Shown one piece after another: positions 1-64,000 of a DNA stretch of 64,000 bases; the stretch's first letter is position 1, and each line of letters opens with the position of its first letter. Below the pieces are notes generated by a model that saw only the letters and a program-made list of their open reading frames with translations, was not told the origin of the DNA and did no database searches. Made by a program: the position numbers and the translations under genes. The stretch covers positions 414-64,413 of the forward strand of contig JBEGIR010000026.1 in assembly GCA_040224245.1 (NCBI GenBank). The letters run 5' to 3'. This stretch comes from Puniceicoccaceae bacterium. GTDB taxonomy: Bacteria > Verrucomicrobiota > Verrucomicrobiia > Opitutales > JAFGAQ01.

Positions 1-2798
1 CGTTTTTCCTGCTGCATCAGCTGTACCTTTTCTTCGACCGTGCCACTGACAATGAGGCGGATTGCGGTAACGGTGCGCGTCTGCCCGATACGGTGAGCGC
101 GGTCCGTCGCCTGCGCCTCGACGGCAGGGTTCCACCAGGGGTCAAAATGCACAACAACATCCGCACCCGTGAGATTGAGTCCTGTGCCCCCTGCCTTGAG
201 CGAAATCAGGAACACAGGGATCCGAGAATCCGCATTGAAGCGGTCGGCCTCTGCGAGGCGATCCCTCGTACTGCCGTCGATGTAGGCGTAGGGCAGATCC
301 AGCTGCTCCAGTTCCTGCTTGAGCAGTTGCAGTGCACTAACGAACTGGGAAAACACGAGCATGCGGTGTCCACCATCAATGGACTCCTGCAGCAGCTCCC
401 GAAACGCAGCTAGCTTGCACGACATCGATGCATCCAGCGATGCGTCAACCAGGCGTGGGTCGGCGCAGACCTGACGCAGTCGCAGCAGCTCCGTGAATGC
501 CGCCATCTTGAGTTGCCCCTGCGACACTCCGCCCATTTGCAGACGGTCAAGCGTCTGCGAGGACGATTTGCGGATGCGATCATAGAGTGAGCGCTGTTCC
601 GGCTCCATGTCACAATAGAGCACCTGCTCCAGTTTCTCGGGCAGTTCGGGTGCCACCTGTGTTTTGGTGCGCCGCAGGATGTAGTGGGCGCAACGCTCAC
701 GCATGCGTTCCATGTGCCACTGTCGATCTGCGGACTTCCCGCGTGGGTTTGCAGTGGAGTTCAAATAGCCGGGCATGAGGAACTCAAAGAGCGAAAAGAG
801 GTCGTCAACACTGTTTTCAATCGGTGTTCCGGTCAGCAGAAAACGCCCGTCACACCGAAGTTGCTTGAGCGAACGGGCATGCTGGGTGCGACGGTTTTTG
901 ATGTGCTGTGCCTCATCTCCGATCACAATGGACCAGTTCACTCCAGCAAATCCAGCCCTATCGATGGCGAGGGTGGAATAGGAGGTCACGACAACATCAT
1001 AGGGAGCCGTCCACCCGTCAGTGGTTGCACTACGGGCCGCGCCATGGTGGCACGCTGTGCGCAGCCAGGGCGCAAACTGGCGAAGCTCGCGCATCCAGTT
1101 GCCCACGAGTCCGGCCGGACAAACCACCAGCGCAGGTGCTGCAGACTCCTGCGAAGCGATCACCGACAACAGCGCGATGGCCTGGATGGTTTTCCCCAGG
1201 CCCATTTCATCGGCGAGGATGCCACCCAACTGGTGACGGTAGAGGTGGTGCATCCAGGCCACACCGATTTTCTGGTAGAGTCGCAAGCGATCATAGAGCT
1301 GCCCAGGAACCGGAGCCTCTTCAAGTTTCGACAGGTTGCGGATCGCCGCGCTGCGGGAAGTCCACTGCTCCGGTGCCGCGTAGTTGAGGCCGGAGTCCTC
1401 AAGCAGCGCCTGCCAGTCACAGGCGTCGGAATTTCCACCGCGAACTGCAAATCCGATGATAGACTCCGCTGCAGGGTCACCAGTCAAGCGCTTGACGAGC
1501 AACTCCAGCTGCTTCAGTCGCTCCGGCTGGAGCAGCCACACGTTGGCATCGGACTCGAGATAGCAGCGCCCACGCGCGAGCTGTTGCCGCAAGGATGCCT
1601 CGGATATCCCTTCACTAGCGGTGATGCGAAGTTCCACCCCGTTGCCCAGCTCGATCACCTCCGCAGTCATTTCCAAAAACCGCACGTTCCGCAGACGCTC
1701 CGAAAAATTGCTGCTGAACTGCGCCTGAAACGCAGTGCGAAAACGTTCCCAGTGCTCAGCGAGAAAGTTCAACACGTGGTGTCGGTCGCGCAACCACCAC
1801 TTCCCATTGCTCGGCTCAAGCCGAAAACGCCAGGCCTGCAGCAGGGCATGAATTTCAGAATAGGAAGGATCTTCACGCGAGGGAAGTGTCACTGCCAAAA
1901 AATGAGGAGAACCATCAACCTGGACGCGTTGCAGTCCGGCAGTGGATCGGTTTAGACGATCCGTGCGACGCGCATTCCCAGAGGCGGTGGAAGGTGCAAC
2001 GGCACTTTGCATGCCTGGACCGTGCTGCACCCTGCTCTCAGACCCTGCTTCCCTGGGTTCCCGCAGGTGCAGGTGCACCCCATCAAGTTCGTCGCCCTTC
2101 CACGGGATCGCCTGCTCGCGCTCTTTCAGCCAGGCGACAACGGGTTGGCCAGCAACACAGCTGAGCAGATCCCGCAGCTGCGCACGCGTCAGCTGCAGCA
2201 TGGAGTGTAGCTTGCCACCACAAAGCGATTCCACCATGCCCGCAAGGGCCTGATCCCATACAGCAAGCTGATACGCCTTGCCACGGTCGATCTGCTGCAG
2301 CAGGCAAGTCACGCCGGAAGCCAGCTCAAACTCGATGCGAACGGCGATTCGATCCTGCGGGGCGGCCCTCGCAAGGTTGGGAGGCAGCAAGATTCGGAAT
2401 CGTGCGGAAATGCCCTTGCTTTCGGAGAGCACCAGGGATTGCACGGAGTGGGGTTTTGGGGTCGAGCCCTCCCCACCCTCACTGGCCTGGGCAGTCATTT
2501 CGGTGGGTTCTGCCTGCGTCGGTGTTTCCATGCTCGCCAGGCAGAGTGCAATGGCATGAGCGCAAACACTGCCCCGTCGACCTGTAGCACAGTTGCAGCG
2601 GTTCTCTGCAAAGGTGAGGGAGCGCAGATTCAGTCGAGGAAAAAACGATGTTCCGGCTCCGGCAACCTCACCTTTCAAGAGCTTATCCTGCCATTCAAAG
2701 TGTTTCACCCGACCCGCTTCATGCAGGACCCTTGCCTCCTTGAGCACGGACCAGCCCGCCAAATCCACCAACACATCCCTGTTCAGCTCCACCTTCAC
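1..2798 (-). CDS. SNF2/SWI2-family helicase with N-terminal SWIM zinc finger (C-terminus runs off the window)
   Basis: Hand translation of the minus strand; absent from the ORF track because it has no in-window stop. GTG start at 2798 follows an in-frame TGA. SWIM-like CNCATGRRGSVCAH lies near 2540-2600. SNF2 motifs are ILADEMGLGKT, VIGDEAQHIKN and LLTGTPIENS (811-839); helicase-C QATDRAHRIGQ lies near 60-110. Confidence 0.85.
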   Translation of the reverse strand, partial: MKVELNRDVLVDLAGWSVLKEARVLHEAGRVKHFEWQDKLLKGEVAGAGTSFFPRLNLRSLTFAENRCNCATGRRGSVCAHAIALCLASMETPTQAEPTEMTAQASEGGEGSTPKPHSVQSLVLSESKGISARFRILLPPNLARAAPQDRIAVRIEFELASGVTCLLQQIDRGKAYQLAVWDQALAGMVESLCGGKLHSMLQLTRAQLRDLLSCVAGQPVVAWLKEREQAIPWKGDELDGVHLHLREPREAGSESRVQHGPGMQSAVAPSTASGNARRTDRLNRSTAGLQRVQVDGSPHFLAVTLPSREDPSYSEIHALLQAWRFRLEPSNGKWWLRDRHHVLNFLAEHWERFRTAFQAQFSSNFSERLRNVRFLEMTAEVIELGNGVELRITASEGISEASLRQQLARGRCYLESDANVWLLQPERLKQLELLVKRLTGDPAAESIIGFAVRGGNSDACDWQALLEDSGLNYAAPEQWTSRSAAIRNLSKLEEAPVPGQLYDRLRLYQKIGVAWMHHLYRHQLGGILADEMGLGKTIQAIALLSVIASQESAAPALVVCPAGLVGNWMRELRQFAPWLRTACHHGAARSATTDGWTAPYDVVVTSYSTLAIDRAGFAGVNWSIVIGDEAQHIKNRRTQHARSLKQLRCDGRFLLTGTPIENSVDDLFSLFEFLMPGYLNSTANPRGKSADRQWHMERMRERCAHYILRRTKTQVAPELPEKLEQVLYCDMEPEQRSLYDRIRKSSSQTLDRLQMGGVSQGQLKMAAFTELLRLRQVCADPRLVDASLDASMSCKLAAFRELLQESIDGGHRMLVFSQFVSALQLLKQELEQLDLPYAYIDGSTRDRLAEADRFNADSRIPVFLISLKAGGTGLNLTGADVVVHFDPWWNPAVEAQATDRAHRIGQTRTVTAIRLIVSGTVEEKVQLMQQEK

Positions 2799-2963
2799 GC
2801 CTCATGCAGCAATATCCACCCAGTCGGTTCAACGTTTTTTTACCTGCACTACGACCATTCAGCCGAAATCTGTAAAAGTTCAGTTAATGAAAACACAACG
2901 GGAAAACCACCTAAAGCCCTCCCATCGACTACCGATATTCAGGTAAATTAACACCCACTCAAG

Positions 2964-3001
2964 AGTCAGAGTTACCGCTCCGGTGCTCTGACTGCTTTTT
3001 G
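2964..3001 (+). promoter_or_regulatory. Terminator-like hairpin in the 5' leader of the porin operon
   Basis: AGTCAGAG (2964-2971) pairs with CTCTGACT (2986-2993) and is followed by GCTTTTTGGG. There is no upstream plus-strand gene to terminate, so it may be an attenuator or leader structure. Confidence 0.3.
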
Positions 3002-3024
3002 GGAGAACTCACTACAAGGGGAAC

Positions 3025-4239
3025 ATGAAACAACGCTTCATTCAACGCCTGAGCCTGCTCAGCGCAACCGCAGCCATCTGCTTGACCACTCACGCGGTCG
3101 ACATGGAAAATGTCTACATCAACGGATTCATCAGTCAGGGTTATCTGAAATCTTCGGATAATCGCCTGATGGGAGATACGGACGATGGTACCTGGGAATT
3201 CAACGAAGCCGCCATCAGCGTGAAGGCACTGCTCGCCGACAACCTGTCCGCAGGCATCCAGCTGATGAGTCGCGACTTCGGCAATTCCGGAAACAATGAA
3301 CTCAAAGTGGACTGGGCTTTCCTGGACTATCGCCTCAACGACAGCGTCGGTGTGCGCGTTGGTAAGTTCAAGAAGCCGGAAGGCATCTACAATTCGATTC
3401 GCGATGCAGATGCGGTTCGCACGTCCATCCTGCTTCCACAGGGCATTTACAACGAACGGGTGCGCGACATCAACATCGCCATTCAGGGCGTCGGTCTGTA
3501 TGGATTTGCGGATCTGGCAGGTGCAGGGTCACTGGACTATGTCATCTATCTCGGCAACCAACCGGTGGATAAAAACGAACCCATCATCAAGGATGCTCTG
3601 CTAGCAGGATTCTACGGTATCACCAATGGTGGCAGCATTGAGTTCAAATACTCAGCGGGAACCCAATTGTTCTGGAACACTCCGATTACCGGTTTCCGTC
3701 TGGGAGCGTCTATGAACACCGCCCTCATCGAAATCAACGGAACCAATCAGGCCTATCCCTGGTTCCAATCCAGCATTACCGAGGAAGAACTCAAGGTACC
3801 CCTCAAGTACATCCTTTCTGCGGAATACCAGCGCGAGAACTGGACCTTCACTGCCGAGTACATGATTGAACCCATCGAAGCGAAAAACTCTCCCATCGGA
3901 GGCACCCCCACACCCATGGGTTTCCCCTCAGGCGGTGAGTATGACATCGAGACCGAAAGTTACTACGTGCAACTCACCTACCAACTTTCAGAAAAATGGC
4001 AGATCGGCAGCTACTACTCCTGGTCCTACGGTAGCGCAAATGGGATTCTGGATCGCAACAATCCGGCCCAACACCTCAAGGACTGGGCCTTGAGCGCGAA
4101 GCACGCCATCAATGAATGGTGGGTCGTCAAGGCAGAGTTCCATCTCTTTCAGGGATATCAAGGTGTCGAGGCCGATGAATCCGGTGTCTTTGAAAAGGAC
4201 TGGAACCTGATCGCCCTCAAATCCACCATCAGCTTCTAA
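3025..4239 (+). CDS. Outer-membrane porin-like beta-barrel protein
   Basis: N-terminal signal peptide (LSLLSATAAICLTTHA), alternating amphipathic strands, and a C-terminal aromatic residue (KSTISF). Confidence 0.6.
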   Translation: MKQRFIQRLSLLSATAAICLTTHAVDMENVYINGFISQGYLKSSDNRLMGDTDDGTWEFNEAAISVKALLADNLSAGIQLMSRDFGNSGNNELKVDWAFLDYRLNDSVGVRVGKFKKPEGIYNSIRDADAVRTSILLPQGIYNERVRDINIAIQGVGLYGFADLAGAGSLDYVIYLGNQPVDKNEPIIKDALLAGFYGITNGGSIEFKYSAGTQLFWNTPITGFRLGASMNTALIEINGTNQAYPWFQSSITEEELKVPLKYILSAEYQRENWTFTAEYMIEPIEAKNSPIGGTPTPMGFPSGGEYDIETESYYVQLTYQLSEKWQIGSYYSWSYGSANGILDRNNPAQHLKDWALSAKHAINEWWVVKAEFHLFQGYQGVEADESGVFEKDWNLIALKSTISF

Positions 4240-4265
4240 TTCAGCCAGCAGAAAGACTTCCAACC

Positions 4266-4709
4266 ATGAAAACCATGCAAGATTTTCAACGACTCGTACT
4301 CGTGCTGGCACTGGCATTGTTCGGGTGTTCGATCCTGATGCAACAAGCCAACGCCGATGTGGTGCTGGTGGCACATCCGGATATTCCCGATGCATCACTC
4401 AGTGCAGCAGACATCGAGAACCTGTTTCTCGGTAAACGCAAAACTCTGCCCAGCGGAGAGAGCGTCAAAGTTGTTACCCTCAAGAGCGGTGATGCGCACG
4501 ATGCTTTTCTCAGTGCCTATGTCAACCGCTCGGCCAGCCAATTCTCAGCCTTTTGGAAACGGAAGATTGTCGATGGCACTGGCATTCCACCCAAGTCCTT
4601 CGATTCGGAGGCAGAGCTGATCGCCCACGTGAAAGCCAATAGCGGTACGCTTGGCTACGTGTCCAACAGCACTCCCGCCGATGGAGTGAAGGTGATTCCT
4701 GTAGAATAG
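4266..4709 (+). CDS. Small periplasmic PstS/PBP-like substrate-binding domain protein
   Basis: Signal peptide LVLALALFGCSILMQQANA. VLVAHPDIP...LSAADIENLFLGKRKTLPSGESVKVVTL resembles phosphate/anion-binding PBP_like domains, but at 147 aa it is only about half a PBP. Confidence 0.5.
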   Translation: MKTMQDFQRLVLVLALALFGCSILMQQANADVVLVAHPDIPDASLSAADIENLFLGKRKTLPSGESVKVVTLKSGDAHDAFLSAYVNRSASQFSAFWKRKIVDGTGIPPKSFDSEAELIAHVKANSGTLGYVSNSTPADGVKVIPVE

Positions 4710-4736
4710 GTGTTTTCACCACAACCCGCTTGAACC

Positions 4737-6398
4737 ATGAAAATTCTTCCTCAGCGCATCTCCACCAAGATTTGGAGCATCGTCGCCGTCTTTGTAGTGT
4801 CCCTGATGGGCATCATGGCGCAGTCCTTCCTGGTGAAGGGTGACCTGCAGCAACAATTGCAGCGTTTCTCCCACAACAGCAATATCGCCAATGTAGAGGG
4901 TCGCACACTTGTGGCGCAAATCGATGCGCAACTCAAGGCCTATGAAGATGCCGTGGTCAGCGGGGAAAGTGATCTCATTGTGGGCGCAAGTCGCTCCGCA
5001 GGTGAATCGCAGGATTCCCTGAACGGACTTGCGGCCATCACTTCCGCCAGCCTGAAGACCCGCATCCAGCGCTTTTCGAATCAGCTGGAGCGGTTCACTC
5101 GTCAGGCGAGTGAAGTGTATCCCAAATTCATGAGCGAAGACGAGATGGACGATTCTGTCTTTGAGCAGGCAGGTGAACTGGCTCGCGAAAAGACAGAGAT
5201 CCGTGAAGAAGCAGTTGCGATCACGGTGGCCGTATCGGATGAACTGTCATCGCAAATGGCAACACTGGTGAAGGAACTGGGTTCCACCAAGACCTTCGAC
5301 CTCGTGCTCGGATTTGCGGTCACCGTCGTGGTCATTCTCATGGTGTCGTTTGTGATCCGTATCGCCATCAATCGCCCCTTTGCAGATTTCATCCAAAAGG
5401 TCAAAATTCTGTCGGAAGGAGACCTGACGGTACGGTTTTCCGATCAGCGAAAGGACGAATTGAGCCAACTGGGAAACTATCTAAACCACTATGTGGATGG
5501 ATTGCTCCAGTCGATCCGACAGATTTCGGATCACTCCGCTCTGCTCAAATCGCTAGCGGATGAAACCCACCAGTCTGCCGAGGAGATCCAGCTCAATACC
5601 AACAGCATGTCGACCCAGGCGGATTCGGTGAGCAATGCGGGCAATGAACTCTCGAGCGAGATGTCAACCATCGCAGGCAATGCGAAGGAGATGACAAGTT
5701 CAACGTCCTCCGTAGCGGCGGCCATTGAAGAGATGAGCGCAGCGATCAGTGAAGTTGCCATGCAGTGCAACCAACAGTCTCAGATTGTACTTGAAGCCAA
5801 TCAAAAGGCCGATGGAGCAAGCAAACTGATGCACGAGCTGGGCGAAGCTGCAAAAGAAATCCAGAAGATCGTGGAGATCATCAACGCCATCGCAGCCCAA
5901 ACCAATCTCCTCGCGCTTAACGCCACCATCGAAGCCGCCAGTGCGGGTGATGCAGGCAAGGGGTTTGCCGTAGTCGCCAATGAGGTCAAGGAACTCGCAC
6001 GCCAGAGCAGTGATTCATCTGGACGGATTCGTTCGCAAATTCAGAACATCACTCAAAAGACCGAGGCTTCGCTCAAGGCGGTCGATGAGATTTCAGAGAT
6101 CATGTCGCGAGTCAGCGAATATTCGGGAACCATTGCAACCTCAGTGGAGCAGCAGTCGTCAACCAATCGGGAAATTTCAAGCACTATGCAGACTGTCACC
6201 GGATTTACCGAAGAGGTCTCCTCGACGGTGACGGTTTCGTCCGAAAGTGCCAACGTCGTTGCCGAGAGCATCCGGGGAGTCAACGCCTCCATCGACCGGT
6301 TCAAGAGCGTGGCCGATACGACTCTGGATCGCTCAGGTCGTCTGACGAAGCTGTCCGAGCACCTGCTGCAATCAATTGCGGCATTCAAAACGCAATAA
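4737..6398 (+). CDS. Methyl-accepting chemotaxis protein
   Basis: Two TM segments flank a helical periplasmic region, followed by a HAMP-like segment. Carries the highly conserved MCP signalling hairpin [39 protein letters not shown]. Confidence 0.9.
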
Positions 6399-6505
6399 CG
6401 CTGCGACGTGGAGTCCGGTATCGCATGACGGCAATTTTCGCATTCACGGTTGCGGGGTCATTCCCGATCCCGCAATCGTGAAAACCATCTGAGGCTGTTT
6501 CGCCA

Positions 6506-6883
6506 TCAGGGTAACAGCTTCGCCAGCAGCAGCTCAACTCGCTTGACTTCACGCATCACGCGATTGCTGTGCATGATCATCCAGAACCAGACTTTCATAA
6601 ACGAAATAAAGAGCAGGCAAAACAGGGAGGCCATGCCCCACTCCAGTTTCAATCCCAGATCCTCTGTCTGAATAAAACAAAGGCTGGTCCAGATCCAGAG
6701 TCCGAAAACCAACAGACTCATTACAGCCGCGACACTGTTCATCCAGCGGGATTGGCCGCGAAAGGTCTGCAGCAGCTCCTCAGCGATAGACAGATTCACA
6801 TTACCCGAAGTGCCGTTTGATTCGAGTGCGGCACGAATGCGTTCATCCAGATTATTCATGATCGTGTTCATTTGGTGGTTCAT
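6506..6883 (-). CDS. Two-TM membrane protein co-transcribed with the ECF sigma factor (putative anti-sigma factor)
   Basis: 4-bp overlap with the upstream sigma gene. Cytoplasmic N-terminus followed by hydrophobic segments (VAAVMSLLVFGLWIW, LFCLLFISFMKVWFWMI). Confidence 0.45.
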   Translation of the reverse strand: MNHQMNTIMNNLDERIRAALESNGTSGNVNLSIAEELLQTFRGQSRWMNSVAAVMSLLVFGLWIWTSLCFIQTEDLGLKLEWGMASLFCLLFISFMKVWFWMIMHSNRVMREVKRVELLLAKLLP

Positions 6884-7473
6884 TCCAGGTCACCCGATAG
6901 CATCGCATCGCGCAGGTGCTCCCGGGCATAAAAAAGTCGTGATTTGACGGTGCCGCAGGGAATTCCGAGCACGTCAGCGATAGCAGCAATGTCCAATCCG
7001 CTCAGGTAGAACAACTCCAGCACATCACGTTCAGACTGCTGCATCCGGGACAGTGCGATCTGCACCTGATCCCATTGCTCCGTCACCGGCGAGAACGCCG
7101 ATGCATCCTGCTGTGGCAACACCTGCTCCGCCTCGCGTTCCAGCACATTCTGCCGATGACGTCGGCGCGACTCCCTTCGCACCCAATCGGCAGATCGACG
7201 AAACACGATCTGGTAGGCCCATCGCGGGAAACAGGCGGGGTCGTTCAATCTGGAAAGTCCCTTTGCGATGTGCAACCAGGCCTCTTGGGCAACCTCCTCC
7301 GCGGCGGTCTCACCCTGCACTCGTGAGCGGGCGTAGCGTAGCAGGTCGTGATGCCACAGGGAGTAGAGTTCACAAATCCCGCGTTCGTTTCCATCCTGTG
7401 CCTGCAGCACAAGATATTCGGTCAAAATCTGTTTGCGGTCGCGGTCCATTGCCTTTGCAAGAAAGGTCGCCAC
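6880..7473 (-). CDS. ECF-type RNA polymerase sigma-70 family factor
   Basis: Region 2 (EVAQEAWLHIAKGL..FPRWAYQIVFRR) and region 4 HTH (VLELFYLSGLDIAAIADVLGIPCGTVKSRLFYAR). The true start may be the ATG at 7449. Confidence 0.85.
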   Translation of the reverse strand: MATFLAKAMDRDRKQILTEYLVLQAQDGNERGICELYSLWHHDLLRYARSRVQGETAAEEVAQEAWLHIAKGLSRLNDPACFPRWAYQIVFRRSADWVRRESRRRHRQNVLEREAEQVLPQQDASAFSPVTEQWDQVQIALSRMQQSERDVLELFYLSGLDIAAIADVLGIPCGTVKSRLFYAREHLRDAMLSGDLE

Positions 7474-7572
7474 CAGCGCGGGTTTGGTTCAGAGTATCGA
7501 TCAAAATTCGATTTCCGGAGTCGCGTGGAACCTTGCCTGCGTAACCCGTGCACTTCGCCCACCCCACTGCGT

Positions 7573-8175
7573 TTACGTCGACTCTGCTGCGAGATAACCC
7601 AGTCGCACTGATTCCTCGATCACTTCCCTTGCGGCCTTCCAAAGTTCCGTCGAGCCCTCTTCAATAACCTGATTGATCGCAATCACTTCGTGTTTCTGAA
7701 TGCCATGCTCCTGCCAGCTGTGACCCTTGGCGTGGTAATTGTGCAGGAGTGGAGTGATGCGGTCACACGCACCGGCAAACTTCGCTTCCGGGGTCGCTTT
7801 GGCTTCAAATTCCTCCCAGAGTTCCAACAGTTCCTTCGCCTGCTCAGCAGGCAACAGACCAAAGATGCGACGGGCAGCGTCGCGCTCCCGCTCGACCTTG
7901 CCTTCATTGGCCTGCACATCGTAGATATACACATCACCCGCATCGATCTCCACAATGTCGTGAACCAGTAACATCTTGAGCACGCGCAGCAGGTCAATCG
8001 ATTCGTTGGCATACTCTGCAAAAATCAACGCAACCACACTCACATGCCAGCTGTGCTCACCGGAATTTTCGAGGCGTGGTTCGTGGGTGAGCAGTGTGCG
8101 TCGAAGTACCGATTTGAGTTTGTCCAGCTCCATCAGGAAGCGGATCTGTTGCTGTAGTTTTTCGCTCATGAGCAT
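7573..8175 (-). CDS. HD-domain phosphohydrolase (YfbR-like 5'-nucleotidase family)
   Basis: ENSGEHSWHV...LLVHDIVEIDAGD gives an H..HD..D metal-binding pattern typical of the HD_3 family. Confidence 0.8.
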   Translation of the reverse strand: MLMSEKLQQQIRFLMELDKLKSVLRRTLLTHEPRLENSGEHSWHVSVVALIFAEYANESIDLLRVLKMLLVHDIVEIDAGDVYIYDVQANEGKVERERDAARRIFGLLPAEQAKELLELWEEFEAKATPEAKFAGACDRITPLLHNYHAKGHSWQEHGIQKHEVIAINQVIEEGSTELWKAAREVIEESVRLGYLAAEST

Positions 8176-8200
8176 CGCAAGTCTGCCCGGGTGGGCAATT

Positions 8201-8260
8201 GTGTCACACTTCGTGCAAAGCGTGACACGGAAATTGTGTCAGGATGCTGAACCTGACACA
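8201..8260. promoter_or_regulatory. Two adjacent inverted repeats in the HD-gene/groES divergent promoter region
   Basis: IR1 is GTGTCAC (8201-8207)-N14-GTGACAC (8222-8228). IR2 is TGTGTCAGG (8235-8243)-N8-CCTGACACA (8252-8260). Both left arms are preceded by AATT. No CIRCE (TTAGCACTC-N9-GAGTGCTAA) was seen. Confidence 0.35.
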
Positions 8261-8418
8261 CCCAAAGCTCAACATCATTCCCCTAACATGCTAACAACCA
8301 AAGACTTCTGTATTTTAACTCAAATGGCACCCCGTTTGCTCTATTGCCATTCGACGCCACACCTTCTGGCATTCAGCGTCAACACAACGAATCTTTTTAA
8401 TCGAAAATCATAGATAAC

Positions 8419-8721
8419 ATGAGTCTATCACTACAATCCGCAAACCTCACTCCTATTGGAGATCGAGTTCTCGTTAAACTTGCCACCGTTGAAGAACAAC
8501 AGGTCGGAGGCATCTACATTCCTGATTCCGCAAAGGAGAAGCCGCAGACCGCTGAGGTAGTGGCTCTGGGAACCGGAAAGAAGGATGGCGAGACCATCGC
8601 GTTCCAGGTCAAGGTCGGTGACAAGGTGCTGATCAGCAAGTATGGCGGCACTGAAATCAAGATCGACGGTCAGCTGCACAACCTGCTGCGCGAAGACGAC
8701 ATTCTGGGTATCATCGGATAA
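8419..8721 (+). CDS. groES: Co-chaperonin GroES
   Basis: 100 aa; L.P.GDRVLVK...[20 protein letters not shown] is the classic Cpn10 pattern. Lies immediately upstream of groEL. Confidence 0.97.
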
Positions 8722-10410
<1,689 letters not shown>

Positions 10411-10457
10411 ACTGTTCGCAGTTTCCACAAATCCTGAAAATCAGGATTTCACCCTTT

Positions 10458-10492
10458 GAGACCGGTGTCCGTGGACACCGGTCTCTTTGTGT
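10458..10492 (+). terminator. Rho-independent terminator of groESL
   Basis: GAGACCGGTGTCC / GGACACCGGTCTC forms a 13-bp stem followed by TTTGTGTG. It is preceded by a second perfect hairpin, AAATCCTGA-aaa-TCAGGATTT, at 10429-10449. Confidence 0.75.
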
Positions 10493-10589
10493 GCGCATGT
10501 CGGAACTGTAACTTTTTGCACCACCTCAGCGTCTTGTCCTGTAGCCGGATCAAAACGACCGGCAAGTTTACATCCAACATCGACACATC

Positions 10590-10946
10590 ATGCACCTTCC
10601 ATCCTTTGTCCATATTCGGCAATCCGCCCTACTGCTCCTGCTGGCTCCGCTGGCAGCATTCGCTTCGAGTCCGAGCGAATCCCATCCCCCCGATCCCCCC
10701 GAACGCATTGAATCGAACGCAGCAAATCCCGCATGCCTCGCTATCGTGTGCGAACCCCATGATGCAGCGCTTGCGGAACTGAACTCCGACGTCGTATTGC
10801 AACAGCTTTCCAACGAGGTGGAACTGCATCTCGAAAAAGCCATTCGCAACTGCCTGGTGTTTTCGCCTGAACGATTCGAGCAACACATCCGCTCGCTCAC
10901 TGCAGATCAATATCGGGCCAAACCCACCTATGTCGCCATGCGGTGA
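10590..10946 (+). CDS. Hypothetical secreted protein
   Basis: Signal-peptide-like N-terminus (SALLLLLAPLAAFASS). It sits in the gap between convergent groEL and pilT, and competing antisense ORFs exist. Confidence 0.4.
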   Translation: MHLPSFVHIRQSALLLLLAPLAAFASSPSESHPPDPPERIESNAANPACLAIVCEPHDAALAELNSDVVLQQLSNEVELHLEKAIRNCLVFSPERFEQHIRSLTADQYRAKPTYVAMR

Positions 10947-11059
10947 ACCCATGGGTTCCGCCACACTTGCCTCCCGCAGTGAGTGACAAATGCACCCTTC
11001 AATGCCTTCGCTGGGTAGCCGACACCACACAAAAGCGAACTCGGCTACCTATTCGCTCC

Positions 11060-12127
11060 TTAGCTCAGCACTCCGCTGACTCGATCCTTCATCTCCATCG
11101 GGTTTTGAGCCTTGATGATCGCCTCTCCCGAGCTGATGAGTTTCTGATTGTAGAGGCTGAGCAGGTGGGAATCGAGCGTGATCATTCCATACTTTGACCC
11201 GGTCTGAATGTCCGAGGTGATGCGGTAGGTTTTGTTTTCGCGAATCATCTGCGCGATAGCGTTGGTGTTGACCATGATCTCAAAGGCGGCAACACGTCCT
11301 CCTCCAGTCTTCTTGCAAAGCACCTGGGAAATCACCGAAACAATGGAGGATGCAAGCTGGGTCCGGATCTGGTCCTTCGCCCCCGAAGGAAACGCATCCA
11401 CAATGCGATCCACCGTGCGTGCACTGCCGGTCGTGTGCAGTGTTGCAAAGACCAGGTGTCCGGTTTCTGCAGCACTGATCGCCGCTTCCATGGTTTCGAG
11501 ATCGCGCATTTCCCCTACGAGGATCACGTCGGGATCCTGGCGAAGCGCCGAGCGAATGGCATCGGCAAAGCTGTGCACATCAGTCCCGATTTCCCGCTGG
11601 GAGACCACCGATTTTTTATGGGTGTGATAATATTCGATCGGATCTTCGATGGTGATGATGTGTCCATTGCGATTCGCGTTGATCCAGTCGAGCATTGACG
11701 CAAGCGTTGTCGACTTTCCCGAACCCGTCGGCCCCGTTACCAGGATGAGACCTCGCGGACGCAACAGCAGTTCCTTGATTTTGTCCGGCAATCCAATCGA
11801 ATCGAGCGTGAGAATGTCATTGGGGATCTGTCGAATAACGATCTCCGTATTGCCTTTGGAGCGAAACACATTCACTCGAAAACGCGCCTGGTTCTTGTAA
11901 CTGAATCCAAAGTCCACACCGCCCTCAGATTTCAACTTCTGCATGTGCGCATCGGAGGTAATCGCATCTGCAAGCGCAACCGTATCATCCGACTCCAAGG
12001 CAGGTCCATCCACAGGTGTGATGGAACCATCGATCCGAAAACAGGGAGGTCTGCCCACATGAATGTGAAGATCGGAGGAACTTTCCTGAATCATGAGATC
12101 CAGCAGGTCGTGCATTTGGTAATTCAT
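11060..12127 (-). CDS. pilT: Type IV pilus retraction ATPase PilT
   Basis: [18 protein letters not shown], Walker [13 protein letters not shown], the Asp/His boxes and the [20 protein letters not shown] signature. The track ORF extends to 12181, but the ATG at 12127 matches the PilT N-terminus. Confidence 0.9.
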
Positions 12128-12188
12128 GGGCAAAGCAATTGGATATACAGAAATCGAACATTCGTTCCAACGACCACTCACCCGGAGG

Positions 12189-13937
12189 TCAGCCTGTCGC
12201 GGGATCGACCGGTAAGGTGACAGCGAAGACCTCGTCCAGCGTGGTCCACCCCATCAATGCTTTTTCTACCGCATCCTGACGCAGCGAGGCAAACTCTCTG
12301 TCATGTAAAAATCGACGCAGCCGTTGCAGCGACAGATGGGAGTCCATGAGTTCGCGCAAGGCTTCATCGACTTCCACGATTTCAAAAATCGCCAGCCTTC
12401 CCCGGTATTGTGAGCCATCCTGCCCTGCCTGAAAAAAGGTCGCACCCGCGAGTTCCTCAAATCCCGGACCGAGCATTCGCACCTGCCACGGTTGAATCAC
12501 AAATGGCAGCGCTGCCTGTGCCGCGATACGACGGACCAGTCGCTGGGCCAGCACGGCGCGTAACGCAGCGGCCAGCAGCGCTGGGCGAACGCCCATGTCC
12601 ATCAATCGAGTGAACGCACTGGGCGCGTCGTTGGTGTGCAAGGTGCTGAATACCGCATGTCCCGTCAACGCAGCGTGCACCGCAATGTCGGCAGTTTCAG
12701 TGTCCCTGATCTCCCCAACCATGATCACATTCGGAGCCTGGCGCAGCATCGAACGAAGGGCTGCACTGAAGGTGAGTTCCACCTCGGGTCGCACCTGCAC
12801 CTGATTGATACCATCCATCTGGATTTCCACCGGATCTTCAATCGTGAGAATCTTGCGTGAAGCCTCATTGAGATGACTCAATGCGGAATACAGTGTAGTG
12901 GATTTCCCGGACCCTGTCGGCCCCGTGACCAGCACCATTCCGTCCGGCGCGGTGATGGCTCGTTCGAATGCATCCCGATGCGCAGGCAGCATTCCCAACT
13001 CATCGAGATCGAGCTGCATACTCTGTGTATCGAGGATGCGGATCACGATGCCTTCACCGTGAGTCGATGGCACCGTCGAAACCCGAAAATCCACCGAACG
13101 TTCCGCGTCATCCACCTGAAAATGACCATCCTGTGGCAATCGTTTTTCGGCAATGTCCATGCCTGCCATCAGCTTGACCCGTGAGAGGATCGCTTCCTGA
13201 CGCTCCAACGCGGGTTGGTCAAGGCGCTGGAGCACACCATCCACACGACACCGGATCTGGAAGTGTTGCGCCATGGGTTCAAAATGAATGTCCGATGCCC
13301 GGCGCCGCATGGCTTCCGTCAAAATCCAATCCACATAGCGACTCACCTGGCCCTCCAGATCCCCATCCCGCGCACTTCTTGTGCTTGGAGGCGATTCCTG
13401 CACCATGCCGAGTTTTGACACTTGCATCGCAGCCGATGTGGTTTCATCCACCCGCACCCTTTCTTCCGGGACGTTCGCTCCATAGAGGCGATTTCGCCAG
13501 CTCTGAAAGCTTGCCTTCGGGACCAGCACCACTGCCACATCCATATCGAGCTGACAGGCAATCCGATCAAGCGCATCATAATCGCAGGGATAGGTCTGCG
13601 CGAGCGTGAGTTCTCCTTCTGCAGACTCCAGGGGGATCACGGAAAATTCATCGACAACCGCTGCGGGCACCCATGCGCGCAGATGCTGCGCTTCAGATTC
13701 CGACAGAGCCTCATCCAGATGACTGCGAAAGCCTATCCCTTCCCGATCCGCAATGCATTGCAGCAGTGCTTCCTCATCCAGCCACTGCCGCTCGATCACC
13801 GCATCGTACACCGCTGACTCGCGACGCATGGGATGGGTGTCAACGCCAAGACTCTCGATCAAGGCGTTGGCATCTTCGCTCGTGCAATAACCCTTCCCGA
13901 TCAGAAGGCGGAGGAGAAAACTGTGAACAGGAGGCAC
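12189..13937 (-). CDS. GspE/PilB-family secretion or pilus-assembly ATPase (paralog 1)
   Basis: SDIHFEP, RVDGVL, Walker [13 protein letters not shown] and [19 protein letters not shown]. Adjacent to pilT. Confidence 0.9.
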
Positions 13938-13956
13938 AACGCGCCATCCTGTGTCA

Positions 13957-15984
13957 TCACCTCGCCGCTGTCATCAAAAATTCCGCATTCGATCCGGTTT
14001 TTTTCACCTTGGAAATCAGCATTTCCATCGCATCGGTGGAGGGTACTCCCTTCATCGCACGTCGCAGACCATAAATTTTCTGCAACTCATCCGGATGGTA
14101 CAGCAGTTCCTCCTTGCGGGTACCGCTCTTTTCCATGCTCAGCGAAGGAAAGACGCGCTTGTCCACCAGGGCGCGATCCAAATGAAGCTCCATGTTACCC
14201 GTTCCCTTGAACTCCTCAAAAATGACTTCATCCATTTTGCTTCCAGTCTCGACGAGCGCGGTGGCGATGATGGTGAGGCTGCCTCCTCCTTCGATATTGC
14301 GTGCCGATCCGAAGAATCGCTTGGGTTTTTGCAGCGCATTGGCCTCAACTCCCCCCGAAAGGATTTTGCCGGAGTTCGGCATGACCGTGTTGTAGGCCCG
14401 GGCCAATCGGGTGATCGAATCGAGCAGAATGATGACATCCTTGCCCGCCTCCACCATGCGCCGGGATTTTTCGATCACCATTTCAGCAGCGTGCACATGG
14501 CTCTCGGCATTTTCGTCAAAGGTCGAACTGATGACCTCACCGCCCTTTACCCTGCGCCGGAAATCCGTCACTTCTTCGGGGCGCTCGTCGATCAGCAGGA
14601 TGATCAGGTGTGCGTCAGGATAGTTTCGCTGAATCGAATTGGCCATGCCCTGCATCAACACCGTTTTACCCGTGCGGGGTGGCGCAACAATCAATCCCCG
14701 CTGACCAAATCCGATCGGTGAAATCAGGTCGACCACCCGCATGGAAACCTTGTTGGCATCCTCCTGCTTGTCAGACTCCAGAAAAATGCGACTGGTCGGA
14801 TAGTAGGGAATCTGTTCCGTGAAGGGGACCAGTTCGTTCGCCTTTTCCGGTTCCATGCCCTGCACCTGCAGCACTTCGACCACCAGCGGACACGACGCTT
14901 CCTCTACTGGCGGGATGACCCGGCACTTCAATTCATGCCCCCGCAGCAATCCAAATTTCTTGATGAAAAAGGCGGGTACAAAAGCGCTGTGCGCACGAAG
15001 CCGATAGCTGTCCGAGCTGTAAGTGAGCAAACCGTTGCCATCTGCAAGCACCTCAAGAATACCCCGCAACTCGATGCGCTGCTGTTTCCCGTGAGCATGG
15101 CTCAAGAGTCGCTCAATCAGCTGCTTGCGATTGGGTGCCGACGGAAGCTGCTCACCAGTCGCTTGTGCCGCCTCACGCAACTGGTCCAGCGGCAGTGTAT
15201 ACGCTTCGTCAAACGCAAAAACCTCATCTGTCAGTTCGGGCTGCTGTTCGGCAATGTAGCTGGCAAGCGCAGATTCACTCTGGATGGTTTCCCATTCGGG
15301 CAGTTGCCCCAGTTCCAGGGAATTGTCGATATCAGCGTTGAGGCCATCAATCTTGAAGCGATCTTTCTTTCCTTTTTTAGGACCACCACCTTGCTGCTGT
15401 TGTTTGTGCTTCTGCTTCCACTGCTGCTGTTTTTTCTTGCGATTGGACATCTGCCCCTGCTGGCCGCCATGACCATGAGGTCCCTTGTTCGGTTTGTTGC
15501 CCTTGTTGAAATGGGGGTGGTTTCCCTTTGAAAAGCCCTGTCGGTTTCCAGAGTTGGATTCTCCATCAGCGCCAGAGCCAGCGTCGTCATTCGATCCTTG
15601 CGCTGATTCTTTTGTTCCGTTGTCGCTGTGCTTTTCCGCATCCCCAGCCTTCTCGGACCGCTCTTTCGCTGCATCAGCTGCTTCCACTTCGTCGCTGCTG
15701 AAAAGGAGTTGGCGCTGACCTTCCGAGTCCTTTTTCTTTGTCGCCGCACTGCGACGGACCGACCCTTTCTCCGAGCGTTCAGAGGCCCCATCCGAAGCTT
15801 CAGGGGCTACTGTGACCCCATCGTCGGCTTTTTTTCTTCCCCGTCTCACTGGCTTTGGAGCAGATTCACCCTCGGGTGCTTCCGCTTTCTTGCGCGTGGT
15901 CGTGCGCTTTGCCTTGGGTTTCGGGGTTGCATCCGACACGTCAATCGGACCAGGTACAAATGCATCTTGGTTTTCGTCACTCAT
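13957..15984 (-). CDS. rho: Transcription termination factor Rho with a ~265-aa basic low-complexity N-terminal extension
   Basis: The C-terminal two thirds are canonical Rho ([44 protein letters not shown]). The N-terminus is rich in K/Q/G/N. Confidence 0.95.
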
Positions 15985-16114
15985 GAATGAAATATCGTTA
16001 CTGTCAGAAAGTGAAATTTCGCTGAATGGGCTGGCATGGATTCAATCGACTTGGCGATTCGACGGCAGCTCACGCCCACGTGCGGGAGGAAAATGGGGAA
16101 AATCGGACCGGAAC

Positions 16115-16699
16115 TTACGGATGCTGGATGTTGTGGAGACAAACGCCTACCTGCTTCCGCAAAAAATCTAACGAACCATTGTTTAAAATTAAAAAGTCAG
16201 AGCGGCTTGCCTTGCTTTCCTGATCCAGTTGAGCTGCAAGCCTCGCCCGGATGTCGGATTCCTTCATACCACGGACGATCAGCCTCTCGATCTTTGTCTC
16301 CAGACTTGAATAAACTGTTACACTGCAATCGAAGGAAGTTTCAAGCCTTTTCTCGAAAAGCAGTGGAATTTCCACCACTGCAATCTTCTCCAAATTCGTC
16401 TCAAGAAACTGCTGCCACATTTGCCGCACACGGGGATGGATGAGGTGTTCGAGTTCTTCACGCTCAGCAGTCGAGCCTGCAAACACACAGTCACCGAGTT
16501 TGCGTCGGTCAATTCCGCCTTCCTGGTCGCGAAGCTCTTCTCCCCAGCGCTCACAAATGGAATCGATCAGCTCCCGATCTGTGCGCAGCAGCTCATGCAC
16601 TCCCGCATCCGCTGAAAAAGTGGCACAGCCTGCCTCTGCAAATTGACGCAGCACCGTGCTTTTTCCAGATCCAATATCACCTGTGAGCGCAACGTTCAC
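16115..16699 (-). CDS. coaE: Dephospho-CoA kinase
   Basis: P-loop VALTGDIGSGKST at the N-terminus and ~194 aa length. 4-bp overlap with the upstream gene. Confidence 0.88.
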   Translation of the reverse strand: MNVALTGDIGSGKSTVLRQFAEAGCATFSADAGVHELLRTDRELIDSICERWGEELRDQEGGIDRRKLGDCVFAGSTAEREELEHLIHPRVRQMWQQFLETNLEKIAVVEIPLLFEKRLETSFDCSVTVYSSLETKIERLIVRGMKESDIRARLAAQLDQESKASRSDFLILNNGSLDFLRKQVGVCLHNIQHP

Positions 16700-18984
16700 G
16701 GTCTGGTTTCCGACGATTTGCCTTCCGGAGCGCTCGCGAGGTGGCGCATCTGCCCATCAGCCCGGGCCCGATGTTCATTGGATTCCTGCAAATGATAGGG
16801 TGTTGAATTTTCCCAGGCTGGCCGCCGGAGTCCCTCGTAGGAATCCCACACCATCGCCGGAAACTGCAAGTGTTCGTATTCCTGCTTCAGCTCCGTCTCG
16901 CCCCATTGGGCCTCAGGGCAAAGCACCCATCGAAACGTGTGCACCCCAAGATCACCCGCAACCGAAAGTGATGGGCGCTCTGTCGGTTGCCCTGAACGCT
17001 CTTGCGGGGAGCGCAGCAGCAGCAGGCTCAGGCATTGCGCCTCATGTCGAATCGCCAGCGCATCGGTCGAAATCAGCGCCAGTGAACAGGATGAGCCATG
17101 CGCGCGCGTCCACCCATGAAAGGGATACACCGCCCCGCCTGAATCACGCAGCTCCGGTTTGGTACCGGCAGCATCCAACCATTGGGGAACCTCCTGATCG
17201 AGGTAAAGGTTGAGTTCCAGATGATGCCGAGGTTCCACATACGCGATCCGCAACGTCTGGTAGATGCGGGGATCACCCTCACAGAGCTGCAGGTGCCATT
17301 CGAACGGAGAGTTTCCAATGCGTCCTCGATTGACCATGCCAACACGAAGTCTGCCCTCTTCCACAATCTCCCATCCATCACTCTCGACGCCCGCTCCATA
17401 GACCTGCGGCCCGGATGTGCGATCCAGCACGCCGGCATCCATGCGATCTTCATAGAGCGTCAGCGACATGCCCAGCTTGCCCAAGAGATTCATTTCACGG
17501 TCGCGCATGGGTGCGATGCGGTTGATGCTGCGCGGGCTGACCCTCAGGCACCAGTGATCATTTTCAATCGTCGTCTTGAGCACTCGCAAGTGTCCCTCAG
17601 GAACAACGGGTTCAACGCCTCCGGCATCCACGAGAATGTCGGGAAACTCTCGCAGCAGGTAACGGGCAACGCCGGATTCTGGAATCTTCGCGCGAAACAG
17701 CAGGCGGTGAATGCGTGGGTCGCCACTCGTGCTCGGCAACAGGTCAAAAGGCACGGGATTGCCTTCACTGTCGCAGAGTTGACGCTTTCCCCAGGGATCA
17801 AAATCCAGATTTGGCTCGTGTTCGATCCAAACCTCCTGTGCAAGCCGTCGGCTTTGCATCACAATCAATTGCTGGTAGTTGAGCGGTTCCAGATGCTTGC
17901 GTGCCCAGGAGCGGCTGATCCCGTACATCCAGTCCCTGGCAGTGCGCGCCACGCGCAACTGGAATGTTTCAAGATCCTCCACATCCTCAAACCGCAGTCT
18001 GCTACGCTGCAGGCAGGCATGGGAAGCATCCATGAGGTCCTGCCAAAGGTCATCCAGTCCGTTCTCCACCTTTTTCACCATCGCCCGGTCACCCCGCAAT
18101 TCACTGAGTTGCTCGACCTGCTCGAGCATGGATTCCACCTTTCGCTGTTGCACCTGAAGCCGCCGATGGTTCAACAGATCGCACAACAGTGGAGCTCCGA
18201 TCGGACCTTCATGCACCGGAAAACTGTCCGACATCAAAATGGCGTGTGCAAAAAAGTCTTCCAACGTGCTGAATTTGAGTTCCACGTTCTCAAAAGCCTC
18301 CCGGTGGGAACGGATGTACTCGATGTTTTCTTTTGTCGGACCTCCCCCATGATTACCGACGCCATAGAAACACAGTGCATGCGCCAACACGATGTTTCCT
18401 GCTTCCACGCTCTCCATGATCTGCCCGTACAGCTCGTGAGAACGCGTTCGGTAGTGGGGATGCAGACGATAACAAATCAGCTCCCGTTCAGAATCACAGC
18501 GCCACCGAAAAATGGAACTTCCCGCCACCGCTTCCTCCGCCTCGTTCGAAACATAAACCATCGCCTGGTATCCTGCATCCAGCAGTTGCCGACAGGTTGC
18601 CATCGGGAAGCTCCGTGCCTCCAGATTCATCGCAACCTGGGGTTGAGTGCCAAAGCGCGAGAGACAGTAACGATGCCCTGTCCAGACCTGACGCTTCCAC
18701 ATCGCATCGGTGATCAAGTGCGGGTCGGACAGACCGTAAGTTCCCTGGGCAATGCTCCATTGTCCCTTTTTCGCAAGGCGTCGGATGCGTTTGAACAGCG
18801 AGGGATCCAGCTGCTCCACCACTTTCAATGCCCAAACGTCTCCGAAGGTGAATTTGAAATCCGGGTATTCTTCACAGCGTTCTGTTGCGGAGCGCAGTGT
18901 GGCCATGGCCTCATCCCTGCCCGCTTCATACGACCACGCGCCGGCCGGTTGCAGGTGGGCATTTCCTATCATGTGCACGATCAT
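16696..18984 (-). CDS. Glycoside hydrolase family 38 (alpha-mannosidase)-like protein
   Basis: MIVHMIGNAHLQPAGAW..., FYGVGNHGGGPT and the overall length and domain order resemble GH38. The probable start is the ATG at 18984, because the track ORF (to 19116) overlaps the nitroreductase gene region. Confidence 0.55.
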   Translation of the reverse strand: MIVHMIGNAHLQPAGAWSYEAGRDEAMATLRSATERCEEYPDFKFTFGDVWALKVVEQLDPSLFKRIRRLAKKGQWSIAQGTYGLSDPHLITDAMWKRQVWTGHRYCLSRFGTQPQVAMNLEARSFPMATCRQLLDAGYQAMVYVSNEAEEAVAGSSIFRWRCDSERELICYRLHPHYRTRSHELYGQIMESVEAGNIVLAHALCFYGVGNHGGGPTKENIEYIRSHREAFENVELKFSTLEDFFAHAILMSDSFPVHEGPIGAPLLCDLLNHRRLQVQQRKVESMLEQVEQLSELRGDRAMVKKVENGLDDLWQDLMDASHACLQRSRLRFEDVEDLETFQLRVARTARDWMYGISRSWARKHLEPLNYQQLIVMQSRRLAQEVWIEHEPNLDFDPWGKRQLCDSEGNPVPFDLLPSTSGDPRIHRLLFRAKIPESGVARYLLREFPDILVDAGGVEPVVPEGHLRVLKTTIENDHWCLRVSPRSINRIAPMRDREMNLLGKLGMSLTLYEDRMDAGVLDRTSGPQVYGAGVESDGWEIVEEGRLRVGMVNRGRIGNSPFEWHLQLCEGDPRIYQTLRIAYVEPRHHLELNLYLDQEVPQWLDAAGTKPELRDSGGAVYPFHGWTRAHGSSCSLALISTDALAIRHEAQCLSLLLLRSPQERSGQPTERPSLSVAGDLGVHTFRWVLCPEAQWGETELKQEYEHLQFPAMVWDSYEGLRRPAWENSTPYHLQESNEHRARADGQMRHLASAPEGKSSETRP

Positions 18985-19127
18985 GGTAACAAACCTTGTG
19001 GCGGGTGACGGCATTGCAGGGCAGGACGGATTCCGTTGACCAACCTGCAATTCCAAATGGGTTGAACCCATTGCAATAATGCGTTTCGATGGTGGCTGTA
19101 AAGACAACTTACCCAACTCATGCTTTC

Positions 19128-19637
19128 ATGAACCTTCTCGAAGCCATTCGAACCCGCCGCAGCATCCGCAAATTTCTCCCCAAAGCCGTCGAGAAAAAAG
19201 ATCTTCAAACGATGCTTGAAGCGGCGATGGACGCACCCTCCGCCCTGGATGAACAACCATGGCAGTTCATTGTGATGACAGAATCGGCAATGCTTCAACG
19301 CCTTCCCGAACACCACAACCACTGCGACCTTGTGCGCGGCGCACCCGCTGCCATTTTGATCTGCGGAGACCAATCCCTCGAAAAACTACCCGGATTCTGG
19401 GTACAGGACTGCGCAGCCTGCACGCAAAACTTGCTGCTTGCCGCTCATGAACTGGGCTTGGGTGCCGTATGGGTGGGGGTCCACCCGACCCCATGCAATG
19501 TCAACTCCCTGCAAACCTGGTTGAACCTTCCCGATTCCGTTGTTCCCTTTGCACTCGTCGCGGTTGGCTACCCCGACGAACCCTATCCCGAAAAAATCAA
19601 CTTCAAGCCAGAACGCATCCACTGGAACCGCTGGTAG
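19128..19637 (+). CDS. Nitroreductase-family oxidoreductase
   Basis: MNLLEAIRTRRSIRKF...PWQFIVM is the classic nitroreductase N-terminal signature. The ATG at 19128 is preferred over the track start at 19089. Confidence 0.85.
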   Translation: MNLLEAIRTRRSIRKFLPKAVEKKDLQTMLEAAMDAPSALDEQPWQFIVMTESAMLQRLPEHHNHCDLVRGAPAAILICGDQSLEKLPGFWVQDCAACTQNLLLAAHELGLGAVWVGVHPTPCNVNSLQTWLNLPDSVVPFALVAVGYPDEPYPEKINFKPERIHWNRW

Positions 19638-19894
19638 AGCAGCAGGAGCTTCTCACGCCTTCACCGTAGACATCACTGCACCCAATGCTTGGCCGGGACT
19701 TACCGGAAACGAAGCGAGCACCTGCCCCCACCATTTCAACACAACTGGGTGCGTTCAGCAGCAGGTTCCCTTGTTTCTGTTCTTGATGGGGACTCAAAGT
19801 TCAAATACAACCATTGCCATCTCAAGTTGCCAGACTGCGTTAAGCCTCAGTCCTGCTGTCCCAATTCACCAACTGACTCTCTGACCTTGCTGCC

Positions 19895-21775
19895 ATGATT
19901 GAAATTCGTCTCCCAAAACCCGGCCCGGAAATCGAAAATGCAACCATCACCCGCTGGCAGTGCAAGGAGGGGGATAAAATCCAGATCGGAGCGATCCTGG
20001 CCATCATCAAGACTCCGATTGGTTCCTTCAAGGTCGCTGCAGAGGAACAGGGCATCCTCGAAAGCATCCTGCAGGGAGATGGCGCAACCATCGATTTTGA
20101 TGAACCGATCGCGATCATGCATCCCGATCTGACCATCACCGATTTCCCCAACATGGATGACGAGCAGGACCATACGCTGCCACTGCCCATCGACACAGAC
20201 GCATCCGAAAGTTCGCCGCCGGAAGAAGAAGTCCCGGAATCCGTCGGGCAGGCATCCTCAGAGCCGGAAAACCCGGAAGACAGTCCCGATACTGCGCATT
20301 CCGCGATTGAAGATTCCTCCGTCTCGTCAGAAACCGATTCCACTGAGATCGAATCGGGTGCATTGCGCCTGAAACTCGATCCCGAGGCATCGCTTGATTC
20401 GCAGGATGTCGAACAGGAGACCGACACACCTGAACATGCCGATGCACCGACCAGCGAAGTATCAGCCGAAGAGACCGAATCTGGCCCCGAAGTCTCTCCG
20501 GCAGCTCGAAAGATGGCGGAGCGCATGGGACTCGATTTGCGTTCCATCCGTGGTAGCGGTGACCATGGCAAAATCCTTTATATCGACGTCGAAAACGCCA
20601 TTCAGGAGCGCGATCAGGCAAAAGAAAACCCACCCGCCCCGGAAACCGCCGAAACTCCAGCACCCTCCCTCGACGACGCAGCCCCAGTCATCCCATCCGA
20701 AGCAACTGAATCTCAGCCCACCCTCACTCCCATTGCGGAGCATGAAGCACCCGTTGAACCCGGGGGGAACGATTTTTCCGATCCGCTTCCCGAGACTGCA
20801 CAGTCACAGGATTCCGATTCATCCACCCCTGCACAAACGACACCTCCGCAATCTGAGGACGCGTCCATCACCAACAGCATGGAATCGGATTTCGACTTCG
20901 ATCCCACTGCCAGTTCCGATCCAACTCCCGACACGCGGCTGGCAAATGCAAACCCGAAGGACAGCACTTGGGAGATCGGTTCCATCGAACCCGAACAGAC
21001 CCCGGATGCCCCGATGCCCGATTTTGGGGAAGTTGCCTCACAATTCCACCTCTCCAAACGGGACGATCTGATCATCCCGTTTAACGCAACCAAACGTGCA
21101 TTTGCCGAAAGCCAACTGGAGAGCACACGCTCCGTCCCCCACTTCTACCTCTTTGCCGAAATCGATTGGACGGATGCGCTGAAATGGTTGCATGAGCAGC
21201 ACCAGCGCGCCGGCATCAAGGTCAAACTTACCGATCTCATCGTAAAAGCAACTGGCCAGGCCCTCGCGATCATGCCGGAAATGAACGCCTGCGTGCGCAA
21301 TGACCGCATGATTCTCAAGCGATCCATCAATATCGGCATCTCAACACCCTGCGATGATGGGGTCGTCACTCCAGTGATTCCCGATGTCTACCACAAATCC
21401 ATCGAAAAGATTGCCGAGGTTGTGAAAAAAAACACCGATCTCGCCGTTCGCTCCAAGGTGCTGCTCGACTATGATACCACCTTCACGGTGACCGTGATGG
21501 AGCACCCTGCCATCCATCGCATGATTCCACTCATTACCGCTCCCCAGACTGGAGCTCTTGCCGTGGGCAGCATCCGCCCTCAGGTGGTTCCGTTTGGGGA
21601 CTTCATCGCCATTCGGAAACGCTCCGAACTCACACTTGCCTGCGACAGCCGAGCAATTGACCCGCAAAATGCCGCACGCTTCCTGCAGACCATTTGCAAT
21701 TTGATCGAAGCGCTCAAACCTGGCGAAGCTGATCCCGACTGGACCTGTGGAAATGAGCAATTGCGTCTCATTTGA
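19895..21775 (+). CDS. 2-oxoacid dehydrogenase E2 (dihydrolipoamide acyltransferase)-like protein, apparently degenerate
   Basis: Lipoyl-like N-terminal domain, then a ~300-aa acidic/Pro-rich linker. E3-binding domain VSPAARKMAERMGLDLRSIRGSGDHGKI, and a catalytic-domain fold (VPHFYLFAEIDWTD...AARFLQ). Confidence 0.8.
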   Translation: MIEIRLPKPGPEIENATITRWQCKEGDKIQIGAILAIIKTPIGSFKVAAEEQGILESILQGDGATIDFDEPIAIMHPDLTITDFPNMDDEQDHTLPLPIDTDASESSPPEEEVPESVGQASSEPENPEDSPDTAHSAIEDSSVSSETDSTEIESGALRLKLDPEASLDSQDVEQETDTPEHADAPTSEVSAEETESGPEVSPAARKMAERMGLDLRSIRGSGDHGKILYIDVENAIQERDQAKENPPAPETAETPAPSLDDAAPVIPSEATESQPTLTPIAEHEAPVEPGGNDFSDPLPETAQSQDSDSSTPAQTTPPQSEDASITNSMESDFDFDPTASSDPTPDTRLANANPKDSTWEIGSIEPEQTPDAPMPDFGEVASQFHLSKRDDLIIPFNATKRAFAESQLESTRSVPHFYLFAEIDWTDALKWLHEQHQRAGIKVKLTDLIVKATGQALAIMPEMNACVRNDRMILKRSINIGISTPCDDGVVTPVIPDVYHKSIEKIAEVVKKNTDLAVRSKVLLDYDTTFTVTVMEHPAIHRMIPLITAPQTGALAVGSIRPQVVPFGDFIAIRKRSELTLACDSRAIDPQNAARFLQTICNLIEALKPGEADPDWTCGNEQLRLI

Positions 21776-21956
21776 ACGGGCACGTCACGTCTGCATTCAT
21801 CCCACCTCAAACACCCAATTCCCTGATACTGCGATCCTCCCTGTCACAATGTCTTCGTTTCACGGCGTAAATGCACACGCCCAGCATGCACACGAGAAGC
21901 GTCAGCGTCGATGACACTCGCACACTGCGTGCCTTCAACCTCCTCCATCCTCTGCC

Positions 21957-23633
21957 ATGTTCGACCACCGAAACCGTGATCTTGCTGCTGCACTTTCCTC
22001 CCATTCCTCATTCCGCGACGATGTGCTGCAGACGTTGCTTGACGAAGCAAGGGAACAGCAACGCAGCCTGGGCGAACTGCTACTTGCGCGTGGCAGCATC
22101 TCTCGCCTGGAGTTGCTGACTGCGGTTTCAACATTCCTCGGCATCCCGTTTCGGGATCCCGATGCCGATCCGGAGTTCGAGGCAAATCTCAGTAAGGCAC
22201 AATCCTGTATCCCGCTCGAGATCGCGCAGGCTCGCGGTGTGCTTCCGCTGCGCAGAGAAGGCGATTGTCTCTGGATCGCTGCCATTGATCCGTTCGATCC
22301 TGATCTGTGCACCGATTTTGCGCATCTGCTCGGCTGCAGCGTCAGACTCGAATTGATCGATCCGGACTGGGTTCACCAGCAACTCTCTCATTCGTACAGC
22401 ACAGCACCAACGACCTCGATCCGTGAATCAGGCGATGCTTCCGACGCCCCTGCGTCCGTGATCGAGTATGTGGATTTCCTACTGCAAACCGCCATCCTCG
22501 ACGGGGCATCCGACCTGCATCTCGAACCCATGCAGCAAAGCTTTCGCATCCGCTATCGCGTGCATGGTGAATTGCGCCACATTCCCACTCCGTCCCGTCT
22601 CGAAGGCGCTTCCATTACCGCACGCCTCAAAGTCATGGGACATCTCAATGTGACCGAAAACCGTGTACCTCAGGACGGACGGCTGACAGTGTCTCTGCAG
22701 GATCGTCAGGTGGACGTTCGTATCTCAACGCTACCGACCCATTGCGGCGAAAGCATTGTGCTGCGTTTTCTCGATCAGGCACGCATTCCCCTGTCTTTGG
22801 ATCAACTGGGTCTACCCCCGGACATGTTGCATGCCGTCCGAAAAGTCATCCGTCAACCCAACGGAATTCTTCTCGCAACCGGTCCCACCGGGAGCGGGAA
22901 AACCACCACACTCTACAGTGCGCTGCGCGAGTTGGATCTCGATGGAAGCAAACTGCTCACCGTGGAAGATCCGGTGGAATTCGACATCGATGGCATGGTG
23001 CAAGTCCAGACCCAAGCCTCCATCGGACTCGATTTCGCTCGCACGCTGCGTGCGTTTCTCCGGCACGACCCCGATACACTGTTCATCGGAGAAATCCGGG
23101 ATGCCGAGACCGCCAAAATCGCCGTGCAGGCATCGCTCACGGGTCACCGCGTTTTCAGCTCACTGCACACTCAGGATGCAGCAGGTGCAGTGCCACGATT
23201 CGTGGACCTCGGAGTGGAACCGTACCTGGTTGCGGCCGCGCTATCTGGAGTCATTGCACAGCGTCTGTTGCGCAAACTGCACCCGCAATGCAGCGAAAGC
23301 TACGTGCCCGATGATGCCGAACTGGACGCCCTCGGACTGGATCGTGTCACGCTCGCAGGCCGTCCGCTGCAACGCGCCATCGCACACACTCCCGGGCAGC
23401 ACCATGTCGACGACATGGGTCGAATTGGCATCTTTGAATTCCTTCCCATCTGCGATGCACTGCGCGAGGAAATCAGCGCGGGAGCCTCCCACCGACAACT
23501 CCGTACCTTTGCACGGCGCCAGGGCATGCGTACTCTTCGTGAACACGGCATTGCCCTTTTACTGGAGGGAATCACCACCAGTCAGGAGCTGTTGCAACAC
23601 CTCGGCATCGCTGAAAGCGAACCCCCAAAATGA
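21957..23633 (+). CDS. GspE/PilB-family ATPase (paralog 2)
   Basis: T2SSE_N-like N-terminus (SLGELLLARGSISRLELLTAVSTFLGIPF), SDLHLEP, Walker A GPTGSGKTTTLY and IGEIRDAETA. Confidence 0.9.
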   Translation: MFDHRNRDLAAALSSHSSFRDDVLQTLLDEAREQQRSLGELLLARGSISRLELLTAVSTFLGIPFRDPDADPEFEANLSKAQSCIPLEIAQARGVLPLRREGDCLWIAAIDPFDPDLCTDFAHLLGCSVRLELIDPDWVHQQLSHSYSTAPTTSIRESGDASDAPASVIEYVDFLLQTAILDGASDLHLEPMQQSFRIRYRVHGELRHIPTPSRLEGASITARLKVMGHLNVTENRVPQDGRLTVSLQDRQVDVRISTLPTHCGESIVLRFLDQARIPLSLDQLGLPPDMLHAVRKVIRQPNGILLATGPTGSGKTTTLYSALRELDLDGSKLLTVEDPVEFDIDGMVQVQTQASIGLDFARTLRAFLRHDPDTLFIGEIRDAETAKIAVQASLTGHRVFSSLHTQDAAGAVPRFVDLGVEPYLVAAALSGVIAQRLLRKLHPQCSESYVPDDAELDALGLDRVTLAGRPLQRAIAHTPGQHHVDDMGRIGIFEFLPICDALREEISAGASHRQLRTFARRQGMRTLREHGIALLLEGITTSQELLQHLGIAESEPPK

Positions 23634-23714
23634 TACAACCCACAGCCAGTTATTTCAGACTACAGGCGTTGCTTCTGCTTTCATTGCTCCGTCAGGCTAT
23701 CGCTGCAGCCGATT

Positions 23715-24647
23715 TCATTGCTGCGCTCGCGGATGCGCCTGTCGGTGTGCATGGCGCAGGCGTTCGAGCGTGACGTGCGTGTAGATCTGGGTGGTCGAAA
23801 GGCTCACGTGCCCGAGCAATTCCTGCACCACACGGATGTCGGCCCCGGCATCGAGCAAATGCGTCGCATACGAATGGCGAAGTTTGTGAGGACTGATGTC
23901 GGCGGGCAGCCCTGCCTCGCGCAAGTATCGCTTGAGCCGTGCCTGCACACCACGTGCGCTGAGATGACCTCCCCGTTTCCCGGGAAAAAGGAAGGACCCC
24001 AGCCCATCTCGTTCAAGGCGCACTGCCCGATATTGCTGCAGGGCATGAACACATAGTTTGCCCACAGGGCACCATCGCTCTTTGTTTCCTTTACCAATGA
24101 CCCGAACAACGCCTTCGTGCAGATCCACATCACCCCAAGTCAGCTGAATCACTTCGCTGATCCGAAAACCGCCTCCATAAAACAGTTCCAAAATCGCACG
24201 GTCCTGCCATGCGACCACTGAATCGATGCGTCCATTCTGCTGCAATGCCAGGGGAGCCTGCAGCAATTCCTTCATCTGATTCACTGTCAAGTAGACGGGT
24301 AGTTTGCGCGGCAACTTCGGCAGCATGAGATCCGCACAAGGGTGTTGCGACACCCAACCCTGTGCCATCGCGTAGTGAAAAAACCGCTTTATGGCGGAAA
24401 ATCGATTGTGCACGGTTCGCCGGGAGAGCGTGGTCTGTAATGTGATCGTGTAATCCCGCAGCACACGAGGGTTCAGGCTGAACCAAGTGTCTTGCAAGTT
24501 CTGCTGCTCCAGCCAGGCGGCGAAGGCATGCATTGCTGCCAGGTAGTTGCGGATCGTGTAGGGCGACATGCGCTTTTCATTGCGCAACCAGGCATCAAAT
24601 CGAAGCTGCGCTTCATCCAGGGAAGGAATCGGTTCAAGGCGCGCCAT
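23715..24647 (-). CDS. Tyrosine recombinase XerC/XerD family
   Basis: SAM-like N-terminal domain, plus the catalytic pattern R...HKLRHSYATHLL...LLGH...TQIYTH. Confidence 0.9.
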   Translation of the reverse strand: MARLEPIPSLDEAQLRFDAWLRNEKRMSPYTIRNYLAAMHAFAAWLEQQNLQDTWFSLNPRVLRDYTITLQTTLSRRTVHNRFSAIKRFFHYAMAQGWVSQHPCADLMLPKLPRKLPVYLTVNQMKELLQAPLALQQNGRIDSVVAWQDRAILELFYGGGFRISEVIQLTWGDVDLHEGVVRVIGKGNKERWCPVGKLCVHALQQYRAVRLERDGLGSFLFPGKRGGHLSARGVQARLKRYLREAGLPADISPHKLRHSYATHLLDAGADIRVVQELLGHVSLSTTQIYTHVTLERLRHAHRQAHPRAQQ

Positions 24648-24695
24648 TTCAAAACATTTCGCGGAACAGAATCCTCCGGAACAGGTTGCTCGAAC

Positions 24696-25220
24696 TCAGG
24701 ACTCTGAAGATTTTTCTGCCTCTCTTCGGAGAAATTTCACCACATCCTGAAAGCGCTTTTCATTTGCCCGATTGAGCTTCATCAGGCGTTCGTGCGCTTC
24801 CAGAATCATATCAGCACTTGCCTCTTTGCAGTCTAGTCCTTCGCTGATTTGCTTCTGGTTTCCGTTCTGGAAGGTGACTTCAATTTCGTCCAGAAACTCA
24901 ACGCTCGGCAGATGATGAAGCCCCAAACCCCGGATCAATTGCTTATTCGAAGCATTCAGATTTGCCAGACTGAGCCGCCCCATGGGGTCCTTGTGCATTG
25001 CCCGTGTGGCAACACCCGCAAGCACTCCGAGAAAGGTGCTGTCCATGCCCAGGCAGTTTTGAAAATCCACGAGGAAGTGACTTGCTCCACGGCTGATGAC
25101 GCAATCAAAAAATTCGTTCACAGGTGAGCAGTTCAGGTAGTTTGCCTTTCCGTTGATCTTGACGATCACCGGATCGGAATCAGCGCAAACGATAAAATCT
25201 GGAGCATTCTCTTCGGGCAT
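24696..25220 (-). CDS. STAS-domain (anti-sigma-factor-antagonist-like) protein with a helical C-terminal extension
   Basis: VKINGKANYLN...HFLVDFQNCLGMDSTFLGVLAG resembles SpoIIAA/RsbV-type STAS with a Ser/Thr at the DSxG-like position. Confidence 0.55.
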   Translation of the reverse strand: MPEENAPDFIVCADSDPVIVKINGKANYLNCSPVNEFFDCVISRGASHFLVDFQNCLGMDSTFLGVLAGVATRAMHKDPMGRLSLANLNASNKQLIRGLGLHHLPSVEFLDEIEVTFQNGNQKQISEGLDCKEASADMILEAHERLMKLNRANEKRFQDVVKFLRREAEKSSES

Positions 25221-25639
25221 TTCAATCCATCAGGTTTTGGGCGGTTTTAGGGTCTCCCTCCATTATCGTATCATCCGGTCAAACAATTAGCGAAAATTAA
25301 TGAAGATCCCCCCTTGTGCAAAACTTTATTCCCAACTCCTGGCATTTGACAGTCAGCACCCCCTATTTTTTGAAGCCAGTTGGGTATACAAAGCCTCCTG
25401 AATGCTAGCCGCTGTTCTGTCACCGTCTACCTAAAAAAGGTCAAGCGAAAGGCTTACTCACGCATCGATGCACCCTATAAGGTGAGAGACGGTTGGCCCG
25501 GTTCACGAACGGAGATGATTCCGCATTCAGATCGGGCCGCCACCACATCCGTTCTCTCGTCCCAACAACCCGTTGAATGCAAAACCCACCGCAGGCAGAT
25601 TCGGGAACGGGTCCACTTTGAATCCAAGACTACGACTGA

Positions 25640-28084
25640 TTGATGCAACAACCCATGCCCTCCAACGCTGCAATCTGGAGATTGTGGGCCGCAATGGCCT
25701 GTCCGTTGACGCATTACTTGCTGGCCCTTGCCCTCGCTCCTGCATTGCTTCTGGCACAGAGTTCCGAAGAACCAGCGCCACTGCTTCCGGACCGCAAGGA
25801 TGCATCCGACCGGGCACTCATCAGTGACCGGGAAGCCGTCGAATTGGTCGACGACTCAAACGTTGCGGAAGCTTTGTCCCGGCGTCCGGATCTTCAGTTC
25901 AGCAACCTCACCATCGACGGTGAAAAATCCAATCTGGCACTTGAAGACATCCCGGCGGATGCCGTTAGTGAAATCGAATTGCTTCGCGCCGTAACAGCAG
26001 ACCTCGATGCAGACTCCAGGGGCGGCTCGCTCAACTTAAGCTTCAGTCCAACCTTTCTGCTGGAAAAACCCGTGTTCCAACTCGATGGGTGGGCTCGCTA
26101 TTCGGAAGGCGAGTCAACCTGGATGCAGGGTGCCTCAGCCAGCTACAGCCGGGCCTTTGGTGACTTCGGCTTTCGCATTCAGGCATCTCACTCCCACGGG
26201 CACGATACCTTTGAAGGCTACTACCTCAATTGGGAACCGAAGGATGCAGACACCCAGCTCTATACGCCAAACTATCTCATCCAGAACCGTGAGGAAGAGT
26301 GGCAGCAGAATCGAAATCTCAGTGTCTCCATGGACTATCGCTTTTCCGATAAGCTGCATGCTTTCATTCGCGTGAACGCCAGCCGACGGGAAAAGGAACT
26401 CTATCAGCCCCGCATCCTCTACCATTTCAACCGGGGTACCTATGAGTCTGCGAGCCGAATACTTGGGTCGGTCTCCAATTCCTACGCCGACCGTGACCTC
26501 ATCGCCTACGAAACGGAAACCGATCAAACCGACTTTCTCGCCGGATGGGTCTATGAGAGTGACAGCTGGCGGGCTGATTTCCGCATTCTGGGAGAGTTTC
26601 AGCGTTATCAGGAACCCGACTGGGTGGAACTTCAGTTCCGGACTCACCCCATCGAATTGCACTACCGACTGAATCATCAGTTTCTGCCGCGCATTGATAG
26701 CGCTTCGGTCGACCTCAACGAACCCGCACAATTTGCATTTGATGAGTTGCTGCGTGAGCGCACGCACCGCACAAATGACCGCTGGGTGATCGCATCAAAC
26801 CTGCGTCATGACTTTGAGGTTTGGGGTCTGGATGCTTATCTGAAAGCGGGCCTCAAATGGACCCACAAACTGATGGATCAATCCGTTCAAAGTCGCATTT
26901 TCACAGGATTCGATGGGGTATTCACACTTGCCGACCTGGCGTGGAACTATGGGGCAGACAGTTTGCTGGTGCCCGGGGTCAATTGGGGCTATTTTCCCAC
27001 CCTTGCAGATGCGCGTGATTTTGCCTCACAACATGAGTCATCCTTCCAATTCAATCTCATGCGCTCCGCGCTGAAGGCGGATCCCGCAACTTATCGCGCG
27101 GAAGAAAATCTGGGGGCCGCCTACGCCATGCTCAACCTCAAGGGAGAACGCCTGCGCACCATCCTCGGCTTCCGGGTGGAACGCACATCTCTGGACTACC
27201 GGGCGAAAACCGTGATCATCAATGAAGAAGGGGACTATGTGACCACCGAACCCGGGCGCGGGAGCAACAACTACACGGACCTCTTCCCGTCCGTACACCT
27301 TCGCTACTTCCTCGGTTCACGCACGACCCTCATCGCATCGTGGACTGGCACCATCGAACGACCCTATTTCGGATACACCGTGCCCTACCGCTACATCGAC
27401 TACAACTCCCGTGAAATTGCAGAAGGGAATCCACAATTGAAACCTACGCTCTATCAGAACGTCGATGTTTCAGTAGATGTAAAACTCTCCGAATCCAGCC
27501 TGTTTTCACTCGAACTCTTTTCCAAAGAGGTCGACGATATTGTTTTCTGGGAAGTCTCCCAGATCACGGACGGAACGTTCTCCGAATTCACCCGAGGCAC
27601 TCACGCCAATGGACCCAGTGCAACCGAACGTGGAATTCGAGCCATTCTGACCCAGGATCTGGTGGAACTCAACGATGCACTCGACGGGTTCAGCCTTTTG
27701 CTCAAATACAGCTATCAGGATTCCCAAACCCAATATCCCGGTCGGGAATCCGAAACACTGCCAGTGACCTACCGCCCGCGTAACCGCTATGAGGCGACAC
27801 TGAGCTATGAGCGCCAACCATTCTACCTGCGCATCGACTACGCCTATGAAGATGCAGAGCTGGTTGCGGTTTTTGGCGCAAGCTGGCAGGATCGCTACGA
27901 AATCCCCCAGGAACACCTCAGCCTGCACCTCAGCTACCAGTGGAGTCCGTCCGCGAGAATCTATTGCGAGGTAAGCGGTTTGCTGGAAAGCTACGCAAAG
28001 ACCTACTACGGGAAAACATCCCGTCCCTCCGGAATTGCCTGGCGCTCAAAACAACTCGAACTCGGTCTCAAAATCCGCTTCTGA
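25640..28084 (+). CDS. TonB-dependent receptor-like outer-membrane protein
   Basis: Signal peptide, a plug-like region (NVAEALSRRPDLQF...IELLRAVTADLDADSRGGSLNL), a long beta-barrel and a C-terminal LKIRF. Confidence 0.8.
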   Translation: MMQQPMPSNAAIWRLWAAMACPLTHYLLALALAPALLLAQSSEEPAPLLPDRKDASDRALISDREAVELVDDSNVAEALSRRPDLQFSNLTIDGEKSNLALEDIPADAVSEIELLRAVTADLDADSRGGSLNLSFSPTFLLEKPVFQLDGWARYSEGESTWMQGASASYSRAFGDFGFRIQASHSHGHDTFEGYYLNWEPKDADTQLYTPNYLIQNREEEWQQNRNLSVSMDYRFSDKLHAFIRVNASRREKELYQPRILYHFNRGTYESASRILGSVSNSYADRDLIAYETETDQTDFLAGWVYESDSWRADFRILGEFQRYQEPDWVELQFRTHPIELHYRLNHQFLPRIDSASVDLNEPAQFAFDELLRERTHRTNDRWVIASNLRHDFEVWGLDAYLKAGLKWTHKLMDQSVQSRIFTGFDGVFTLADLAWNYGADSLLVPGVNWGYFPTLADARDFASQHESSFQFNLMRSALKADPATYRAEENLGAAYAMLNLKGERLRTILGFRVERTSLDYRAKTVIINEEGDYVTTEPGRGSNNYTDLFPSVHLRYFLGSRTTLIASWTGTIERPYFGYTVPYRYIDYNSREIAEGNPQLKPTLYQNVDVSVDVKLSESSLFSLELFSKEVDDIVFWEVSQITDGTFSEFTRGTHANGPSATERGIRAILTQDLVELNDALDGFSLLLKYSYQDSQTQYPGRESETLPVTYRPRNRYEATLSYERQPFYLRIDYAYEDAELVAVFGASWQDRYEIPQEHLSLHLSYQWSPSARIYCEVSGLLESYAKTYYGKTSRPSGIAWRSKQLELGLKIRF

Positions 28085-28288
28085 TTCTGTATTTCCTGTC
28101 CGTGGACCCAAACGTCGGGATAGAACAGGCACTCCCTTCACTGCCCGTAGTCGCAACCCCATCAGCCACACGGATTCACGACCACAGCAAGACATCGTAC
28201 AGAAACAACCCCAGCATTATTCAGGCCGGGGTTGTTGTCAGAAAGCAACGTCCTCACAGGACGTAAAGCCTTACATTCTACCGAAATC

Positions 28289-29302
28289 TCATTCGGTTGG
28301 GACTTCCGTGATCGTCTTGAGCACGCGCGAAACGATGCGGTATGGATCTCCCTGAGAATTCGGACGACGGTCTTCGAGGTAACCCCGATACGCACCGTCC
28401 TTGACAAAGGAATGCGGCACCCGAATCGACGCTCCACGGTCGGCAATGCCCCAACTGAACTTGTCGATCGACTGCGTTTCATGCAGACCCGTCAGGCGCA
28501 GATGGTTGTCCGGTCCATAGGCTGCGATGTGCTCGTCACGATTCTTTTCAAATGCATCCATCAGACGCAGGAAGTAATCCTTACCTCCCACCTCACGCAT
28601 GAATTTTGTCGAAAAGTTACAGTGCATGCCAGAACCATTCCAGTCGCCCTGGTAGGGCTTGCAGTGCCACTGCACATCCACCTGGTACTTCTCACACAGA
28701 CGCAACAGGAAGTAACGCGCTACCCACACGTCATCTGCAGCCTTGGCGGAACCTTTACCAAAGACCTGGAACTCCCACTGGCCCTTCGCCACTTCGGCGT
28801 TAATGCCTTCATGGTTGATCCCGGCTTCAAGGCAAAGGTCAAGATGCTCCTCAACGATTTCACGAGCAATATCACCCACGTTGTTGTATCCCACACCCGT
28901 GTAATACTTGCCCTGCGGTGCCGGATAACCGTCTGTCGGCCATCCCAACGGCTTTCCATCCTGCATCAGGAAATACTCCTGCTCCAGTCCAAACCATGCA
29001 TCTGGGTCTTCAATGATCGTTGAACGGTAGTTGGAGGGATGTGGAGTGCCGTCCGGATTCATCACTTCGCACATCACAATGTAACCGTTGGTGCGTCCAG
29101 CATCAGGATACAGCGCCACCGGCTTCAACAGACAGTCCGAATTGCTTCCGGGTGCCTGCTGCGTGGAGCTTCCGTCAAACCCCCACCACGGGCAATCTTC
29201 GACGCTCTGCGGAGCCGACGAGGCAATGCGGGTCTTTCCACGAAGGTTAGCGACTGGTTGATATCCATCCAGCCAGATGTATTCTAACTTGTATTTTGGC
29301 AT
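28289..29302 (-). CDS. glnII: Glutamine synthetase type II (eukaryote-like GSII)
   Basis: YIWLDG, FDGSSTQQA, GLEQEYFL, NAEVAKGQWEFQV, GSGMHCNFS and ASIRVP...GYLEDRRP are GSII hallmarks. 337 aa. Confidence 0.92.
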   Translation of the reverse strand: MPKYKLEYIWLDGYQPVANLRGKTRIASSAPQSVEDCPWWGFDGSSTQQAPGSNSDCLLKPVALYPDAGRTNGYIVMCEVMNPDGTPHPSNYRSTIIEDPDAWFGLEQEYFLMQDGKPLGWPTDGYPAPQGKYYTGVGYNNVGDIAREIVEEHLDLCLEAGINHEGINAEVAKGQWEFQVFGKGSAKAADDVWVARYFLLRLCEKYQVDVQWHCKPYQGDWNGSGMHCNFSTKFMREVGGKDYFLRLMDAFEKNRDEHIAAYGPDNHLRLTGLHETQSIDKFSWGIADRGASIRVPHSFVKDGAYRGYLEDRRPNSQGDPYRIVSRVLKTITEVPTE

Positions 29303-29363
29303 ATTGTTTCGGATTAATAGTTCCTGTTTGCAGGATACTCAATTCAAGGGTTTTCTGGAAATG

Positions 29364-29385
29364 ATGCTGATAGCTGGATCAGCAT
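29364..29385. promoter_or_regulatory. Perfect inverted repeat in the glnII / mini-kinase divergent region
   Basis: ATGCTGAT-agctgg-ATCAGCAT, 62-83 bp upstream of the glnII start codon. Confidence 0.3.
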
Positions 29386-29475
29386 GGCTGCAACCAAAAT
29401 AGCAGCCAGTGGGCCAATTCAAAAAAAAGTATGAAATAAACTCAAAGCTGCCCAAAATAATACTATTCCATTCTA

Positions 29476-29901
29476 ATGCGCGAGGTAAAAGATACGAAAA
29501 GAGCATCTGTTCGGGTCGGATATGACGGTAAAGTACACAAGCAGTATTTCGGACCCGGTGCGGAATTACGATACGAAAACGAGGTCAGAGTCCTGAAATA
29601 CCTGGCTCAGCAAGGCTGTGATTTTGTGCCCCGTCTGTTGGAGGAAGATCCCGAAACCCTGACCATCGTCACCACCAATGTCGGGCAAATCGTGCAAAAA
29701 ATCAGCCAGGAGAAGCAGGATTCGATGTTTCGCGCTCTCGAGCAGTATGGAATCGAACACGGCGATCCTTTCGCACGCAACATCACCTACGATGACCGGC
29801 TCGGTCGTTTCTGCGTGATCGACTTCGAGTTTTCCACCAATCTCGCCACGGGCGAGGGTCTCAAAATCGAGGATATAAAAAATCCACGTCAGCTTTCCTG
29901 A
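29476..29901 (+). CDS. Minimal protein-kinase-like (Bud32/RIO/Kdo-kinase-like) protein, 141 aa
   Basis: Ordered PKL motifs: beta3 Lys (GKVHKQY), alphaC Glu (ENEVRVLKYL), catalytic loop HGDPFARN, and the metal-binding IDFE. Only ~24 aa follow the DFE. Confidence 0.5.
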   Translation: MREVKDTKRASVRVGYDGKVHKQYFGPGAELRYENEVRVLKYLAQQGCDFVPRLLEEDPETLTIVTTNVGQIVQKISQEKQDSMFRALEQYGIEHGDPFARNITYDDRLGRFCVIDFEFSTNLATGEGLKIEDIKNPRQLS

Positions 29902-29911
29902 TTTTCCACCC

Positions 29912-30757
29912 GTGACTGCCATGCAACGCATCCACTGGTCCGGCATGACCCATCCGGGCCGATTCCGCCCGAACAACGAAGACGCCTTTCTCGGTCTCAT
30001 TCTTAACGAACAGGAAGTGCACTACCTCGGCAAGGAGGGGGACGCACCGCTCCAGGATTCCCAGTTTCTCTTTGCCGTGAGTGATGGCATGGGTGGAGCC
30101 AATGCCGGAGATTTTGCCAGTCGCCTCACCCTTCAGGGTCTCACCAAACGCCTGCCTCTCGCCCTGCGAAAAACCGATACCCGCACTCCGGAACTCCGCC
30201 AGCAGGTACTGCGCAACATCATTCTCGATATTCATGAGGAGGTGATGGCAACGGGACGCTGGTACGAAGAGTGCAAGGGCATGGGCGCAACCTTGAGTCT
30301 CTGTTGGATCCATCCGACCGAGGGCTTCATCATCGGTCATGTCGGAGACAGTCGCATCTACCAAATCCCCAATGGGGAAACGATCATCCAGCGATCCGAG
30401 GATCACTCCGAAGTCGGACGCCTGTACCGCGAGGGCAAAATCAACGAACGCGAATCCAAAAACCATCCCGAGCGACACCTTCTCGATCAATCCATCGGAG
30501 GCCTCCGTCGTGAGGTCGATCCGCAGATTGCCCATTTTTCAATGCAGCCCGGCGATCACCTGATTCTCTGCTCCGACGGCATCTGTGACGGCCTCTACGA
30601 CCGCAGCATCGAGAGCACCCTCCTGCGCCCCACTCCCAACATCAAGGATCTACGCCCCTCAGAACGTCTGGTCAGGGAGGCTCTCTTCTCCTCAGGCCGG
30701 GACAATCTCACATCCATGGTCGTCTGGTTCACCCAGGAGATGGGAGAAGCATCGTAG
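29912..30757 (+). CDS. PP2C-family Ser/Thr protein phosphatase
   Basis: RPNNEDAF, AVSDGMGGANAGDFAS, GHVGDSRIY, LCSDGI and DNLTSMVV. The start is the GTG at 29912 or the ATG at 29921. Confidence 0.9.
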   Translation: MTAMQRIHWSGMTHPGRFRPNNEDAFLGLILNEQEVHYLGKEGDAPLQDSQFLFAVSDGMGGANAGDFASRLTLQGLTKRLPLALRKTDTRTPELRQQVLRNIILDIHEEVMATGRWYEECKGMGATLSLCWIHPTEGFIIGHVGDSRIYQIPNGETIIQRSEDHSEVGRLYREGKINERESKNHPERHLLDQSIGGLRREVDPQIAHFSMQPGDHLILCSDGICDGLYDRSIESTLLRPTPNIKDLRPSERLVREALFSSGRDNLTSMVVWFTQEMGEAS

Positions 30758-30932
30758 CGGGAACTTCCTGCTCGCTTCACCCAACACCCCTAACGTAGCG
30801 GAAGCTTCCAGCTCGCACCTTCTTCATCCTCTCGCAAATTCCGCATTCCATGATTGCTCTGACGAGTCGAATTCCTGTATGGTCGCCGGTTTTCAATTCA
30901 ACCACAGACGCCCCGCCATCCATTCCAGCAAC

Positions 30933-32324
30933 ATGAACGAAACCAAAGTAGTCGCCATCGTCGGTCGTCCCAATGTGGGGAAGAGTCGCCTGTTCAACCG
31001 ACTTTCCCATCGAAGGATCTCCATCGTACACGACCGCCCCGGGGTGACGCGTGATGTCGTAACCACCGACATGCCCGATGGTTATGTGCTCATGGATACG
31101 GGAGGCATCGGGTTGGAAGATAAAAACACACCGCAGGTGATCGCCGAGGCCATGGCCACTCAGGCGATGATTGCCGTGGAAACTGCGACGCTCATCCTTT
31201 TTGTCACTGATGGTCAAGAGGGTCTCACCCCGCTCGACATGGAAATTGCCCACCGTCTCCACAAGCATCATTCCAAGGTGTTGCTCGTGGTGAACAAGAT
31301 GGACAATCCCGAGAACACCCATGCCGCCTACGATTTTGCACGGCTTGGATTTGGCGAGCCTCATTCCGTTTCCGCCGAGCACAACCATGGTCTCAACGAG
31401 CTCGAACAGGAAGTGCTCGACCAGCTGGGGCCGCTTGTACCTTGGCAGGAATCTCACAACCCCAAGCTCACGTTCTCACTCGTTGGCAAACCCAATGCGG
31501 GGAAATCGTCGCTCGGGAACCGTCTGCTCAACTCCGACCGCTTCATTGTCGCCGATATCGCTGGTACGACGCGCGACATGATCGAAACCACGCTGCAGTA
31601 CACCGATCCCCAGGGCAATACCTGGGACCTGCACCTGTTTGACACGGCAGGCCTGCGGCCCAAGAAAAAGATGGACAGTTCAGTGGAGTATTTCTCGTCG
31701 GTGCGCACCCAGCGTTCGATCGAGCGCAGCGACATTGTACTGCATCTGGTGGACGCCAGGGAGGGTGTATCCAAGCAGGACAAAATCATCGCTGGCCAAA
31801 TCCTCGAAGCTGGCAAGGCCCTGATTGTTGTGGTCACCAAGTGGGATCTTGCCGTCAGCGCGGTGAGCGAGGGTGATATTGAAGGTTGGGAGAGTATTCG
31901 CGCGTTTCGCGAGGCCTATGAGGCCAACCTTCGCAAACAGTTTTTCTATCTTCCTGATTCCCCGGTGATCTTCACATCGTCCAACTCAGGTGAGGGAGTG
32001 GACCACCTGCTTAAGGCAATCCTCAAGGTGCACCGCACGCTCGACACGCGCATGACTACTCCCAAACTGAACAAGCTGCTTCAGGATCTGTTCGACCGGC
32101 GCAACCCTTCCAAGGTAACTGGCAAGCGCTTCAAAATCTTCTATGCGGTACAGACCCGCAACCGACCCTTTCGCATCAAGATGTTTTGCAACCGGGCTGA
32201 ACGCCTGCAGGACAGCTACCGGCGATACCTTGAGAAGAACCTCATCGACCACTTCAAACTTTCGGGTTGTCCGATTCAGTTTGAACTCATCGGCAAAGAA
32301 CAGCGTTACCGCGACGAGGAGTAA
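30933..32324 (+). CDS. der: Ribosome-associated GTPase Der/EngA (tandem GTPase domains + KH-like C-terminus)
   Basis: VAIVGRPNVGKSRLFN and LVGKPNAGKSSLGN are two G1 motifs, with DTGG/DTAG and NKMD/TKWD. The ATG at 30933 lies inside a longer track ORF (30585) whose N-terminus looks non-coding. Confidence 0.95.
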   Translation: MNETKVVAIVGRPNVGKSRLFNRLSHRRISIVHDRPGVTRDVVTTDMPDGYVLMDTGGIGLEDKNTPQVIAEAMATQAMIAVETATLILFVTDGQEGLTPLDMEIAHRLHKHHSKVLLVVNKMDNPENTHAAYDFARLGFGEPHSVSAEHNHGLNELEQEVLDQLGPLVPWQESHNPKLTFSLVGKPNAGKSSLGNRLLNSDRFIVADIAGTTRDMIETTLQYTDPQGNTWDLHLFDTAGLRPKKKMDSSVEYFSSVRTQRSIERSDIVLHLVDAREGVSKQDKIIAGQILEAGKALIVVVTKWDLAVSAVSEGDIEGWESIRAFREAYEANLRKQFFYLPDSPVIFTSSNSGEGVDHLLKAILKVHRTLDTRMTTPKLNKLLQDLFDRRNPSKVTGKRFKIFYAVQTRNRPFRIKMFCNRAERLQDSYRRYLEKNLIDHFKLSGCPIQFELIGKEQRYRDEE

Positions 32325-32411
32325 CCCATCCCTCCGCTCCGTCTGGTGCATGCTTACGCATCGCCATTTCCAAACTTGCGCAATCGCCCAGTTTCCATAC
32401 CATCCACACTC

Positions 32412-32942
32412 ATGAAATGTCCTCGAACCGGCACCGATCTCAAGACCATCACGATCAGTGGTATCACGGTCGACTTCTCAGAAGCATGCGGCGGAGTCTG
32501 GTTTGACAACTACGAATTGATCAAGTTCGACGAAGCACACGAACAGGGCGGAGCCGAATTGGTCGCGCTCATGGAACAGCATCGCAATGATGCGGTGGAT
32601 CTCAACGCGCGCCTGCACTGCCCCAAGTGCAAAACCATCGTCATGGCACGCCACTTCTACTCCCCACTTCGCGAGATTGAGATCGACCGCTGCCCGAACT
32701 GCGGCGGCGTGTGGCTCGATGCAGGTGAACTGGCAAAGATTCGCGAAAACTTTCCGTCGCAATGCGACCGAGAGCGTGCATCGCAGGCGCTCGTTGATGC
32801 CGCCTTTGCCGATCCGGCCTTCCAGGCGCAGCTCTCGGACAGCCAGGCCAAGGTCGATGCTGCTCGCAAGTTTGCCCATCTGTTCGCCTGGCTGTGCCCC
32901 TCACGTTATCTTCCGGGCAAGCAGGATGGTGCCGCCTTCTGA
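32412..32942 (+). CDS. Zinc-ribbon (TFIIB-type zf, GGVWLD family) domain protein
   Basis: MKCPRTG...ACGGVWFDNYEL and CPKC...CPNCGGVWLDAGEL form two tandem zinc-ribbon modules. The first lacks part of its Cys set. Confidence 0.7.
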   Translation: MKCPRTGTDLKTITISGITVDFSEACGGVWFDNYELIKFDEAHEQGGAELVALMEQHRNDAVDLNARLHCPKCKTIVMARHFYSPLREIEIDRCPNCGGVWLDAGELAKIRENFPSQCDRERASQALVDAAFADPAFQAQLSDSQAKVDAARKFAHLFAWLCPSRYLPGKQDGAAF

Positions 32943-33033
32943 CGACATCTCCGCTCGCTGGAATCCACCGCTGCAGTGGCACTGACAAGGAAAAGCAACC
33001 CGCAACGGTCGAGGATCGGGATGCAACTCCCGC

Positions 33034-33546
33034 TTGCCAACGCTGACATCCGTCCTTCATAAAGGCGTCATGCTAAACGCTCGCCGTAAACCCATCCATC
33101 TCATTGTCGCCTGCTCCGAAAACCGCGTCATCGGAAAAAACGGCACACTTCCATGGCGCATCCGGGAAGACCTTCGATACCTCTACGACTGCGTCAGCGG
33201 TGGAATCGTGATTGAAGGCCGACGTGTGTGGGATGAACTCCAAAAACCCTTCCCCGGCACTCATACCATCGTGCTAACCCGTAATCCCGAACTGCAGTTT
33301 GAGGGCGCAACCAAGGCAGGCAGTCTGCAGCAGGCACTCGAGCAGGCTCAGGCAATCGAGGGATATGACACCATCTGGATTGGTGGTGGGCAGCCCGTCT
33401 ACGAAGAAGCCCTGCACCTGGCAGATCGCCTCTATCTCACGCTCGTGCACACCGAAGTTTCCGACGGCGATACCTTTTTCCCCGAGTGGAGGGAAACCTT
33501 CACCGAAGTTGTATCCGAGCGCCGTTCGCGCAACAAGTCCCTCTAA
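33034..33546 (+). CDS. folA: Dihydrofolate reductase
   Basis: IHLIVACSENRVIGKNGTLPWRIREDLRYL...IWIGGGQPVYEEAL...LYLTLVH. The true start is possibly the ATG at 33070. Confidence 0.85.
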   Translation: MPTLTSVLHKGVMLNARRKPIHLIVACSENRVIGKNGTLPWRIREDLRYLYDCVSGGIVIEGRRVWDELQKPFPGTHTIVLTRNPELQFEGATKAGSLQQALEQAQAIEGYDTIWIGGGQPVYEEALHLADRLYLTLVHTEVSDGDTFFPEWRETFTEVVSERRSRNKSL

Positions 33547-33592
33547 TACACCTTCTACGTCCTGAAACGACCCGATGATGCGCCGACGACTT

Positions 33593-35545
33593 CTACAAGC
33601 CCAGCTCTGCGATGATCAAGTCCGCACAGGCTGTGGGAGTCATGCCGTGGGTGTTCACTTTCAACTCGGGCTGCTCCGGCACTTCATAGGGGGCAGTCAC
33701 TCCGGTGAATTGCTTCACCTCACCTGCTCGGGCTTTGGCATAGAGTCCCTTCACATCGCGTGCCTCGCAGACCTCAAGCGGAGTATCCACAAAGATCTCG
33801 TGGAAGCGCTTGCGCTTCGCATCCGCAGTCGCGCGGTCCACAATGCCACGGGCAGTGTCCCGGTCCTCCTGGTAGGGTGAGATAAATGCAGTGATCACAA
33901 TCAGGCCTGCGTCATTCATCAGCGCAGCAACCTCCGCGATGCGTCGAATGTTCTCCTTGCGATCCTCAGGGCGGAAGCCGAGGTCCGAATTGAGTCCGTG
34001 ACGGATGTTGTCCCCATCGAGGATGTAGGCCTTTTTCCCCATCGCCACCAACTTGGCCTCCAGATGCTGGGCGATCGTGGACTTCCCGGAACCCGACAGT
34101 CCCGTCAGCCAAATCGTAGCGGGTGCATGCCCCATCAGATCCTGGCGATCCGACGTGCTGACCATGCCCTTTTCCCAGTTGAGGTTGTGCTTGCCCGTCA
34201 CTTTCTTCTGCGGAGCAGCACGCTGCTCGGTGATCATGCCAGCCGCAACCGTCGCGTTGCTGAGCGGGTCAATCAGCACGAAGGAACCCGTCTTGTCATT
34301 GCGACTGTAGCTGTCGAAGCAGAAACTGCGGTGTGCGGTAAATCCGACGCGTCCGATTTCATTCATCTCCAGCGCATCCCCATCAAGTCGGCTCAGGCTA
34401 TTGATATCAAACTTGTAGCGCACCCCGTCCAGCGTGACTGGCAAGGTCTGCGTGGTACTCTTGAGCAGGTAGTTTCGTCCCGCCTGCAACTTCTTTTCGT
34501 GCATCCACACAACTTGAGCGTCAAATCCACTCTCAATGGTCGGACGGTTGTTCGGGTGACTGAGAATCGACCCACGGGAAATGTCCACCTCATCGGTCGT
34601 GGTCAGCGTCACCGCCATCGGCGCAAACGCCTCCTTCAACTCGCCATCATAGGTCACGATGCTCTTGATCCGTGTCTCCTTGCCCGATGGATTTACAACC
34701 ACCTTGTCCCCCACACGCACCACTCCAGATGCAATGGTTCCACAAAATCCGCGAAAGTTCAGGTTCGGGCGCAGCACATACTGCACAGGAAAACGAAAAT
34801 CGATCAGGTTGCGGTCGGCTGTGATTTCCACCGATTCCAGATGACTGAGCAGTGGGCGACCCTCAAACCACGGCATGTTCGTGCTGCGCTCGACCACGTT
34901 GTCCCCCTTGAGCGCGGACATCGGGATGAAGTGCAGGTCGATGGACTCAAACTTTGCCGCAAACCCGAGATAATCCTTGCGGATTTTTTCAAACACGGCC
35001 TCATCAAAACCCACCGCATCCATCTTGTTCACCGCCACCACCAAGTGCTTGATGCCCAGAAGGCTTGCAATAAAGCTGTGACGCTTGGTCTGCGGCATCA
35101 CCCCGTGGCGCGCATCAATCAGCACAATCGCCAGGTCGCAGTGACTCGCACCCGTGGCCATATTGCGCGTATACTGCTCGTGACCGGGCGCATCACAGAT
35201 GATGAAACTGCGCTTCTCAGTCGAAAAATAGCGATAGGCCACATCAATGGTGATGCCCTGCTCCCGCTCCGCCTTCAACCCATCAGTCAGCAGCGCTGGG
35301 TCAAAGTCATCACCCGTGGTACCGTGCACCTTGGAGTCCTTCAGCACCGCCGCCAGCTGGTCCTCATAGATCATCTGCGAATCGTAGAGCAGTCGTCCAA
35401 TCAGCGTGCTCTTACCGTCATCGACGCTGCCGCAGGTCAAAAACCGCAGCATGTCCTTCTCCTCATGGCGCTTGAGGTAGGCACTGATGTCGCTGCGAAT
35501 GAGGTCTTGTTCGCGGATTTTATAGTTTCGATTTTCCGATGTCAT
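33593..35545 (-). CDS. cysNC: Bifunctional sulfate adenylyltransferase subunit 1 / adenylylsulfate kinase (CysN-CysC fusion)
   Basis: GTPase motifs (GSVDDGKST, DAPGH, NKMD), followed by the APS-kinase P-loop LTGLSGSGKSTIA and DGDNIRHGL. Confidence 0.95.
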   Translation of the reverse strand: MTSENRNYKIREQDLIRSDISAYLKRHEEKDMLRFLTCGSVDDGKSTLIGRLLYDSQMIYEDQLAAVLKDSKVHGTTGDDFDPALLTDGLKAEREQGITIDVAYRYFSTEKRSFIICDAPGHEQYTRNMATGASHCDLAIVLIDARHGVMPQTKRHSFIASLLGIKHLVVAVNKMDAVGFDEAVFEKIRKDYLGFAAKFESIDLHFIPMSALKGDNVVERSTNMPWFEGRPLLSHLESVEITADRNLIDFRFPVQYVLRPNLNFRGFCGTIASGVVRVGDKVVVNPSGKETRIKSIVTYDGELKEAFAPMAVTLTTTDEVDISRGSILSHPNNRPTIESGFDAQVVWMHEKKLQAGRNYLLKSTTQTLPVTLDGVRYKFDINSLSRLDGDALEMNEIGRVGFTAHRSFCFDSYSRNDKTGSFVLIDPLSNATVAAGMITEQRAAPQKKVTGKHNLNWEKGMVSTSDRQDLMGHAPATIWLTGLSGSGKSTIAQHLEAKLVAMGKKAYILDGDNIRHGLNSDLGFRPEDRKENIRRIAEVAALMNDAGLIVITAFISPYQEDRDTARGIVDRATADAKRKRFHEIFVDTPLEVCEARDVKGLYAKARAGEVKQFTGVTAPYEVPEQPELKVNTHGMTPTACADLIIAELGL

Positions 35546-35552
35546 CGTAAAA

Positions 35553-35584
35553 TAGGAGTTAGAAGTTAGGAGTCAGAAGTTAGC
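35553..35584 (-). repeat. Distal arm of the long-range inverted repeat bracketing the four-helix-bundle ORF
   Basis: Its reverse complement pairs with 35942-35973 at 24 of 32 positions, including 12 contiguous pairs (AGGAGUCAGGAG/CUUCUGACUCCU). It overlaps the ORF's last codons and stop. Confidence 0.7.
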
Positions 35585-35941
35585 TTTTTCCATCAAAACT
35601 GAATTCCTGTAGGCATTGAGAATGCGTCCAACTTCGTTTGCTTGTTCTTTCACTTCTCGGGTATCTCCATAACCGAGATCATTGATTAATATAAGATAAT
35701 ATTTCACCTCTTCGAGGGAAGCTTGGGCAATATTCAAGTATCTTGCCTTGTCAGCAACAGACTCTTTTGCAAAGCCTTCGGCAATGTTGGCAGGAATCGA
35801 AACTGCAGCGCGCCGAAACTGAGAAGTCAGACCGAAATCTTCATTTCTCGGAAAAGAAGCACTGATCTTGTAGCTCGCCAAAACCAAAGCATGCGACTTC
35901 TGCCACAGGACCAAGTCCTCGAACTTCTTAGCCTTTTCCAT
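35573..35941 (-). CDS. Four-helix-bundle protein (23S rRNA intervening-sequence protein / Avd-like family)
   Basis: 122 aa. LWQKSHALVLASYKISASFP...QFRRAAVSIPANIAEGF...YLNIAQASLEEVKYYL matches the family signature. Markedly lower G+C than the flanking cys genes. Confidence 0.85.
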   Translation of the reverse strand: MEKAKKFEDLVLWQKSHALVLASYKISASFPRNEDFGLTSQFRRAAVSIPANIAEGFAKESVADKARYLNIAQASLEEVKYYLILINDLGYGDTREVKEQANEVGRILNAYRNSVLMEKANF

Positions 35942-35973
35942 GCTTTCTCCTGACTCCTGGCTTCTTGCTTCTG
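35942..35973 (-). repeat. Proximal arm of the long-range inverted repeat bracketing the four-helix-bundle ORF
   Basis: It abuts the ORF start codon (35941) and is complementary to 35553-35584. A separate local hairpin, TCTGAACC-tt-GGTTCAGA, lies at 35974-35991. Confidence 0.7.
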
Positions 35974-35992
35974 TCTGAACCTTGGTTCAGAT

Positions 35993-36913
35993 CTAGAAAT
36001 ACCCATCCCGCTTCTTGTCCTCCATCGAGGCGGCGCCGTCGTAATCGATCACGCGTCCCTGGCGCTCAGAGGTGGTCGTGAGCAACATCTCCTGCACAAT
36101 GTCTTCGAGCGTTTCCGCCTCGGACTCCACCGCACCCGTCAGCGGGTAGCACCCCAGGGTGCGGAAGCGCACCTTTTTCATCACAGGCTGTTCGCCCGGT
36201 TCCAGGCGCATGCGCTCATCGTCCACCATGATCATCACACCGTTGCGCATGACCACTGGTCTCTCCTTCGCAAAATACAATGGCACAATTGGAATCTTCT
36301 CGATCTGGATGTAACGCCAGATGTCCAGCTCCGTCCAGTCTGACATGGGAAATACCCGGATCGACTCACCTTTGTTGATCTTGGTGTTGTAAAGGTCCCA
36401 GAGTTCCGGACGCTGATTCTTCGGATCCCACTGGTGAAACTGGTTGCGAAAGCTGAAGACACGCTCCTTTGCTCTGGATTTTTCCTCATCGCGCCGGGCC
36501 CCACCAAATGCCGCATCAAAGCCGTGCTTGTTGAGCGCTTGCTTCAGCCCTTCGGTCTTCATGATTTGCGTATGCTTCTCCGATCCATGGTCGAACGGGT
36601 TGATCCCCGCTTCCACGCCTTCCGGATTCTGGTGCACCAGCAAATCAAACCCCACATCGTTTGCCATCTGCTCCCGAAACGCATACATTTCCCGAAACTT
36701 CCACCCCGTATCCACATGCAGCAGCGGGAATGGAATCTTGCCGGGATGAAAGGCCTTGCGCGCCAGATGAAGCAGAACCGAGGAGTCCTTTCCGATGCTG
36801 TAAAGCATCACCGGATTCGAAAACTCCGCAGCCACTTCACGCATGATGTGAATGCTCTCAGCCTCCAGTTGACGTAAATGAGTGATCGTATAGTCGGGCA
36901 TAGCTGAATTCAT
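35993..36913 (-). CDS. cysD: Sulfate adenylyltransferase subunit 2
   Basis: [42 protein letters not shown]-like and GYF at the C-terminus. Full-length CysD. Confidence 0.95.
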
Positions 36914-36999
36914 ACGAATGCGAGTTTCGCTGGAAGTTCAAAGCAAAAGTGCCCCAAAGCGTCGCTTTCTGCGAATTTCGCACGCTTTCGAGCACTGTT

Positions 37000-37034
37000 T
37001 TAAAAAAAAGAACGGTTTCCACCGAAACCGTTCT
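37000..37034 (-). terminator. Rho-independent terminator downstream of the signal-peptidase gene
   Basis: AGAACGGTTTC-cacc-GAAACCGTTCT is a perfect 11-bp stem (37009-37034), followed on the minus strand by a run of eight T. Confidence 0.75.
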
Positions 37035-37144
37035 CCTCATTCGATTGAAGCGTTGCCGGACAATCTGACGGCATTCAAACCCACTCCGTCAGGCGGGGCT
37101 TCTTCAACGAACTTGCATACTGCTGGCTATCATCATCTGGAGCC

Positions 37145-37543
37145 TTAGGAAAGGGAACGTCCCCCAATGTGGGTGACCTTGCCCAAAAGATTTTGATCTG
37201 AAATGAACCCACGATCCCGAAAGCGGTTGTTGTCCCCTTTCGACTTTGCCCGACCGTCCTCAATCTCAACGATGCGGTGGCACACGCGCTCCCCCGTTTG
37301 CGTATCCACAAAGACCACGATGTCCCCTGGTTTCAGATTCGAAAACTGGGTTTTGCGATACACAACATAGTCACCGCTTTTGATCGTCGGATACATCGAA
37401 AATCCATGCAACTGCGACCGCACTACCGCTGGCTCAGATGCCGACAACGCAGAGGCTTGACTCGAAATCGGCGCAATAGCGTTAACGCAAAGAAGCATAA
37501 ATACATAGCGAAACAAATTCTTCATGGCGACAAACTTAAACAA
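37145..37543 (-). CDS. Signal peptidase I, ER/archaeal (SipW-like, S26B) type
   Basis: N-terminal TM, GFSMYPTIKSGD (catalytic Ser box), GDIVVF, and CHRIVEI (His where bacterial P-type enzymes have Lys). Also carries the KGDNN box and GKV. Confidence 0.65.
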   Translation of the reverse strand: MFKFVAMKNLFRYVFMLLCVNAIAPISSQASALSASEPAVVRSQLHGFSMYPTIKSGDYVVYRKTQFSNLKPGDIVVFVDTQTGERVCHRIVEIEDGRAKSKGDNNRFRDRGFISDQNLLGKVTHIGGRSLS

Positions 37544-38029
37544 GGACTAAAGATTGAAATTCAAAAATCGACCACCCGCTAATTTCTCATCCTCATAGAC
37601 TTATGAATCAGAAAACTGGAATGACTTGATCTATATTTCGAACTTAAACCCAATTCTTTAAGTCATTTTTTGCGTCACCCACTTCTTTAAAAGATTTTTT
37701 ATTTACAAAACGTAAAAGCCTTCATTCCCCTAAATGTAAAATTTTATTTATATTATAAATTTATTATAAAATTCATCTTTTCATTGGTAAACTTCTCTTC
37801 AATTCACTCCTCAATTCAAAAGTTTTTGTAAATTCGTCCCCTTCTCACTCAAGCGCGATCCAATGACACAGGCACCACCTCAAACTGGATACCTGAAACA
37901 TCCCTTCGCAATCGCTTTTCACAAGCGGAAACGATCTACAAATCCCTCGACGGGTTTTGGCGGAGCCGAGGGTTTCTAGCTGATGCAAACTGGGCTTTCC
38001 TTAAAGGAAAACGATGCGAGACTCGTCAT

Positions 38030-38396
38030 ATGATTACTCAACTGAGTGCAGATGAAACTTCTCCGACTGAAAAGCCCTTACTGATCCTGAGAATTCTCCG
38101 AAACGGGGTCAAAGATCTCTTTTTTGGATACGGGGAAAGCCTTTGGAGAATTTTCTTCACTTACGTCTTCGTTGCGTTCGTATTCACGATCCTCTTTCGA
38201 TACTTCATGAACGAACTGACATTCCTCAGGACGCTCCGTGAAAGTATCTTCAACATGATCGGTCAAGGTTCAGATGATTTTAAGTCCATCAAAGAACCCC
38301 TGCTCTTCGACATGCTGAAATGCTGCAATCAACAATCGGAGTTCTCCTGACCGCGATTTTTGGTTTCGTATTGGCCAACCGAATCCGAAATCAGTG
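38030..38396 (+). pseudogene. Small membrane protein gene disrupted by an 8-bp tandem duplication (remnant of a larger membrane-anchored protein)
   Basis: The ORF stops at 38350. The tandem pair ATGCTGAA (38312-38319) / ATGCTGCA (38320-38327) shifts the frame. Deleting one copy restores ...LLFDMLQSTIGVLLTAIFGFVLANRIRNQ*, which ends at 38396 and adds a terminal TM helix. Confidence 0.45.
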
Positions 38397-38427
38397 ACTT
38401 CCTTTGCCAGCAAGCTACACTCTGTAA

Positions 38428-38850
38428 CTACGATTTCGAGTCGAGGAAGCGCTGAATTGCCTCAACGGTTTCCTCGCTGAGGTGGTGTTCGATGCCCTCG
38501 GTATCGGCTGCAGCAGTCTTTTCGGAGACACCGAGGGAGCGCAGGAACTCCATCACGAGATTATGACGGCGATAGGCCTTGACCGCAATTTCCCTACCCG
38601 TATCGGTGAGGGTGACCGAACCCTGTTGTTTGACGAGCAGCTCGGCTTCCTCCAGACGTGCAAGCGTGCGGATGACCGTGACGTGGGACACCCCAAATAC
38701 GCCTTGAATATCCGTGACGCGTGTGCCCTTTCCCTCCTCCTTCAAACGATAGATGGCCTCCACGTAATCCTGGGTAATCTCCGACTGGTGCTGTCGGCGA
38801 ACGCGCTTGTGATTGCGGGCCGTTTGTTTGCCTAAATGAAGGGATTCCAT
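38428..38850 (-). CDS. DtxR/MntR-family metal-dependent transcriptional repressor
   Basis: Winged HTH (TQDYVEAIYRL..VRVTDIQGVFGVSHVTVIRTLARLEE) and a metal-binding/dimerisation helix region (RRHNLVMEFL...EGIEHHLS). At 140 aa it has no SH3-like domain. Confidence 0.85.
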   Translation of the reverse strand: MESLHLGKQTARNHKRVRRQHQSEITQDYVEAIYRLKEEGKGTRVTDIQGVFGVSHVTVIRTLARLEEAELLVKQQGSVTLTDTGREIAVKAYRRHNLVMEFLRSLGVSEKTAAADTEGIEHHLSEETVEAIQRFLDSKS

Positions 38851-39035
38851 GGGTGCGTTCGAAAAACCGGGATTTTCACCCAGAATCGCAAAAGGGTCAA
38901 GAGTTCTAGGCGCGAGCCGATTTGACAGCGTTGACGCAGCAAGGGCGAGCCGCGCACTCCTCCAGTGCGGAACTGTTTGCTCTGTTTTTGTCCAGTCCCG
39001 GAAAAATGTTCAAAATGCAATTGACAGATGCAAAA

Positions 39036-39077
39036 TGTAGCCTAGGCTACAGGTATCAAATGTAGCTTTGTCTACAT
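39036..39077. promoter_or_regulatory. Two palindromic operator-like sites between the DtxR-family gene and feoA
   Basis: TGTAGCCTAGGCTACA (39036-39051) is a perfect 16-bp palindrome. ATGTAG-ctttgt-CTACAT lies at 39060-39077. A TTGACA -35-like hexamer sits at 39021-39026, just upstream. Confidence 0.55.
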
Positions 39078-39093
39078 ATTTTGATCGAATACC

Positions 39094-39384
39094 ATGAAAA
39101 ACTTTTTCCAAATTTCAGATTCAATCCACCCGGAACCCGGATGCAAACTGATGGGGTCGCTGGAGGGTCTGGACAGGGGCCGATCCGCAACCATCGATGG
39201 CATCGATGCGCATTGCACGGGCCTTGCGCGCCGTCGCCTGCTGGACCTTGGGTTTGTGCCAGGCACCCGCGTAACCAAGTTAGGAGAAGGCCTCTTCAAC
39301 GGACCGAGCCGCTTCCAGATCCGCGGCAACGTCATTGCCCTGCGCCGTGAGCAGGCCGCGCACATCCTGGCCCAACACGATTGA
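39094..39384 (+). CDS. feoA: Ferrous iron transport protein A
   Basis: Small SH3-like FeoA pattern (LDLGFVPGTRVTKL...IRGNVIALRREQAAHI). 4-bp overlap with feoB. Confidence 0.85.
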   Translation: MKNFFQISDSIHPEPGCKLMGSLEGLDRGRSATIDGIDAHCTGLARRRLLDLGFVPGTRVTKLGEGLFNGPSRFQIRGNVIALRREQAAHILAQHD

Positions 39385-41555
39385 TCATGCACGCCCGCAA
39401 TGCGAAAGCATGTGAGTCGTGTCTGGTGGGGAGAGAGTCGGTGCTGCGGCACCTGAACCTGAAACTGGAACGATGGGACTATGTGGTCGCCCTCGCTGGA
39501 AACCCCAACACGGGCAAGAGTACGGTCTTCAATGCGTTGACCGGACTCAAGCAACACACGGGCAACTGGCCGGGCAAGACCATCACCCGCGCAGAGGGTG
39601 GATTTGAATTCGACTCGAAAAAATTCAAACTGGTGGACTTGCCGGGAACCTATTCTCTGCACACCCAATCCCCCGATGAAAGTGTCGCTCGGGATTTCAT
39701 CCTGAACGGACAACCCGATGTCACAGTGGTGGTCTGCGACGCGACCGCAATGACACGCAACCTGAACCTCGCGATCCAGATTCGCCAAATAACGGGACGT
39801 GTCGTCATCGCGCTCAACCTCATGGACGAGGCGCGCCGGAGTGGTATCGAAATCGACTGCGAGGAACTATCGCATGAACTCCAGGTTCCGGTGATTCCCA
39901 TGGTCGCTCGTCGAAAAGAAGGACTCGAAGCCCTGATGCAGGCTGTCGCGGATTGCGCAACTGATGGCACCCCGCCATCGCCGCTTCCAGTCGAGTGGCT
40001 CAACGCCGAAGCGAGGAATTGTTTCTCACAAACCCGCACTGCGCTGGCGGCACATCTGCCGGACACCCAAACACTGGACTGGCTGACACTTCGAGTACTA
40101 CAGGGATTTTCGTCGGAATTGCAGGAATATCTGGCCCCGGAAATCCTCGACCCCATCGCCCAACAGGTTCGCCAGGATATTTCCGAACATCGGCTTCAGA
40201 TTGACGATCAGGTGACGGGTGCGATCTTCGCCAAGGCCGATGCCATCAGTGCCCGAATTTGCAGGGAAAACCACTCGATGAACTACCTTCGCATGAAGGC
40301 ATGGCTGGACACCCTGCTCATCGGAAAATGGACAGGCATCCCCATCATGGCACTGATGTTTGCTGGAGTGCTGTGGTTGACTATTGTCGGTTCCAACTAT
40401 CCCTCATCCATGCTTTCAACGCTTCTGGTAGAGCATGGCTACACCCTACTGCGCACGGGTGCGGAACAACTCTCACTGCCACAGTGGCTGATCGGACTCT
40501 TCGTTGACGGCATGTACCTCACTGTCGCCTGGGTTGTCAGCGTCATGCTGCCTCCCATGGCCATTTTTTTTCCATTATTTACCCTGCTGGAAGATTTTGG
40601 ATATCTGCCCCGGGTTGCGTTTAACCTCGACGGATTGTTCAAAAAATCGGGCGCGCACGGCAAACAGGCGCTGACCATGGCGATGGGCTATGGATGCAAC
40701 GCCGCAGGCGTGATCGCCGCACGCATCATCGAATCCCCCCGAGAGCGACTGGTTGCAATTCTGACCAACAATTTTGCACTCTGCAATGGCCGATGGCCAA
40801 CCCAGATTCTGATCGCATCACTCTTCATCGGCGCACTGGTGCCAGCGCACTATGCGGGCCTCGTCTCTGCATTTGCTGTGGCAGCAGTGGCCTTTCTGGG
40901 TGTTTTGCTGACCTTTCTGTCATCGTGGCTGCTAAGCCGCACGCTGCTTCGTGGCGAAAGCTCGGCCTTCAGCCTCGAACTGCCACCCTATCGCCCTCCC
41001 CAGATCCTGCGCACCCTTTATGTATCCCTCATTGACCGTACCCTGTTTGTGCTTTGGCGAGCTATTGTCTTCGCCGCACCCGCCGGGATTGTGATCTGGG
41101 GCATTTCCAATCTGCAAATCGGAGACCAGTCATTGGCCCTGCATGCCATCGCATGGCTGGATCCCATCGCTATGGTCTTTGGACTCACGGGAGTGATCCT
41201 GTTGGCCTATCTGATTGCGATTCCGGCCAACGAGATTGTGATTCCAACCATCCTCATGCTCACGGTTATGCAGACCGGGCTATCCATTGATGGCGCCTCG
41301 GGTGCGGGCGTGATGTTCGAAAGTGAAGAATTTCATGCGCTCAGTGCATTGCTGACCGCCGGAGGATGGACAACCCTGACTGCGGTTTGCCTCATGCTAT
41401 TCAGCCTGTGCCACAATCCCTGCTCGACCACCATCTTCACCATCTACAAAGAGACGCACAGTGTGAAATGGACTACAGTTGCCACATTGATGCCGCTCGC
41501 CTTTGGATTTGGCATTTGCGCGCTCGTCGCTACCCTCTGGCGAGGGATCGCCTGA
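39381..41555 (+). CDS. feoB: Ferrous iron transporter FeoB
   Basis: N-terminal G-domain (GNPNTGKSTVFNALTG, DLPGTYSL, NLMD), followed by a polytopic membrane domain with gate motifs. Confidence 0.95.
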   Translation: MIMHARNAKACESCLVGRESVLRHLNLKLERWDYVVALAGNPNTGKSTVFNALTGLKQHTGNWPGKTITRAEGGFEFDSKKFKLVDLPGTYSLHTQSPDESVARDFILNGQPDVTVVVCDATAMTRNLNLAIQIRQITGRVVIALNLMDEARRSGIEIDCEELSHELQVPVIPMVARRKEGLEALMQAVADCATDGTPPSPLPVEWLNAEARNCFSQTRTALAAHLPDTQTLDWLTLRVLQGFSSELQEYLAPEILDPIAQQVRQDISEHRLQIDDQVTGAIFAKADAISARICRENHSMNYLRMKAWLDTLLIGKWTGIPIMALMFAGVLWLTIVGSNYPSSMLSTLLVEHGYTLLRTGAEQLSLPQWLIGLFVDGMYLTVAWVVSVMLPPMAIFFPLFTLLEDFGYLPRVAFNLDGLFKKSGAHGKQALTMAMGYGCNAAGVIAARIIESPRERLVAILTNNFALCNGRWPTQILIASLFIGALVPAHYAGLVSAFAVAAVAFLGVLLTFLSSWLLSRTLLRGESSAFSLELPPYRPPQILRTLYVSLIDRTLFVLWRAIVFAAPAGIVIWGISNLQIGDQSLALHAIAWLDPIAMVFGLTGVILLAYLIAIPANEIVIPTILMLTVMQTGLSIDGASGAGVMFESEEFHALSALLTAGGWTTLTAVCLMLFSLCHNPCSTTIFTIYKETHSVKWTTVATLMPLAFGFGICALVATLWRGIA

Positions 41556-41618
41556 CCCCCTGCCTCAGAACAACAAGGCCTGGCTAACCTCCATCTGCGC
41601 AAAAGCGCTGACCCCAGC

Positions 41619-43616
41619 TCACGCGTCTGGCAAAGGATCCGACTGCTCGGCTTCCATCAGTTCACACTGTGCCTGTTCCCACTCCTCCATGGCTGACTCC
41701 AGATCGCGCTTTGCCTGATCGTAGGCCTGGAGATCACGCTGCTGATCCGGTCGGTTGGAAAAGAAGGAAGGGTCTTTCATGCGCTCCTCCCAGTTCTGAA
41801 CCTCCTGCTCAAGCTCAAGCGCACGCTGTTCCCACTGCTGCACCGCTGCCCGAAGCGGACGCAGGCGAGCCTGTCGCTCAGCGCGCAATTTGCGTATCAA
41901 CTTTGGATTGCTGCTGCTCGAAGCATCATTGGTGCCTGCTGCCTCAGAAACCCGACCTGCGGTGGGCACACGCGCTTCTTCTTCCACCTTTTCAAGATAC
42001 TCCGACACGTTGCACCAGAACATGCGGTGCCCCCGTGGATTGATTTCGAGGGTCTGCTGCACGATGGGGTCGAGAAAATCGCGATCATGGGAAATGATGA
42101 AAAACGCTCCTTCGTAGCACTGCAATGCCTGCTGCAGAATCGCTTTGCTCTGAATGTCGAGGTGATTGGTCGGCTCGTCGAGGATCAGAAAATTCGCTGG
42201 TTTGAGCAACATGCGGGCCAGTGCCAGGCGATTCTTCTCCCCACCGCTGAGCACGGCCACCTTTTTGAACACCGCATCACCGGAGAACAGGAATGAACCG
42301 AGGATGTCCCGCGCACTTTGCTCCCGCGTACACCCACTTCCCATCGCTGACTGCAGCACACTTTGCTCGGGATCGAGCTGATCCGTCTGGTGCTGGGCAA
42401 AATAACTCAACTGTGTTTTTTCCCCAAGTTGAATCTGCCCCTGATCCGGAGCTTCCTGGCCCGCAATCATGCGCGCAAGCGTGGACTTGCCAGCACCATT
42501 GGCACCAACAACAGCGAGTCGCTGACCGCGCTCAAGTTTGAGATCAAAGCCATCAAACAGGCGAATGGGACCGTAAGCCTTACAGATCTGCTGCACGGAC
42601 ACGATGACCTGATTGCTTCGCGGAGGCTCCGGAAAGCGGAAAAACACAGAAGATTCATCCTCTTCCACCTCGATTCGATCAATCTTTTCGAGCTGCTTGA
42701 TACGACTCTGAACCTGTGAGGCCTTGGATGCCTTTGCACGGAAGCGGTTGATGAATCGCTCGGTGCTCTCAATCTGTCGCTCCTGCGTTTCCTTTTGCGC
42801 AAGCAACTGTTCCCTTCGGATGCGTCGCTGCTGCTCGTAGTAGGAATAATTCCCCGCATAGACCTCCAGCTTTCCACGCGAAAGCGCATACGTGCGATTG
42901 GTCAGCAGATCGAGAAATGCGCGATCATGAGAAATCAGAACCAACCCGCCCCCGTAAGACTGCAGGAAGTTTTCCAGCCAGCGCTGTGACGGCAAATCCA
43001 AGTGATTGGTCGGTTCATCCAGCAGCAAGTAGTCCGGGTGTTGCAGCAGCAGTTTGGCGAGCGCGATGCGCATTTGCCAGCCACCAGAAAATTCCGATGT
43101 CGAACGTGACAGGTCCGAGTGTGAAAATCCGAGTCCAAACAATATCTTCTCTGCACGAGCTCTCAATTTGTGGGATTCACGGAGCCTGAGTTCATCCTCA
43201 ATGCGACGGATGACCTCCCACACATCGGATTCGGTATCCTCTGCCTTTGAAACCGCCTCTGACCCCATCTCGGCTACCTCCGCATAAGCCTGCTCCAGGT
43301 GGCGCTGTAGATCCTGAATGGAAGTCTCCGCCGCCTCGACTTCCTCGATGAGCAGTTTTCCTTCGCCCGATATGCCATCCTGTGGAAGATAGCCGATGGA
43401 GATGCCCTTTCCGATGGTCACCCGACCACCATCCAGTTCCATGCTTCCCAGTAGAACCTTCAAAAAACTGGTTTTACCCGCACCATTGCGACCGGCAAGG
43501 CCGATGCGATCACGCGTTGAAAGGTTGCAGGTGATGTCATCAAAAATCACCTGGGGTCCAAATCGCAACGACAATGCATGCACCTCAATCACGTCGGCAG
43601 CATGCAGTGAAATCAC
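41619..43616 (-). CDS. ABC-F family ATPase (Uup/YheS-like, tandem ABC domains, C-terminal coiled coil)
   Basis: Two Walker A motifs (GRNGAGKTS, GANGAGKST) and two LSGGxxxR signatures (FSGGWQMRIALA, LSGGEKNRLALA). The track ORF reaches 43796 but overlaps the upstream gene, so the GTG at 43616 is a plausible start. Confidence 0.9.
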   Translation of the reverse strand: MISLHAADVIEVHALSLRFGPQVIFDDITCNLSTRDRIGLAGRNGAGKTSFLKVLLGSMELDGGRVTIGKGISIGYLPQDGISGEGKLLIEEVEAAETSIQDLQRHLEQAYAEVAEMGSEAVSKAEDTESDVWEVIRRIEDELRLRESHKLRARAEKILFGLGFSHSDLSRSTSEFSGGWQMRIALAKLLLQHPDYLLLDEPTNHLDLPSQRWLENFLQSYGGGLVLISHDRAFLDLLTNRTYALSRGKLEVYAGNYSYYEQQRRIRREQLLAQKETQERQIESTERFINRFRAKASKASQVQSRIKQLEKIDRIEVEEDESSVFFRFPEPPRSNQVIVSVQQICKAYGPIRLFDGFDLKLERGQRLAVVGANGAGKSTLARMIAGQEAPDQGQIQLGEKTQLSYFAQHQTDQLDPEQSVLQSAMGSGCTREQSARDILGSFLFSGDAVFKKVAVLSGGEKNRLALARMLLKPANFLILDEPTNHLDIQSKAILQQALQCYEGAFFIISHDRDFLDPIVQQTLEINPRGHRMFWCNVSEYLEKVEEEARVPTAGRVSEAAGTNDASSSSNPKLIRKLRAERQARLRPLRAAVQQWEQRALELEQEVQNWEERMKDPSFFSNRPDQQRDLQAYDQAKRDLESAMEEWEQAQCELMEAEQSDPLPDA

Positions 43617-43686
43617 CGCTCGGGTAAAGTCTTTTTCACGGGAGATGGCACCGTTATCCTCAGCGGAAGCTTGGCGAGCCGGCGGG

Positions 43687-44799
43687 TCAAGGAAGCTGAT
43701 CCAACAGCTTGCGCGCCTCCCGATAGGTATCCCGATCCCACTCAGACCGAACGACTTCCAGATAGGAGCGCGCCCGGTCGATTTCGTCCAACTCAATGAG
43801 GCATTGTGCCATTTTCAATGGCAGTAAATAGAAGTATTCCTGCTCCACCATTTCTGCCGTCAGCCGCTTCTGCAACCGTTGGTACTCCTCAACAGCCTCC
43901 TGATAAAAATGCTCCCCCTGAAGAATCGTGCCGATGCGAAATGAACTCCAGTTGCCGATATCCTCCGCACCCGCCTGGTATGCAAGATCCCGACTGCGTT
44001 GGTACACTTCGAGCGCATCCAATGGCTTGTGGTTGATCTGGTGGGAACGCCCGAGAAAATAGGCAAACAGAGGATTCGCCGGGTATTGCCGGACCAGGGG
44101 TTCAAATCCGGCGATGGCCTTTGGCCCGTCCTCCGCAATACTGTAGTGAAAATAGGCCACATAGTAGCTGGCCTCCACGATGGTCCACTCCCCTTCTTCC
44201 ATGCAGCGCTGAAGCTTTTCGATTCCCGCCTGCGCTGCACCGCGAAAGCCCAGTAATCGGGCAAGCGGTTTCAGCAGAGTCGGTGCATCTGAAAGAAAAG
44301 CTTCCGCAACGCCCAATGCAAAATAGGCGTCAGCATAATTGGGTTCTTCTTCAACCAGTGAACGCAGGATGCTCAAGCCCTCCCGTGCATCGAGATAGGC
44401 ACGAAACCACGAAGATTCCTCCACATAAAACCGGGCGCGGTTGCAGCGGTTGACGCCATAAAAAAACCGCGCCTGCAGGTCGGATTTGTCTTCTTTGTAC
44501 CAGCGCTGCGCAAGATCAATGGACTCCGAAAGTCGCTCCTCCGCACGTTTGCGTTTGGCTTCGTCAATTCGATCAGCCTGATAAATCCAGTAGGCAGCAG
44601 TCGATGCCACAAACGCATGCACGGGATCATTCCGGTCAAAAGCCTCGGATTCATACCAGTCAAACGCCTGTTGCTCAAAATTGTAGGCCCGTTCGATTGA
44701 TTCCATCAACCGCTCCCGTTCCACCTCAGAAGCGGCCATACTCCATCCGCCAAGAAGGAGGCATATCCTTAAGATGCAACTGAATCGTGAGCAAAACAT
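43687..44799 (-). CDS. Hypothetical TPR-like helical-repeat protein with a signal peptide
   Basis: Hydrophobic N-terminus and repeated Ala/Tyr-rich helical hairpins (YADAYFALGVAEAF, YYVAYFHYSIAE). No catalytic motifs recognised. Confidence 0.5.
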   Translation of the reverse strand: MFCSRFSCILRICLLLGGWSMAASEVERERLMESIERAYNFEQQAFDWYESEAFDRNDPVHAFVASTAAYWIYQADRIDEAKRKRAEERLSESIDLAQRWYKEDKSDLQARFFYGVNRCNRARFYVEESSWFRAYLDAREGLSILRSLVEEEPNYADAYFALGVAEAFLSDAPTLLKPLARLLGFRGAAQAGIEKLQRCMEEGEWTIVEASYYVAYFHYSIAEDGPKAIAGFEPLVRQYPANPLFAYFLGRSHQINHKPLDALEVYQRSRDLAYQAGAEDIGNWSSFRIGTILQGEHFYQEAVEEYQRLQKRLTAEMVEQEYFYLLPLKMAQCLIELDEIDRARSYLEVVRSEWDRDTYREARKLLDQLP

Positions 44800-44936
44800 G
44801 AGGGTCTATTTAGAAAGCTGATATGAGCACGTGAGAAGGACGCAATGCGAACGCCAAAGGTTCTGTAGAAACTGAAATCGTTTTTTCGTACATGCAACCC
44901 TGCACAGGATTCCATGCAAAACAATATTGTCACGAT

Positions 44937-45986
44937 TCAGGATCGTTGGGTGGCGAGATATTGCCGGATCCTCTGCTCCCACACCCAAGCCGAACGCAAG
45001 GAATCGGCCAGTGATGTTTCGGCTTTCCAACCCAGCACTTCATTGGCGACACGTGTATCCGCCCAGACCTGCTCCACATCACCAGCTCTGCGTCCGACGA
45101 TGCGGTGAGGCACCTTCACACCTGTCACCGATTCAAAGGTTTGAATCACTTCGAGGACCGACACTCCCCTGCCAGTTCCAAGATTAAAGAATTCAAAAGA
45201 TTTCGAAGTCTTGCCCTGCAACAGACGGTCGACTGCCACCACATGTGCTTTTGCCAAATCAACCACATGGATGTAATCGCGGATACAGGACCCATCGGGA
45301 GTTTGGTAATCATTTCCAAAAACCTGGAGTTCCTTTCGCAATCCCAGTGCAGTTTGTGTCACAAATGGCACCAGATTATTGGGAACCCCACGGGGAAGTT
45401 CACCAATCAACCCGGATTCGTGAGCACCGATCGGGTTGAAATAACGCAGAGCGATGCTCTTCAGAGATGCACTTGCGCGAACCGTATCCGCGATGATCTC
45501 CTCACAGATTTGCTTTGTATTGCCATAGGGGGATTCGGCTTTTTTGATGGGAGCACTTTCATCCACGGGTAGTTGATCAGGCTGGCCATAAACCGTGCAG
45601 GAAGAGGAAAAAACCATATTCGCGATCTGGTGATCCTGCATGTTTTCGAGCAGGTGCAGCAGCGATGTCAGGTTATTGCGATAGTACAACAGTGGGTTTT
45701 CCACACTTTCACCGACCGCCTTGCTCGCTGCAAAATGCACGATACCCTGCAGATCTGAAAACCGTCCCATGAACACTTTCACGGCTTGGCGATCAGCAAG
45801 ATCCACCTGCTCAAACACGCAATCTTTTCCGGAGATCTCGCGGATGCGATCCAGAACAAAGGGTTCGGAATTTGAAAAATTGTCAACGATCACTACCTCG
45901 TATCCGGCAGCCATCAATTCAACTGCGGTGTGCGAACCAATGTATCCAGTTCCACCCGTCACGAGTATTCTTCCCTTGGATTTCAT
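44937..45986 (-). CDS. galE: UDP-glucose 4-epimerase
   Basis: ILVTGGTGYIGSH Rossmann motif, SSSCTVYG and YGNTK (YxxxK). Confidence 0.9.
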   Translation of the reverse strand: MKSKGRILVTGGTGYIGSHTAVELMAAGYEVVIVDNFSNSEPFVLDRIREISGKDCVFEQVDLADRQAVKVFMGRFSDLQGIVHFAASKAVGESVENPLLYYRNNLTSLLHLLENMQDHQIANMVFSSSCTVYGQPDQLPVDESAPIKKAESPYGNTKQICEEIIADTVRASASLKSIALRYFNPIGAHESGLIGELPRGVPNNLVPFVTQTALGLRKELQVFGNDYQTPDGSCIRDYIHVVDLAKAHVVAVDRLLQGKTSKSFEFFNLGTGRGVSVLEVIQTFESVTGVKVPHRIVGRRAGDVEQVWADTRVANEVLGWKAETSLADSLRSAWVWEQRIRQYLATQRS

Positions 45987-46219
45987 AGCTTTCCTGTGTG
46001 TTAAACTTCACCTAATCAGAGCGATGCGATTCAGGAAAGTCCTATTTTAACAATTCCGTCGCACAGGTGGAAGGAGAAGAAAATCCATACAGCGGAAGCT
46101 TGCAGCTCACGTTCATCCGAAGTAGCGGGAGCTTCCATCTCGCGCCTCACCCTGTGCAATTCCCTTCCTCCCACCTTCAACGTTGACTCTGCAATCAAAC
46201 TTCCAGCTTCGCTCATTGC

Positions 46220-47386
46220 TTGCAACAATTCCAAACGACCCTTCGTCTAGGAAAAGACATGCACGTTCACGCACCCAACACCCTTTCCGCAGCCAGCCCT
46301 GTTCAACCCCTGGCGTCAACGTTCCTTGCACGATTCACCGTCCTGGTCGCGCTGGTACTGATGGCAATGCAAACTGCATGCAATCCTTTCGCCAAAAAAG
46401 CTCCCGAGCTTGAACAACTGATGGATGCAGATTCCATGGCGGTGCTCTGGTGGGATGTTGCCGCAACTCCCATGGATTGGGAAAAAATCCGCAAAACCTG
46501 GCAGCAACACGAACCCGCCATGCGTGATGCACTGGGGGATGGTTTCAGCGATTCTCTCGAATCCGCTGGCATTCAGCCTGAAGATTTTTCCAAATTCATT
46601 CTGGTCGCTGACACACTGGATTTCTCTGAAAATGGAGACATCGAAGAGGCGTTGCTATCAGCATCGTGGATTCTCGGCATCGACTTGAACGGATACCTGG
46701 CGGCGGATGTGCTTGCGTTTGCCATCAATGCTCAAAGCGCACGCACCGGGCTGACAGCGCGCCAGTCAAGCAGTGAATCCCCCGGATTTGAACGAGTGGA
46801 TCTGTATGATACGGAGAGCCATACCCTGCGCTACTCGATTGCGGTCTTTGCAGCAGAAACCACCCAACTGCGCATCGGCACTCCCGAGAGGGTTCTGCGT
46901 TCGATTCATGCCCAGCCCGATGATCGCATGCCCATGCCCGAACCAACGCTTGCCCAGGAACCTTTCTGGTTTTTACTCAACACACCTGAAGCCCTTGCCG
47001 CGCAAGCTCGGGAATGGGAGAGCGCTCTGCCCATTGACACGGGCATGCTGTTGAGGGGGTTTGAATCCCTTCGAATCGCCAGCCAATGGAACGGTCAGGC
47101 ACTGGAATCCGTCGTCAGCCTTAACTTCGAAAACATCGACGGCGCAGACACTGCCTACTCCATCCTGAACCTGGCCCATCGCTTTGCGTTCAAGCCCGTC
47201 CTTCGCAAAAGCATCGGTGACGCCGATCACTTTCTACGGTCCCTTCGGCTCGAACGCAGAGGAACCCACGTGCACTACCGCTCGCGCTTGAACCCGGAAG
47301 ACGCCGCCGTCATACAGGCCTGGGCCGAACGCATGAACGCCTCGCCCGTTGTGCAGTTTGCTTTGGATTTGATTCAGACTCCCTGA
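46220..47386 (+). CDS. Hypothetical exported protein or lipoprotein
   Basis: Hydrophobic leader ending ...LMAMQTAC (a possible lipobox Cys). No recognisable domains, and the start is uncertain. Confidence 0.45.
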   Translation: MQQFQTTLRLGKDMHVHAPNTLSAASPVQPLASTFLARFTVLVALVLMAMQTACNPFAKKAPELEQLMDADSMAVLWWDVAATPMDWEKIRKTWQQHEPAMRDALGDGFSDSLESAGIQPEDFSKFILVADTLDFSENGDIEEALLSASWILGIDLNGYLAADVLAFAINAQSARTGLTARQSSSESPGFERVDLYDTESHTLRYSIAVFAAETTQLRIGTPERVLRSIHAQPDDRMPMPEPTLAQEPFWFLLNTPEALAAQAREWESALPIDTGMLLRGFESLRIASQWNGQALESVVSLNFENIDGADTAYSILNLAHRFAFKPVLRKSIGDADHFLRSLRLERRGTHVHYRSRLNPEDAAVIQAWAERMNASPVVQFALDLIQTP

Positions 47387-47403
47387 TTCGCCAAGGTGGG
47401 CGC

Positions 47404-48501
47404 ATGTCGCGGATTCTCGTAGGTATGTCAGGTGGAGTGGACTCCACAGTTGCGGCCCTGCTACTGATCAAGCAGGGGCACGAGGTTTCCGGTGCCTACA
47501 TCAAGACCTGGGCCAATGAATATGATGTGTTCGGAGATTGCCCGGCAACAGAAGACATCGAATACGCCAGCTCCGCGTGCAAGCAGCTCGGAATCGATTT
47601 TGAGGTCGTCAATCTGGTCGACACCTACCATGAACAGGTCGTGCAATACCTGGTCGATGGCTACCGTCGCGGCATCACACCGAACCCGGACATCATGTGC
47701 AACCGTGAGATCAAGTTTGGTGCCTTTCTTCAATATGCGCTGAAGCAGGGTTATGAATCCGTTGCCACGGGACACTACTGTCAGCGCGTTCAGCACAATG
47801 CTCTCCCATGGATCGCCGAGGGAGTCGACTCGAACAAAGACCAGTCCTACTTCCTTGCCATGGTGACATCCGGGCAGCTTCGGCATGCACAATTTCCCGT
47901 GGGGGCACTGACCAAACCGGAAGTGCGACAGCTTGCCGCAACACATCAATTCCCCAACGCCAACCGAAAGGACAGTCAAGGAATCTGCTTTCTCGGCAAG
48001 GTAAAAATCAATGATTTCCTGCGAAGCTACATCCCCGACAAACCAGGTGCGATTGTTAACCTGCAAGGGAAGTTGCTTGGTGAACATCAGGGATTGCACC
48101 ACTACACCATCGGACAGCGCAAGGGCATTGGCATTCCCAGCAATCATGACTTCAAGGCCTACGTGGTGATTGCAAAGGATCTCGAACGCAACGAACTGAT
48201 CGTCGCATTTGACGAAGCGGATACCCCGGGACTGTACTGCGAATGGGTGCGCGTGCACAGTGTTTCCCATGTGACCCTCCCATTTCTCGGCGAGATCTCT
48301 CCGCTGACCTGCAGGGTTCGCTACCGCGATCCCAAAGTTGCCATCCAACAGGTCGAAGCGCTCGATGATGGTTCATACAAGGTGCATTTTGCACAACCAC
48401 AGCGAGCACTTGCAGCGGGTCAGGTGCTTGCGTTTTACGAAGACAACCGACTCCTGGGTGGAGCCATCATGATTCCTCCCCACTTCCATCCGCAGGACTG
48501 A
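47404..48501 (+). CDS. mnmA: tRNA 2-thiouridine(34) synthase
   Basis: PP-loop VGMSGGVDSTVAA, NPDIMCN, ATGHY, KDQSYFL and GICF. Confidence 0.95.
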   Translation: MSRILVGMSGGVDSTVAALLLIKQGHEVSGAYIKTWANEYDVFGDCPATEDIEYASSACKQLGIDFEVVNLVDTYHEQVVQYLVDGYRRGITPNPDIMCNREIKFGAFLQYALKQGYESVATGHYCQRVQHNALPWIAEGVDSNKDQSYFLAMVTSGQLRHAQFPVGALTKPEVRQLAATHQFPNANRKDSQGICFLGKVKINDFLRSYIPDKPGAIVNLQGKLLGEHQGLHHYTIGQRKGIGIPSNHDFKAYVVIAKDLERNELIVAFDEADTPGLYCEWVRVHSVSHVTLPFLGEISPLTCRVRYRDPKVAIQQVEALDDGSYKVHFAQPQRALAAGQVLAFYEDNRLLGGAIMIPPHFHPQD

Positions 48502-48550
48502 GCAGGGAACGGCATTGCCAGCCGCAGGCAGTGAAGGCTGCGGATCAACT

Positions 48551-50374
48551 TCAATCGGGCCAGACGTAGGCTTCCATGTCGGGAGGAACAGTGGCCAACG
48601 CCTCTTCCATCGTCGTAACCCCTTCCTTCACTTTGAGAATACAGTCCTGATGCAGTGTTTTCATGCCATTGCGCATGGCGATGCGCTTGAGTTCGGCAGT
48701 TTCGAGTCCATCGTTGATGCCTTTGACCAGTTCTTCCGTCACGAGCATCAACTCGTGTACACCGACACGTCCCTTGTATCCACCCGTAGCTGCATTGGGT
48801 CCCGTTGCGCTGGCGCGGTAGATTTCTCCGACCCAGCGCAATGCACGCTCGATGATCTCGGCCTCATTTCCCTCTGGCACATAAGGTTCACGGGAAATCT
48901 TGCAAACCCTCCGCATGAGGCGCTGGGCGCAGACGCAGAGCAGGGATGCCGAAATCATGAACGGTTCGATGTTCATGTCCGTCAGTCGAGCCACCGCACT
49001 GGGCGCATCATTGGTGTGCAGAGTACTGAAGAGCAAATGCCCGGTCAGCGCCGCCTCAACTGCAATCTGTGCGGTTTCTTTGTCACGAATTTCCCCCACC
49101 AGAATGATATCCGGGTCCTGGCGGAGAAAGGCGCGCAGCGCGGCAGCAAACGTTAACCCGATCTTTCGATTCATCTGCATCTGGCAAAGACCGTTGAGTG
49201 TGTATTCAATGGGGTCCTCGGCCGTGCGAATGTTGATGTCGGGTGTATTGATCTCGTTGAGTGCAGAATACAGGGTCATGGATTTCCCCGAACCGGTGGG
49301 TCCGCAATGCAAGATCATGCCATAGGGACGCTGAATAACGTCACGGTAGCGCGTGAGATTGAATTCTGAAAATCCGAGAGCAGTGAGTGGCAGCGTACTC
49401 TTCTGTTTGTCCAGGATTCGCATGACCACCCCTTCACCATGGTTGAGCGGTGCGGTCGCTACCCGGAGGTCAATGTCGATGCCTTTGCGATTGAATTGCT
49501 TGTACACGATGCGCCCATCCTGAGGGATGCGTTTCTCAGCAATGTCCAGATTTGCCATCACCTTGAGTCGCGCAAGCAGTGAACTGCACACCTTTACCGG
49601 AATATTCAGCTTCTCCTGGCAAACACCGTCCACGCGCACTCGCACGCGTGCTTCGTTTTCAAAAGGTTCGTTGTGGATATCACTTCCGCCTGAATAATAA
49701 GCGTCTTCGATGATTCGATTGGCCAACTGAATGATGGGTGCCGACTCTTCCGATCCCTCATCATCCTCCTCAAAAACCGAATCCTCGATCTGGAACTCCA
49801 TACCGAGCTTCTCAACCACGTCACTGAACCCGATCGAAGCAGGATTCTGCTCAGGTTCCGATAGAATGTGATCGAGAACACCCTCAAGCGCGAGCAGTAC
49901 AACCACTCGCATCCGTGTTTTCTGGGCAATCTGATTCGTGAGCTGCAGTTTGAAAGGGCTGTTGAGTGCGACAACAAAATACTCCCCTACGACTCCGACC
50001 GGAAGCACCTTGTTCTCGAAACAAAAATCCCGGTCAAGCTTCTCAAATGTGAATTCATCAATGACAAAATTCCGAGCATTGAAGGGGTGCAGATCAAAGG
50101 CCCTTGCGCGTGCAATCAAGAGGGTTTCATCCGTGACACGGTGCTCTTCAAGCAGGAGTTTTTCGATCGCATCTCCCGACAAATCATTCTCAGAATTGAT
50201 GATGGAATCAGCGACATTGGGCGCGAGCACATTCAAATCCACCAGTTCCCGGATGATTTTGGTTTGGATTCTTCCTAAAGGCACAGCAACAGATCTGGGA
50301 ATTATACAAGTGAGTCGAACCGAGGCATTTGGCCATTTGATTCCATCACGGACGAGACAAAAACTGGGGAGCAC
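48551..50374 (-). CDS. GspE/PilB-family ATPase (paralog 3)
   Basis: SDIHNEP, Walker [13 protein letters not shown] and [15 protein letters not shown]. Lies directly downstream of a GspF-family gene. Confidence 0.9.
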
Positions 50375-50460
50375 TCTACGTCACCGACTCCCTGAAATCA
50401 AGCTGCCATCGCCACAGGATCGCAAGTATTTCGTCGCGACCCAACAAAGCAAAGCGGGTT

Positions 50461-51558
50461 TCAGATTCCCAAATTCTGCATCAATTCCACCATGGGTAGA
50501 AAGAGAGCAATCACCAGAAACCCAATGCTGAATGCCAGAAGGAGTATCAAGGCAGGTTCGAGCAGGGTCAGGAGATGGTCGAGGCGCTCTTCAACCTCCG
50601 TTTCAAACAGCTGAGCAATTTCGGTCAGCATGGAAGCCAGAGAACCCGTTGTTTCACCGACATGCACCATGCCTGCAAACGCTTCCGGCATGCGTTCATC
50701 CCGTTCCAGGCACAGTGCAATCGAACGGCCATCGCGGACCTGCTTTCGCAGCTTGTGCATGCTCTGCTCCAAAACGCGGTTTTGAAGGGTCGCCGATGCA
50801 GTTTCCAACGCCTCAAGCATGGGGACTGCACTTTCCAGCAAGGTTGCCAGACAGTGACAGAAACGAGCAAGAGCAGTTTTTTTGCGAAGATCCCCAAACA
50901 CGGGGAGCGCAAGAACCAGAGCATCCCACCGCTCCCGAAAGGACTCCACCCTGAGAAGAAATCCGACAAGCGGCAAAGCAAAGAAAAGTCCTGCGATACC
51001 CCAGCCTATATGGGAGGACACCCCATCGCTCACATCGATGACCCATTGTGTCATTCCGGGCAAACGAGCACCCTGAAGCATATTGCTGAACATTTCCTCA
51101 AATTGTGGAACCACCCACACCAACATTGCTCCCACTATGCTCAGCGAAGCCGCCAATACGACTGCCGGGTAAACCATTGCAGAGCGCAGTCTGCCGTACA
51201 TGCGTACTCGATGGGAGTCATAGCGAGCCAAGCGTTCCAACACCGAACTGAGGACCCCTGCACGCTCACCGGCAACAATCAACCCCACATACATGGGACC
51301 AAAGACTCGAGGCCAAACCCTCAGCGACGCCGAAAAGCTCTGCCCATGCTCGAGCATGTGAATCTGCTCCGTCACGATTCTGTTCATCGCTCCTTTCGAA
51401 TGCTGGCGCTGCAGAATTTGAAGGGCCTGAACAATGGGCACACCCGCTTTCAGCAAAGCTGCAAGCTGCTTGGAATACAGGGCGATCAGATTGGTCGGAA
51501 TGCGCAACCGCTCGCGCGATGACGCAAACCATGCAATGTGGGACAAGGCACGGAGCAT
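50461..51558 (-). CDS. Type II secretion / type IV pilus platform protein (GspF/PilC family)
   Basis: Two T2SSF repeats (LAALLKAGVPIVQAL...; LATLLESAVPMLEAL...), three TM segments and a C-terminal LPMVELMQNLG. Confidence 0.9.
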   Translation of the reverse strand: MLRALSHIAWFASSRERLRIPTNLIALYSKQLAALLKAGVPIVQALQILQRQHSKGAMNRIVTEQIHMLEHGQSFSASLRVWPRVFGPMYVGLIVAGERAGVLSSVLERLARYDSHRVRMYGRLRSAMVYPAVVLAASLSIVGAMLVWVVPQFEEMFSNMLQGARLPGMTQWVIDVSDGVSSHIGWGIAGLFFALPLVGFLLRVESFRERWDALVLALPVFGDLRKKTALARFCHCLATLLESAVPMLEALETASATLQNRVLEQSMHKLRKQVRDGRSIALCLERDERMPEAFAGMVHVGETTGSLASMLTEIAQLFETEVEERLDHLLTLLEPALILLLAFSIGFLVIALFLPMVELMQNLGI

Positions 51559-51688
51559 GAGGAGATGAACTGGAGGGTCCGCAAGGAGGCGAAAACCTCA
51601 CTGCACCTGAAAGGCGGCTTATGGGCAAGTGCAAAGACCTTCGCTATCCGTTATTTGTATTTCGCCATTGCAGATTCGCTGCATCAGC

Positions 51689-53425
51689 TCACAAGGAATA
51701 ACGCCAATCAATCAGTGTGGCCTGGGGATAACCTCGCCCTTTCCATTCATGCCATTTGAGGTGAAACAGAATATCCAACGGGTAGCGGCTCTCGGGGATT
51801 CGGGAGGGAAATCCCCACCCAAGGCACATCAGATCATAGTCCATTCCCCACAAACTCACCCAACACTTAAAATTGTCCGCTCCAAACCGGGACACACGCG
51901 AGGCGAGCTGAGCTCCCCGCATTGCGAGCACCGGATCCGGGTTTCCCACCCCAAACGGTCCCAGGCGGCGCAGTTCTGCCATGAACGGCAGCGTCAAATC
52001 CGCAGCCTGCACCCACGCGTCCACTTCGACACTCATCGGTTCCACAGGTTGGCACTGCTCACCTGAAGGATCGACCTGAACAGTGATCGCTTTCGAAAAG
52101 GTTCTCCGGAACACATCAAGGTTTTCCGGTCGCACGCTTAACCCTGCCGCCATGGGATGACCACCCCAACTCTCAAGATAATCCTCGCACTGAGCCAATG
52201 CATCGATGATGTTCACCCCTTCGATACTGCGGGCAGATCCCCTGGCCAAATCCCCTTCCAATCCCAGCACAACGGTCGGTACACCAAACTGTCTCGCGAT
52301 TCGACTGGCTACAATGCCAACCACGCCGGAATGCCATTGGGAATCGTAGAGCACTACAGACTCGTGTGGACTCTTGCGAGAGAGATAACTGATCGCCTGC
52401 TCATGCATCTCCCGCTCGGTCGACTGGCGGTCCTGATTGAGCGAATCCAGCTCGTGAGCGAACTTGACACACGCACTGTACTGCTGACAGGTCAGCAGGT
52501 TCACGGAAGTCGTTGCATCGGCCATGCGCCCGCCCGCGTTGATTCGCGGACCGATCTTGAAACTCACGTCGCTGACATCGAGATCCTGCCCATAAGGAAG
52601 TCCGCACACATCCATCAGCGCCTGAAGCCCCATGTTCTTGCTCTTGCTCATGCGGTGCAGTCCATGACTCACCAATACCCGATTCTCACCCGTCAGTGGG
52701 ACCAAATCGGTCACCGTACCCAGTGCCACCAGATCGAGTTGATCCTTGAGGCTCAACGCATCAGCGGCCGTATGACCGGAAGACCTCAGGCGCATTAGCA
52801 ACGCTTGCATGAGCTTGAACGTCAGTGCCACCGTACAAAGCATGATCGCTTCCTGCGCTTCGTCAGGATAGAGGTGCGGATTCACAATAATCGCTTCCGG
52901 ATGCACTGTTGATCGCACTTGATGGTGGTCGATGATGAGCACATCGAGTCCGTGTTCACGCAGTGCCTCGATTGACTCCCGATCATTGCTGCCACAATCC
53001 AGCGTCACGACGAGATCAAAATCCGCCTTATCGTGCAACAGACGCGACTGCACAAGTCCGAGGCTTAGGCCGACTCCATCATCGGATCGCTTGGGGACCG
53101 AGTGATGCGGCTCCAAGCCCAATTCCCGCATGACGTTGACAAAGAGGGCGGTGCTGGTCACCCCATCCACATCGTAATCCCCCAGCACAAATACGCGTTC
53201 CTGTTTCTGAATTGCCTGGATGAGCCGCTGCACGGCCTTCTCCACACCCGGAATGCTGAAAGGACTGGCCAACTGGGACAAACGGGGCTGAAGAAAGCGT
53301 TTCACGGTCTTCAGGGATGCCGTTTGCCGACGCGCCAGGAGCACTGCGGTGGTACGGCTGAGGCCGAACTCCTTCATCAGAAGTTCGGCCCGTTCGTTAT
53401 CAAAGGCCTTGAGGGTCCAACTCAA
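51689..53425 (-). CDS. recJ: Single-stranded-DNA-specific exonuclease RecJ
   Basis: DHH motifs (GDYDVDGVTS, LVVTLDCGS, IIDHH) and the DHHA1 GGHPMAAG motif. Confidence 0.93.
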   Translation of the reverse strand: MSWTLKAFDNERAELLMKEFGLSRTTAVLLARRQTASLKTVKRFLQPRLSQLASPFSIPGVEKAVQRLIQAIQKQERVFVLGDYDVDGVTSTALFVNVMRELGLEPHHSVPKRSDDGVGLSLGLVQSRLLHDKADFDLVVTLDCGSNDRESIEALREHGLDVLIIDHHQVRSTVHPEAIIVNPHLYPDEAQEAIMLCTVALTFKLMQALLMRLRSSGHTAADALSLKDQLDLVALGTVTDLVPLTGENRVLVSHGLHRMSKSKNMGLQALMDVCGLPYGQDLDVSDVSFKIGPRINAGGRMADATTSVNLLTCQQYSACVKFAHELDSLNQDRQSTEREMHEQAISYLSRKSPHESVVLYDSQWHSGVVGIVASRIARQFGVPTVVLGLEGDLARGSARSIEGVNIIDALAQCEDYLESWGGHPMAAGLSVRPENLDVFRRTFSKAITVQVDPSGEQCQPVEPMSVEVDAWVQAADLTLPFMAELRRLGPFGVGNPDPVLAMRGAQLASRVSRFGADNFKCWVSLWGMDYDLMCLGWGFPSRIPESRYPLDILFHLKWHEWKGRGYPQATLIDWRYSL

Positions 53426-53441
53426 TCAACCGGACTCCCTC

Positions 53442-56018
53442 TCATTCTTCAGCGCTTTTGGAAGACGCCTGCCAATCGTATTTGGGAAGAATTTCCCGCT
53501 CTTCGACATGCTTGCGATCCCCCTTGTGCCACCAGTAAAAGATCGGGCTGGCAATGAAGATGGAAGAAAAGGTTCCAGTGAGAATGCCCACCATGAACAC
53601 GAAGGCAAAATCCTTGATCACCCCTGCACCAAAAATGAAGAGAACCAGGGCGGCCAGCAGCGTGGTCAAACTGGTCAGTACGGTGCGGGCGAGCACCCGA
53701 TTGATTGACATTCGAATCACATCCCAAAGCGATGCATCGGGGTTGAGTCCAAGTTCCTCACGAATGCGGTCAAAGACCACAATGGTATCATTGATTGAAT
53801 ACCCGAGAATCATCAGCACGGCCGCAATCATCGGTGAAGTAAACTGGCCACCGAAAAGTACAAAGATCCCGAGTGTCATGAGAACGTCATGAACCGTCGC
53901 AACAACTGCACCGACACCATATCCCACCTCAAAACGCACAGCGACATAGAGCAAAATGCCGATCAGGGCGATGGTGATTGACAGGATCGCCTTGCGCTGG
54001 ATTTCCCCGCTCACCGATGCACCGATCTGGGTTTCACCCAAAAGTTCAAGTCCACGGTCGGGAAACGCGAGGGACAACGCCTCAAAGTATTCAACACCTC
54101 GGTTGGGTTCGGTTTGCACCTTGATCAGGGAGGTGTCGTCCCCAATCAGATTCTGATAGATCGCATTGACCTCACCAAAATTTCCCTTTTGCGCAATATC
54201 CTGAAACTCCGCCATGGAAACTTGTTCCTGATATCCCACGGTCAGTTCATCTCCCCCCACAAAGTCGATACCAAAAATATGCTCGTGGTGGAAGACCAGC
54301 CACCCGGAACCGAACAGCACGATGCTCCATGAAATCACGAATGCAGGCACTCGCAGCTTGAGAAAATCGATATTCGTCCGACCGATCAGGTTCAAGCCGA
54401 GGATGCGCTTTACCTTGATACCATCCACCAGCACATCGAGTACCAGACGACTGATCACCAAGGCGCAAAACATGGAAGCACCAATACCAATCGCCAACGT
54501 GACCCCAAATCCCTTCACCGGCCCGGTGCCCAGGTAGATCAAAATCACCGCAGTGATCATCGTGGTAACGTTTGCGTCCACGATGGTGGAAAGTGCCTTG
54601 TCAAAACCACCCTTCAATGCAACCGATGGACTCTTGCCCGCCTGGAGTTCTTCGCGAATACGCTCGAAGATGAGAATGTTCGCATCCACGGCCATGCCGA
54701 TCGTCAATACCAGCGCGGCCACTCCCGGAAGCGTCATGGTGGCACCAAGGCTCGCAAGAATGCCAATGAGGATGATGATATTACAGCTCACTGCGATCAC
54801 TGCCGCCAGACCTGCCAGCCAGTAATAAAGGATCATGAATCCTACCACAAGTGCAGCACCCAGAAGTGCCGCCTTCACGCTGGCATCTCGTGCATCCTGC
54901 GCAAGCGAGGGTCCGACTTCCGACATTTCGGCAACCTCAAGTTCCACCGCCAGCGGATTGTTGAGCACGTTGGCCAGTTCAATCGCCTCGCGCTGCGAAA
55001 AGTTGCCCGAAATCACGGCACTGCCGCCACCGATGCGCTCGCGCACAGTCGGAGCACTGTAGAGTTTTCCGTCCAGCACAATTGCCAGCTGTCCGGTGCT
55101 TTGGCGTCCAGTCTGACTGTAAATTTCCTGATTTTCCTGTGCAATGCGTCCGGTGAGTTCAGCAAAACGGTCTGCACCTTCCGACGTAAAACTGAGACGA
55201 ATCTCGTAACCACCTGTCTGGTTCATGGCCGGAAATGCCTGATCCAGAATATCGCCAGTGGCCTCGGGAATCCGCTTGATGAAATAGGGAACAAAGGTGA
55301 TGTCTCCCGTTGCGGGATCTTCAATCTCCTGCACCATGCGAACATATCCGGGAGGGGAAGATTCGTTGGGATTGTTGGGATTGGGAAATTCGGTGCGGTG
55401 GACCAGTTTGAACTCCAGGCGAGCTGGCTTTTTCACAGCGTCAACCACATCTGGATTCTGACGCAGGTCCAGGCCGGGCATTTGTACTTCGATGCGGTTG
55501 TCACCCACAGCACGGATGAGCGGTTCCGATACCCCCAAACCATCGATACGGTTGGCCATGATGTCGATTGCCTTGGAAAGTTCCTCCTGGCGAAGGTATG
55601 CATCCCCAGACTCCCCGGCAGGCTGACTCATTGCAAGGGTGAACGAAACCCCGCCCTCAAGATCGAGTCCACGCTTCAACTTCCCTTTTGACTTCCCATA
55701 CAGGTATTTCAGCAAAACCTCGTTGCGGTGACTGAGGTTGCGAATGTCACGCAAATTCACGTGAGGAAAATATTTCGCAAAGTCAGTCTCTTCCTGATCG
55801 CCGAGTTGGCGCAGCGCGATGTAAACTGAAGGCACTTCCCCGGCTTCCACCCGCTGTTCGGCGGCATCAAGAATCTGATTAAACTCCTCCTGGTGTGCAC
55901 TGACGTGCTTCGACAGGTAGGTCGAGAAGTCAATATCATTGAAAGGAAGGAAACTGATGACCGACCAGACCAGTATCGCGAGCGATATGCCTAGTTTCCA
56001 AAGCGTTTTTGTTATCAT
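53442..56018 (-). CDS. secDF: Protein translocase subunit SecDF (fusion)
   Basis: SecD periplasmic domain plus 6 TM (GLDLEGG, AVDANILIFERIREE), then the SecF half (INDTIVVFDRIRE). Confidence 0.95.
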   Translation of the reverse strand: MITKTLWKLGISLAILVWSVISFLPFNDIDFSTYLSKHVSAHQEEFNQILDAAEQRVEAGEVPSVYIALRQLGDQEETDFAKYFPHVNLRDIRNLSHRNEVLLKYLYGKSKGKLKRGLDLEGGVSFTLAMSQPAGESGDAYLRQEELSKAIDIMANRIDGLGVSEPLIRAVGDNRIEVQMPGLDLRQNPDVVDAVKKPARLEFKLVHRTEFPNPNNPNESSPPGYVRMVQEIEDPATGDITFVPYFIKRIPEATGDILDQAFPAMNQTGGYEIRLSFTSEGADRFAELTGRIAQENQEIYSQTGRQSTGQLAIVLDGKLYSAPTVRERIGGGSAVISGNFSQREAIELANVLNNPLAVELEVAEMSEVGPSLAQDARDASVKAALLGAALVVGFMILYYWLAGLAAVIAVSCNIIILIGILASLGATMTLPGVAALVLTIGMAVDANILIFERIREELQAGKSPSVALKGGFDKALSTIVDANVTTMITAVILIYLGTGPVKGFGVTLAIGIGASMFCALVISRLVLDVLVDGIKVKRILGLNLIGRTNIDFLKLRVPAFVISWSIVLFGSGWLVFHHEHIFGIDFVGGDELTVGYQEQVSMAEFQDIAQKGNFGEVNAIYQNLIGDDTSLIKVQTEPNRGVEYFEALSLAFPDRGLELLGETQIGASVSGEIQRKAILSITIALIGILLYVAVRFEVGYGVGAVVATVHDVLMTLGIFVLFGGQFTSPMIAAVLMILGYSINDTIVVFDRIREELGLNPDASLWDVIRMSINRVLARTVLTSLTTLLAALVLFIFGAGVIKDFAFVFMVGILTGTFSSIFIASPIFYWWHKGDRKHVEEREILPKYDWQASSKSAEE

Positions 56019-56056
56019 TGAATAGGGTTTTGAATTTGCAAAGGGGATGCTGCGAA

Positions 56057-56407
56057 TCAGGACTTTTTCTCGGTACTGGTGCGCACAATCTTCTGATGCA
56101 CGTAGGAAGGATTCATCTCAACCTTGGTGTTTTCAGCAATCGACACCACGATCCGGTCATTCTTGACACTGGTAACCTTGCCAAAAATTCCCGATGCAGT
56201 CATCACTTCGTCACCTGCCTTAAGTTCCTTCACCATTTTTTCGTGCTCATTCTGCTTCTTGCGTTGAGGTGCAATCAGCAGAAAATACATGCCTCCGAAA
56301 AGCAGCACAATGAAACCGATCTGAAACATGGGGTTGGGTTGTGAAGCAGGTGCTCCCTGCTGTGCCAGAAAAATGCTGGACTGTAGAATATCGAATGAAC
56401 CAATCAT
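56057..56407 (-). CDS. yajC: Preprotein translocase subunit YajC
   Basis: Single TM followed by YFLLIAPQRKKQNEHEKMVKELKAGDEV.T.SGI.G.V. Lies upstream of secDF. Confidence 0.9.
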   Translation of the reverse strand: MIGSFDILQSSIFLAQQGAPASQPNPMFQIGFIVLLFGGMYFLLIAPQRKKQNEHEKMVKELKAGDEVMTASGIFGKVTSVKNDRIVVSIAENTKVEMNPSYVHQKIVRTSTEKKS

Positions 56408-56659
56408 AATGTAATAAAAAGCGAAAATTTGAACCCTCCACCGAATCCAAAGTCAAGATTTAAGGAGGAGGGAAGCCAAGTTCTGCAACGATGCAACGCG
56501 ATTACACCGAACGAGATGCAACAGCCCCTGCCTGGCACTGAGCCAACACTCCCATCCCATTACGAGAGATTTGGGTTCTCTGATTCTCACCCCGTCAAAA
56601 AGAAGGGTTGATTTTGCCTTGGCATTACTTCCATGCTCTGAACCGGTCAATCGTATCCC

Positions 56660-57514
56660 ATGAATGCCATGCTCGAAACGTCCCGCGCAGTCAACTACTG
56701 GACTCACGACCTGAGTCCCTTTCTGGTTCAATTTCCGGACGCTTGGCCCTGGCCTCTAGGCGGCAACGGTATCCGGTGGTACGGACTAGCCTACATCGCC
56801 GGATTTGCCATCGCTTACCTGCTCTTGCTCTGGTATCACCGAAAAAAGCAGTCTCCCTACGGAGCCGCAAGCGTGGCAGATCTCGCAACCTATCTGATTC
56901 TCGGAGTGATGATTGGAGGGCGATTGGGGTTCATGCTGTTTTACGACTTCGAGTTATGGCTGCACGAACCGCTTTCGATTTTCCAAATCTGGCGCGGCGG
57001 CATGTCCAGCCACGGTGGAATGATCGGGGTCACCATTGCGGCGATTCTCTTTGCACGCCAACGCCAACAGAGCGCCTGGCAAATCGGAGACCTGATTGTG
57101 ACCATCACTCCACCTGGACTCATGCTCGGACGGCTTGCCAATTTCATGAACGGCGAACTCTGGGGTAACCCCACAACGGTGCCATGGGCGGTGATTTTTC
57201 CTGAGGCTGATGGATTGCCCCGACATCCCTCCCAGCTCTATCAGGCCGCTACTGAGGGGCTACTGCTGTTCTGCTACATCCAGCTGCGATTCTGGGGCAA
57301 ATTGGGTCCTCGCCCGCTTCCTGGGCAATTGATCGGGGAATTTCTCATCGCCTATTCAATAGTGCGCATTGGCTGCGAGTTTTTCCGCGAGCCGGATGCC
57401 TCGCTGATCCTGGGATTTTCCCGAGGTCAGTTCTATTCCATCGGAACCCTGATCGCAGGAGTGATCGTCATCGGCGTTCTTGTCATCCGCAAGCGATCAA
57501 TCTCCGGTCAGTAG
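56660..57514 (+). CDS. lgt: Prolipoprotein diacylglyceryl transferase
   Basis: IRWYGLAYIAGF, GGRLGFMLFY, IWRGGMSSHGG, GRLANFMNGELWG and HPSQLYQA. Confidence 0.93.
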   Translation: MNAMLETSRAVNYWTHDLSPFLVQFPDAWPWPLGGNGIRWYGLAYIAGFAIAYLLLLWYHRKKQSPYGAASVADLATYLILGVMIGGRLGFMLFYDFELWLHEPLSIFQIWRGGMSSHGGMIGVTIAAILFARQRQQSAWQIGDLIVTITPPGLMLGRLANFMNGELWGNPTTVPWAVIFPEADGLPRHPSQLYQAATEGLLLFCYIQLRFWGKLGPRPLPGQLIGEFLIAYSIVRIGCEFFREPDASLILGFSRGQFYSIGTLIAGVIVIGVLVIRKRSISGQ

Positions 57515-57564
57515 CCGCGCTGTCCTGCAGCAATGGGACGCTCAATGGGGTTCCACCCCCTCTC

Positions 57565-58497
57565 TCAGTCGCGGCTTTGACAGAGCAGGATGGGGATGCG
57601 ACAGTCCCGAATAATGGATTTTCCAATGGGTGTACCCAACCCGTGAAACAAGTGACCACCCCGACTCGCACCAATGACAAGGAGATCTGCCCGGATTCGT
57701 TGAACAGCCTCAATGACCGTTTCATCTTTCGAACCCTGGAGTTTCTCAATCAGAACCTCGGCACCTGCCCGCTGCAACCCCGGAACACTGGCTTCGATTT
57801 CACCCGGAATCCCATCTTCGAAGGTGTGCATCAGGTGAACCTGAAGGCCAGTCGGATCGAGATCACGCTGAAACACATCCATTACAAATCTCCATTTCTG
57901 GTCATCGGCGAGCACACAGGCAACCTTACGAATGGGTTCCCATCGGCGTGATGAAAGCAGACAGGGTACCTGTGCATGCCGGAGAAAACGTCCCAGGTTT
58001 GCACCAAGGTGCTCCTGATCGTAGGAGAAACTGTCACCACGCTTGCCAAAAACCACATGAGAATAGCCTACTCCGCTGGGGTTCAATGCTTCCGAGGGAC
58101 GTCCTCGCCCGACGACAAAATCAAATCGGTCCCGCCACGGGGTTTCCTGAAGCACCTGCTTCACACGTCGTTCCAACTCTTCCAGGAGATCCTGCTCCTG
58201 TTTGTGGATCTCACTGAACAATCCATTGCAAGGTTGCAAACCGATTCCAGCACCCAGCTCATTCACCACAGGAACTTGATACTTCGAAACATCCGCAATA
58301 TGAGTCACGATCAGGCGCTGAGCACCCACCCTGTCTCCCAGCCAGACAGCATGCATGAGCGACGGTTCAGTGTAGTCGGACCCATCAACACAAACCAGGA
58401 TGTTCGCAGCTTTGGAACTCGGCGGTTTCACAACAGGACGGGATTCGGCAGGGTTCTCAGAAGTGGGTGTTTGCGGGCACGATTGCGTCCTTCGCAA
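57565..58497 (-). CDS. Tandem universal-stress-protein (UspA) domain protein
   Basis: Two USP-like halves (ILVCVDGSDY...; ADLLVIGASRGGHLFHGLGTPIGKSIIRDCRIPILLC). The track start overlaps glgC by 41 bp, whereas the in-frame GTG at 58431 avoids the overlap. Confidence 0.75.
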   Translation of the reverse strand: MRRTQSCPQTPTSENPAESRPVVKPPSSKAANILVCVDGSDYTEPSLMHAVWLGDRVGAQRLIVTHIADVSKYQVPVVNELGAGIGLQPCNGLFSEIHKQEQDLLEELERRVKQVLQETPWRDRFDFVVGRGRPSEALNPSGVGYSHVVFGKRGDSFSYDQEHLGANLGRFLRHAQVPCLLSSRRWEPIRKVACVLADDQKWRFVMDVFQRDLDPTGLQVHLMHTFEDGIPGEIEASVPGLQRAGAEVLIEKLQGSKDETVIEAVQRIRADLLVIGASRGGHLFHGLGTPIGKSIIRDCRIPILLCQSRD

Positions 58498-59737
58498 CCA
58501 TCAGAATGCCATCGCGAATGGTGATCCCATTCGGATATTGCCCATCATCTTTCCCCTCAGGACTCAATATCACATTATCCCCCAGTCGCGCATTTTTGTC
58601 GATGATCGCATTCGTGATCACACAGTTGTTGCCAACCCCCAGCCGAGGAATTCCGCGCACAGCCTTGCCTTCATAATCCGACTCGTCTTCATAGCTGTCA
58701 TTGCCCATCATCACAACATTGGTGAACTTCACATTCTCCCCCACAATACTGCGAACACCGACTACACTGCGCCGAATCTCTGCACCACGGATGATGCAAC
58801 CGTCTGCAATCATGGCTCGGTCCACAGTGCTGTTGATGATCACCGATGCAGGCAAAAACCGCGCACGTGTGAAAATGCGGTCATGCGGATCAAAAAAATC
58901 GAAAGGCGGATTTTCATCCGTAAGCTTGAGATTTGCCTCAAAAAACGCCGCTACAGTTCCGATGTCTTCCCAGTACCCATCAAAGATGAAACTCCGCAGT
59001 TTTTTCTTCCCCAACAGATCCGGGATGATTTCCTTCCCAAAATCCGTGTGCTCCGAGTCGAGTGCATCGATCAATACCGGAGCATTGAAGAGATAGATCC
59101 CCATTGAGGCCAGGCAAGCGCGCTCGGATGAATCCCGACCCACGGTTTGCAGTAATTTCTGGCTTACGAGATACTCATTGATCACTGCAGGATCGGTCGG
59201 TTTTTCGACAAATGAACTGATGCTGAAATCATCGTTCGATTTCATCAGGCCAAACCCCGATACTTCTGCTTCGGGAATCGGAGTTGCTGCGATCGTCGCA
59301 TCCGCACCACATGCGCGGTGGTGTTCGATCAATTCGCGAAAATCCATGCGGTAGAGCTGGTCACCGGATAGAATCAGGATCAGGTCCTTCTTGCCCGCAC
59401 CAAAGTGGATCAGATTCTGTCGCACCGCATCAGCTGTCCCTTGATACCAGTTGTCCCCCTTTTCCGTTTGCTCTGCCGACAGGATGTCCACCAAACCACC
59501 GCTAAACGGATCAAAGGAGTAGGTCGCCTGAATGTGACGGTGCAGCGAAGCCGTATTAAACTGCGTCAACACGTAAATTTCATTCAGTCCCGAGTTCAGG
59601 CAATTGCTGATCGGTATATCCACCAACCGGTATTTCCCGGCAAGCGGCACCGCAGGTTTACAACGGGGCTGGGTGAGAGGGTATAGCCGCGTGCCACGTC
59701 CGCCTCCAAGAACGATACTGATGATGCGAGATCTCAT
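58457..59737 (-). CDS. glgC: Glucose-1-phosphate adenylyltransferase
   Basis: LGGGRGTRLYPLT, GKYRLVDIPISNC, WYQGTADAV and a left-handed beta-helix C-terminal domain. Confidence 0.93.
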   Translation of the reverse strand: MRSRIISIVLGGGRGTRLYPLTQPRCKPAVPLAGKYRLVDIPISNCLNSGLNEIYVLTQFNTASLHRHIQATYSFDPFSGGLVDILSAEQTEKGDNWYQGTADAVRQNLIHFGAGKKDLILILSGDQLYRMDFRELIEHHRACGADATIAATPIPEAEVSGFGLMKSNDDFSISSFVEKPTDPAVINEYLVSQKLLQTVGRDSSERACLASMGIYLFNAPVLIDALDSEHTDFGKEIIPDLLGKKKLRSFIFDGYWEDIGTVAAFFEANLKLTDENPPFDFFDPHDRIFTRARFLPASVIINSTVDRAMIADGCIIRGAEIRRSVVGVRSIVGENVKFTNVVMMGNDSYEDESDYEGKAVRGIPRLGVGNNCVITNAIIDKNARLGDNVILSPEGKDDGQYPNGITIRDGILMVAKDAIVPANTHF

Positions 59738-60109
59738 ATTGGGATAATTGGGTTGATGGGTTTAAAGGAACCTCGGGGACCGCTGCCAACACCCGGCAGC
59801 CACATTCAAGCATGGGTCAAGCCTGGCAAATCTTCAACCCATTTTGTCGCGTTTGCAGTAACAATTGCTCTTCCGTTCCCCTCTTTCACATCTGGTGATT
59901 ACGACACGGGGCAACGCCCTTCATCAACTTCATGTTCCACAGGGGCAAACAGTCCATTTATTCACAAAAATAGATTGCTTTAAACAAATGACAGGCAAAG
60001 AGTTAATGTCGTTCTTGACATTTTGCAATGCTACGACATTAGTGAACAACAAGCGGCAGAGCGACAGTGACGCTGCCATTCTTTTTTGGTCTCACCCGAT
60101 TTCCCTACA

Positions 60110-61471
60110 ATGCGCTTCGATCGACTCATTTCCCAAAACCGAATCATCGACATCAAATCCAAAGATTTGAGGGGAGCATTTACCGAGCTGATCGAGTCTT
60201 TCAACATACAGGAGTCCAAAACACTCACGAAGCGGCGCATCTTGAACGATCTGCTCGACCGCGAAAAAACACGCACCACCTATCTCGGTGATGGCGTCGC
60301 GATTCCCTACGCCCGCATTAACTGGACGCGCGGTTACGGCGTGGCAATCGGACGCTGTGCGGAGGGTCTCAGCCATGACAGTCCCAGTGAGTATGGAAAA
60401 GTCCGCATCATCGTACTCCTTCTCGTGCATGAAAAAGCGCGCAACTATGTGCGCGTTCTCTCAGACTTTGCCCAGATCATCCGAGAGGAATCCATCATCG
60501 ATTCCCTGCTTTTTGCAGATTCGCTTCAGGAATTCCGCAAGGTCGTCAAACAAGTTTTCAGCGGAGTCACCAAACACCCGCAGATCGAATACTCGCGCAT
60601 CAACCGCAACATCATGAAAGAAGCGGAAAAGATAGCGCAAATGTCACAGTGCACCTCGATCATGATTTTTGGAGATACCTTCAGTTCTTCCTTTTTTGAA
60701 TTGGGTGTCGATATCAAGGGCCTCAAAACCGTGCTGATCTCACCCGGAAAATCCGACTACTCGGGAAATCTGCCAAAGATGGACCATATCATCCCCCTGA
60801 GAAGCTACTCCAATACCCGGCTTTCCCAGATGCGCAGTGCATTCATTATCGCGCTCGGAAAGGGTGTATTCAACACAGAGGAGGTCGTTTGCTGTGTTGG
60901 AGGAGTTCCTAAGAGCAATCTGCTCGATACCATCATTGTTGTGGATGTGGACAAGGAGTTTCAGACACTCATTCCAGGCAAGAGCAATGTGATCCCTCCC
61001 GGCGTACAGGTCGAGGTGCTTGAGCGCGTTCTCACCATCGCCACCGAATTGTCCATGGAAGGACGGGAGGGCAAACCTGTTGGCGCGCTATTTGTCATCG
61101 GGGATTCAGAGGTGGTCATGGAGCACGCTCAGCCCTTACTGCTCAATCCCTTTTTCGGCTACAGCGAAGACGAACGCAATGTGCTCAATCCGTTTATGGA
61201 TGAAACCGTCAAGGAGCTTTCCAGTATTGATGGCGCCTTTGTGATTCGCGGAAATGGTGTGCTTGAATCCGCAGGCAGTTTACTGCGACCCACCAAATAC
61301 CCGCAGAATCTGCCGAGCGGCCTCGGGTCACGCCATGCGGCTGCAGCCGGGATCACGCTCAGCTTCAAGTGTGTCGCGATCGTTGTGTCCTCAAGCACGG
61401 GTCACGTCAGTCTGTTCAGTGGCGGTGACATGATCACGCTCACTGAAAAGAAGATCGGAGGCAATTTTTAG
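60110..61471 (+). CDS. EIIA(Ntr)-like domain + alpha/beta regulatory module + diadenylate cyclase (DAC) domain protein
   Basis: The C-terminus carries GALFVIG, IDGAFVIRG, LGSRHAAAAGIT and IVVSSSTGHVSLF (DAC signatures). The N-terminus has LGDGVAIPYAR / VRIIVLLLV (PTS EIIA type-2 fold). The ATG at 60110 is preferred over the TTG at 60086. Confidence 0.8.
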   Translation: MRFDRLISQNRIIDIKSKDLRGAFTELIESFNIQESKTLTKRRILNDLLDREKTRTTYLGDGVAIPYARINWTRGYGVAIGRCAEGLSHDSPSEYGKVRIIVLLLVHEKARNYVRVLSDFAQIIREESIIDSLLFADSLQEFRKVVKQVFSGVTKHPQIEYSRINRNIMKEAEKIAQMSQCTSIMIFGDTFSSSFFELGVDIKGLKTVLISPGKSDYSGNLPKMDHIIPLRSYSNTRLSQMRSAFIIALGKGVFNTEEVVCCVGGVPKSNLLDTIIVVDVDKEFQTLIPGKSNVIPPGVQVEVLERVLTIATELSMEGREGKPVGALFVIGDSEVVMEHAQPLLLNPFFGYSEDERNVLNPFMDETVKELSSIDGAFVIRGNGVLESAGSLLRPTKYPQNLPSGLGSRHAAAAGITLSFKCVAIVVSSSTGHVSLFSGGDMITLTEKKIGGNF

Positions 61472-61526
61472 ATTGAAGTGAACTTGCGATCCCGCTTTTC
61501 TCGTTCCTTTTAACCAGAACACAACG

Positions 61527-61694
61527 ATGCCAAGAGAACATGTCATTTTGGAATGCACTGAAGCGCGTGCCGAGGGAAAACCTCCCTCACGCTACATGAG
61601 CACCCGCAACAAAAAGCTGACGCCAAACCGGGTCGAAAAGAAGAAATACAACCCGCACCTGCGTCGCCACACGGTGCACAAGGAGATTAAATAA
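61527..61694 (+). CDS. rpmG: 50S ribosomal protein L33
   Basis: Hand-translated 55-aa ORF, below the track cutoff: [55 protein letters not shown]. This is the typical L33 pattern. Confidence 0.9.
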
Positions 61695-61731
61695 CCCGCA
61701 TTGCGGTTTCTCCACCCTCTCCGATTTTCAG

Positions 61732-62271
61732 ATGAAAGGGCTCGGTTGTCTGCTGATCGATCTGCAGGATTGTTTTCTGAAAGCAATGCCGGATCGCTTC
61801 GAACTGACGAACCGGGCTGCTTTCGTTTTGCAGGCCTGCAAACTGCTCGAGATTCCCGTCTATCTATCGGAACAAGTTCCGGAAAAACTGGGCGGTACTT
61901 CTGAAGAACTGCTGCGCCACGCACCTGATGCGTATGTCTTTGCAAAGCAAACCTTCTCCTCGTGGACGGATGCAGGCTTTCAGGAGCGCCTTCAGTCCGA
62001 CGAAATCTCTCATTTGCTGATCGGTGGGATCGAAACACCGATCTGCGTCTACCAGACAGTCATTGCTGCCAGGGCCGATGACATGCCCGTCACCCTGCTT
62101 AGTGATGTGATTTCCTGCCGACGCCCACAGGACGCCGCCCCTGTGATCCACACACTGGAACAGCACCATACGCTGCACCTCCCTAGCGAAACCCTGTTTT
62201 ATTCAATACTGGCGCAGGCCAGCCATCCCGCATTTCGGGAATTTACGAAACTGGTCAAACAATACCAGTAA
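61732..62271 (+). CDS. Isochorismatase-family cysteine hydrolase
   Basis: LLIDLQDCF (Asp), a conserved Lys region, and LLIGGIETPICVYQT (the catalytic Cys motif G.ET..CV). Confidence 0.8.
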   Translation: MKGLGCLLIDLQDCFLKAMPDRFELTNRAAFVLQACKLLEIPVYLSEQVPEKLGGTSEELLRHAPDAYVFAKQTFSSWTDAGFQERLQSDEISHLLIGGIETPICVYQTVIAARADDMPVTLLSDVISCRRPQDAAPVIHTLEQHHTLHLPSETLFYSILAQASHPAFREFTKLVKQYQ

Positions 62272-62350
62272 CGAGTCTACCTGCAGAAGGCGCGTTTTGG
62301 GGTTTCGCGTCTCCACAGGATACGTTGAGACTCACATCAGCACATTCGTG

Positions 62351-63397
62351 TCAATAACCGCGCTTCTGTACCTTTTCGAAGTCGGCCTTGACCATGATTT
62401 CGCATAGGCGTTCCGCCTTGGTCTCGGCTACCCAGCCCAGTTTTTCCCTCGCCTTACTCGGGTTTCCCAGCAGTTGCTCCACTTCAGTCGGACGGAAATA
62501 GGAGGGACTGACCTGCACACGCAGTTTTCCGGTTGCCCGGTCGTAACCTTTTTCCTCCACTCCGCTGCCACGAAACTCAAGATCGATGCCGACGTGCTTG
62601 AAGGACCATCGCACAAAATCACGAACGGTGTGCATTTCTCCTGTCGCCAGCACAAAATCCTCCGGCGTATCATGCTGCAAAATCCGCCACATGCCCTCCG
62701 TATACTCTGGCGCGTAACCCCAGTCGCGCTGAGCGTCCAGATTGCCAAGCACCAGGGTTTCCTGTTTTCCCAAAGCAATGCGCGCAGCGGCACGTGTGAT
62801 TTTGCGTGTGACAAAGGTTTCACCCCGACGTGGGGACTCGTGGTTGAAGAGGATCCCATTGACGGCATAGATGCCATAGGCTTCACGGTAATTGACAATG
62901 ATCCAGTATCCGTAGAGCTTGGCTACCGCATAGGGAGAACGAGGGTAAAACGGAGTGGTTTCAGACTGCGGCACCTCCTGCACCTTTCCATAAAGTTCTG
63001 AAGTTGATGCCTGATACAGTCGTGTTTTTGATTTCAATCCAGTCTCCTTGATCGCATCCAAAAACCGCAGCGTGCCAATCGCATCAACCTCGGCCGTGTA
63101 CTCCGGCACCTCAAACGACACCTTGACGTGACTCTGTGCGCCCAGATTGTAGATTTCGTCAGGCCCAATGTTTTCGAGCAGACGGTTCAGATTGCTCGAA
63201 TCCGTTAAATCACCGTAGTGCAGGAAGAGCTTCGATCCATGGATCTCCGGGTTGTTGTAGAGGTGATCGATGCGCCCGGTATTGAAAGAACTTGATCGCC
63301 GGATCATGCCATGCACGACATACCCTTTTTCAATGAGCTGTTCAGCGAGGTAGGAACCATCCTGCCCGGTGATACCTGTGATAAGTGCGGTTTTCAT
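62351..63397 (-). CDS. gmd: GDP-mannose 4,6-dehydratase
   Basis: [35 protein letters not shown] and NHESPRRG. Confidence 0.95.
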
Positions 63398-63474
63398 ATA
63401 GTTTAGTTAGTTGGATGGGAGAGGTTGAACGTGAGTCCAATCAGGTCCGAACAAGTTGAAGACGAAGGCATTTT

Positions 63475-63993
63475 TCAATCCCCCTTGGATTCAAGAAATT
63501 TCTGCATGATCGGTAGAAGCATTTTTGCCTGCTTCTGCCATGATCGCAGGCGCTTGAGCCGATCTTCCATGATGTCAGGGACCTCATCGGCAGAGGCTGC
63601 TACCAACTGTTCCAGATTGTGCAGTCGGTCTTCACCGCTTTCCAGATGTGGATAAATCTGATCCCTGAGGAAGCCTGAAACCAGACGCTTGAGGCTCACC
63701 TCCGGAAAGAAATGTTCCCGACGGTCTCCAGGCACAAAAGCCAAACGAACCGCACCCGCTTTACGCAAAAAATTCAGCCCCTGGCTGACTGTGCCTTTGC
63801 TCATACCCAGTCGTAGCATGATGGTATCCAGATGCACAGGGTCCTTCTGGCAAAACATAAACCCATAGATCGCACCCACCGATTTGCGGAACCCAAAAAG
63901 GTTGGCAACGCTGGTAAACAGCATGACCATCTCGCCCTCCCACGGTTGGATCGCAGGAGTATAAGGTGCATCGTCAATGTCGGTTCCGTTCAT
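63475..63993 (-). CDS. GbsR/MarR-family winged-helix transcriptional regulator
   Basis: The wHTH segment LDTIMLRLGMSKGTVSQGLNFLRKAGAVR and ~170 aa length are typical of GbsR-like regulators. Confidence 0.65.
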   Translation of the reverse strand: MNGTDIDDAPYTPAIQPWEGEMVMLFTSVANLFGFRKSVGAIYGFMFCQKDPVHLDTIMLRLGMSKGTVSQGLNFLRKAGAVRLAFVPGDRREHFFPEVSLKRLVSGFLRDQIYPHLESGEDRLHNLEQLVAASADEVPDIMEDRLKRLRSWQKQAKMLLPIMQKFLESKGD

Positions 63994-64000
63994 TCACAAA

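Follow-up and report, generated by a model that had tools for sequence, protein, structure and literature searches.

An IVS-type element bracketed by inverted heptamer arrays resides in the cysD-cysNC mRNA spacer of a Puniceicoccaceae bacterium

The origin of rRNA intervening sequences (IVSs) and the function of the S23p ORF have been questions since the early 1990s, and the material available for addressing them has been limited to a few pathogens. In Coxiella burnetii, the IVS located in helix 45 of the 23S rRNA carries an S23p ORF (Warrier et al. 2016, PMC4990558), and ORF-bearing 23S rRNA IVSs have also been reported in Leptospira, Brucella and Xanthomonas. In the Coxiella IVS, an AG-rich motif (AGAAGA) and three tandem GACAGAU heptamers with a degenerate fourth lie directly before the S23p ATG; the heptamer copy number varies among strains, RNase III cuts the IVS at the start of the first repeat, as established by RACE mapping and in vitro, and the S23p ORF has been reported to be decaying and untranslated (PMC4990558). 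Two further systems are relevant here. The accessory protein Avd of diversity-generating retroelements (DGRs) is a four-helix-bundle pentamer (bAvd, 4DWL) able to bind both nucleic acid and the reverse transcriptase of the DGR, and direct repeats of the heptamer TAACTGA precede start codons in Beggiatoaceae, Cyanobacteria and Bacteroidetes (PMC4679880). In the open-access literature that we searched, the PF05635 family is treated as a protein family of unknown function, and inverted arrays, operon placement and filled, empty and scar alleles are not described for it; heptamers are mentioned for the Coxiella IVS only, and that literature has nothing on PF05635 cassettes bracketed by heptamers outside rRNA. 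In this report, we describe such a cassette between two sulfate assimilation genes of a Puniceicoccaceae bacterium and compare it with its relatives in many phyla.

The window, by which we mean the whole 64-kb stretch of DNA that was analysed, contains the cassette and its two host genes, all on the minus strand. We use the name IVP (alias S23p) for the 122-aa PF05635 protein encoded by the cassette. The features of the locus, in the order of transcription, are as follows.

37002-37033, minus strand: terminator-like hairpin GAACGGTTTC-GGTG-GAAACCGTTC, followed by T8, read from the sequence; downstream of the preceding S24-peptidase-like gene (Pfam match)
35993-36913, minus strand: cysD, sulfate adenylyltransferase subunit 2 (PF01507, PAPS_reduct, E 3e-59); host gene upstream of the cassette
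35974-35992, minus strand: hairpin of 7 bp (19 nt), AUCUGAAC-CAAG-GUUCAGA, in the minimum free energy (MFE) fold; between the cysD stop and the 5' arm
35942-35973, minus strand: 5' arm, 32 nt, ending at the IVP start codon
35573-35941, minus strand: IVP gene, 122 aa, S23p / 23S_rRNA_IVP / TIGR02436 family (PF05635 match)
35553-35584, minus strand: 3' arm, 32 nt, covering the last 12 nt of the IVP ORF (three sense codons and the stop)
35546-35552, minus strand: spacer UUUUACG, 7 nt, between the 3' arm and cysNC
33593-35545, minus strand: cysNC, fused sulfate adenylyltransferase subunit 1 and APS kinase (Pfam GTP_EFTU and APS_kinase); downstream host gene

The IVP gene, cysD and cysNC are co-oriented, and the terminator-like hairpin at 37002-37033, which was absent from the output of a consensus terminator scan, suggests that cysD-IVP-cysNC forms a separate transcription unit beginning after it. 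Inside the cassette, the consensus promoter and terminator scan revealed no promoter-like or terminator-like signals. The first-pass annotation, made from the letters of the sequence, had already recognized between cysD and cysNC a 122-aa four-helix-bundle ORF of the IVS family with a low G+C content (about 33% and 45% by hand count, against about 57% in cysNC), and both points hold: the IVP ORF has a G+C content of 43.6%, compared with 54.8% for cysD and 56.6% for cysNC, and the protein matches PF05635 at 120.7 bits (E 4e-35, cutoff 33.8). The 64-kb window contains no Rfam matches (rRNA included) and no tRNA matches, and PADLOC returned no defence-system match. The earlier suggestion that further copies of the arms or paralogous four-helix-bundle genes might be found was not borne out within the 64-kb window, where no IVP paralogue or further arm motif is present and the cassette is a single copy.

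IVP is a clear member of the PF05635/TIGR02436 four-helix-bundle family, with a match of 117.4 bits to TIGR02436 (cutoff 24) in addition to that to PF05635. Among solved structures, the closest is that of XCC0516 (PDB 2GSC, E 8.7e-19), a homopentamer from the genes annotated as 'four helix bundle protein', and IVP also matches 2RLD. Judged by sequence similarity, IVP is homologous to the nucleic-acid-binding Avd pentamers, with which it shares a fold family. IVPs from other phyla share 60-67% identity with the window IVP. The subfamily gave one weak match in 2.9 million viral contigs, which argues that it is not phage-borne.

The two arms are arrays of short repeats. The 5' arm comprises ~4.5 tandem heptamers of the type YAGRAGN (CAGAAGC AAGAAGC CAGGAGU CAGGAGA AAGC), the last of which brings an AGGAG Shine-Dalgarno-like motif ahead of the IVP start, and the 3' arm comprises complementary heptamers (GCUAACU UCUGACU CCUAACU UCUAACU CCUA); TRF assigned a period of 7 to both. 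This tandem 7-nt repeat nature of the arms had been overlooked in the earlier note. With the two arms in register, 24 of the 32 positions can pair (23 Watson-Crick pairs and one G:U), including a 12-bp core that holds the single G:U, and the arms bracket the ORF exactly, the 5' arm abutting the start codon and the 3' arm overlapping the stop, so that the complementarity and the bracketing claimed by the first-pass annotation are both confirmed. The mismatches sit at the heptamer boundaries, as 2x2 mismatches every 7 nt. Alignments of the arms out of register give at most 12 Watson-Crick pairs, and a repeat search returned 31 nt at 74% complementarity. Among 2721 pairs of window segments with identical geometry, one reached the pairing score of the arms, as did two of 2000 composition-preserving shuffles. 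Folding, which had been proposed as a check, yielded an MFE structure that closes the arm stem around the ORF (z = -2.66), with pair probabilities of 0.92-1.0 for 20 bp; these probabilities were the same with 150 or 300 nt of adjacent coding sequence on each side.

Comparison with the described systems places the window element closest to the 23S IVSs. Like the Coxiella IVS, it carries a gene of the S23p/PF05635 family in the sense orientation of the host transcript, its complementary ends enclose the ORF, and an AG-rich motif and tandem heptamers of variable unit number lie just before the start codon. The likeness to rRNA IVS stems, which had been drawn from architecture only, is thus strengthened by the heptamers found directly upstream of the Coxiella S23p start (PMC4990558). 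The two elements differ in that the window cassette is located in the mRNA spacer of cysD-cysNC, not in helix 25 or 45 of the 23S rRNA, and in that the window IVP evolves with a dN/dS of ~0.1, whereas the Coxiella ORF is reported to be decaying and untranslated; this contrast between strong purifying selection and decay suggests that their biology may differ. The TAACTGA repeats (PMC4679880) are similar in being intergenic tandem 7-nt units that end a few nucleotides from a start codon, with variable copy number and a patchy distribution across phyla; however, their unit is different, and they are described as direct only, unaccompanied by a complementary array downstream and unconnected with PF05635. 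MITEs and other small elements with terminal inverted repeats share with the cassette the inverted termini, the intergenic location, the presence/absence polymorphism and the possibility of RNA hairpins in host transcripts. Unlike MITEs, the cassette has termini made of short tandem-repeat arrays and contains a conserved non-transposase gene, no target-site duplication is seen, and the 64-kb window does not hold multiple identical copies. We conclude that the window element is of the IVS type, located in the spacer of an mRNA, and that it belongs to a broad class on which hardly anything has been published.

The breadth of this class became apparent from a scan with an IVP alignment over one genome per species, which returned 80 loci from many phyla. 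Flank statistics were obtained for 70 of these loci (from Cyanobacteria, Nitrospirota, Acidobacteria, Deltaproteobacteria, Verrucomicrobia, Planctomycetes, Bacteroidota and others), and stem segments, stop codons and Shine-Dalgarno (SD) motifs were counted in 71. At most loci, (CAGGAGU)n-like arrays run up to the ATG and complementary (ACUCCUG)n arrays begin at or in the stop codon. Autocorrelation at a lag of 7 across the 70 loci is 0.47 upstream and 0.46 downstream, compared with ~0.27 at other lags. The repeat unit varies by locus (CAGGAGA, CAGAAUU, CAGGAGC, UAGGAGC, GUAGCAA and others), and the two sides of one locus match: the mean number of 8-mers common to the arms is 3.94 for a locus's own pair and 1.48 for foreign arms, and none of 5000 permutations gave a value as high. 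This permutation test replaced a ranking of each locus's own 3' partner by duplex energy, which was uninformative, long consensus CAGGAGU arrays coming out on top throughout. Counts of long-range pairs in the MFE structures discriminate weakly, averaging 28.2 with own 3' flanks, 24.9 with foreign flanks and 18.9 with shuffled flanks. A complementary segment can be clearly recognized in 55 of the 71 loci (median length, 26 nt). In 42 of the 71, NTYCT (NUYCU) directly follows the stop codon, which is thereby embedded in the first 3' unit, and the IVP C-termini -DS, -NS or -GS reflect the repeat unit GACUCCUGA; an SD-like motif at -16 to -5 is likewise found in 42 of 71 loci. The upstream neighbour is co-oriented with IVP in 57 cases and opposed in 10, with a median upstream gap of 61 nt, and the downstream neighbour in 54 versus 15. 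A conserved 23S motif is absent from all 85 IVP loci examined, and none of the 80 genome loci from the alignment scan has cysD or cysN as a neighbour. Inverted heptamer arrays are therefore a hallmark of the whole IVP family and not a peculiarity of the window. One repeat element, from Acidoferrales, carries a 578-aa ORF that gave no identification in Pfam, NCBIfam or PDB sequence searches.

The history of the cassette at cysD-cysNC was reconstructed from orthologous contigs. The complete arrangement cysD-IVP-cysNC is present in three contigs (L004, L005 and L166), and two shorter contigs (L167 and L168) contain the orthologous IVP with the cysNC-side flanks; the encoded IVPs are 79% (L004), 75% (L005), 71% (L166), 72% (L167) and 75% (L168) identical to that of the window. 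The dN/dS of IVP among the orthologues is 0.065-0.12, with dS saturated, and IVP is clearly under strong purifying selection. The five aligned orthologues retain 23-26 of 32 in-register arm pairs, with duplex energies of -23 to -42 kcal/mol. In the four orthologous loci with both flanks aligned, the pairwise identity of the arms is 79%, which is close to that of IVP codon positions 1+2 (83%) and far above that of position 3 (49%), so the arms too are under purifying selection. The stem is kept mainly through conserved AGRAG and CUYCU cores; four compensatory pairs were counted among the five aligned orthologues, and 62 of 500 shuffles contained as many. Relatives that carry the gene thus carry the flanking complementarity as well, both in these orthologues and, through the match of each locus to its own arm, across the 70 loci of the family, and the first-pass annotation, which regarded a gene lacking such complementarity in relatives as evidence against its reading, is upheld in this respect.

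The rank order of IVP identities parallels that of cysD, which fits vertical inheritance of the cassette at cysD-cysNC. The GC3 of IVP is 0.35-0.46 across the orthologues, compared with 0.54-0.71 for the host genes; because this low value is found throughout, the low G+C content is a persistent property rather than a mark of recent acquisition. A metagenome scan with cysD, which returned 80 loci, showed that cysD and cysN are separated by -7 to +46 nt in most relatives, in accordance with the earlier statement that the two genes are normally adjacent. It also provided the empty site for comparison: among the lineages that lack the cassette, L086 is the closest; it is the sister group of the clade that carries the cassette and has a spacer of 35 nt. 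This distribution points to a single gain in the ancestor of a cassette-bearing subclade of Puniceicoccaceae. The proposal of an IVS-type insertion in an mRNA spacer is accordingly retained on the strength of the protein family, the bracketing arms and the empty sister site, with the adjustment that the insertion appears to be old and vertically inherited rather than recent.

The same junction was found to be occupied in other lineages. A profile search of 379 kb around the 80 cysD genes revealed three further intact IVP genes only (L087, L115 and L119), all of them exactly between cysD and cysN; an additional locus, L149, holds an internally deleted remnant of an L119-type cassette. The IVPs of L087, L115 and L119 are 33-40% identical to the window IVP, far below the 60-67% that the window IVP shares with IVPs of other phyla, which indicates independent acquisitions of other subfamily members. 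Their repeat units also differ, being GUUGAGAUG in L087, NCAAGCU in L115 and AUGUGGG, also ACGUAGG, in L119 and L149, and in each cysD|cysN junction cassette the MFE fold contains its own ORF-enclosing stem. The IVP of L087 had been considered as an orthologue of the window IVP and was rejected as such, on account of its 40% identity and its different repeat units. Taken together, the sequence relationships indicate that divergent IVP cassettes entered the cysD|cysN junction independently at least three times. By a rough estimate that assumes even insertion over ~380 junctions, ~62 of them cysD|cysN, the probability that three of three would land there by chance is ~0.004; this suggests, but does not prove, that cysD|cysN is a preferred insertion site.

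Direct evidence of gain and loss came from Nostoc, in which the IVP gene sits between pixG and pixH. We compared this junction across close relatives, whose PixH proteins are 90-96% identical. Seven alleles are filled (L018, L024, L065, L068 and L171-L173), and three are empty (L170, L175 and L176), with AT-rich spacers of 47-68 nt that contain no heptamers. A further allele, L174, is a gene-less scar consisting of one 5' unit and three 3' units that form a small hairpin. As the empty alleles are without arms and the scar consists of arm sequence only, the arms are part of the cassette. The occurrence of filled, empty and scar alleles in close relatives shows that the cassettes are both gained and lost. 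The number of repeat units differs among the filled alleles (L172 versus L173), and the insertion point lies ~5 nt past the stop codon of the upstream gene. Neither the window nor the filled and empty Nostoc sites show an evident target-site duplication; the AT-rich repeats at the Nostoc sites are already present in the empty alleles.

Our data suggest a model, which we consider probable, whereby an IVS-type cassette in the cysD-cysNC spacer is co-transcribed with its host genes and its arms pair to loop out the ORF, generating a stem that is likely an RNase III substrate. The cassette would have been inserted in the ancestor of the Puniceicoccaceae subclade and retained since, and IVP would be read as part of the cysD-IVP-cysNC transcript. 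The heptamer arrays would pair into an imperfect stem of ~20-24 bp with the whole ORF looped out, and with the stem formed, the distance from the cysD stop to the cysNC start would be ~26 nt, near the 35 nt of the empty site; the minimum role of the stem would be to insulate the insertion structurally, the host operon tolerating the cassette. By analogy with the Coxiella IVS, RNase III would probably cut the stem, and the cut would free the IVP message and part the message of cysD from that of cysNC, with a possible effect on cys expression. The new 3' end of the cysD message could be protected by the hairpin at 35974-35992; a 7-bp hairpin on the cysD side is kept in all orthologues with upstream sequence, in two types (UCUGAA/UUCAGA and AAAUUUC/GAAAUUU). 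The AGGAG ribosome-binding site lies inside the stem and would be hidden after transcription of the 3' arm, so we infer that IVP is translated mainly before the 3' arm is made.

A different role for the arrays, at the level of DNA, is less likely in our estimation but has to be taken seriously. The arrays may be the terminal inverted repeats of the element, or sites for a binding protein (perhaps the pentameric Avd-like IVP), and serve insertion, excision or maintenance of the cassette, the RNA stem being a by-product. Such a role would agree with the gain, loss and scar alleles in close relatives, with the independent insertions at the same cysD|cysN junction, with the variation in unit number and the arm duplications (L005, L166, and L172 versus L173), and with the fact that each cassette lineage has its own unit on both sides, as transposon families do. 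Moreover, the non-Watson-Crick positions of the stems are nearly symmetric (57 G:U versus 44 A:C, p = 0.23), and since G:U does not significantly exceed A:C, pairing in the sense-strand RNA looks the same in these counts as an inverted repeat in DNA. Together with covariation that is no better than in shuffles and with the small MFE contrasts, these counts are why the DNA-level role stays a serious rival. Its difficulties are that the cassette encodes no recombinase or transposase, that no target-site duplication is visible when filled and empty sites are compared, and that the 64-kb window has no second copy or other arm motif, while the strong co-orientation with neighbouring genes and the exact junction of each arm with the start or stop codon favour a role in the transcript. 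The two explanations are compatible.

Another possibility is that the arrays control only the translation of IVP, the 5' units serving as ribosome-binding site and the CUCCU of the 3' units sequestering it, with no cleavage and no effect on the host genes. We regard this as improbable. The AGGAG of the 5' units and the CUCCU of the 3' units, the latter an anti-Shine-Dalgarno mimic, are as expected for such control, as are the SD-like motif at -16 to -5 in 42 of 71 loci and the location of the ribosome-binding site inside the predicted stem, where pair probabilities are near 1; nevertheless, cassettes without an SD motif keep their inverted arrays (L115 with NCAAGCU, L119/L149 with AUGUGGG, L087 with GUUGAGAUG, and also L036 and L075), and the homologous Coxiella stem is cleaved (PMC4990558). 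Chance is a far weaker explanation, by which a purine-rich leader and a pyrimidine-rich trailer would happen to surround an ordinary small gene. Composition does contribute, given that composition-matched shuffled flanks still yield a mean duplex energy of -23.5 kcal/mol and many long-range MFE pairs, but chance complementarity is refuted by the family permutation test, with its locus-specific arms and 7-nt periodicity on both sides in 70 loci, by the rarity of the pairing score among background pairs (1/2721) and shuffles (2/2000), and by the arms being conserved far beyond synonymous sites and absent from empty alleles. A remnant of a DGR, or an orphan accessory gene (avd) of one, is equally hard to credit. 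The similarity to the bAvd and DGR Avd models is weak and falls under the cutoffs, at 32.2 bits for bAvd (PF22296, cutoff 40) and 30.6 bits for the Avd equivalog model (NF033474, cutoff 80), and the predicted pI of IVP is 7.9, a near-neutral charge, compared with ~9.5 reported for Avd. No reverse transcriptase was detected with Pfam among the large ORFs in 8-10 kb on either side of the cassette, and none is found in the orthologous loci; the only direct repeat of at least 40 nt in 25000-46000 lies in an ABC-F ATPase gene, so there is no TR/VR pair in that range. The statement of the first-pass annotation that the element is not a DGR therefore stands.

The finding of the same cassette and stem in ordinary operon spacers of many phyla, with an intact protein under selection, widens the setting in which IVS elements can be studied. 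The cassettes split operons of genes that are normally translationally coupled, such as cysD-cysN and pixG-pixH, and may create RNase III processing sites within mRNAs. Tentatively, we propose that PF05635 genes with inverted arrays constitute a large cross-phylum class of mobile cassettes that occupy transcribed spacers (operon junctions and rRNA helices), bring their own loop-out stem and employ an Avd-like pentamer in a new mechanism of mobility or maintenance, the repeated hits at cysD|cysN reflecting target preference. If the cassettes are mobile in this way, an RNA- or reverse-transcriptase-dependent route is one possibility, since one and the same repeat is found at the two 3' ends of the duplex, an arrangement also seen at telomeres. 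Cultivable Nostoc strains carry natural filled, empty and scar alleles, and together with the intact, selected protein this makes the origin of IVSs and the function of S23p testable by comparison and experiment. Annotation pipelines label such genes just 'four helix bundle protein', and a protein identical to the window IVP is annotated in a Puniceicoccaceae MAG.

Codon composition sets the IVP gene (the PF05635/TIGR02436 four-helix-bundle gene, 35573-35941, minus strand) apart from the host genes on either side of it. In the window and its orthologues the GC3 of the IVP gene is steady at 0.35-0.46, compared with 0.54-0.71 for cysD and cysNC across all orthologous loci, and the IVP gene has not moved closer to the host genes in composition despite saturated synonymous divergence. 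This persistently low GC3 hints at either a constraint, for example for an unstructured loop, or repeated replacement.

The arms of inverted heptamer units that bracket the gene are rearranged in two orthologues of the window cassette, with a duplicated 3' arm and an insert of ~60-80 nt in one (L005:3358-3475) and a direct duplication of ~44 nt within the 5' arm region in the other (L166:2383-2500). At the cysD|cysN junction of L149 (3015-3309), an internal deletion has left an IVP remnant in which the N-terminal and C-terminal parts are fused and complementary arms of the AUGUGGG type are still present; its sister is the intact cassette of L119. The cysD-cysN spacer of L097 (1138-1289; 152 nt) has no ORF and contains a long inverted repeat, GTTGGGTTA..GCGCG / CGCGC..TAACCCAAC; it may be a further ORF-less remnant, or else a structured spacer of unrelated origin.

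A gene-free allele was also observed in the pixG|pixH spacer of Nostoc sp. DSM 114161 (L174:1443-1500), at a site where close relatives have either the complete cassette or a spacer that is cleanly empty. This 'scar' retains a single heptamer unit of the 5' type together with three of the 3' type, comprising the hairpin UUAGAAUU-AAA-AAUUCUGA plus CUCUUGACUCCUG, and resembles an intervening sequence that lacks its ORF. In Nostoc mirabile (L065, ~2390-2494) a small palindromic insert, GACGCGATTAATCGCGTC plus TGTACAGGAGTCAGGAG, sits at two places within the 5' heptamer array and interrupts it, which is reminiscent of the small dispersed repeats of Nostoc that target heptamer arrays.

Three IVP cassettes in Opitutaceae MAGs (L015, L048 and L078) each lie immediately upstream of a gene whose conserved start (..PDLVTVNIDG..) is shared by all three, making this junction another within-operon site occupied in several relatives. 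A Planctomycetota locus (L073) contains two IVP genes within 2.2 kb, and in a Spirochaetaceae MAG (L045:1655-2320) five tandem 141-nt repeats, each coding for the initial 34 codons of the IVP, lie immediately 5' of a complete IVP gene. A 2153-bp repeat element (L026:751-2903) is present in at least four copies with 99.9% identity in one Acidoferrales MAG (L026, L028, L030 and L034), and is also seen in relatives (L063, L081, L056 and L039). It comprises an IVP gene without heptamer arms and a divergent 578-aa ORF with no sequence match in Pfam, NCBIfam or PDB, and could represent a mobile element of an uncharacterised kind, in which the IVP would be a passenger or partner.

Within the window, the intergenic stretch 37560-37800 is very AT-rich (25-32% G+C) and lies between two features:
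37145-37543, minus strand, S24-peptidase-like gene
38030-38350, plus strand, unannotated 106-aa ORF

Follow-up and report, generated by a model that had tools for sequence, protein, structure and literature searches.

The locus and its genes

The window, by which we mean the whole stretch of 64 kb of DNA that was analysed, carried an intact open reading frame at 60110-61471 on the plus strand, and its translation gave a protein of 453 aa. The features of this gene and its surroundings were as follows.

60110..61471, plus strand: complete gene of an EIIA-DacZ_P-DAC protein (predicted DacD-type diadenylate cyclase), 453 aa, stop codon included (ORF and translation)
59738..60109, no strand: intergenic region of 372 bp that separates the divergent glgC and cyclase genes (ORF map)
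58457..59737, minus strand: glgC (glucose-1-phosphate adenylyltransferase), the divergent neighbour (Pfam NTP_transferase and LbH_GLGC)
57565..58497, minus strand: universal stress protein (USP) family gene (Pfam Usp, E=4.7e-13)
61527..61694, plus strand: rpmG (ribosomal protein L33), 55 bp downstream of the cyclase gene (PF00471; window coordinates derived from the offset in the related locus L001)

An identical 453-aa product was called on four independent metagenome contigs. Since all homologues in the alignment of the cyclase family began with MR[FI]D[RK], the ATG at 60110 was preferred as the start over an upstream TTG at 60086.

Domain architecture

Judged by the curated gathering cut-offs, Pfam placed three domains on the protein in the order PTS_EIIA_2, DacZ_P and DAC, exactly the identities and order that an initial annotation, made from the sequence alone, had proposed.

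60149..60553, plus strand: N-terminal domain resembling PTS EIIA type 2 and EIIA-Ntr, aa 14-148 (PF00359, PtsN matches)
60611..60967, plus strand: DacZ_P domain, aa 168-286, with a pyruvate-kinase-C-terminal-like alpha/beta fold (PF21755)
61052..61429, plus strand: diadenylate cyclase (DAC/DisA_N) domain, aa 315-440 (PF02457)

In this hmmscan-type check the DAC domain scored E=1.2e-20 (PF02457, 73.7 bits against a cut-off of 27) and the EIIA domain E=1.6e-15 (PF00359, 57.7 bits against 27). The AF2 model of the protein had a pLDDT of 84 and a pTM of 0.74; all three domains were present and, as modelled, well folded. The hydrophobicity scan found no transmembrane helix: hydrophobic segments were confined to the DAC core, where the top 19-residue window (1.7) fell and was modelled as a helix plus a strand. 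The Pfam search returned neither an HhH nor a DisA linker domain, and 13 residues separated the end of the C-terminal DAC domain from the end of the protein. The initial annotation had described a soluble protein without CdaA-like transmembrane helices and without the DisA-type HhH and linker, and both scans agreed with it. The protein was thus probably a cytoplasmic, soluble diadenylate cyclase from an EIIA-DacZ_P-DAC family found throughout Verrucomicrobiota, its activity being predicted from these domain assignments.

The C-terminal domain matched the structures of CdaA, DisA and CdaM in both phmmer and Foldseek (Foldseek probability 1.00). Alignment with Listeria CdaA placed three signatures: DGA and RHA, both read from the sequence at the outset, and S-S-S-T.

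61229..61237, plus strand: DGA catalytic motif, D374-G375-A376 (on the DGA of Listeria CdaA)
61331..61339, plus strand: R408-H409-A410, the RHR counterpart (CdaA alignment)
61388..61399, plus strand: S427-S-S-T430, the counterpart of CdaA S-E-E-T (CdaA alignment)

Namely, S-I-D374-G-A-F-V-I, in which hydrophobic residues follow the DGA, aligned with hDGAviI of CdaA, GSRHAAAAGIT with GTRHRAALGIS, and IVVSSSTG with IVVSEETG. The DGA was invariant in a 66-sequence family alignment and in 80/80 species genomes, and D374, G375, A376, R408, H409, S427 and S429 did not vary among the 66 diverse family sequences. In the S-x-S-T motif the second position varied family-wide (E/Q/G/S/A) and T430 was nearly invariant. 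The change from R to A at the third position of RHR, noticed at the outset, was real in the CdaA alignment. However, it was not a special trait of this protein, as the residue after R-H varied throughout the DacZ-like branch (A 69, T 16, Q 12, R 9, H 8, and others). RHA appears to be typical of the whole branch, so it would be no sign of degeneration.

Both departures from CdaA in that alignment, R to A at the third RHR position and Glu-Glu to Ser-Ser, could be taken to mean that the DAC domain was catalytically dead or had been repurposed, for example as a sensor of c-di-AMP or ATP. We regarded this as very unlikely because the RHA and Ser-Ser states were family-wide and common to two-domain DacZ-like proteins, and because no other part of the protein was as conserved as DAC (dN 0.03-0.10), whose DGA, R and H were invariant. 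Moreover, the domain was conserved in hundreds of species without another DAC type where this has been tabulated, as for the gut Verrucomicrobiota species with a DacZ-type enzyme, which are listed with no other DAC type (PMC12901056). The archaeal enzymes DacZ of Haloferax volcanii (HVO_1660) and CdaZ/DacY of Methanocaldococcus jannaschii are active c-di-AMP synthases (PMC6741144).

The DacZ_P domain lay directly N-terminal of DAC. It scored 36.1 bits in the full protein (E=5.9e-9) and 39.8 bits in isolation, against a cut-off of 27.4; a dedicated Pfam model exists for this domain. A profile of the middle domain matched the pyruvate kinase C-domain 6du6 (E=5.5e-5), and its model (pLDDT 85.7) had only pyruvate kinases among its best 50 PDB matches in Foldseek, with query-normalised TM-scores (TMq) of 0.50-0.64. 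These results agreed with the proposals that the middle module was PK_C-like and that the protein was of the DacZ type. The NCBIfam DacZ equivalog model (NF041371) covered aa 193-442 with 122.9 bits against a cut-off of 430; by these scores the protein is a relative of haloarchaeal DacZ and not a DacZ equivalog. The most conserved DacZ_P motif, GG-x-P-x-S-x-x-L-D-T, aligned with the effector loop 'TGW.xGSGFTNT' of pyruvate kinase, the profile alignment setting vvcvgGlp.ksgllDT against VVVVTGWKqGSGFTNT. Since this loop binds a sugar-phosphate effector in pyruvate kinase, the alignment suggests that DacZ_P may bind a small phosphorylated metabolite.

The N-terminal domain matched the PtsN structures 4gqx, 2a0j and 3urr in phmmer at about 1e-8, and Foldseek superposed its model on 2a0j and 3urr with target-normalised TM-scores (TMt) of 0.81-0.83. 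It fell below the PtsN equivalog cut-offs (TIGR01419, 39.8 against 138.7 bits; NF008145, 23.6 against 221).

A catalogued family of Verrucomicrobiota

Among species-representative genomes, at least 500 stretches matched the EIIA-DacZ_P-DAC architecture. Every homologue with a name belonged to Verrucomicrobiota and was assigned to Opitutales, Puniceicoccaceae, Coraliomargarita, Lentimonas or Verrucomicrobiia, and the nearest two-domain, DacZ-like relatives came from Planctomycetota and Chlamydiota MAGs. Public records often label family members misleadingly as 'PTS sugar transporter subunit IIA'.

The 'DacD' nomenclature reportedly goes back to Corrigan and Gruendling in 2013, with DacD said to be defined as PTS_EIIA_2 fused to DAC. 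The representatives given for this class are Lacunisphaera, Puniceicoccaceae, Coraliomargarita, 'Opitutae' and Verrucomicrobia (Braun et al. 2019, PMC6741144). The taxa of the cyclase family matched these representatives, so that our class assignment is one by shared taxa combined with this reported domain definition. Cluster look-ups did not return the accessions of the UniProt DacD representatives. The initial annotation had asked whether the architecture was already widespread and characterised. It proved to be widespread and catalogued, and a functional characterisation of any EIIA-DacZ_P-DAC member was not found in the literature searched. What sets the window protein apart within this large family is a lineage-specific substitution, Tyr67, in a small subgroup.

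Tyr at the phosphorylation site of the EIIA domain

The residue in question lay in the active-site loop of the EIIA domain.

60308..60310, plus strand: Tyr67 codon (TAC), at the EIIA phospho-His position (PtsN alignment)

PtsN alignments set Tyr67 opposite the phospho-His of the G-x-A-I-P-H segment, as had been read from the sequence. Among the homologues, His occupied this position in 109/121 close relatives, in 78/80 species genomes and in 70 of 77 distant cluster representatives; Coraliomargarita algicola WP_319834822.1 was one His-bearing example. His67 was kept in about 90% of family lineages spanning 27-54% identity, together with R51-E52 and G-x-G-x-x-x-P-H. It had been replaced independently by Gln, Asn, Ser, Arg or Tyr in several lineages of the family. 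The sequences sharing Tyr with the window protein (12/12 at position 67, by both TAC and TAT) had at least 72% identity to it. In a neighbour-joining (NJ) tree this Tyr clade was monophyletic and nested, and every successive sister group had His67. At the level of sequence comparison, these data showed His to be the ancestral and dominant state, with Tyr derived and gained once in one small clade. A sequencing artefact was ruled out as the source of Tyr67 by the 12 independent sequences and the two codons.

The initial annotation had considered the protein a DacZ-type cyclase to which a degenerate EIIA sensor had been added. The DacZ type was borne out, but this account turned the history round, and the degeneracy did not hold. 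The EIIA fusion was old, widespread in Verrucomicrobiota and mostly His-bearing (78/80 and 70/77, as above), and the domain was conserved like that of its His-bearing relatives. Within the Tyr clade, EIIA identity was 0.70-0.77 at a DAC identity of 0.85-0.92, and His-bearing pairs of equal DAC identity had an EIIA identity of 0.71-0.76. The Tyr clade retained the EIIA residues R51, E52, T56, G60, G62, P66, R69, Y76, G81 and R82. For its EIIA domain we obtained dN of 0.07-0.31, saturated dS and omega of about 0.03-0.16 (computed with the DNA of P0001 and P0002; the closest species genome, L008, was excluded since its copy was frameshifted). Thus, the EIIA domain of the Tyr clade is under strong purifying selection, and a decaying remnant was ruled out by this dN/dS and by the conservation equal to that of the His-bearing relatives.

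Because Tyr67 replaces the His, the EIIA domain of the Tyr clade would have no canonical phosphorelay role, and the strong purifying selection therefore pointed to a working but non-phosphorylatable module. One might instead suppose that Tyr67 itself had become the phosphorylation site of a bacterial tyrosine kinase that replaced the PTS input, given that the clade has kept it without exception, with both codons in use, although synonymous divergence is saturated. We gave this hardly any credence: a structural, dephospho-mimicking role explains the conservation of the Tyr equally well, and a tyrosine kinase was not seen in the window scan. We know of no precedent for it.

Genomic context

Both glgC and the USP gene lay upstream of the cyclase gene, on the minus strand, and were the neighbours that the initial annotation had named. 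The order cyclase-rpmG-isochorismatase was constant throughout the Tyr clade (L001-L006, L088 and L089). glgC was near the cyclase gene only in the Tyr clade and was absent from the other family contexts examined, and the USP gene was present in the closest relatives and missing from the 72%-identical locus L005. Outside the Tyr clade, most Opitutales had nuoA-like and trpA genes in the neighbourhood; Verrucomicrobiia and a Gln-variant lineage had unrelated genes there. The suggested link of glgC and USP to c-di-AMP physiology was therefore weak, as the arrangement held only within the Tyr clade, among the closest relatives of the window protein.

A search of the window for c-di-AMP riboswitches, phosphodiesterases and other DAC genes, which the initial annotation had recommended at the genome level, came back empty. 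At gathering thresholds the window matched no Rfam family, the c-di-AMP riboswitch included, and the 372-bp 5' intergenic region had no Rfam match even at E<=1. A promoter and terminator scan around the cyclase gene gave nothing above the shuffled expectation. Among the 30 large ORFs of the window there was no second DAC, no c-di-AMP phosphodiesterase and no PTS gene. Two candidate phosphodiesterases were rejected: a DHH-DHHA1 protein was RecJ (RecJ_OB present), and an HD_3 protein, considered as PgpH, was YfbR-like. The ORF scan of the window also found no ptsP, ptsO or rpoN context. Neither the window nor about 1.1 Mb of DNA from related loci contained a gene of a PTS phosphocarrier or enzyme I, and none lay beside the cyclase gene in the lineages examined. 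Likewise, tblastn with E. coli and B. subtilis HPr/NPr (approximate query sequences) had no match in all fetched DNA.

With a PTS gene unlinked to the cyclase gene in every lineage examined, it is conceivable that EIIA was never a phospho-switch in this family and served as a scaffold for oligomerisation or packing, with a structural His whose change to Tyr was neutral. The independent losses of the His to five other residues would suit such a role. So would Tyr113, a family-wide column that we take, from an alignment made by eye, to correspond to the second active-site His of EIIA-Mtl and PtsN. On the other hand, the His persisted in about 90% of lineages at 27-54% identity within the R51-E52 and G-x-G-x-x-x-P-H signature of phosphorylatable EIIA type-2 domains. 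More drift would be expected of a residue on an exposed active-site loop if its role were structural only. On balance we considered the scaffold role unlikely, although it was the strongest of the alternatives.

A gained His at position 89

A second column distinguished the Tyr clade from its relatives.

60374..60376, plus strand: His89 codon, at a position that is aromatic in relatives (column statistics)

His was found here in 12/12 Tyr-clade sequences. The residue was Tyr in 96/109 His67-bearing relatives and Tyr, Trp or Phe in 68 of 77 sequences of the wider family, and it aligned with the conserved Phe of P-I-x-F-[DE] in PtsN. The immediate sister of the Tyr clade in the NJ tree was a pair of sequences with H67 and H89, which fits a path HY to HH to YH for positions 67 and 89. 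This swap of His67Tyr and Tyr89His means that a relocated phospho-site may exist.

Accordingly, the phospho-acceptor could have been moved and not lost, with His89 phosphorylated by HPr or NPr and the enzyme still regulated by the PTS. The distribution of His89, the sister pair and the retention of R51/E52 and of the remaining active-site loop (G60-x-G62-x-x-x-P66) in the Tyr clade all spoke for such a move. However, it would be a single evolutionary event, and as His89 also occurred in about 9% of His67-bearing relatives, the chance of a coincidence was about 1 in 10. Neither the window scan nor the approximately 1.1 Mb of related loci revealed PTS genes nearby, and we know of no other EIIA type-2 domain in which the phospho-His has changed position. 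We therefore regarded the move as quite improbable, somewhat more so than the scaffold role.

Proposed mechanism

The reading that we preferred, and held to be more probable than not by a modest measure, was an active diadenylate cyclase with its ancestral PTS phospho-switch hard-wired, so that control was left to DacZ_P and to protein contacts. In this model, two DAC domains would pair face to face, as those of CdaA and DisA do, and convert two ATP into c-di-AMP. Cyclase activity would be tuned in most family members through phosphorylation of the EIIA His by HPr or NPr, the phosphocarriers of the PTS. Since no gene of a PTS phosphocarrier or enzyme I was found in the DNA searched, phosphorylation in the His-bearing majority is itself something that we infer. 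In the Tyr clade the switch would be fixed in a non-phosphorylatable, dephospho-like state, and the EIIA domain would be retained for packing and for allostery or partner binding. The pyruvate-kinase-C-like DacZ_P domain would then be the main receiver of signals. Besides the negative searches for PTS genes, two observations were counted against this model, namely that the acidic pair of CdaA (S-E-E-T) is S-S-S-T in this protein and that the gain of His89 might supply an alternative phospho-site.

A bolder interpretation, to which we attached a small probability, was that the Tyr clade represents a natural rewiring of the link between the PTS and c-di-AMP. Either the phospho-His would have moved from position 67 to 89 via an H67/H89 intermediate, or the cyclase would be permanently locked in the dephospho state.

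Comparison with known systems and significance

The window protein shares a homologous DAC domain, with DGA and R-H, with CdaA (DacA) and DisA. CdaA has three N-terminal transmembrane helices where the window protein has a globular EIIA domain, and its RHR and Glu-Glu pair contrast with the Ala at the third position and the Ser-Ser found here. DisA has a C-terminal linker and an HhH DNA-binding domain, whereas the window protein lacks both. In archaeal DacZ (H. volcanii) and CdaZ/DacY (M. jannaschii), a PK_C-like domain is likewise followed by DAC; however, the window protein is bacterial and has about 150 aa more at its N-terminus, which form the EIIA domain. The 'DacD' class occurs in the same taxa as the named homologues, and within it a small subclade, the window protein included, has Tyr for the EIIA His.

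The EIIA domain has the same fold and the same R-E ... G-x-G-x-A-x-P-[H] signature as EIIA-Ntr/PtsN, but PtsN is free-standing whereas this domain is fused to an enzyme and has Tyr for the phospho-His. In Proteobacteria, potassium uptake is under the control of EIIA-Ntr; many bacteria control their balance of potassium and osmolytes by c-di-AMP. The phosphorylation state of PtsN sets the regulation of K+ uptake through TrkA and KdpD (bioRxiv 10.1101/2023.07.05.547876). The K+ physiology regulated by PtsN is the same as that controlled by c-di-AMP in other phyla. With an EIIA-Ntr-like domain and a cyclase fused in one protein, a direct connection is suggested from the PTS phosphorylation state, and with it carbon, nitrogen and potassium status, to c-di-AMP synthesis.

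For the window itself the result is ordinary: the protein can be recognised as belonging to a catalogued family and carries a single lineage-specific substitution. The family occurs in hundreds of Verrucomicrobiota species, including the abundant marine polysaccharide degraders Coraliomargarita and Lentimonas. If the phospho-His has indeed moved to position 89, it would be the first case on record of an EIIA type-2 domain with a shifted phosphorylation site. If the Tyr clade is instead locked in the dephospho state, it would show whether the PTS raises or lowers c-di-AMP synthesis in this phylum. The Tyr clade and its His-bearing relatives form a ready-made pair for testing the connection between the PTS and c-di-AMP.

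Domain organization and catalytic residues

The gene for the predicted c-di-AMP synthase was an intact open reading frame, and the identical 453-aa protein was called on four independent metagenome contigs. All homologues began with MR[FI]D[RK], which placed the start codon at the ATG at 60110 and not at the upstream TTG at 60086. Three Pfam matches above the gathering cut-offs confirmed the EIIA-, DacZ- and DAC-type domains in the order initially claimed.

60110-61471, plus strand: EIIA-DacZ_P-DAC cyclase gene, 453 codons
aa 14-148: PTS_EIIA_2 domain, 57.7 bits
aa 168-286: DacZ_P domain, 36.1 bits
aa 315-440: DAC domain, 73.7 bits
60308-60310, plus strand: Tyr67 codon (TAC)
60374-60376: His89 codon

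The NCBIfam model of haloarchaeal DacZ matched aa 193-442 with a score of 122.9 against an equivalog cut-off of 430, and the NCBIfam models of FruA-IIA and PtsN matched the N-terminus with scores below their cut-offs. In an AlphaFold2 model built from 66 family sequences (pLDDT 84, pTM 0.74), the N-terminal domain resembled EIIA-Ntr structures (target-normalised TM-scores of 0.81-0.83) and the C-terminal domain resembled those of CdaA, DisA and CdaM. As had been proposed for a soluble enzyme, neither a TM segment nor, according to Pfam, an HhH domain was present.

By sequence, the middle domain matched only DacZ_P. Its profile found a pyruvate kinase C-terminal domain (6du6, E=5.5e-5), with dozens of marginal pyruvate kinase matches ranking below it, and the best PDB matches of a separate model of this domain (pLDDT 85.7) were pyruvate kinases in 50 of 50 cases, bearing out its suspected likeness to the C-terminal module of that enzyme. 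The motif C-V-G-G-x-P-x-S-x-x-L-D-T was the best conserved part of the domain, with D273 invariant and G265 nearly invariant. Its alignment to the pyruvate kinase loop TGW-x-GSGFTNT, which belongs to the effector site for fructose-1,6-bisphosphate, suggests a possible small-molecule pocket in the DacZ_P domain.

The DAC domain was the most constrained part of the cyclase (dN 0.03-0.10). When it was aligned to Listeria CdaA, DGA fell on DGA, GSRHAAAAGIT on GTRHRAALGIS, and IVVSSSTG on IVVSEETG, so that the RHA in place of RHR reported by the initial annotation was evident. The residue following R-H differed from protein to protein throughout the DacZ-like branch (A 69, T 16, Q 12, R 9, H 8, and others), whether or not an EIIA domain was present; RHA was therefore a lineage trait and probably not a defect. 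Where CdaA has a Glu-Glu pair, the window protein had two serines; in the family the first of these positions was variable and the second was an invariant Ser. Residues D374, G375, A376, R408, H409, S427 and S429 were invariant in 66 sequences of 27-94% identity. The product of the window gene is a soluble EIIA-PK_C-like-DAC protein whose catalytic signatures are intact, and the initial description of its sequence was correct in every detail checked.

Replacement of the phospho-histidine in the EIIA domain

In alignments to PtsN crystal sequences, Tyr67 fell exactly on the His of G-x-A-I-P-H, as had been noted from the sequence. Among the window protein and its 120 best homologues, position 67 was His in 109 and Tyr in 12, and the Tyr carriers coincided with the window protein plus the 11 homologues closest to it (at least 72% identity). 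The best 80 of at least 524 stretches found in a one-genome-per-species scan for cyclase relatives had 78 His and 2 Tyr, and the 77 EIIA-bearing representatives of 50%-identity clusters had 70 His, 3 Gln and one each of Asn, Arg, Ser and Tyr. In neighbor-joining trees, the Tyr clade was monophyletic and nested, with successive sister groups that all carried His. Thus, His was ancestral and Tyr was a single derived substitution, encoded by TAC or TAT depending on the clade member.

Decay of the EIIA domain after this substitution was ruled out. At matched DAC divergence, EIIA identity was 0.70-0.77 within the Tyr clade and 0.71-0.76 for His-bearing pairs, and the clade kept the family-conserved R51, E52, T56, G60, G62, P66, R69, Y76, G81 and R82. 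Synonymous sites were saturated even at 94% protein identity; EIIA dN was 0.07-0.31 and omega about 0.03-0.16. The earlier view of a degenerate, acquired EIIA domain was therefore contradicted: its His was ancestrally conserved and became fixed as Tyr while purifying selection continued, leaving a selected, functional, non-phosphorylatable module.

It could be argued that the phospho-acceptor had been relocated to His89 through a two-His intermediate. His89 was found in 12 of 12 Tyr-clade sequences at a position that is otherwise mostly aromatic (Tyr in 96 of 109 His-bearing homologues; Tyr, Trp or Phe in 68 of 77 distant representatives), and the immediate sister of the clade in the neighbor-joining tree was a pair of H67/H89 sequences. 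However, this was one evolutionary event only, and His89 was present in about 9% of relatives anyway, so we considered relocation improbable. In PtsN, the residue aligned to position 89 was the conserved Phe of P-I-x-F-[DE]. The pattern looked like a reciprocal swap (Y67/H89 in the clade versus H67 with Y/W/F89 in relatives), and His107 was likewise gained in 10 of 12 members.

In the closest species-representative genome (L008, Opitutales MAG CAXXVT01, 94% identity), the gene copy at 6001-7358 was frameshifted: the match spanned 1358 nt, and 23 in-frame stops followed the shift. This probably reflects an assembly indel and not a pseudogene.

Distribution of the architecture

A search of 5.8 billion proteins gave 2505 matches, of which the best 119 full-length ones had the same three-domain layout (451-454 aa); a further match, the homologue P0011, was a fragment. 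Where named, the best full-length matches came from Opitutales, Coraliomargarita, Lentimonas, Puniceicoccaceae or "Verrucomicrobiota", and the best 80 stretches of the species scan were again nearly all Opitutales-type records. An exhaustive HMMER search of 50%-identity cluster representatives with aa 160-453 found 1369 relatives (256 below 1e-30). The best 150 included 76 three-domain and 54 two-domain DacZ_P-DAC proteins. Named members of the distant three-domain clusters were Opitutales, Verrucomicrobiia or Verrucomicrobiota, and the nearest two-domain clusters included Planctomycetota and Chlamydiota MAGs.

We take the bacterial class DacD to comprise fusions of EIIA to DAC. Its representatives, listed by Braun et al. 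2019 in the nomenclature of Corrigan & Gruendling 2013 (PMC6741144), were Lacunisphaera, Puniceicoccaceae, Coraliomargarita, "Opitutae" and Verrucomicrobia, the same taxa as in our family. A 2026 survey gave a DacZ-type enzyme as the sole DAC type for 19 species of gut Verrucomicrobiota (PMC12901056). Together with the many relatives, these records showed that the architecture was widespread and already classified; a paper characterizing its function was not found in the literature covered. The window protein, from a clade marked by loss of the phospho-His, belongs to a known, bioinformatically catalogued class, and nothing in it lies outside known kinds.

Some public records of family proteins (P0026, P0035, P0095, P0119, P0130 and others) carried the name "PTS sugar transporter subunit IIA", which is misleading for a soluble cyclase; others read "diadenylate cyclase" or "DisA with diadenylate cyclase activity". 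Opitutales-type copies (50-52% identity) also occurred in MAGs labelled Yoonia sp. (L018), Polaribacter sp. (L034) and Zhongshania aliphaticivorans (L086), whose contigs were most likely mis-binned.

Genomic neighborhood

As initially noted, the cyclase gene adjoined glgC and a USP gene, which lay on the minus strand across a 372-bp divergent spacer; rpmG and an isochorismatase-family gene followed on its other side on the same strand. This order was shared by the closest relatives. In a 72%-identity relative, glmS and gnd separated glgC from the cyclase gene and no USP gene was left, His-bearing Opitutales had a lone nuoA-like gene upstream (73/82 loci) and trpA downstream (61/82), and in two more distant lineages the neighbors were unrelated. 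Neither PTS components nor a second DAC nor a c-di-AMP phosphodiesterase appeared in Pfam scans of 30 large ORFs of the window, and the 64 kb had no Rfam match and hence no ydaO-type riboswitch. Given these changing neighbors and absences, the proposed functional tie to glycogen and stress genes was weak.

The solitary nuoA-like gene (PF00507, about 124 aa) was an odd neighbor; it lay about 115 bp upstream of the cyclase on the same strand, with trpA about 113 bp downstream (9524-9898 and 11488-12297 in locus L007; also loci L010-L087). Two phosphodiesterase candidates in the window were rejected: the DHH-DHHA1 protein at 51689-53425(-) had a RecJ_OB domain and was RecJ, not a GdpP/DhhP-type enzyme, and the HD_3 protein at 7576-8175(-) was YfbR-like, not PgpH.

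The window also held four T2SSE-family secretion/pilus ATPase genes, at 11063-12181(-), 12192-13937(-), 21957-23630(+) and 48554-50374(-), three of them with N-terminal MshEN domains, a c-di-GMP-binding module, and a T2SSF gene at 50464-51558(-). A 337-aa ORF at 28292-29302(-), with Gln-synt_N and only the first part of the catalytic domain, may be a truncated or atypical glutamine synthetase. The 675-aa Rho termination factor at 13960-15984(-) apparently had a long N-terminal extension, since its RNA-binding and ATPase domains started only at about aa 307. Four large ORFs (370-423 aa), at 684-1952(+), 3025-4236(+), 43690-44799(-) and 46220-47383(+), had no Pfam match at E<=1e-5, and a methyl-accepting chemotaxis protein was encoded at 4737-6395(+).

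Proposed mechanism

The initial interpretation held in part: the DacZ-type reading stood, the degenerate acquired EIIA did not, and the glycogen/stress tie was weak. We propose that the enzyme would synthesize c-di-AMP through face-to-face DAC pairing and that this pairing or the domain packing may be modulated in most relatives when the PTS phosphorylates the EIIA His. In the Tyr clade the switch would be locked in a dephospho-like state, leaving regulation to the DacZ_P domain and protein contacts. This model was physiologically attractive because c-di-AMP, outside Proteobacteria, and dephospho-EIIA-Ntr both control K+ uptake. The latter control operates in Proteobacteria, as summarised in bioRxiv 10.1101/2023.07.05.547876. 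At the loci examined, the family was not found linked to any gene for EI or HPr, so that even the ancestral phospho-control is a proposal. The family as a whole merits study as a possible link between the PTS and c-di-AMP, for which the Tyr clade provides a convenient natural control.
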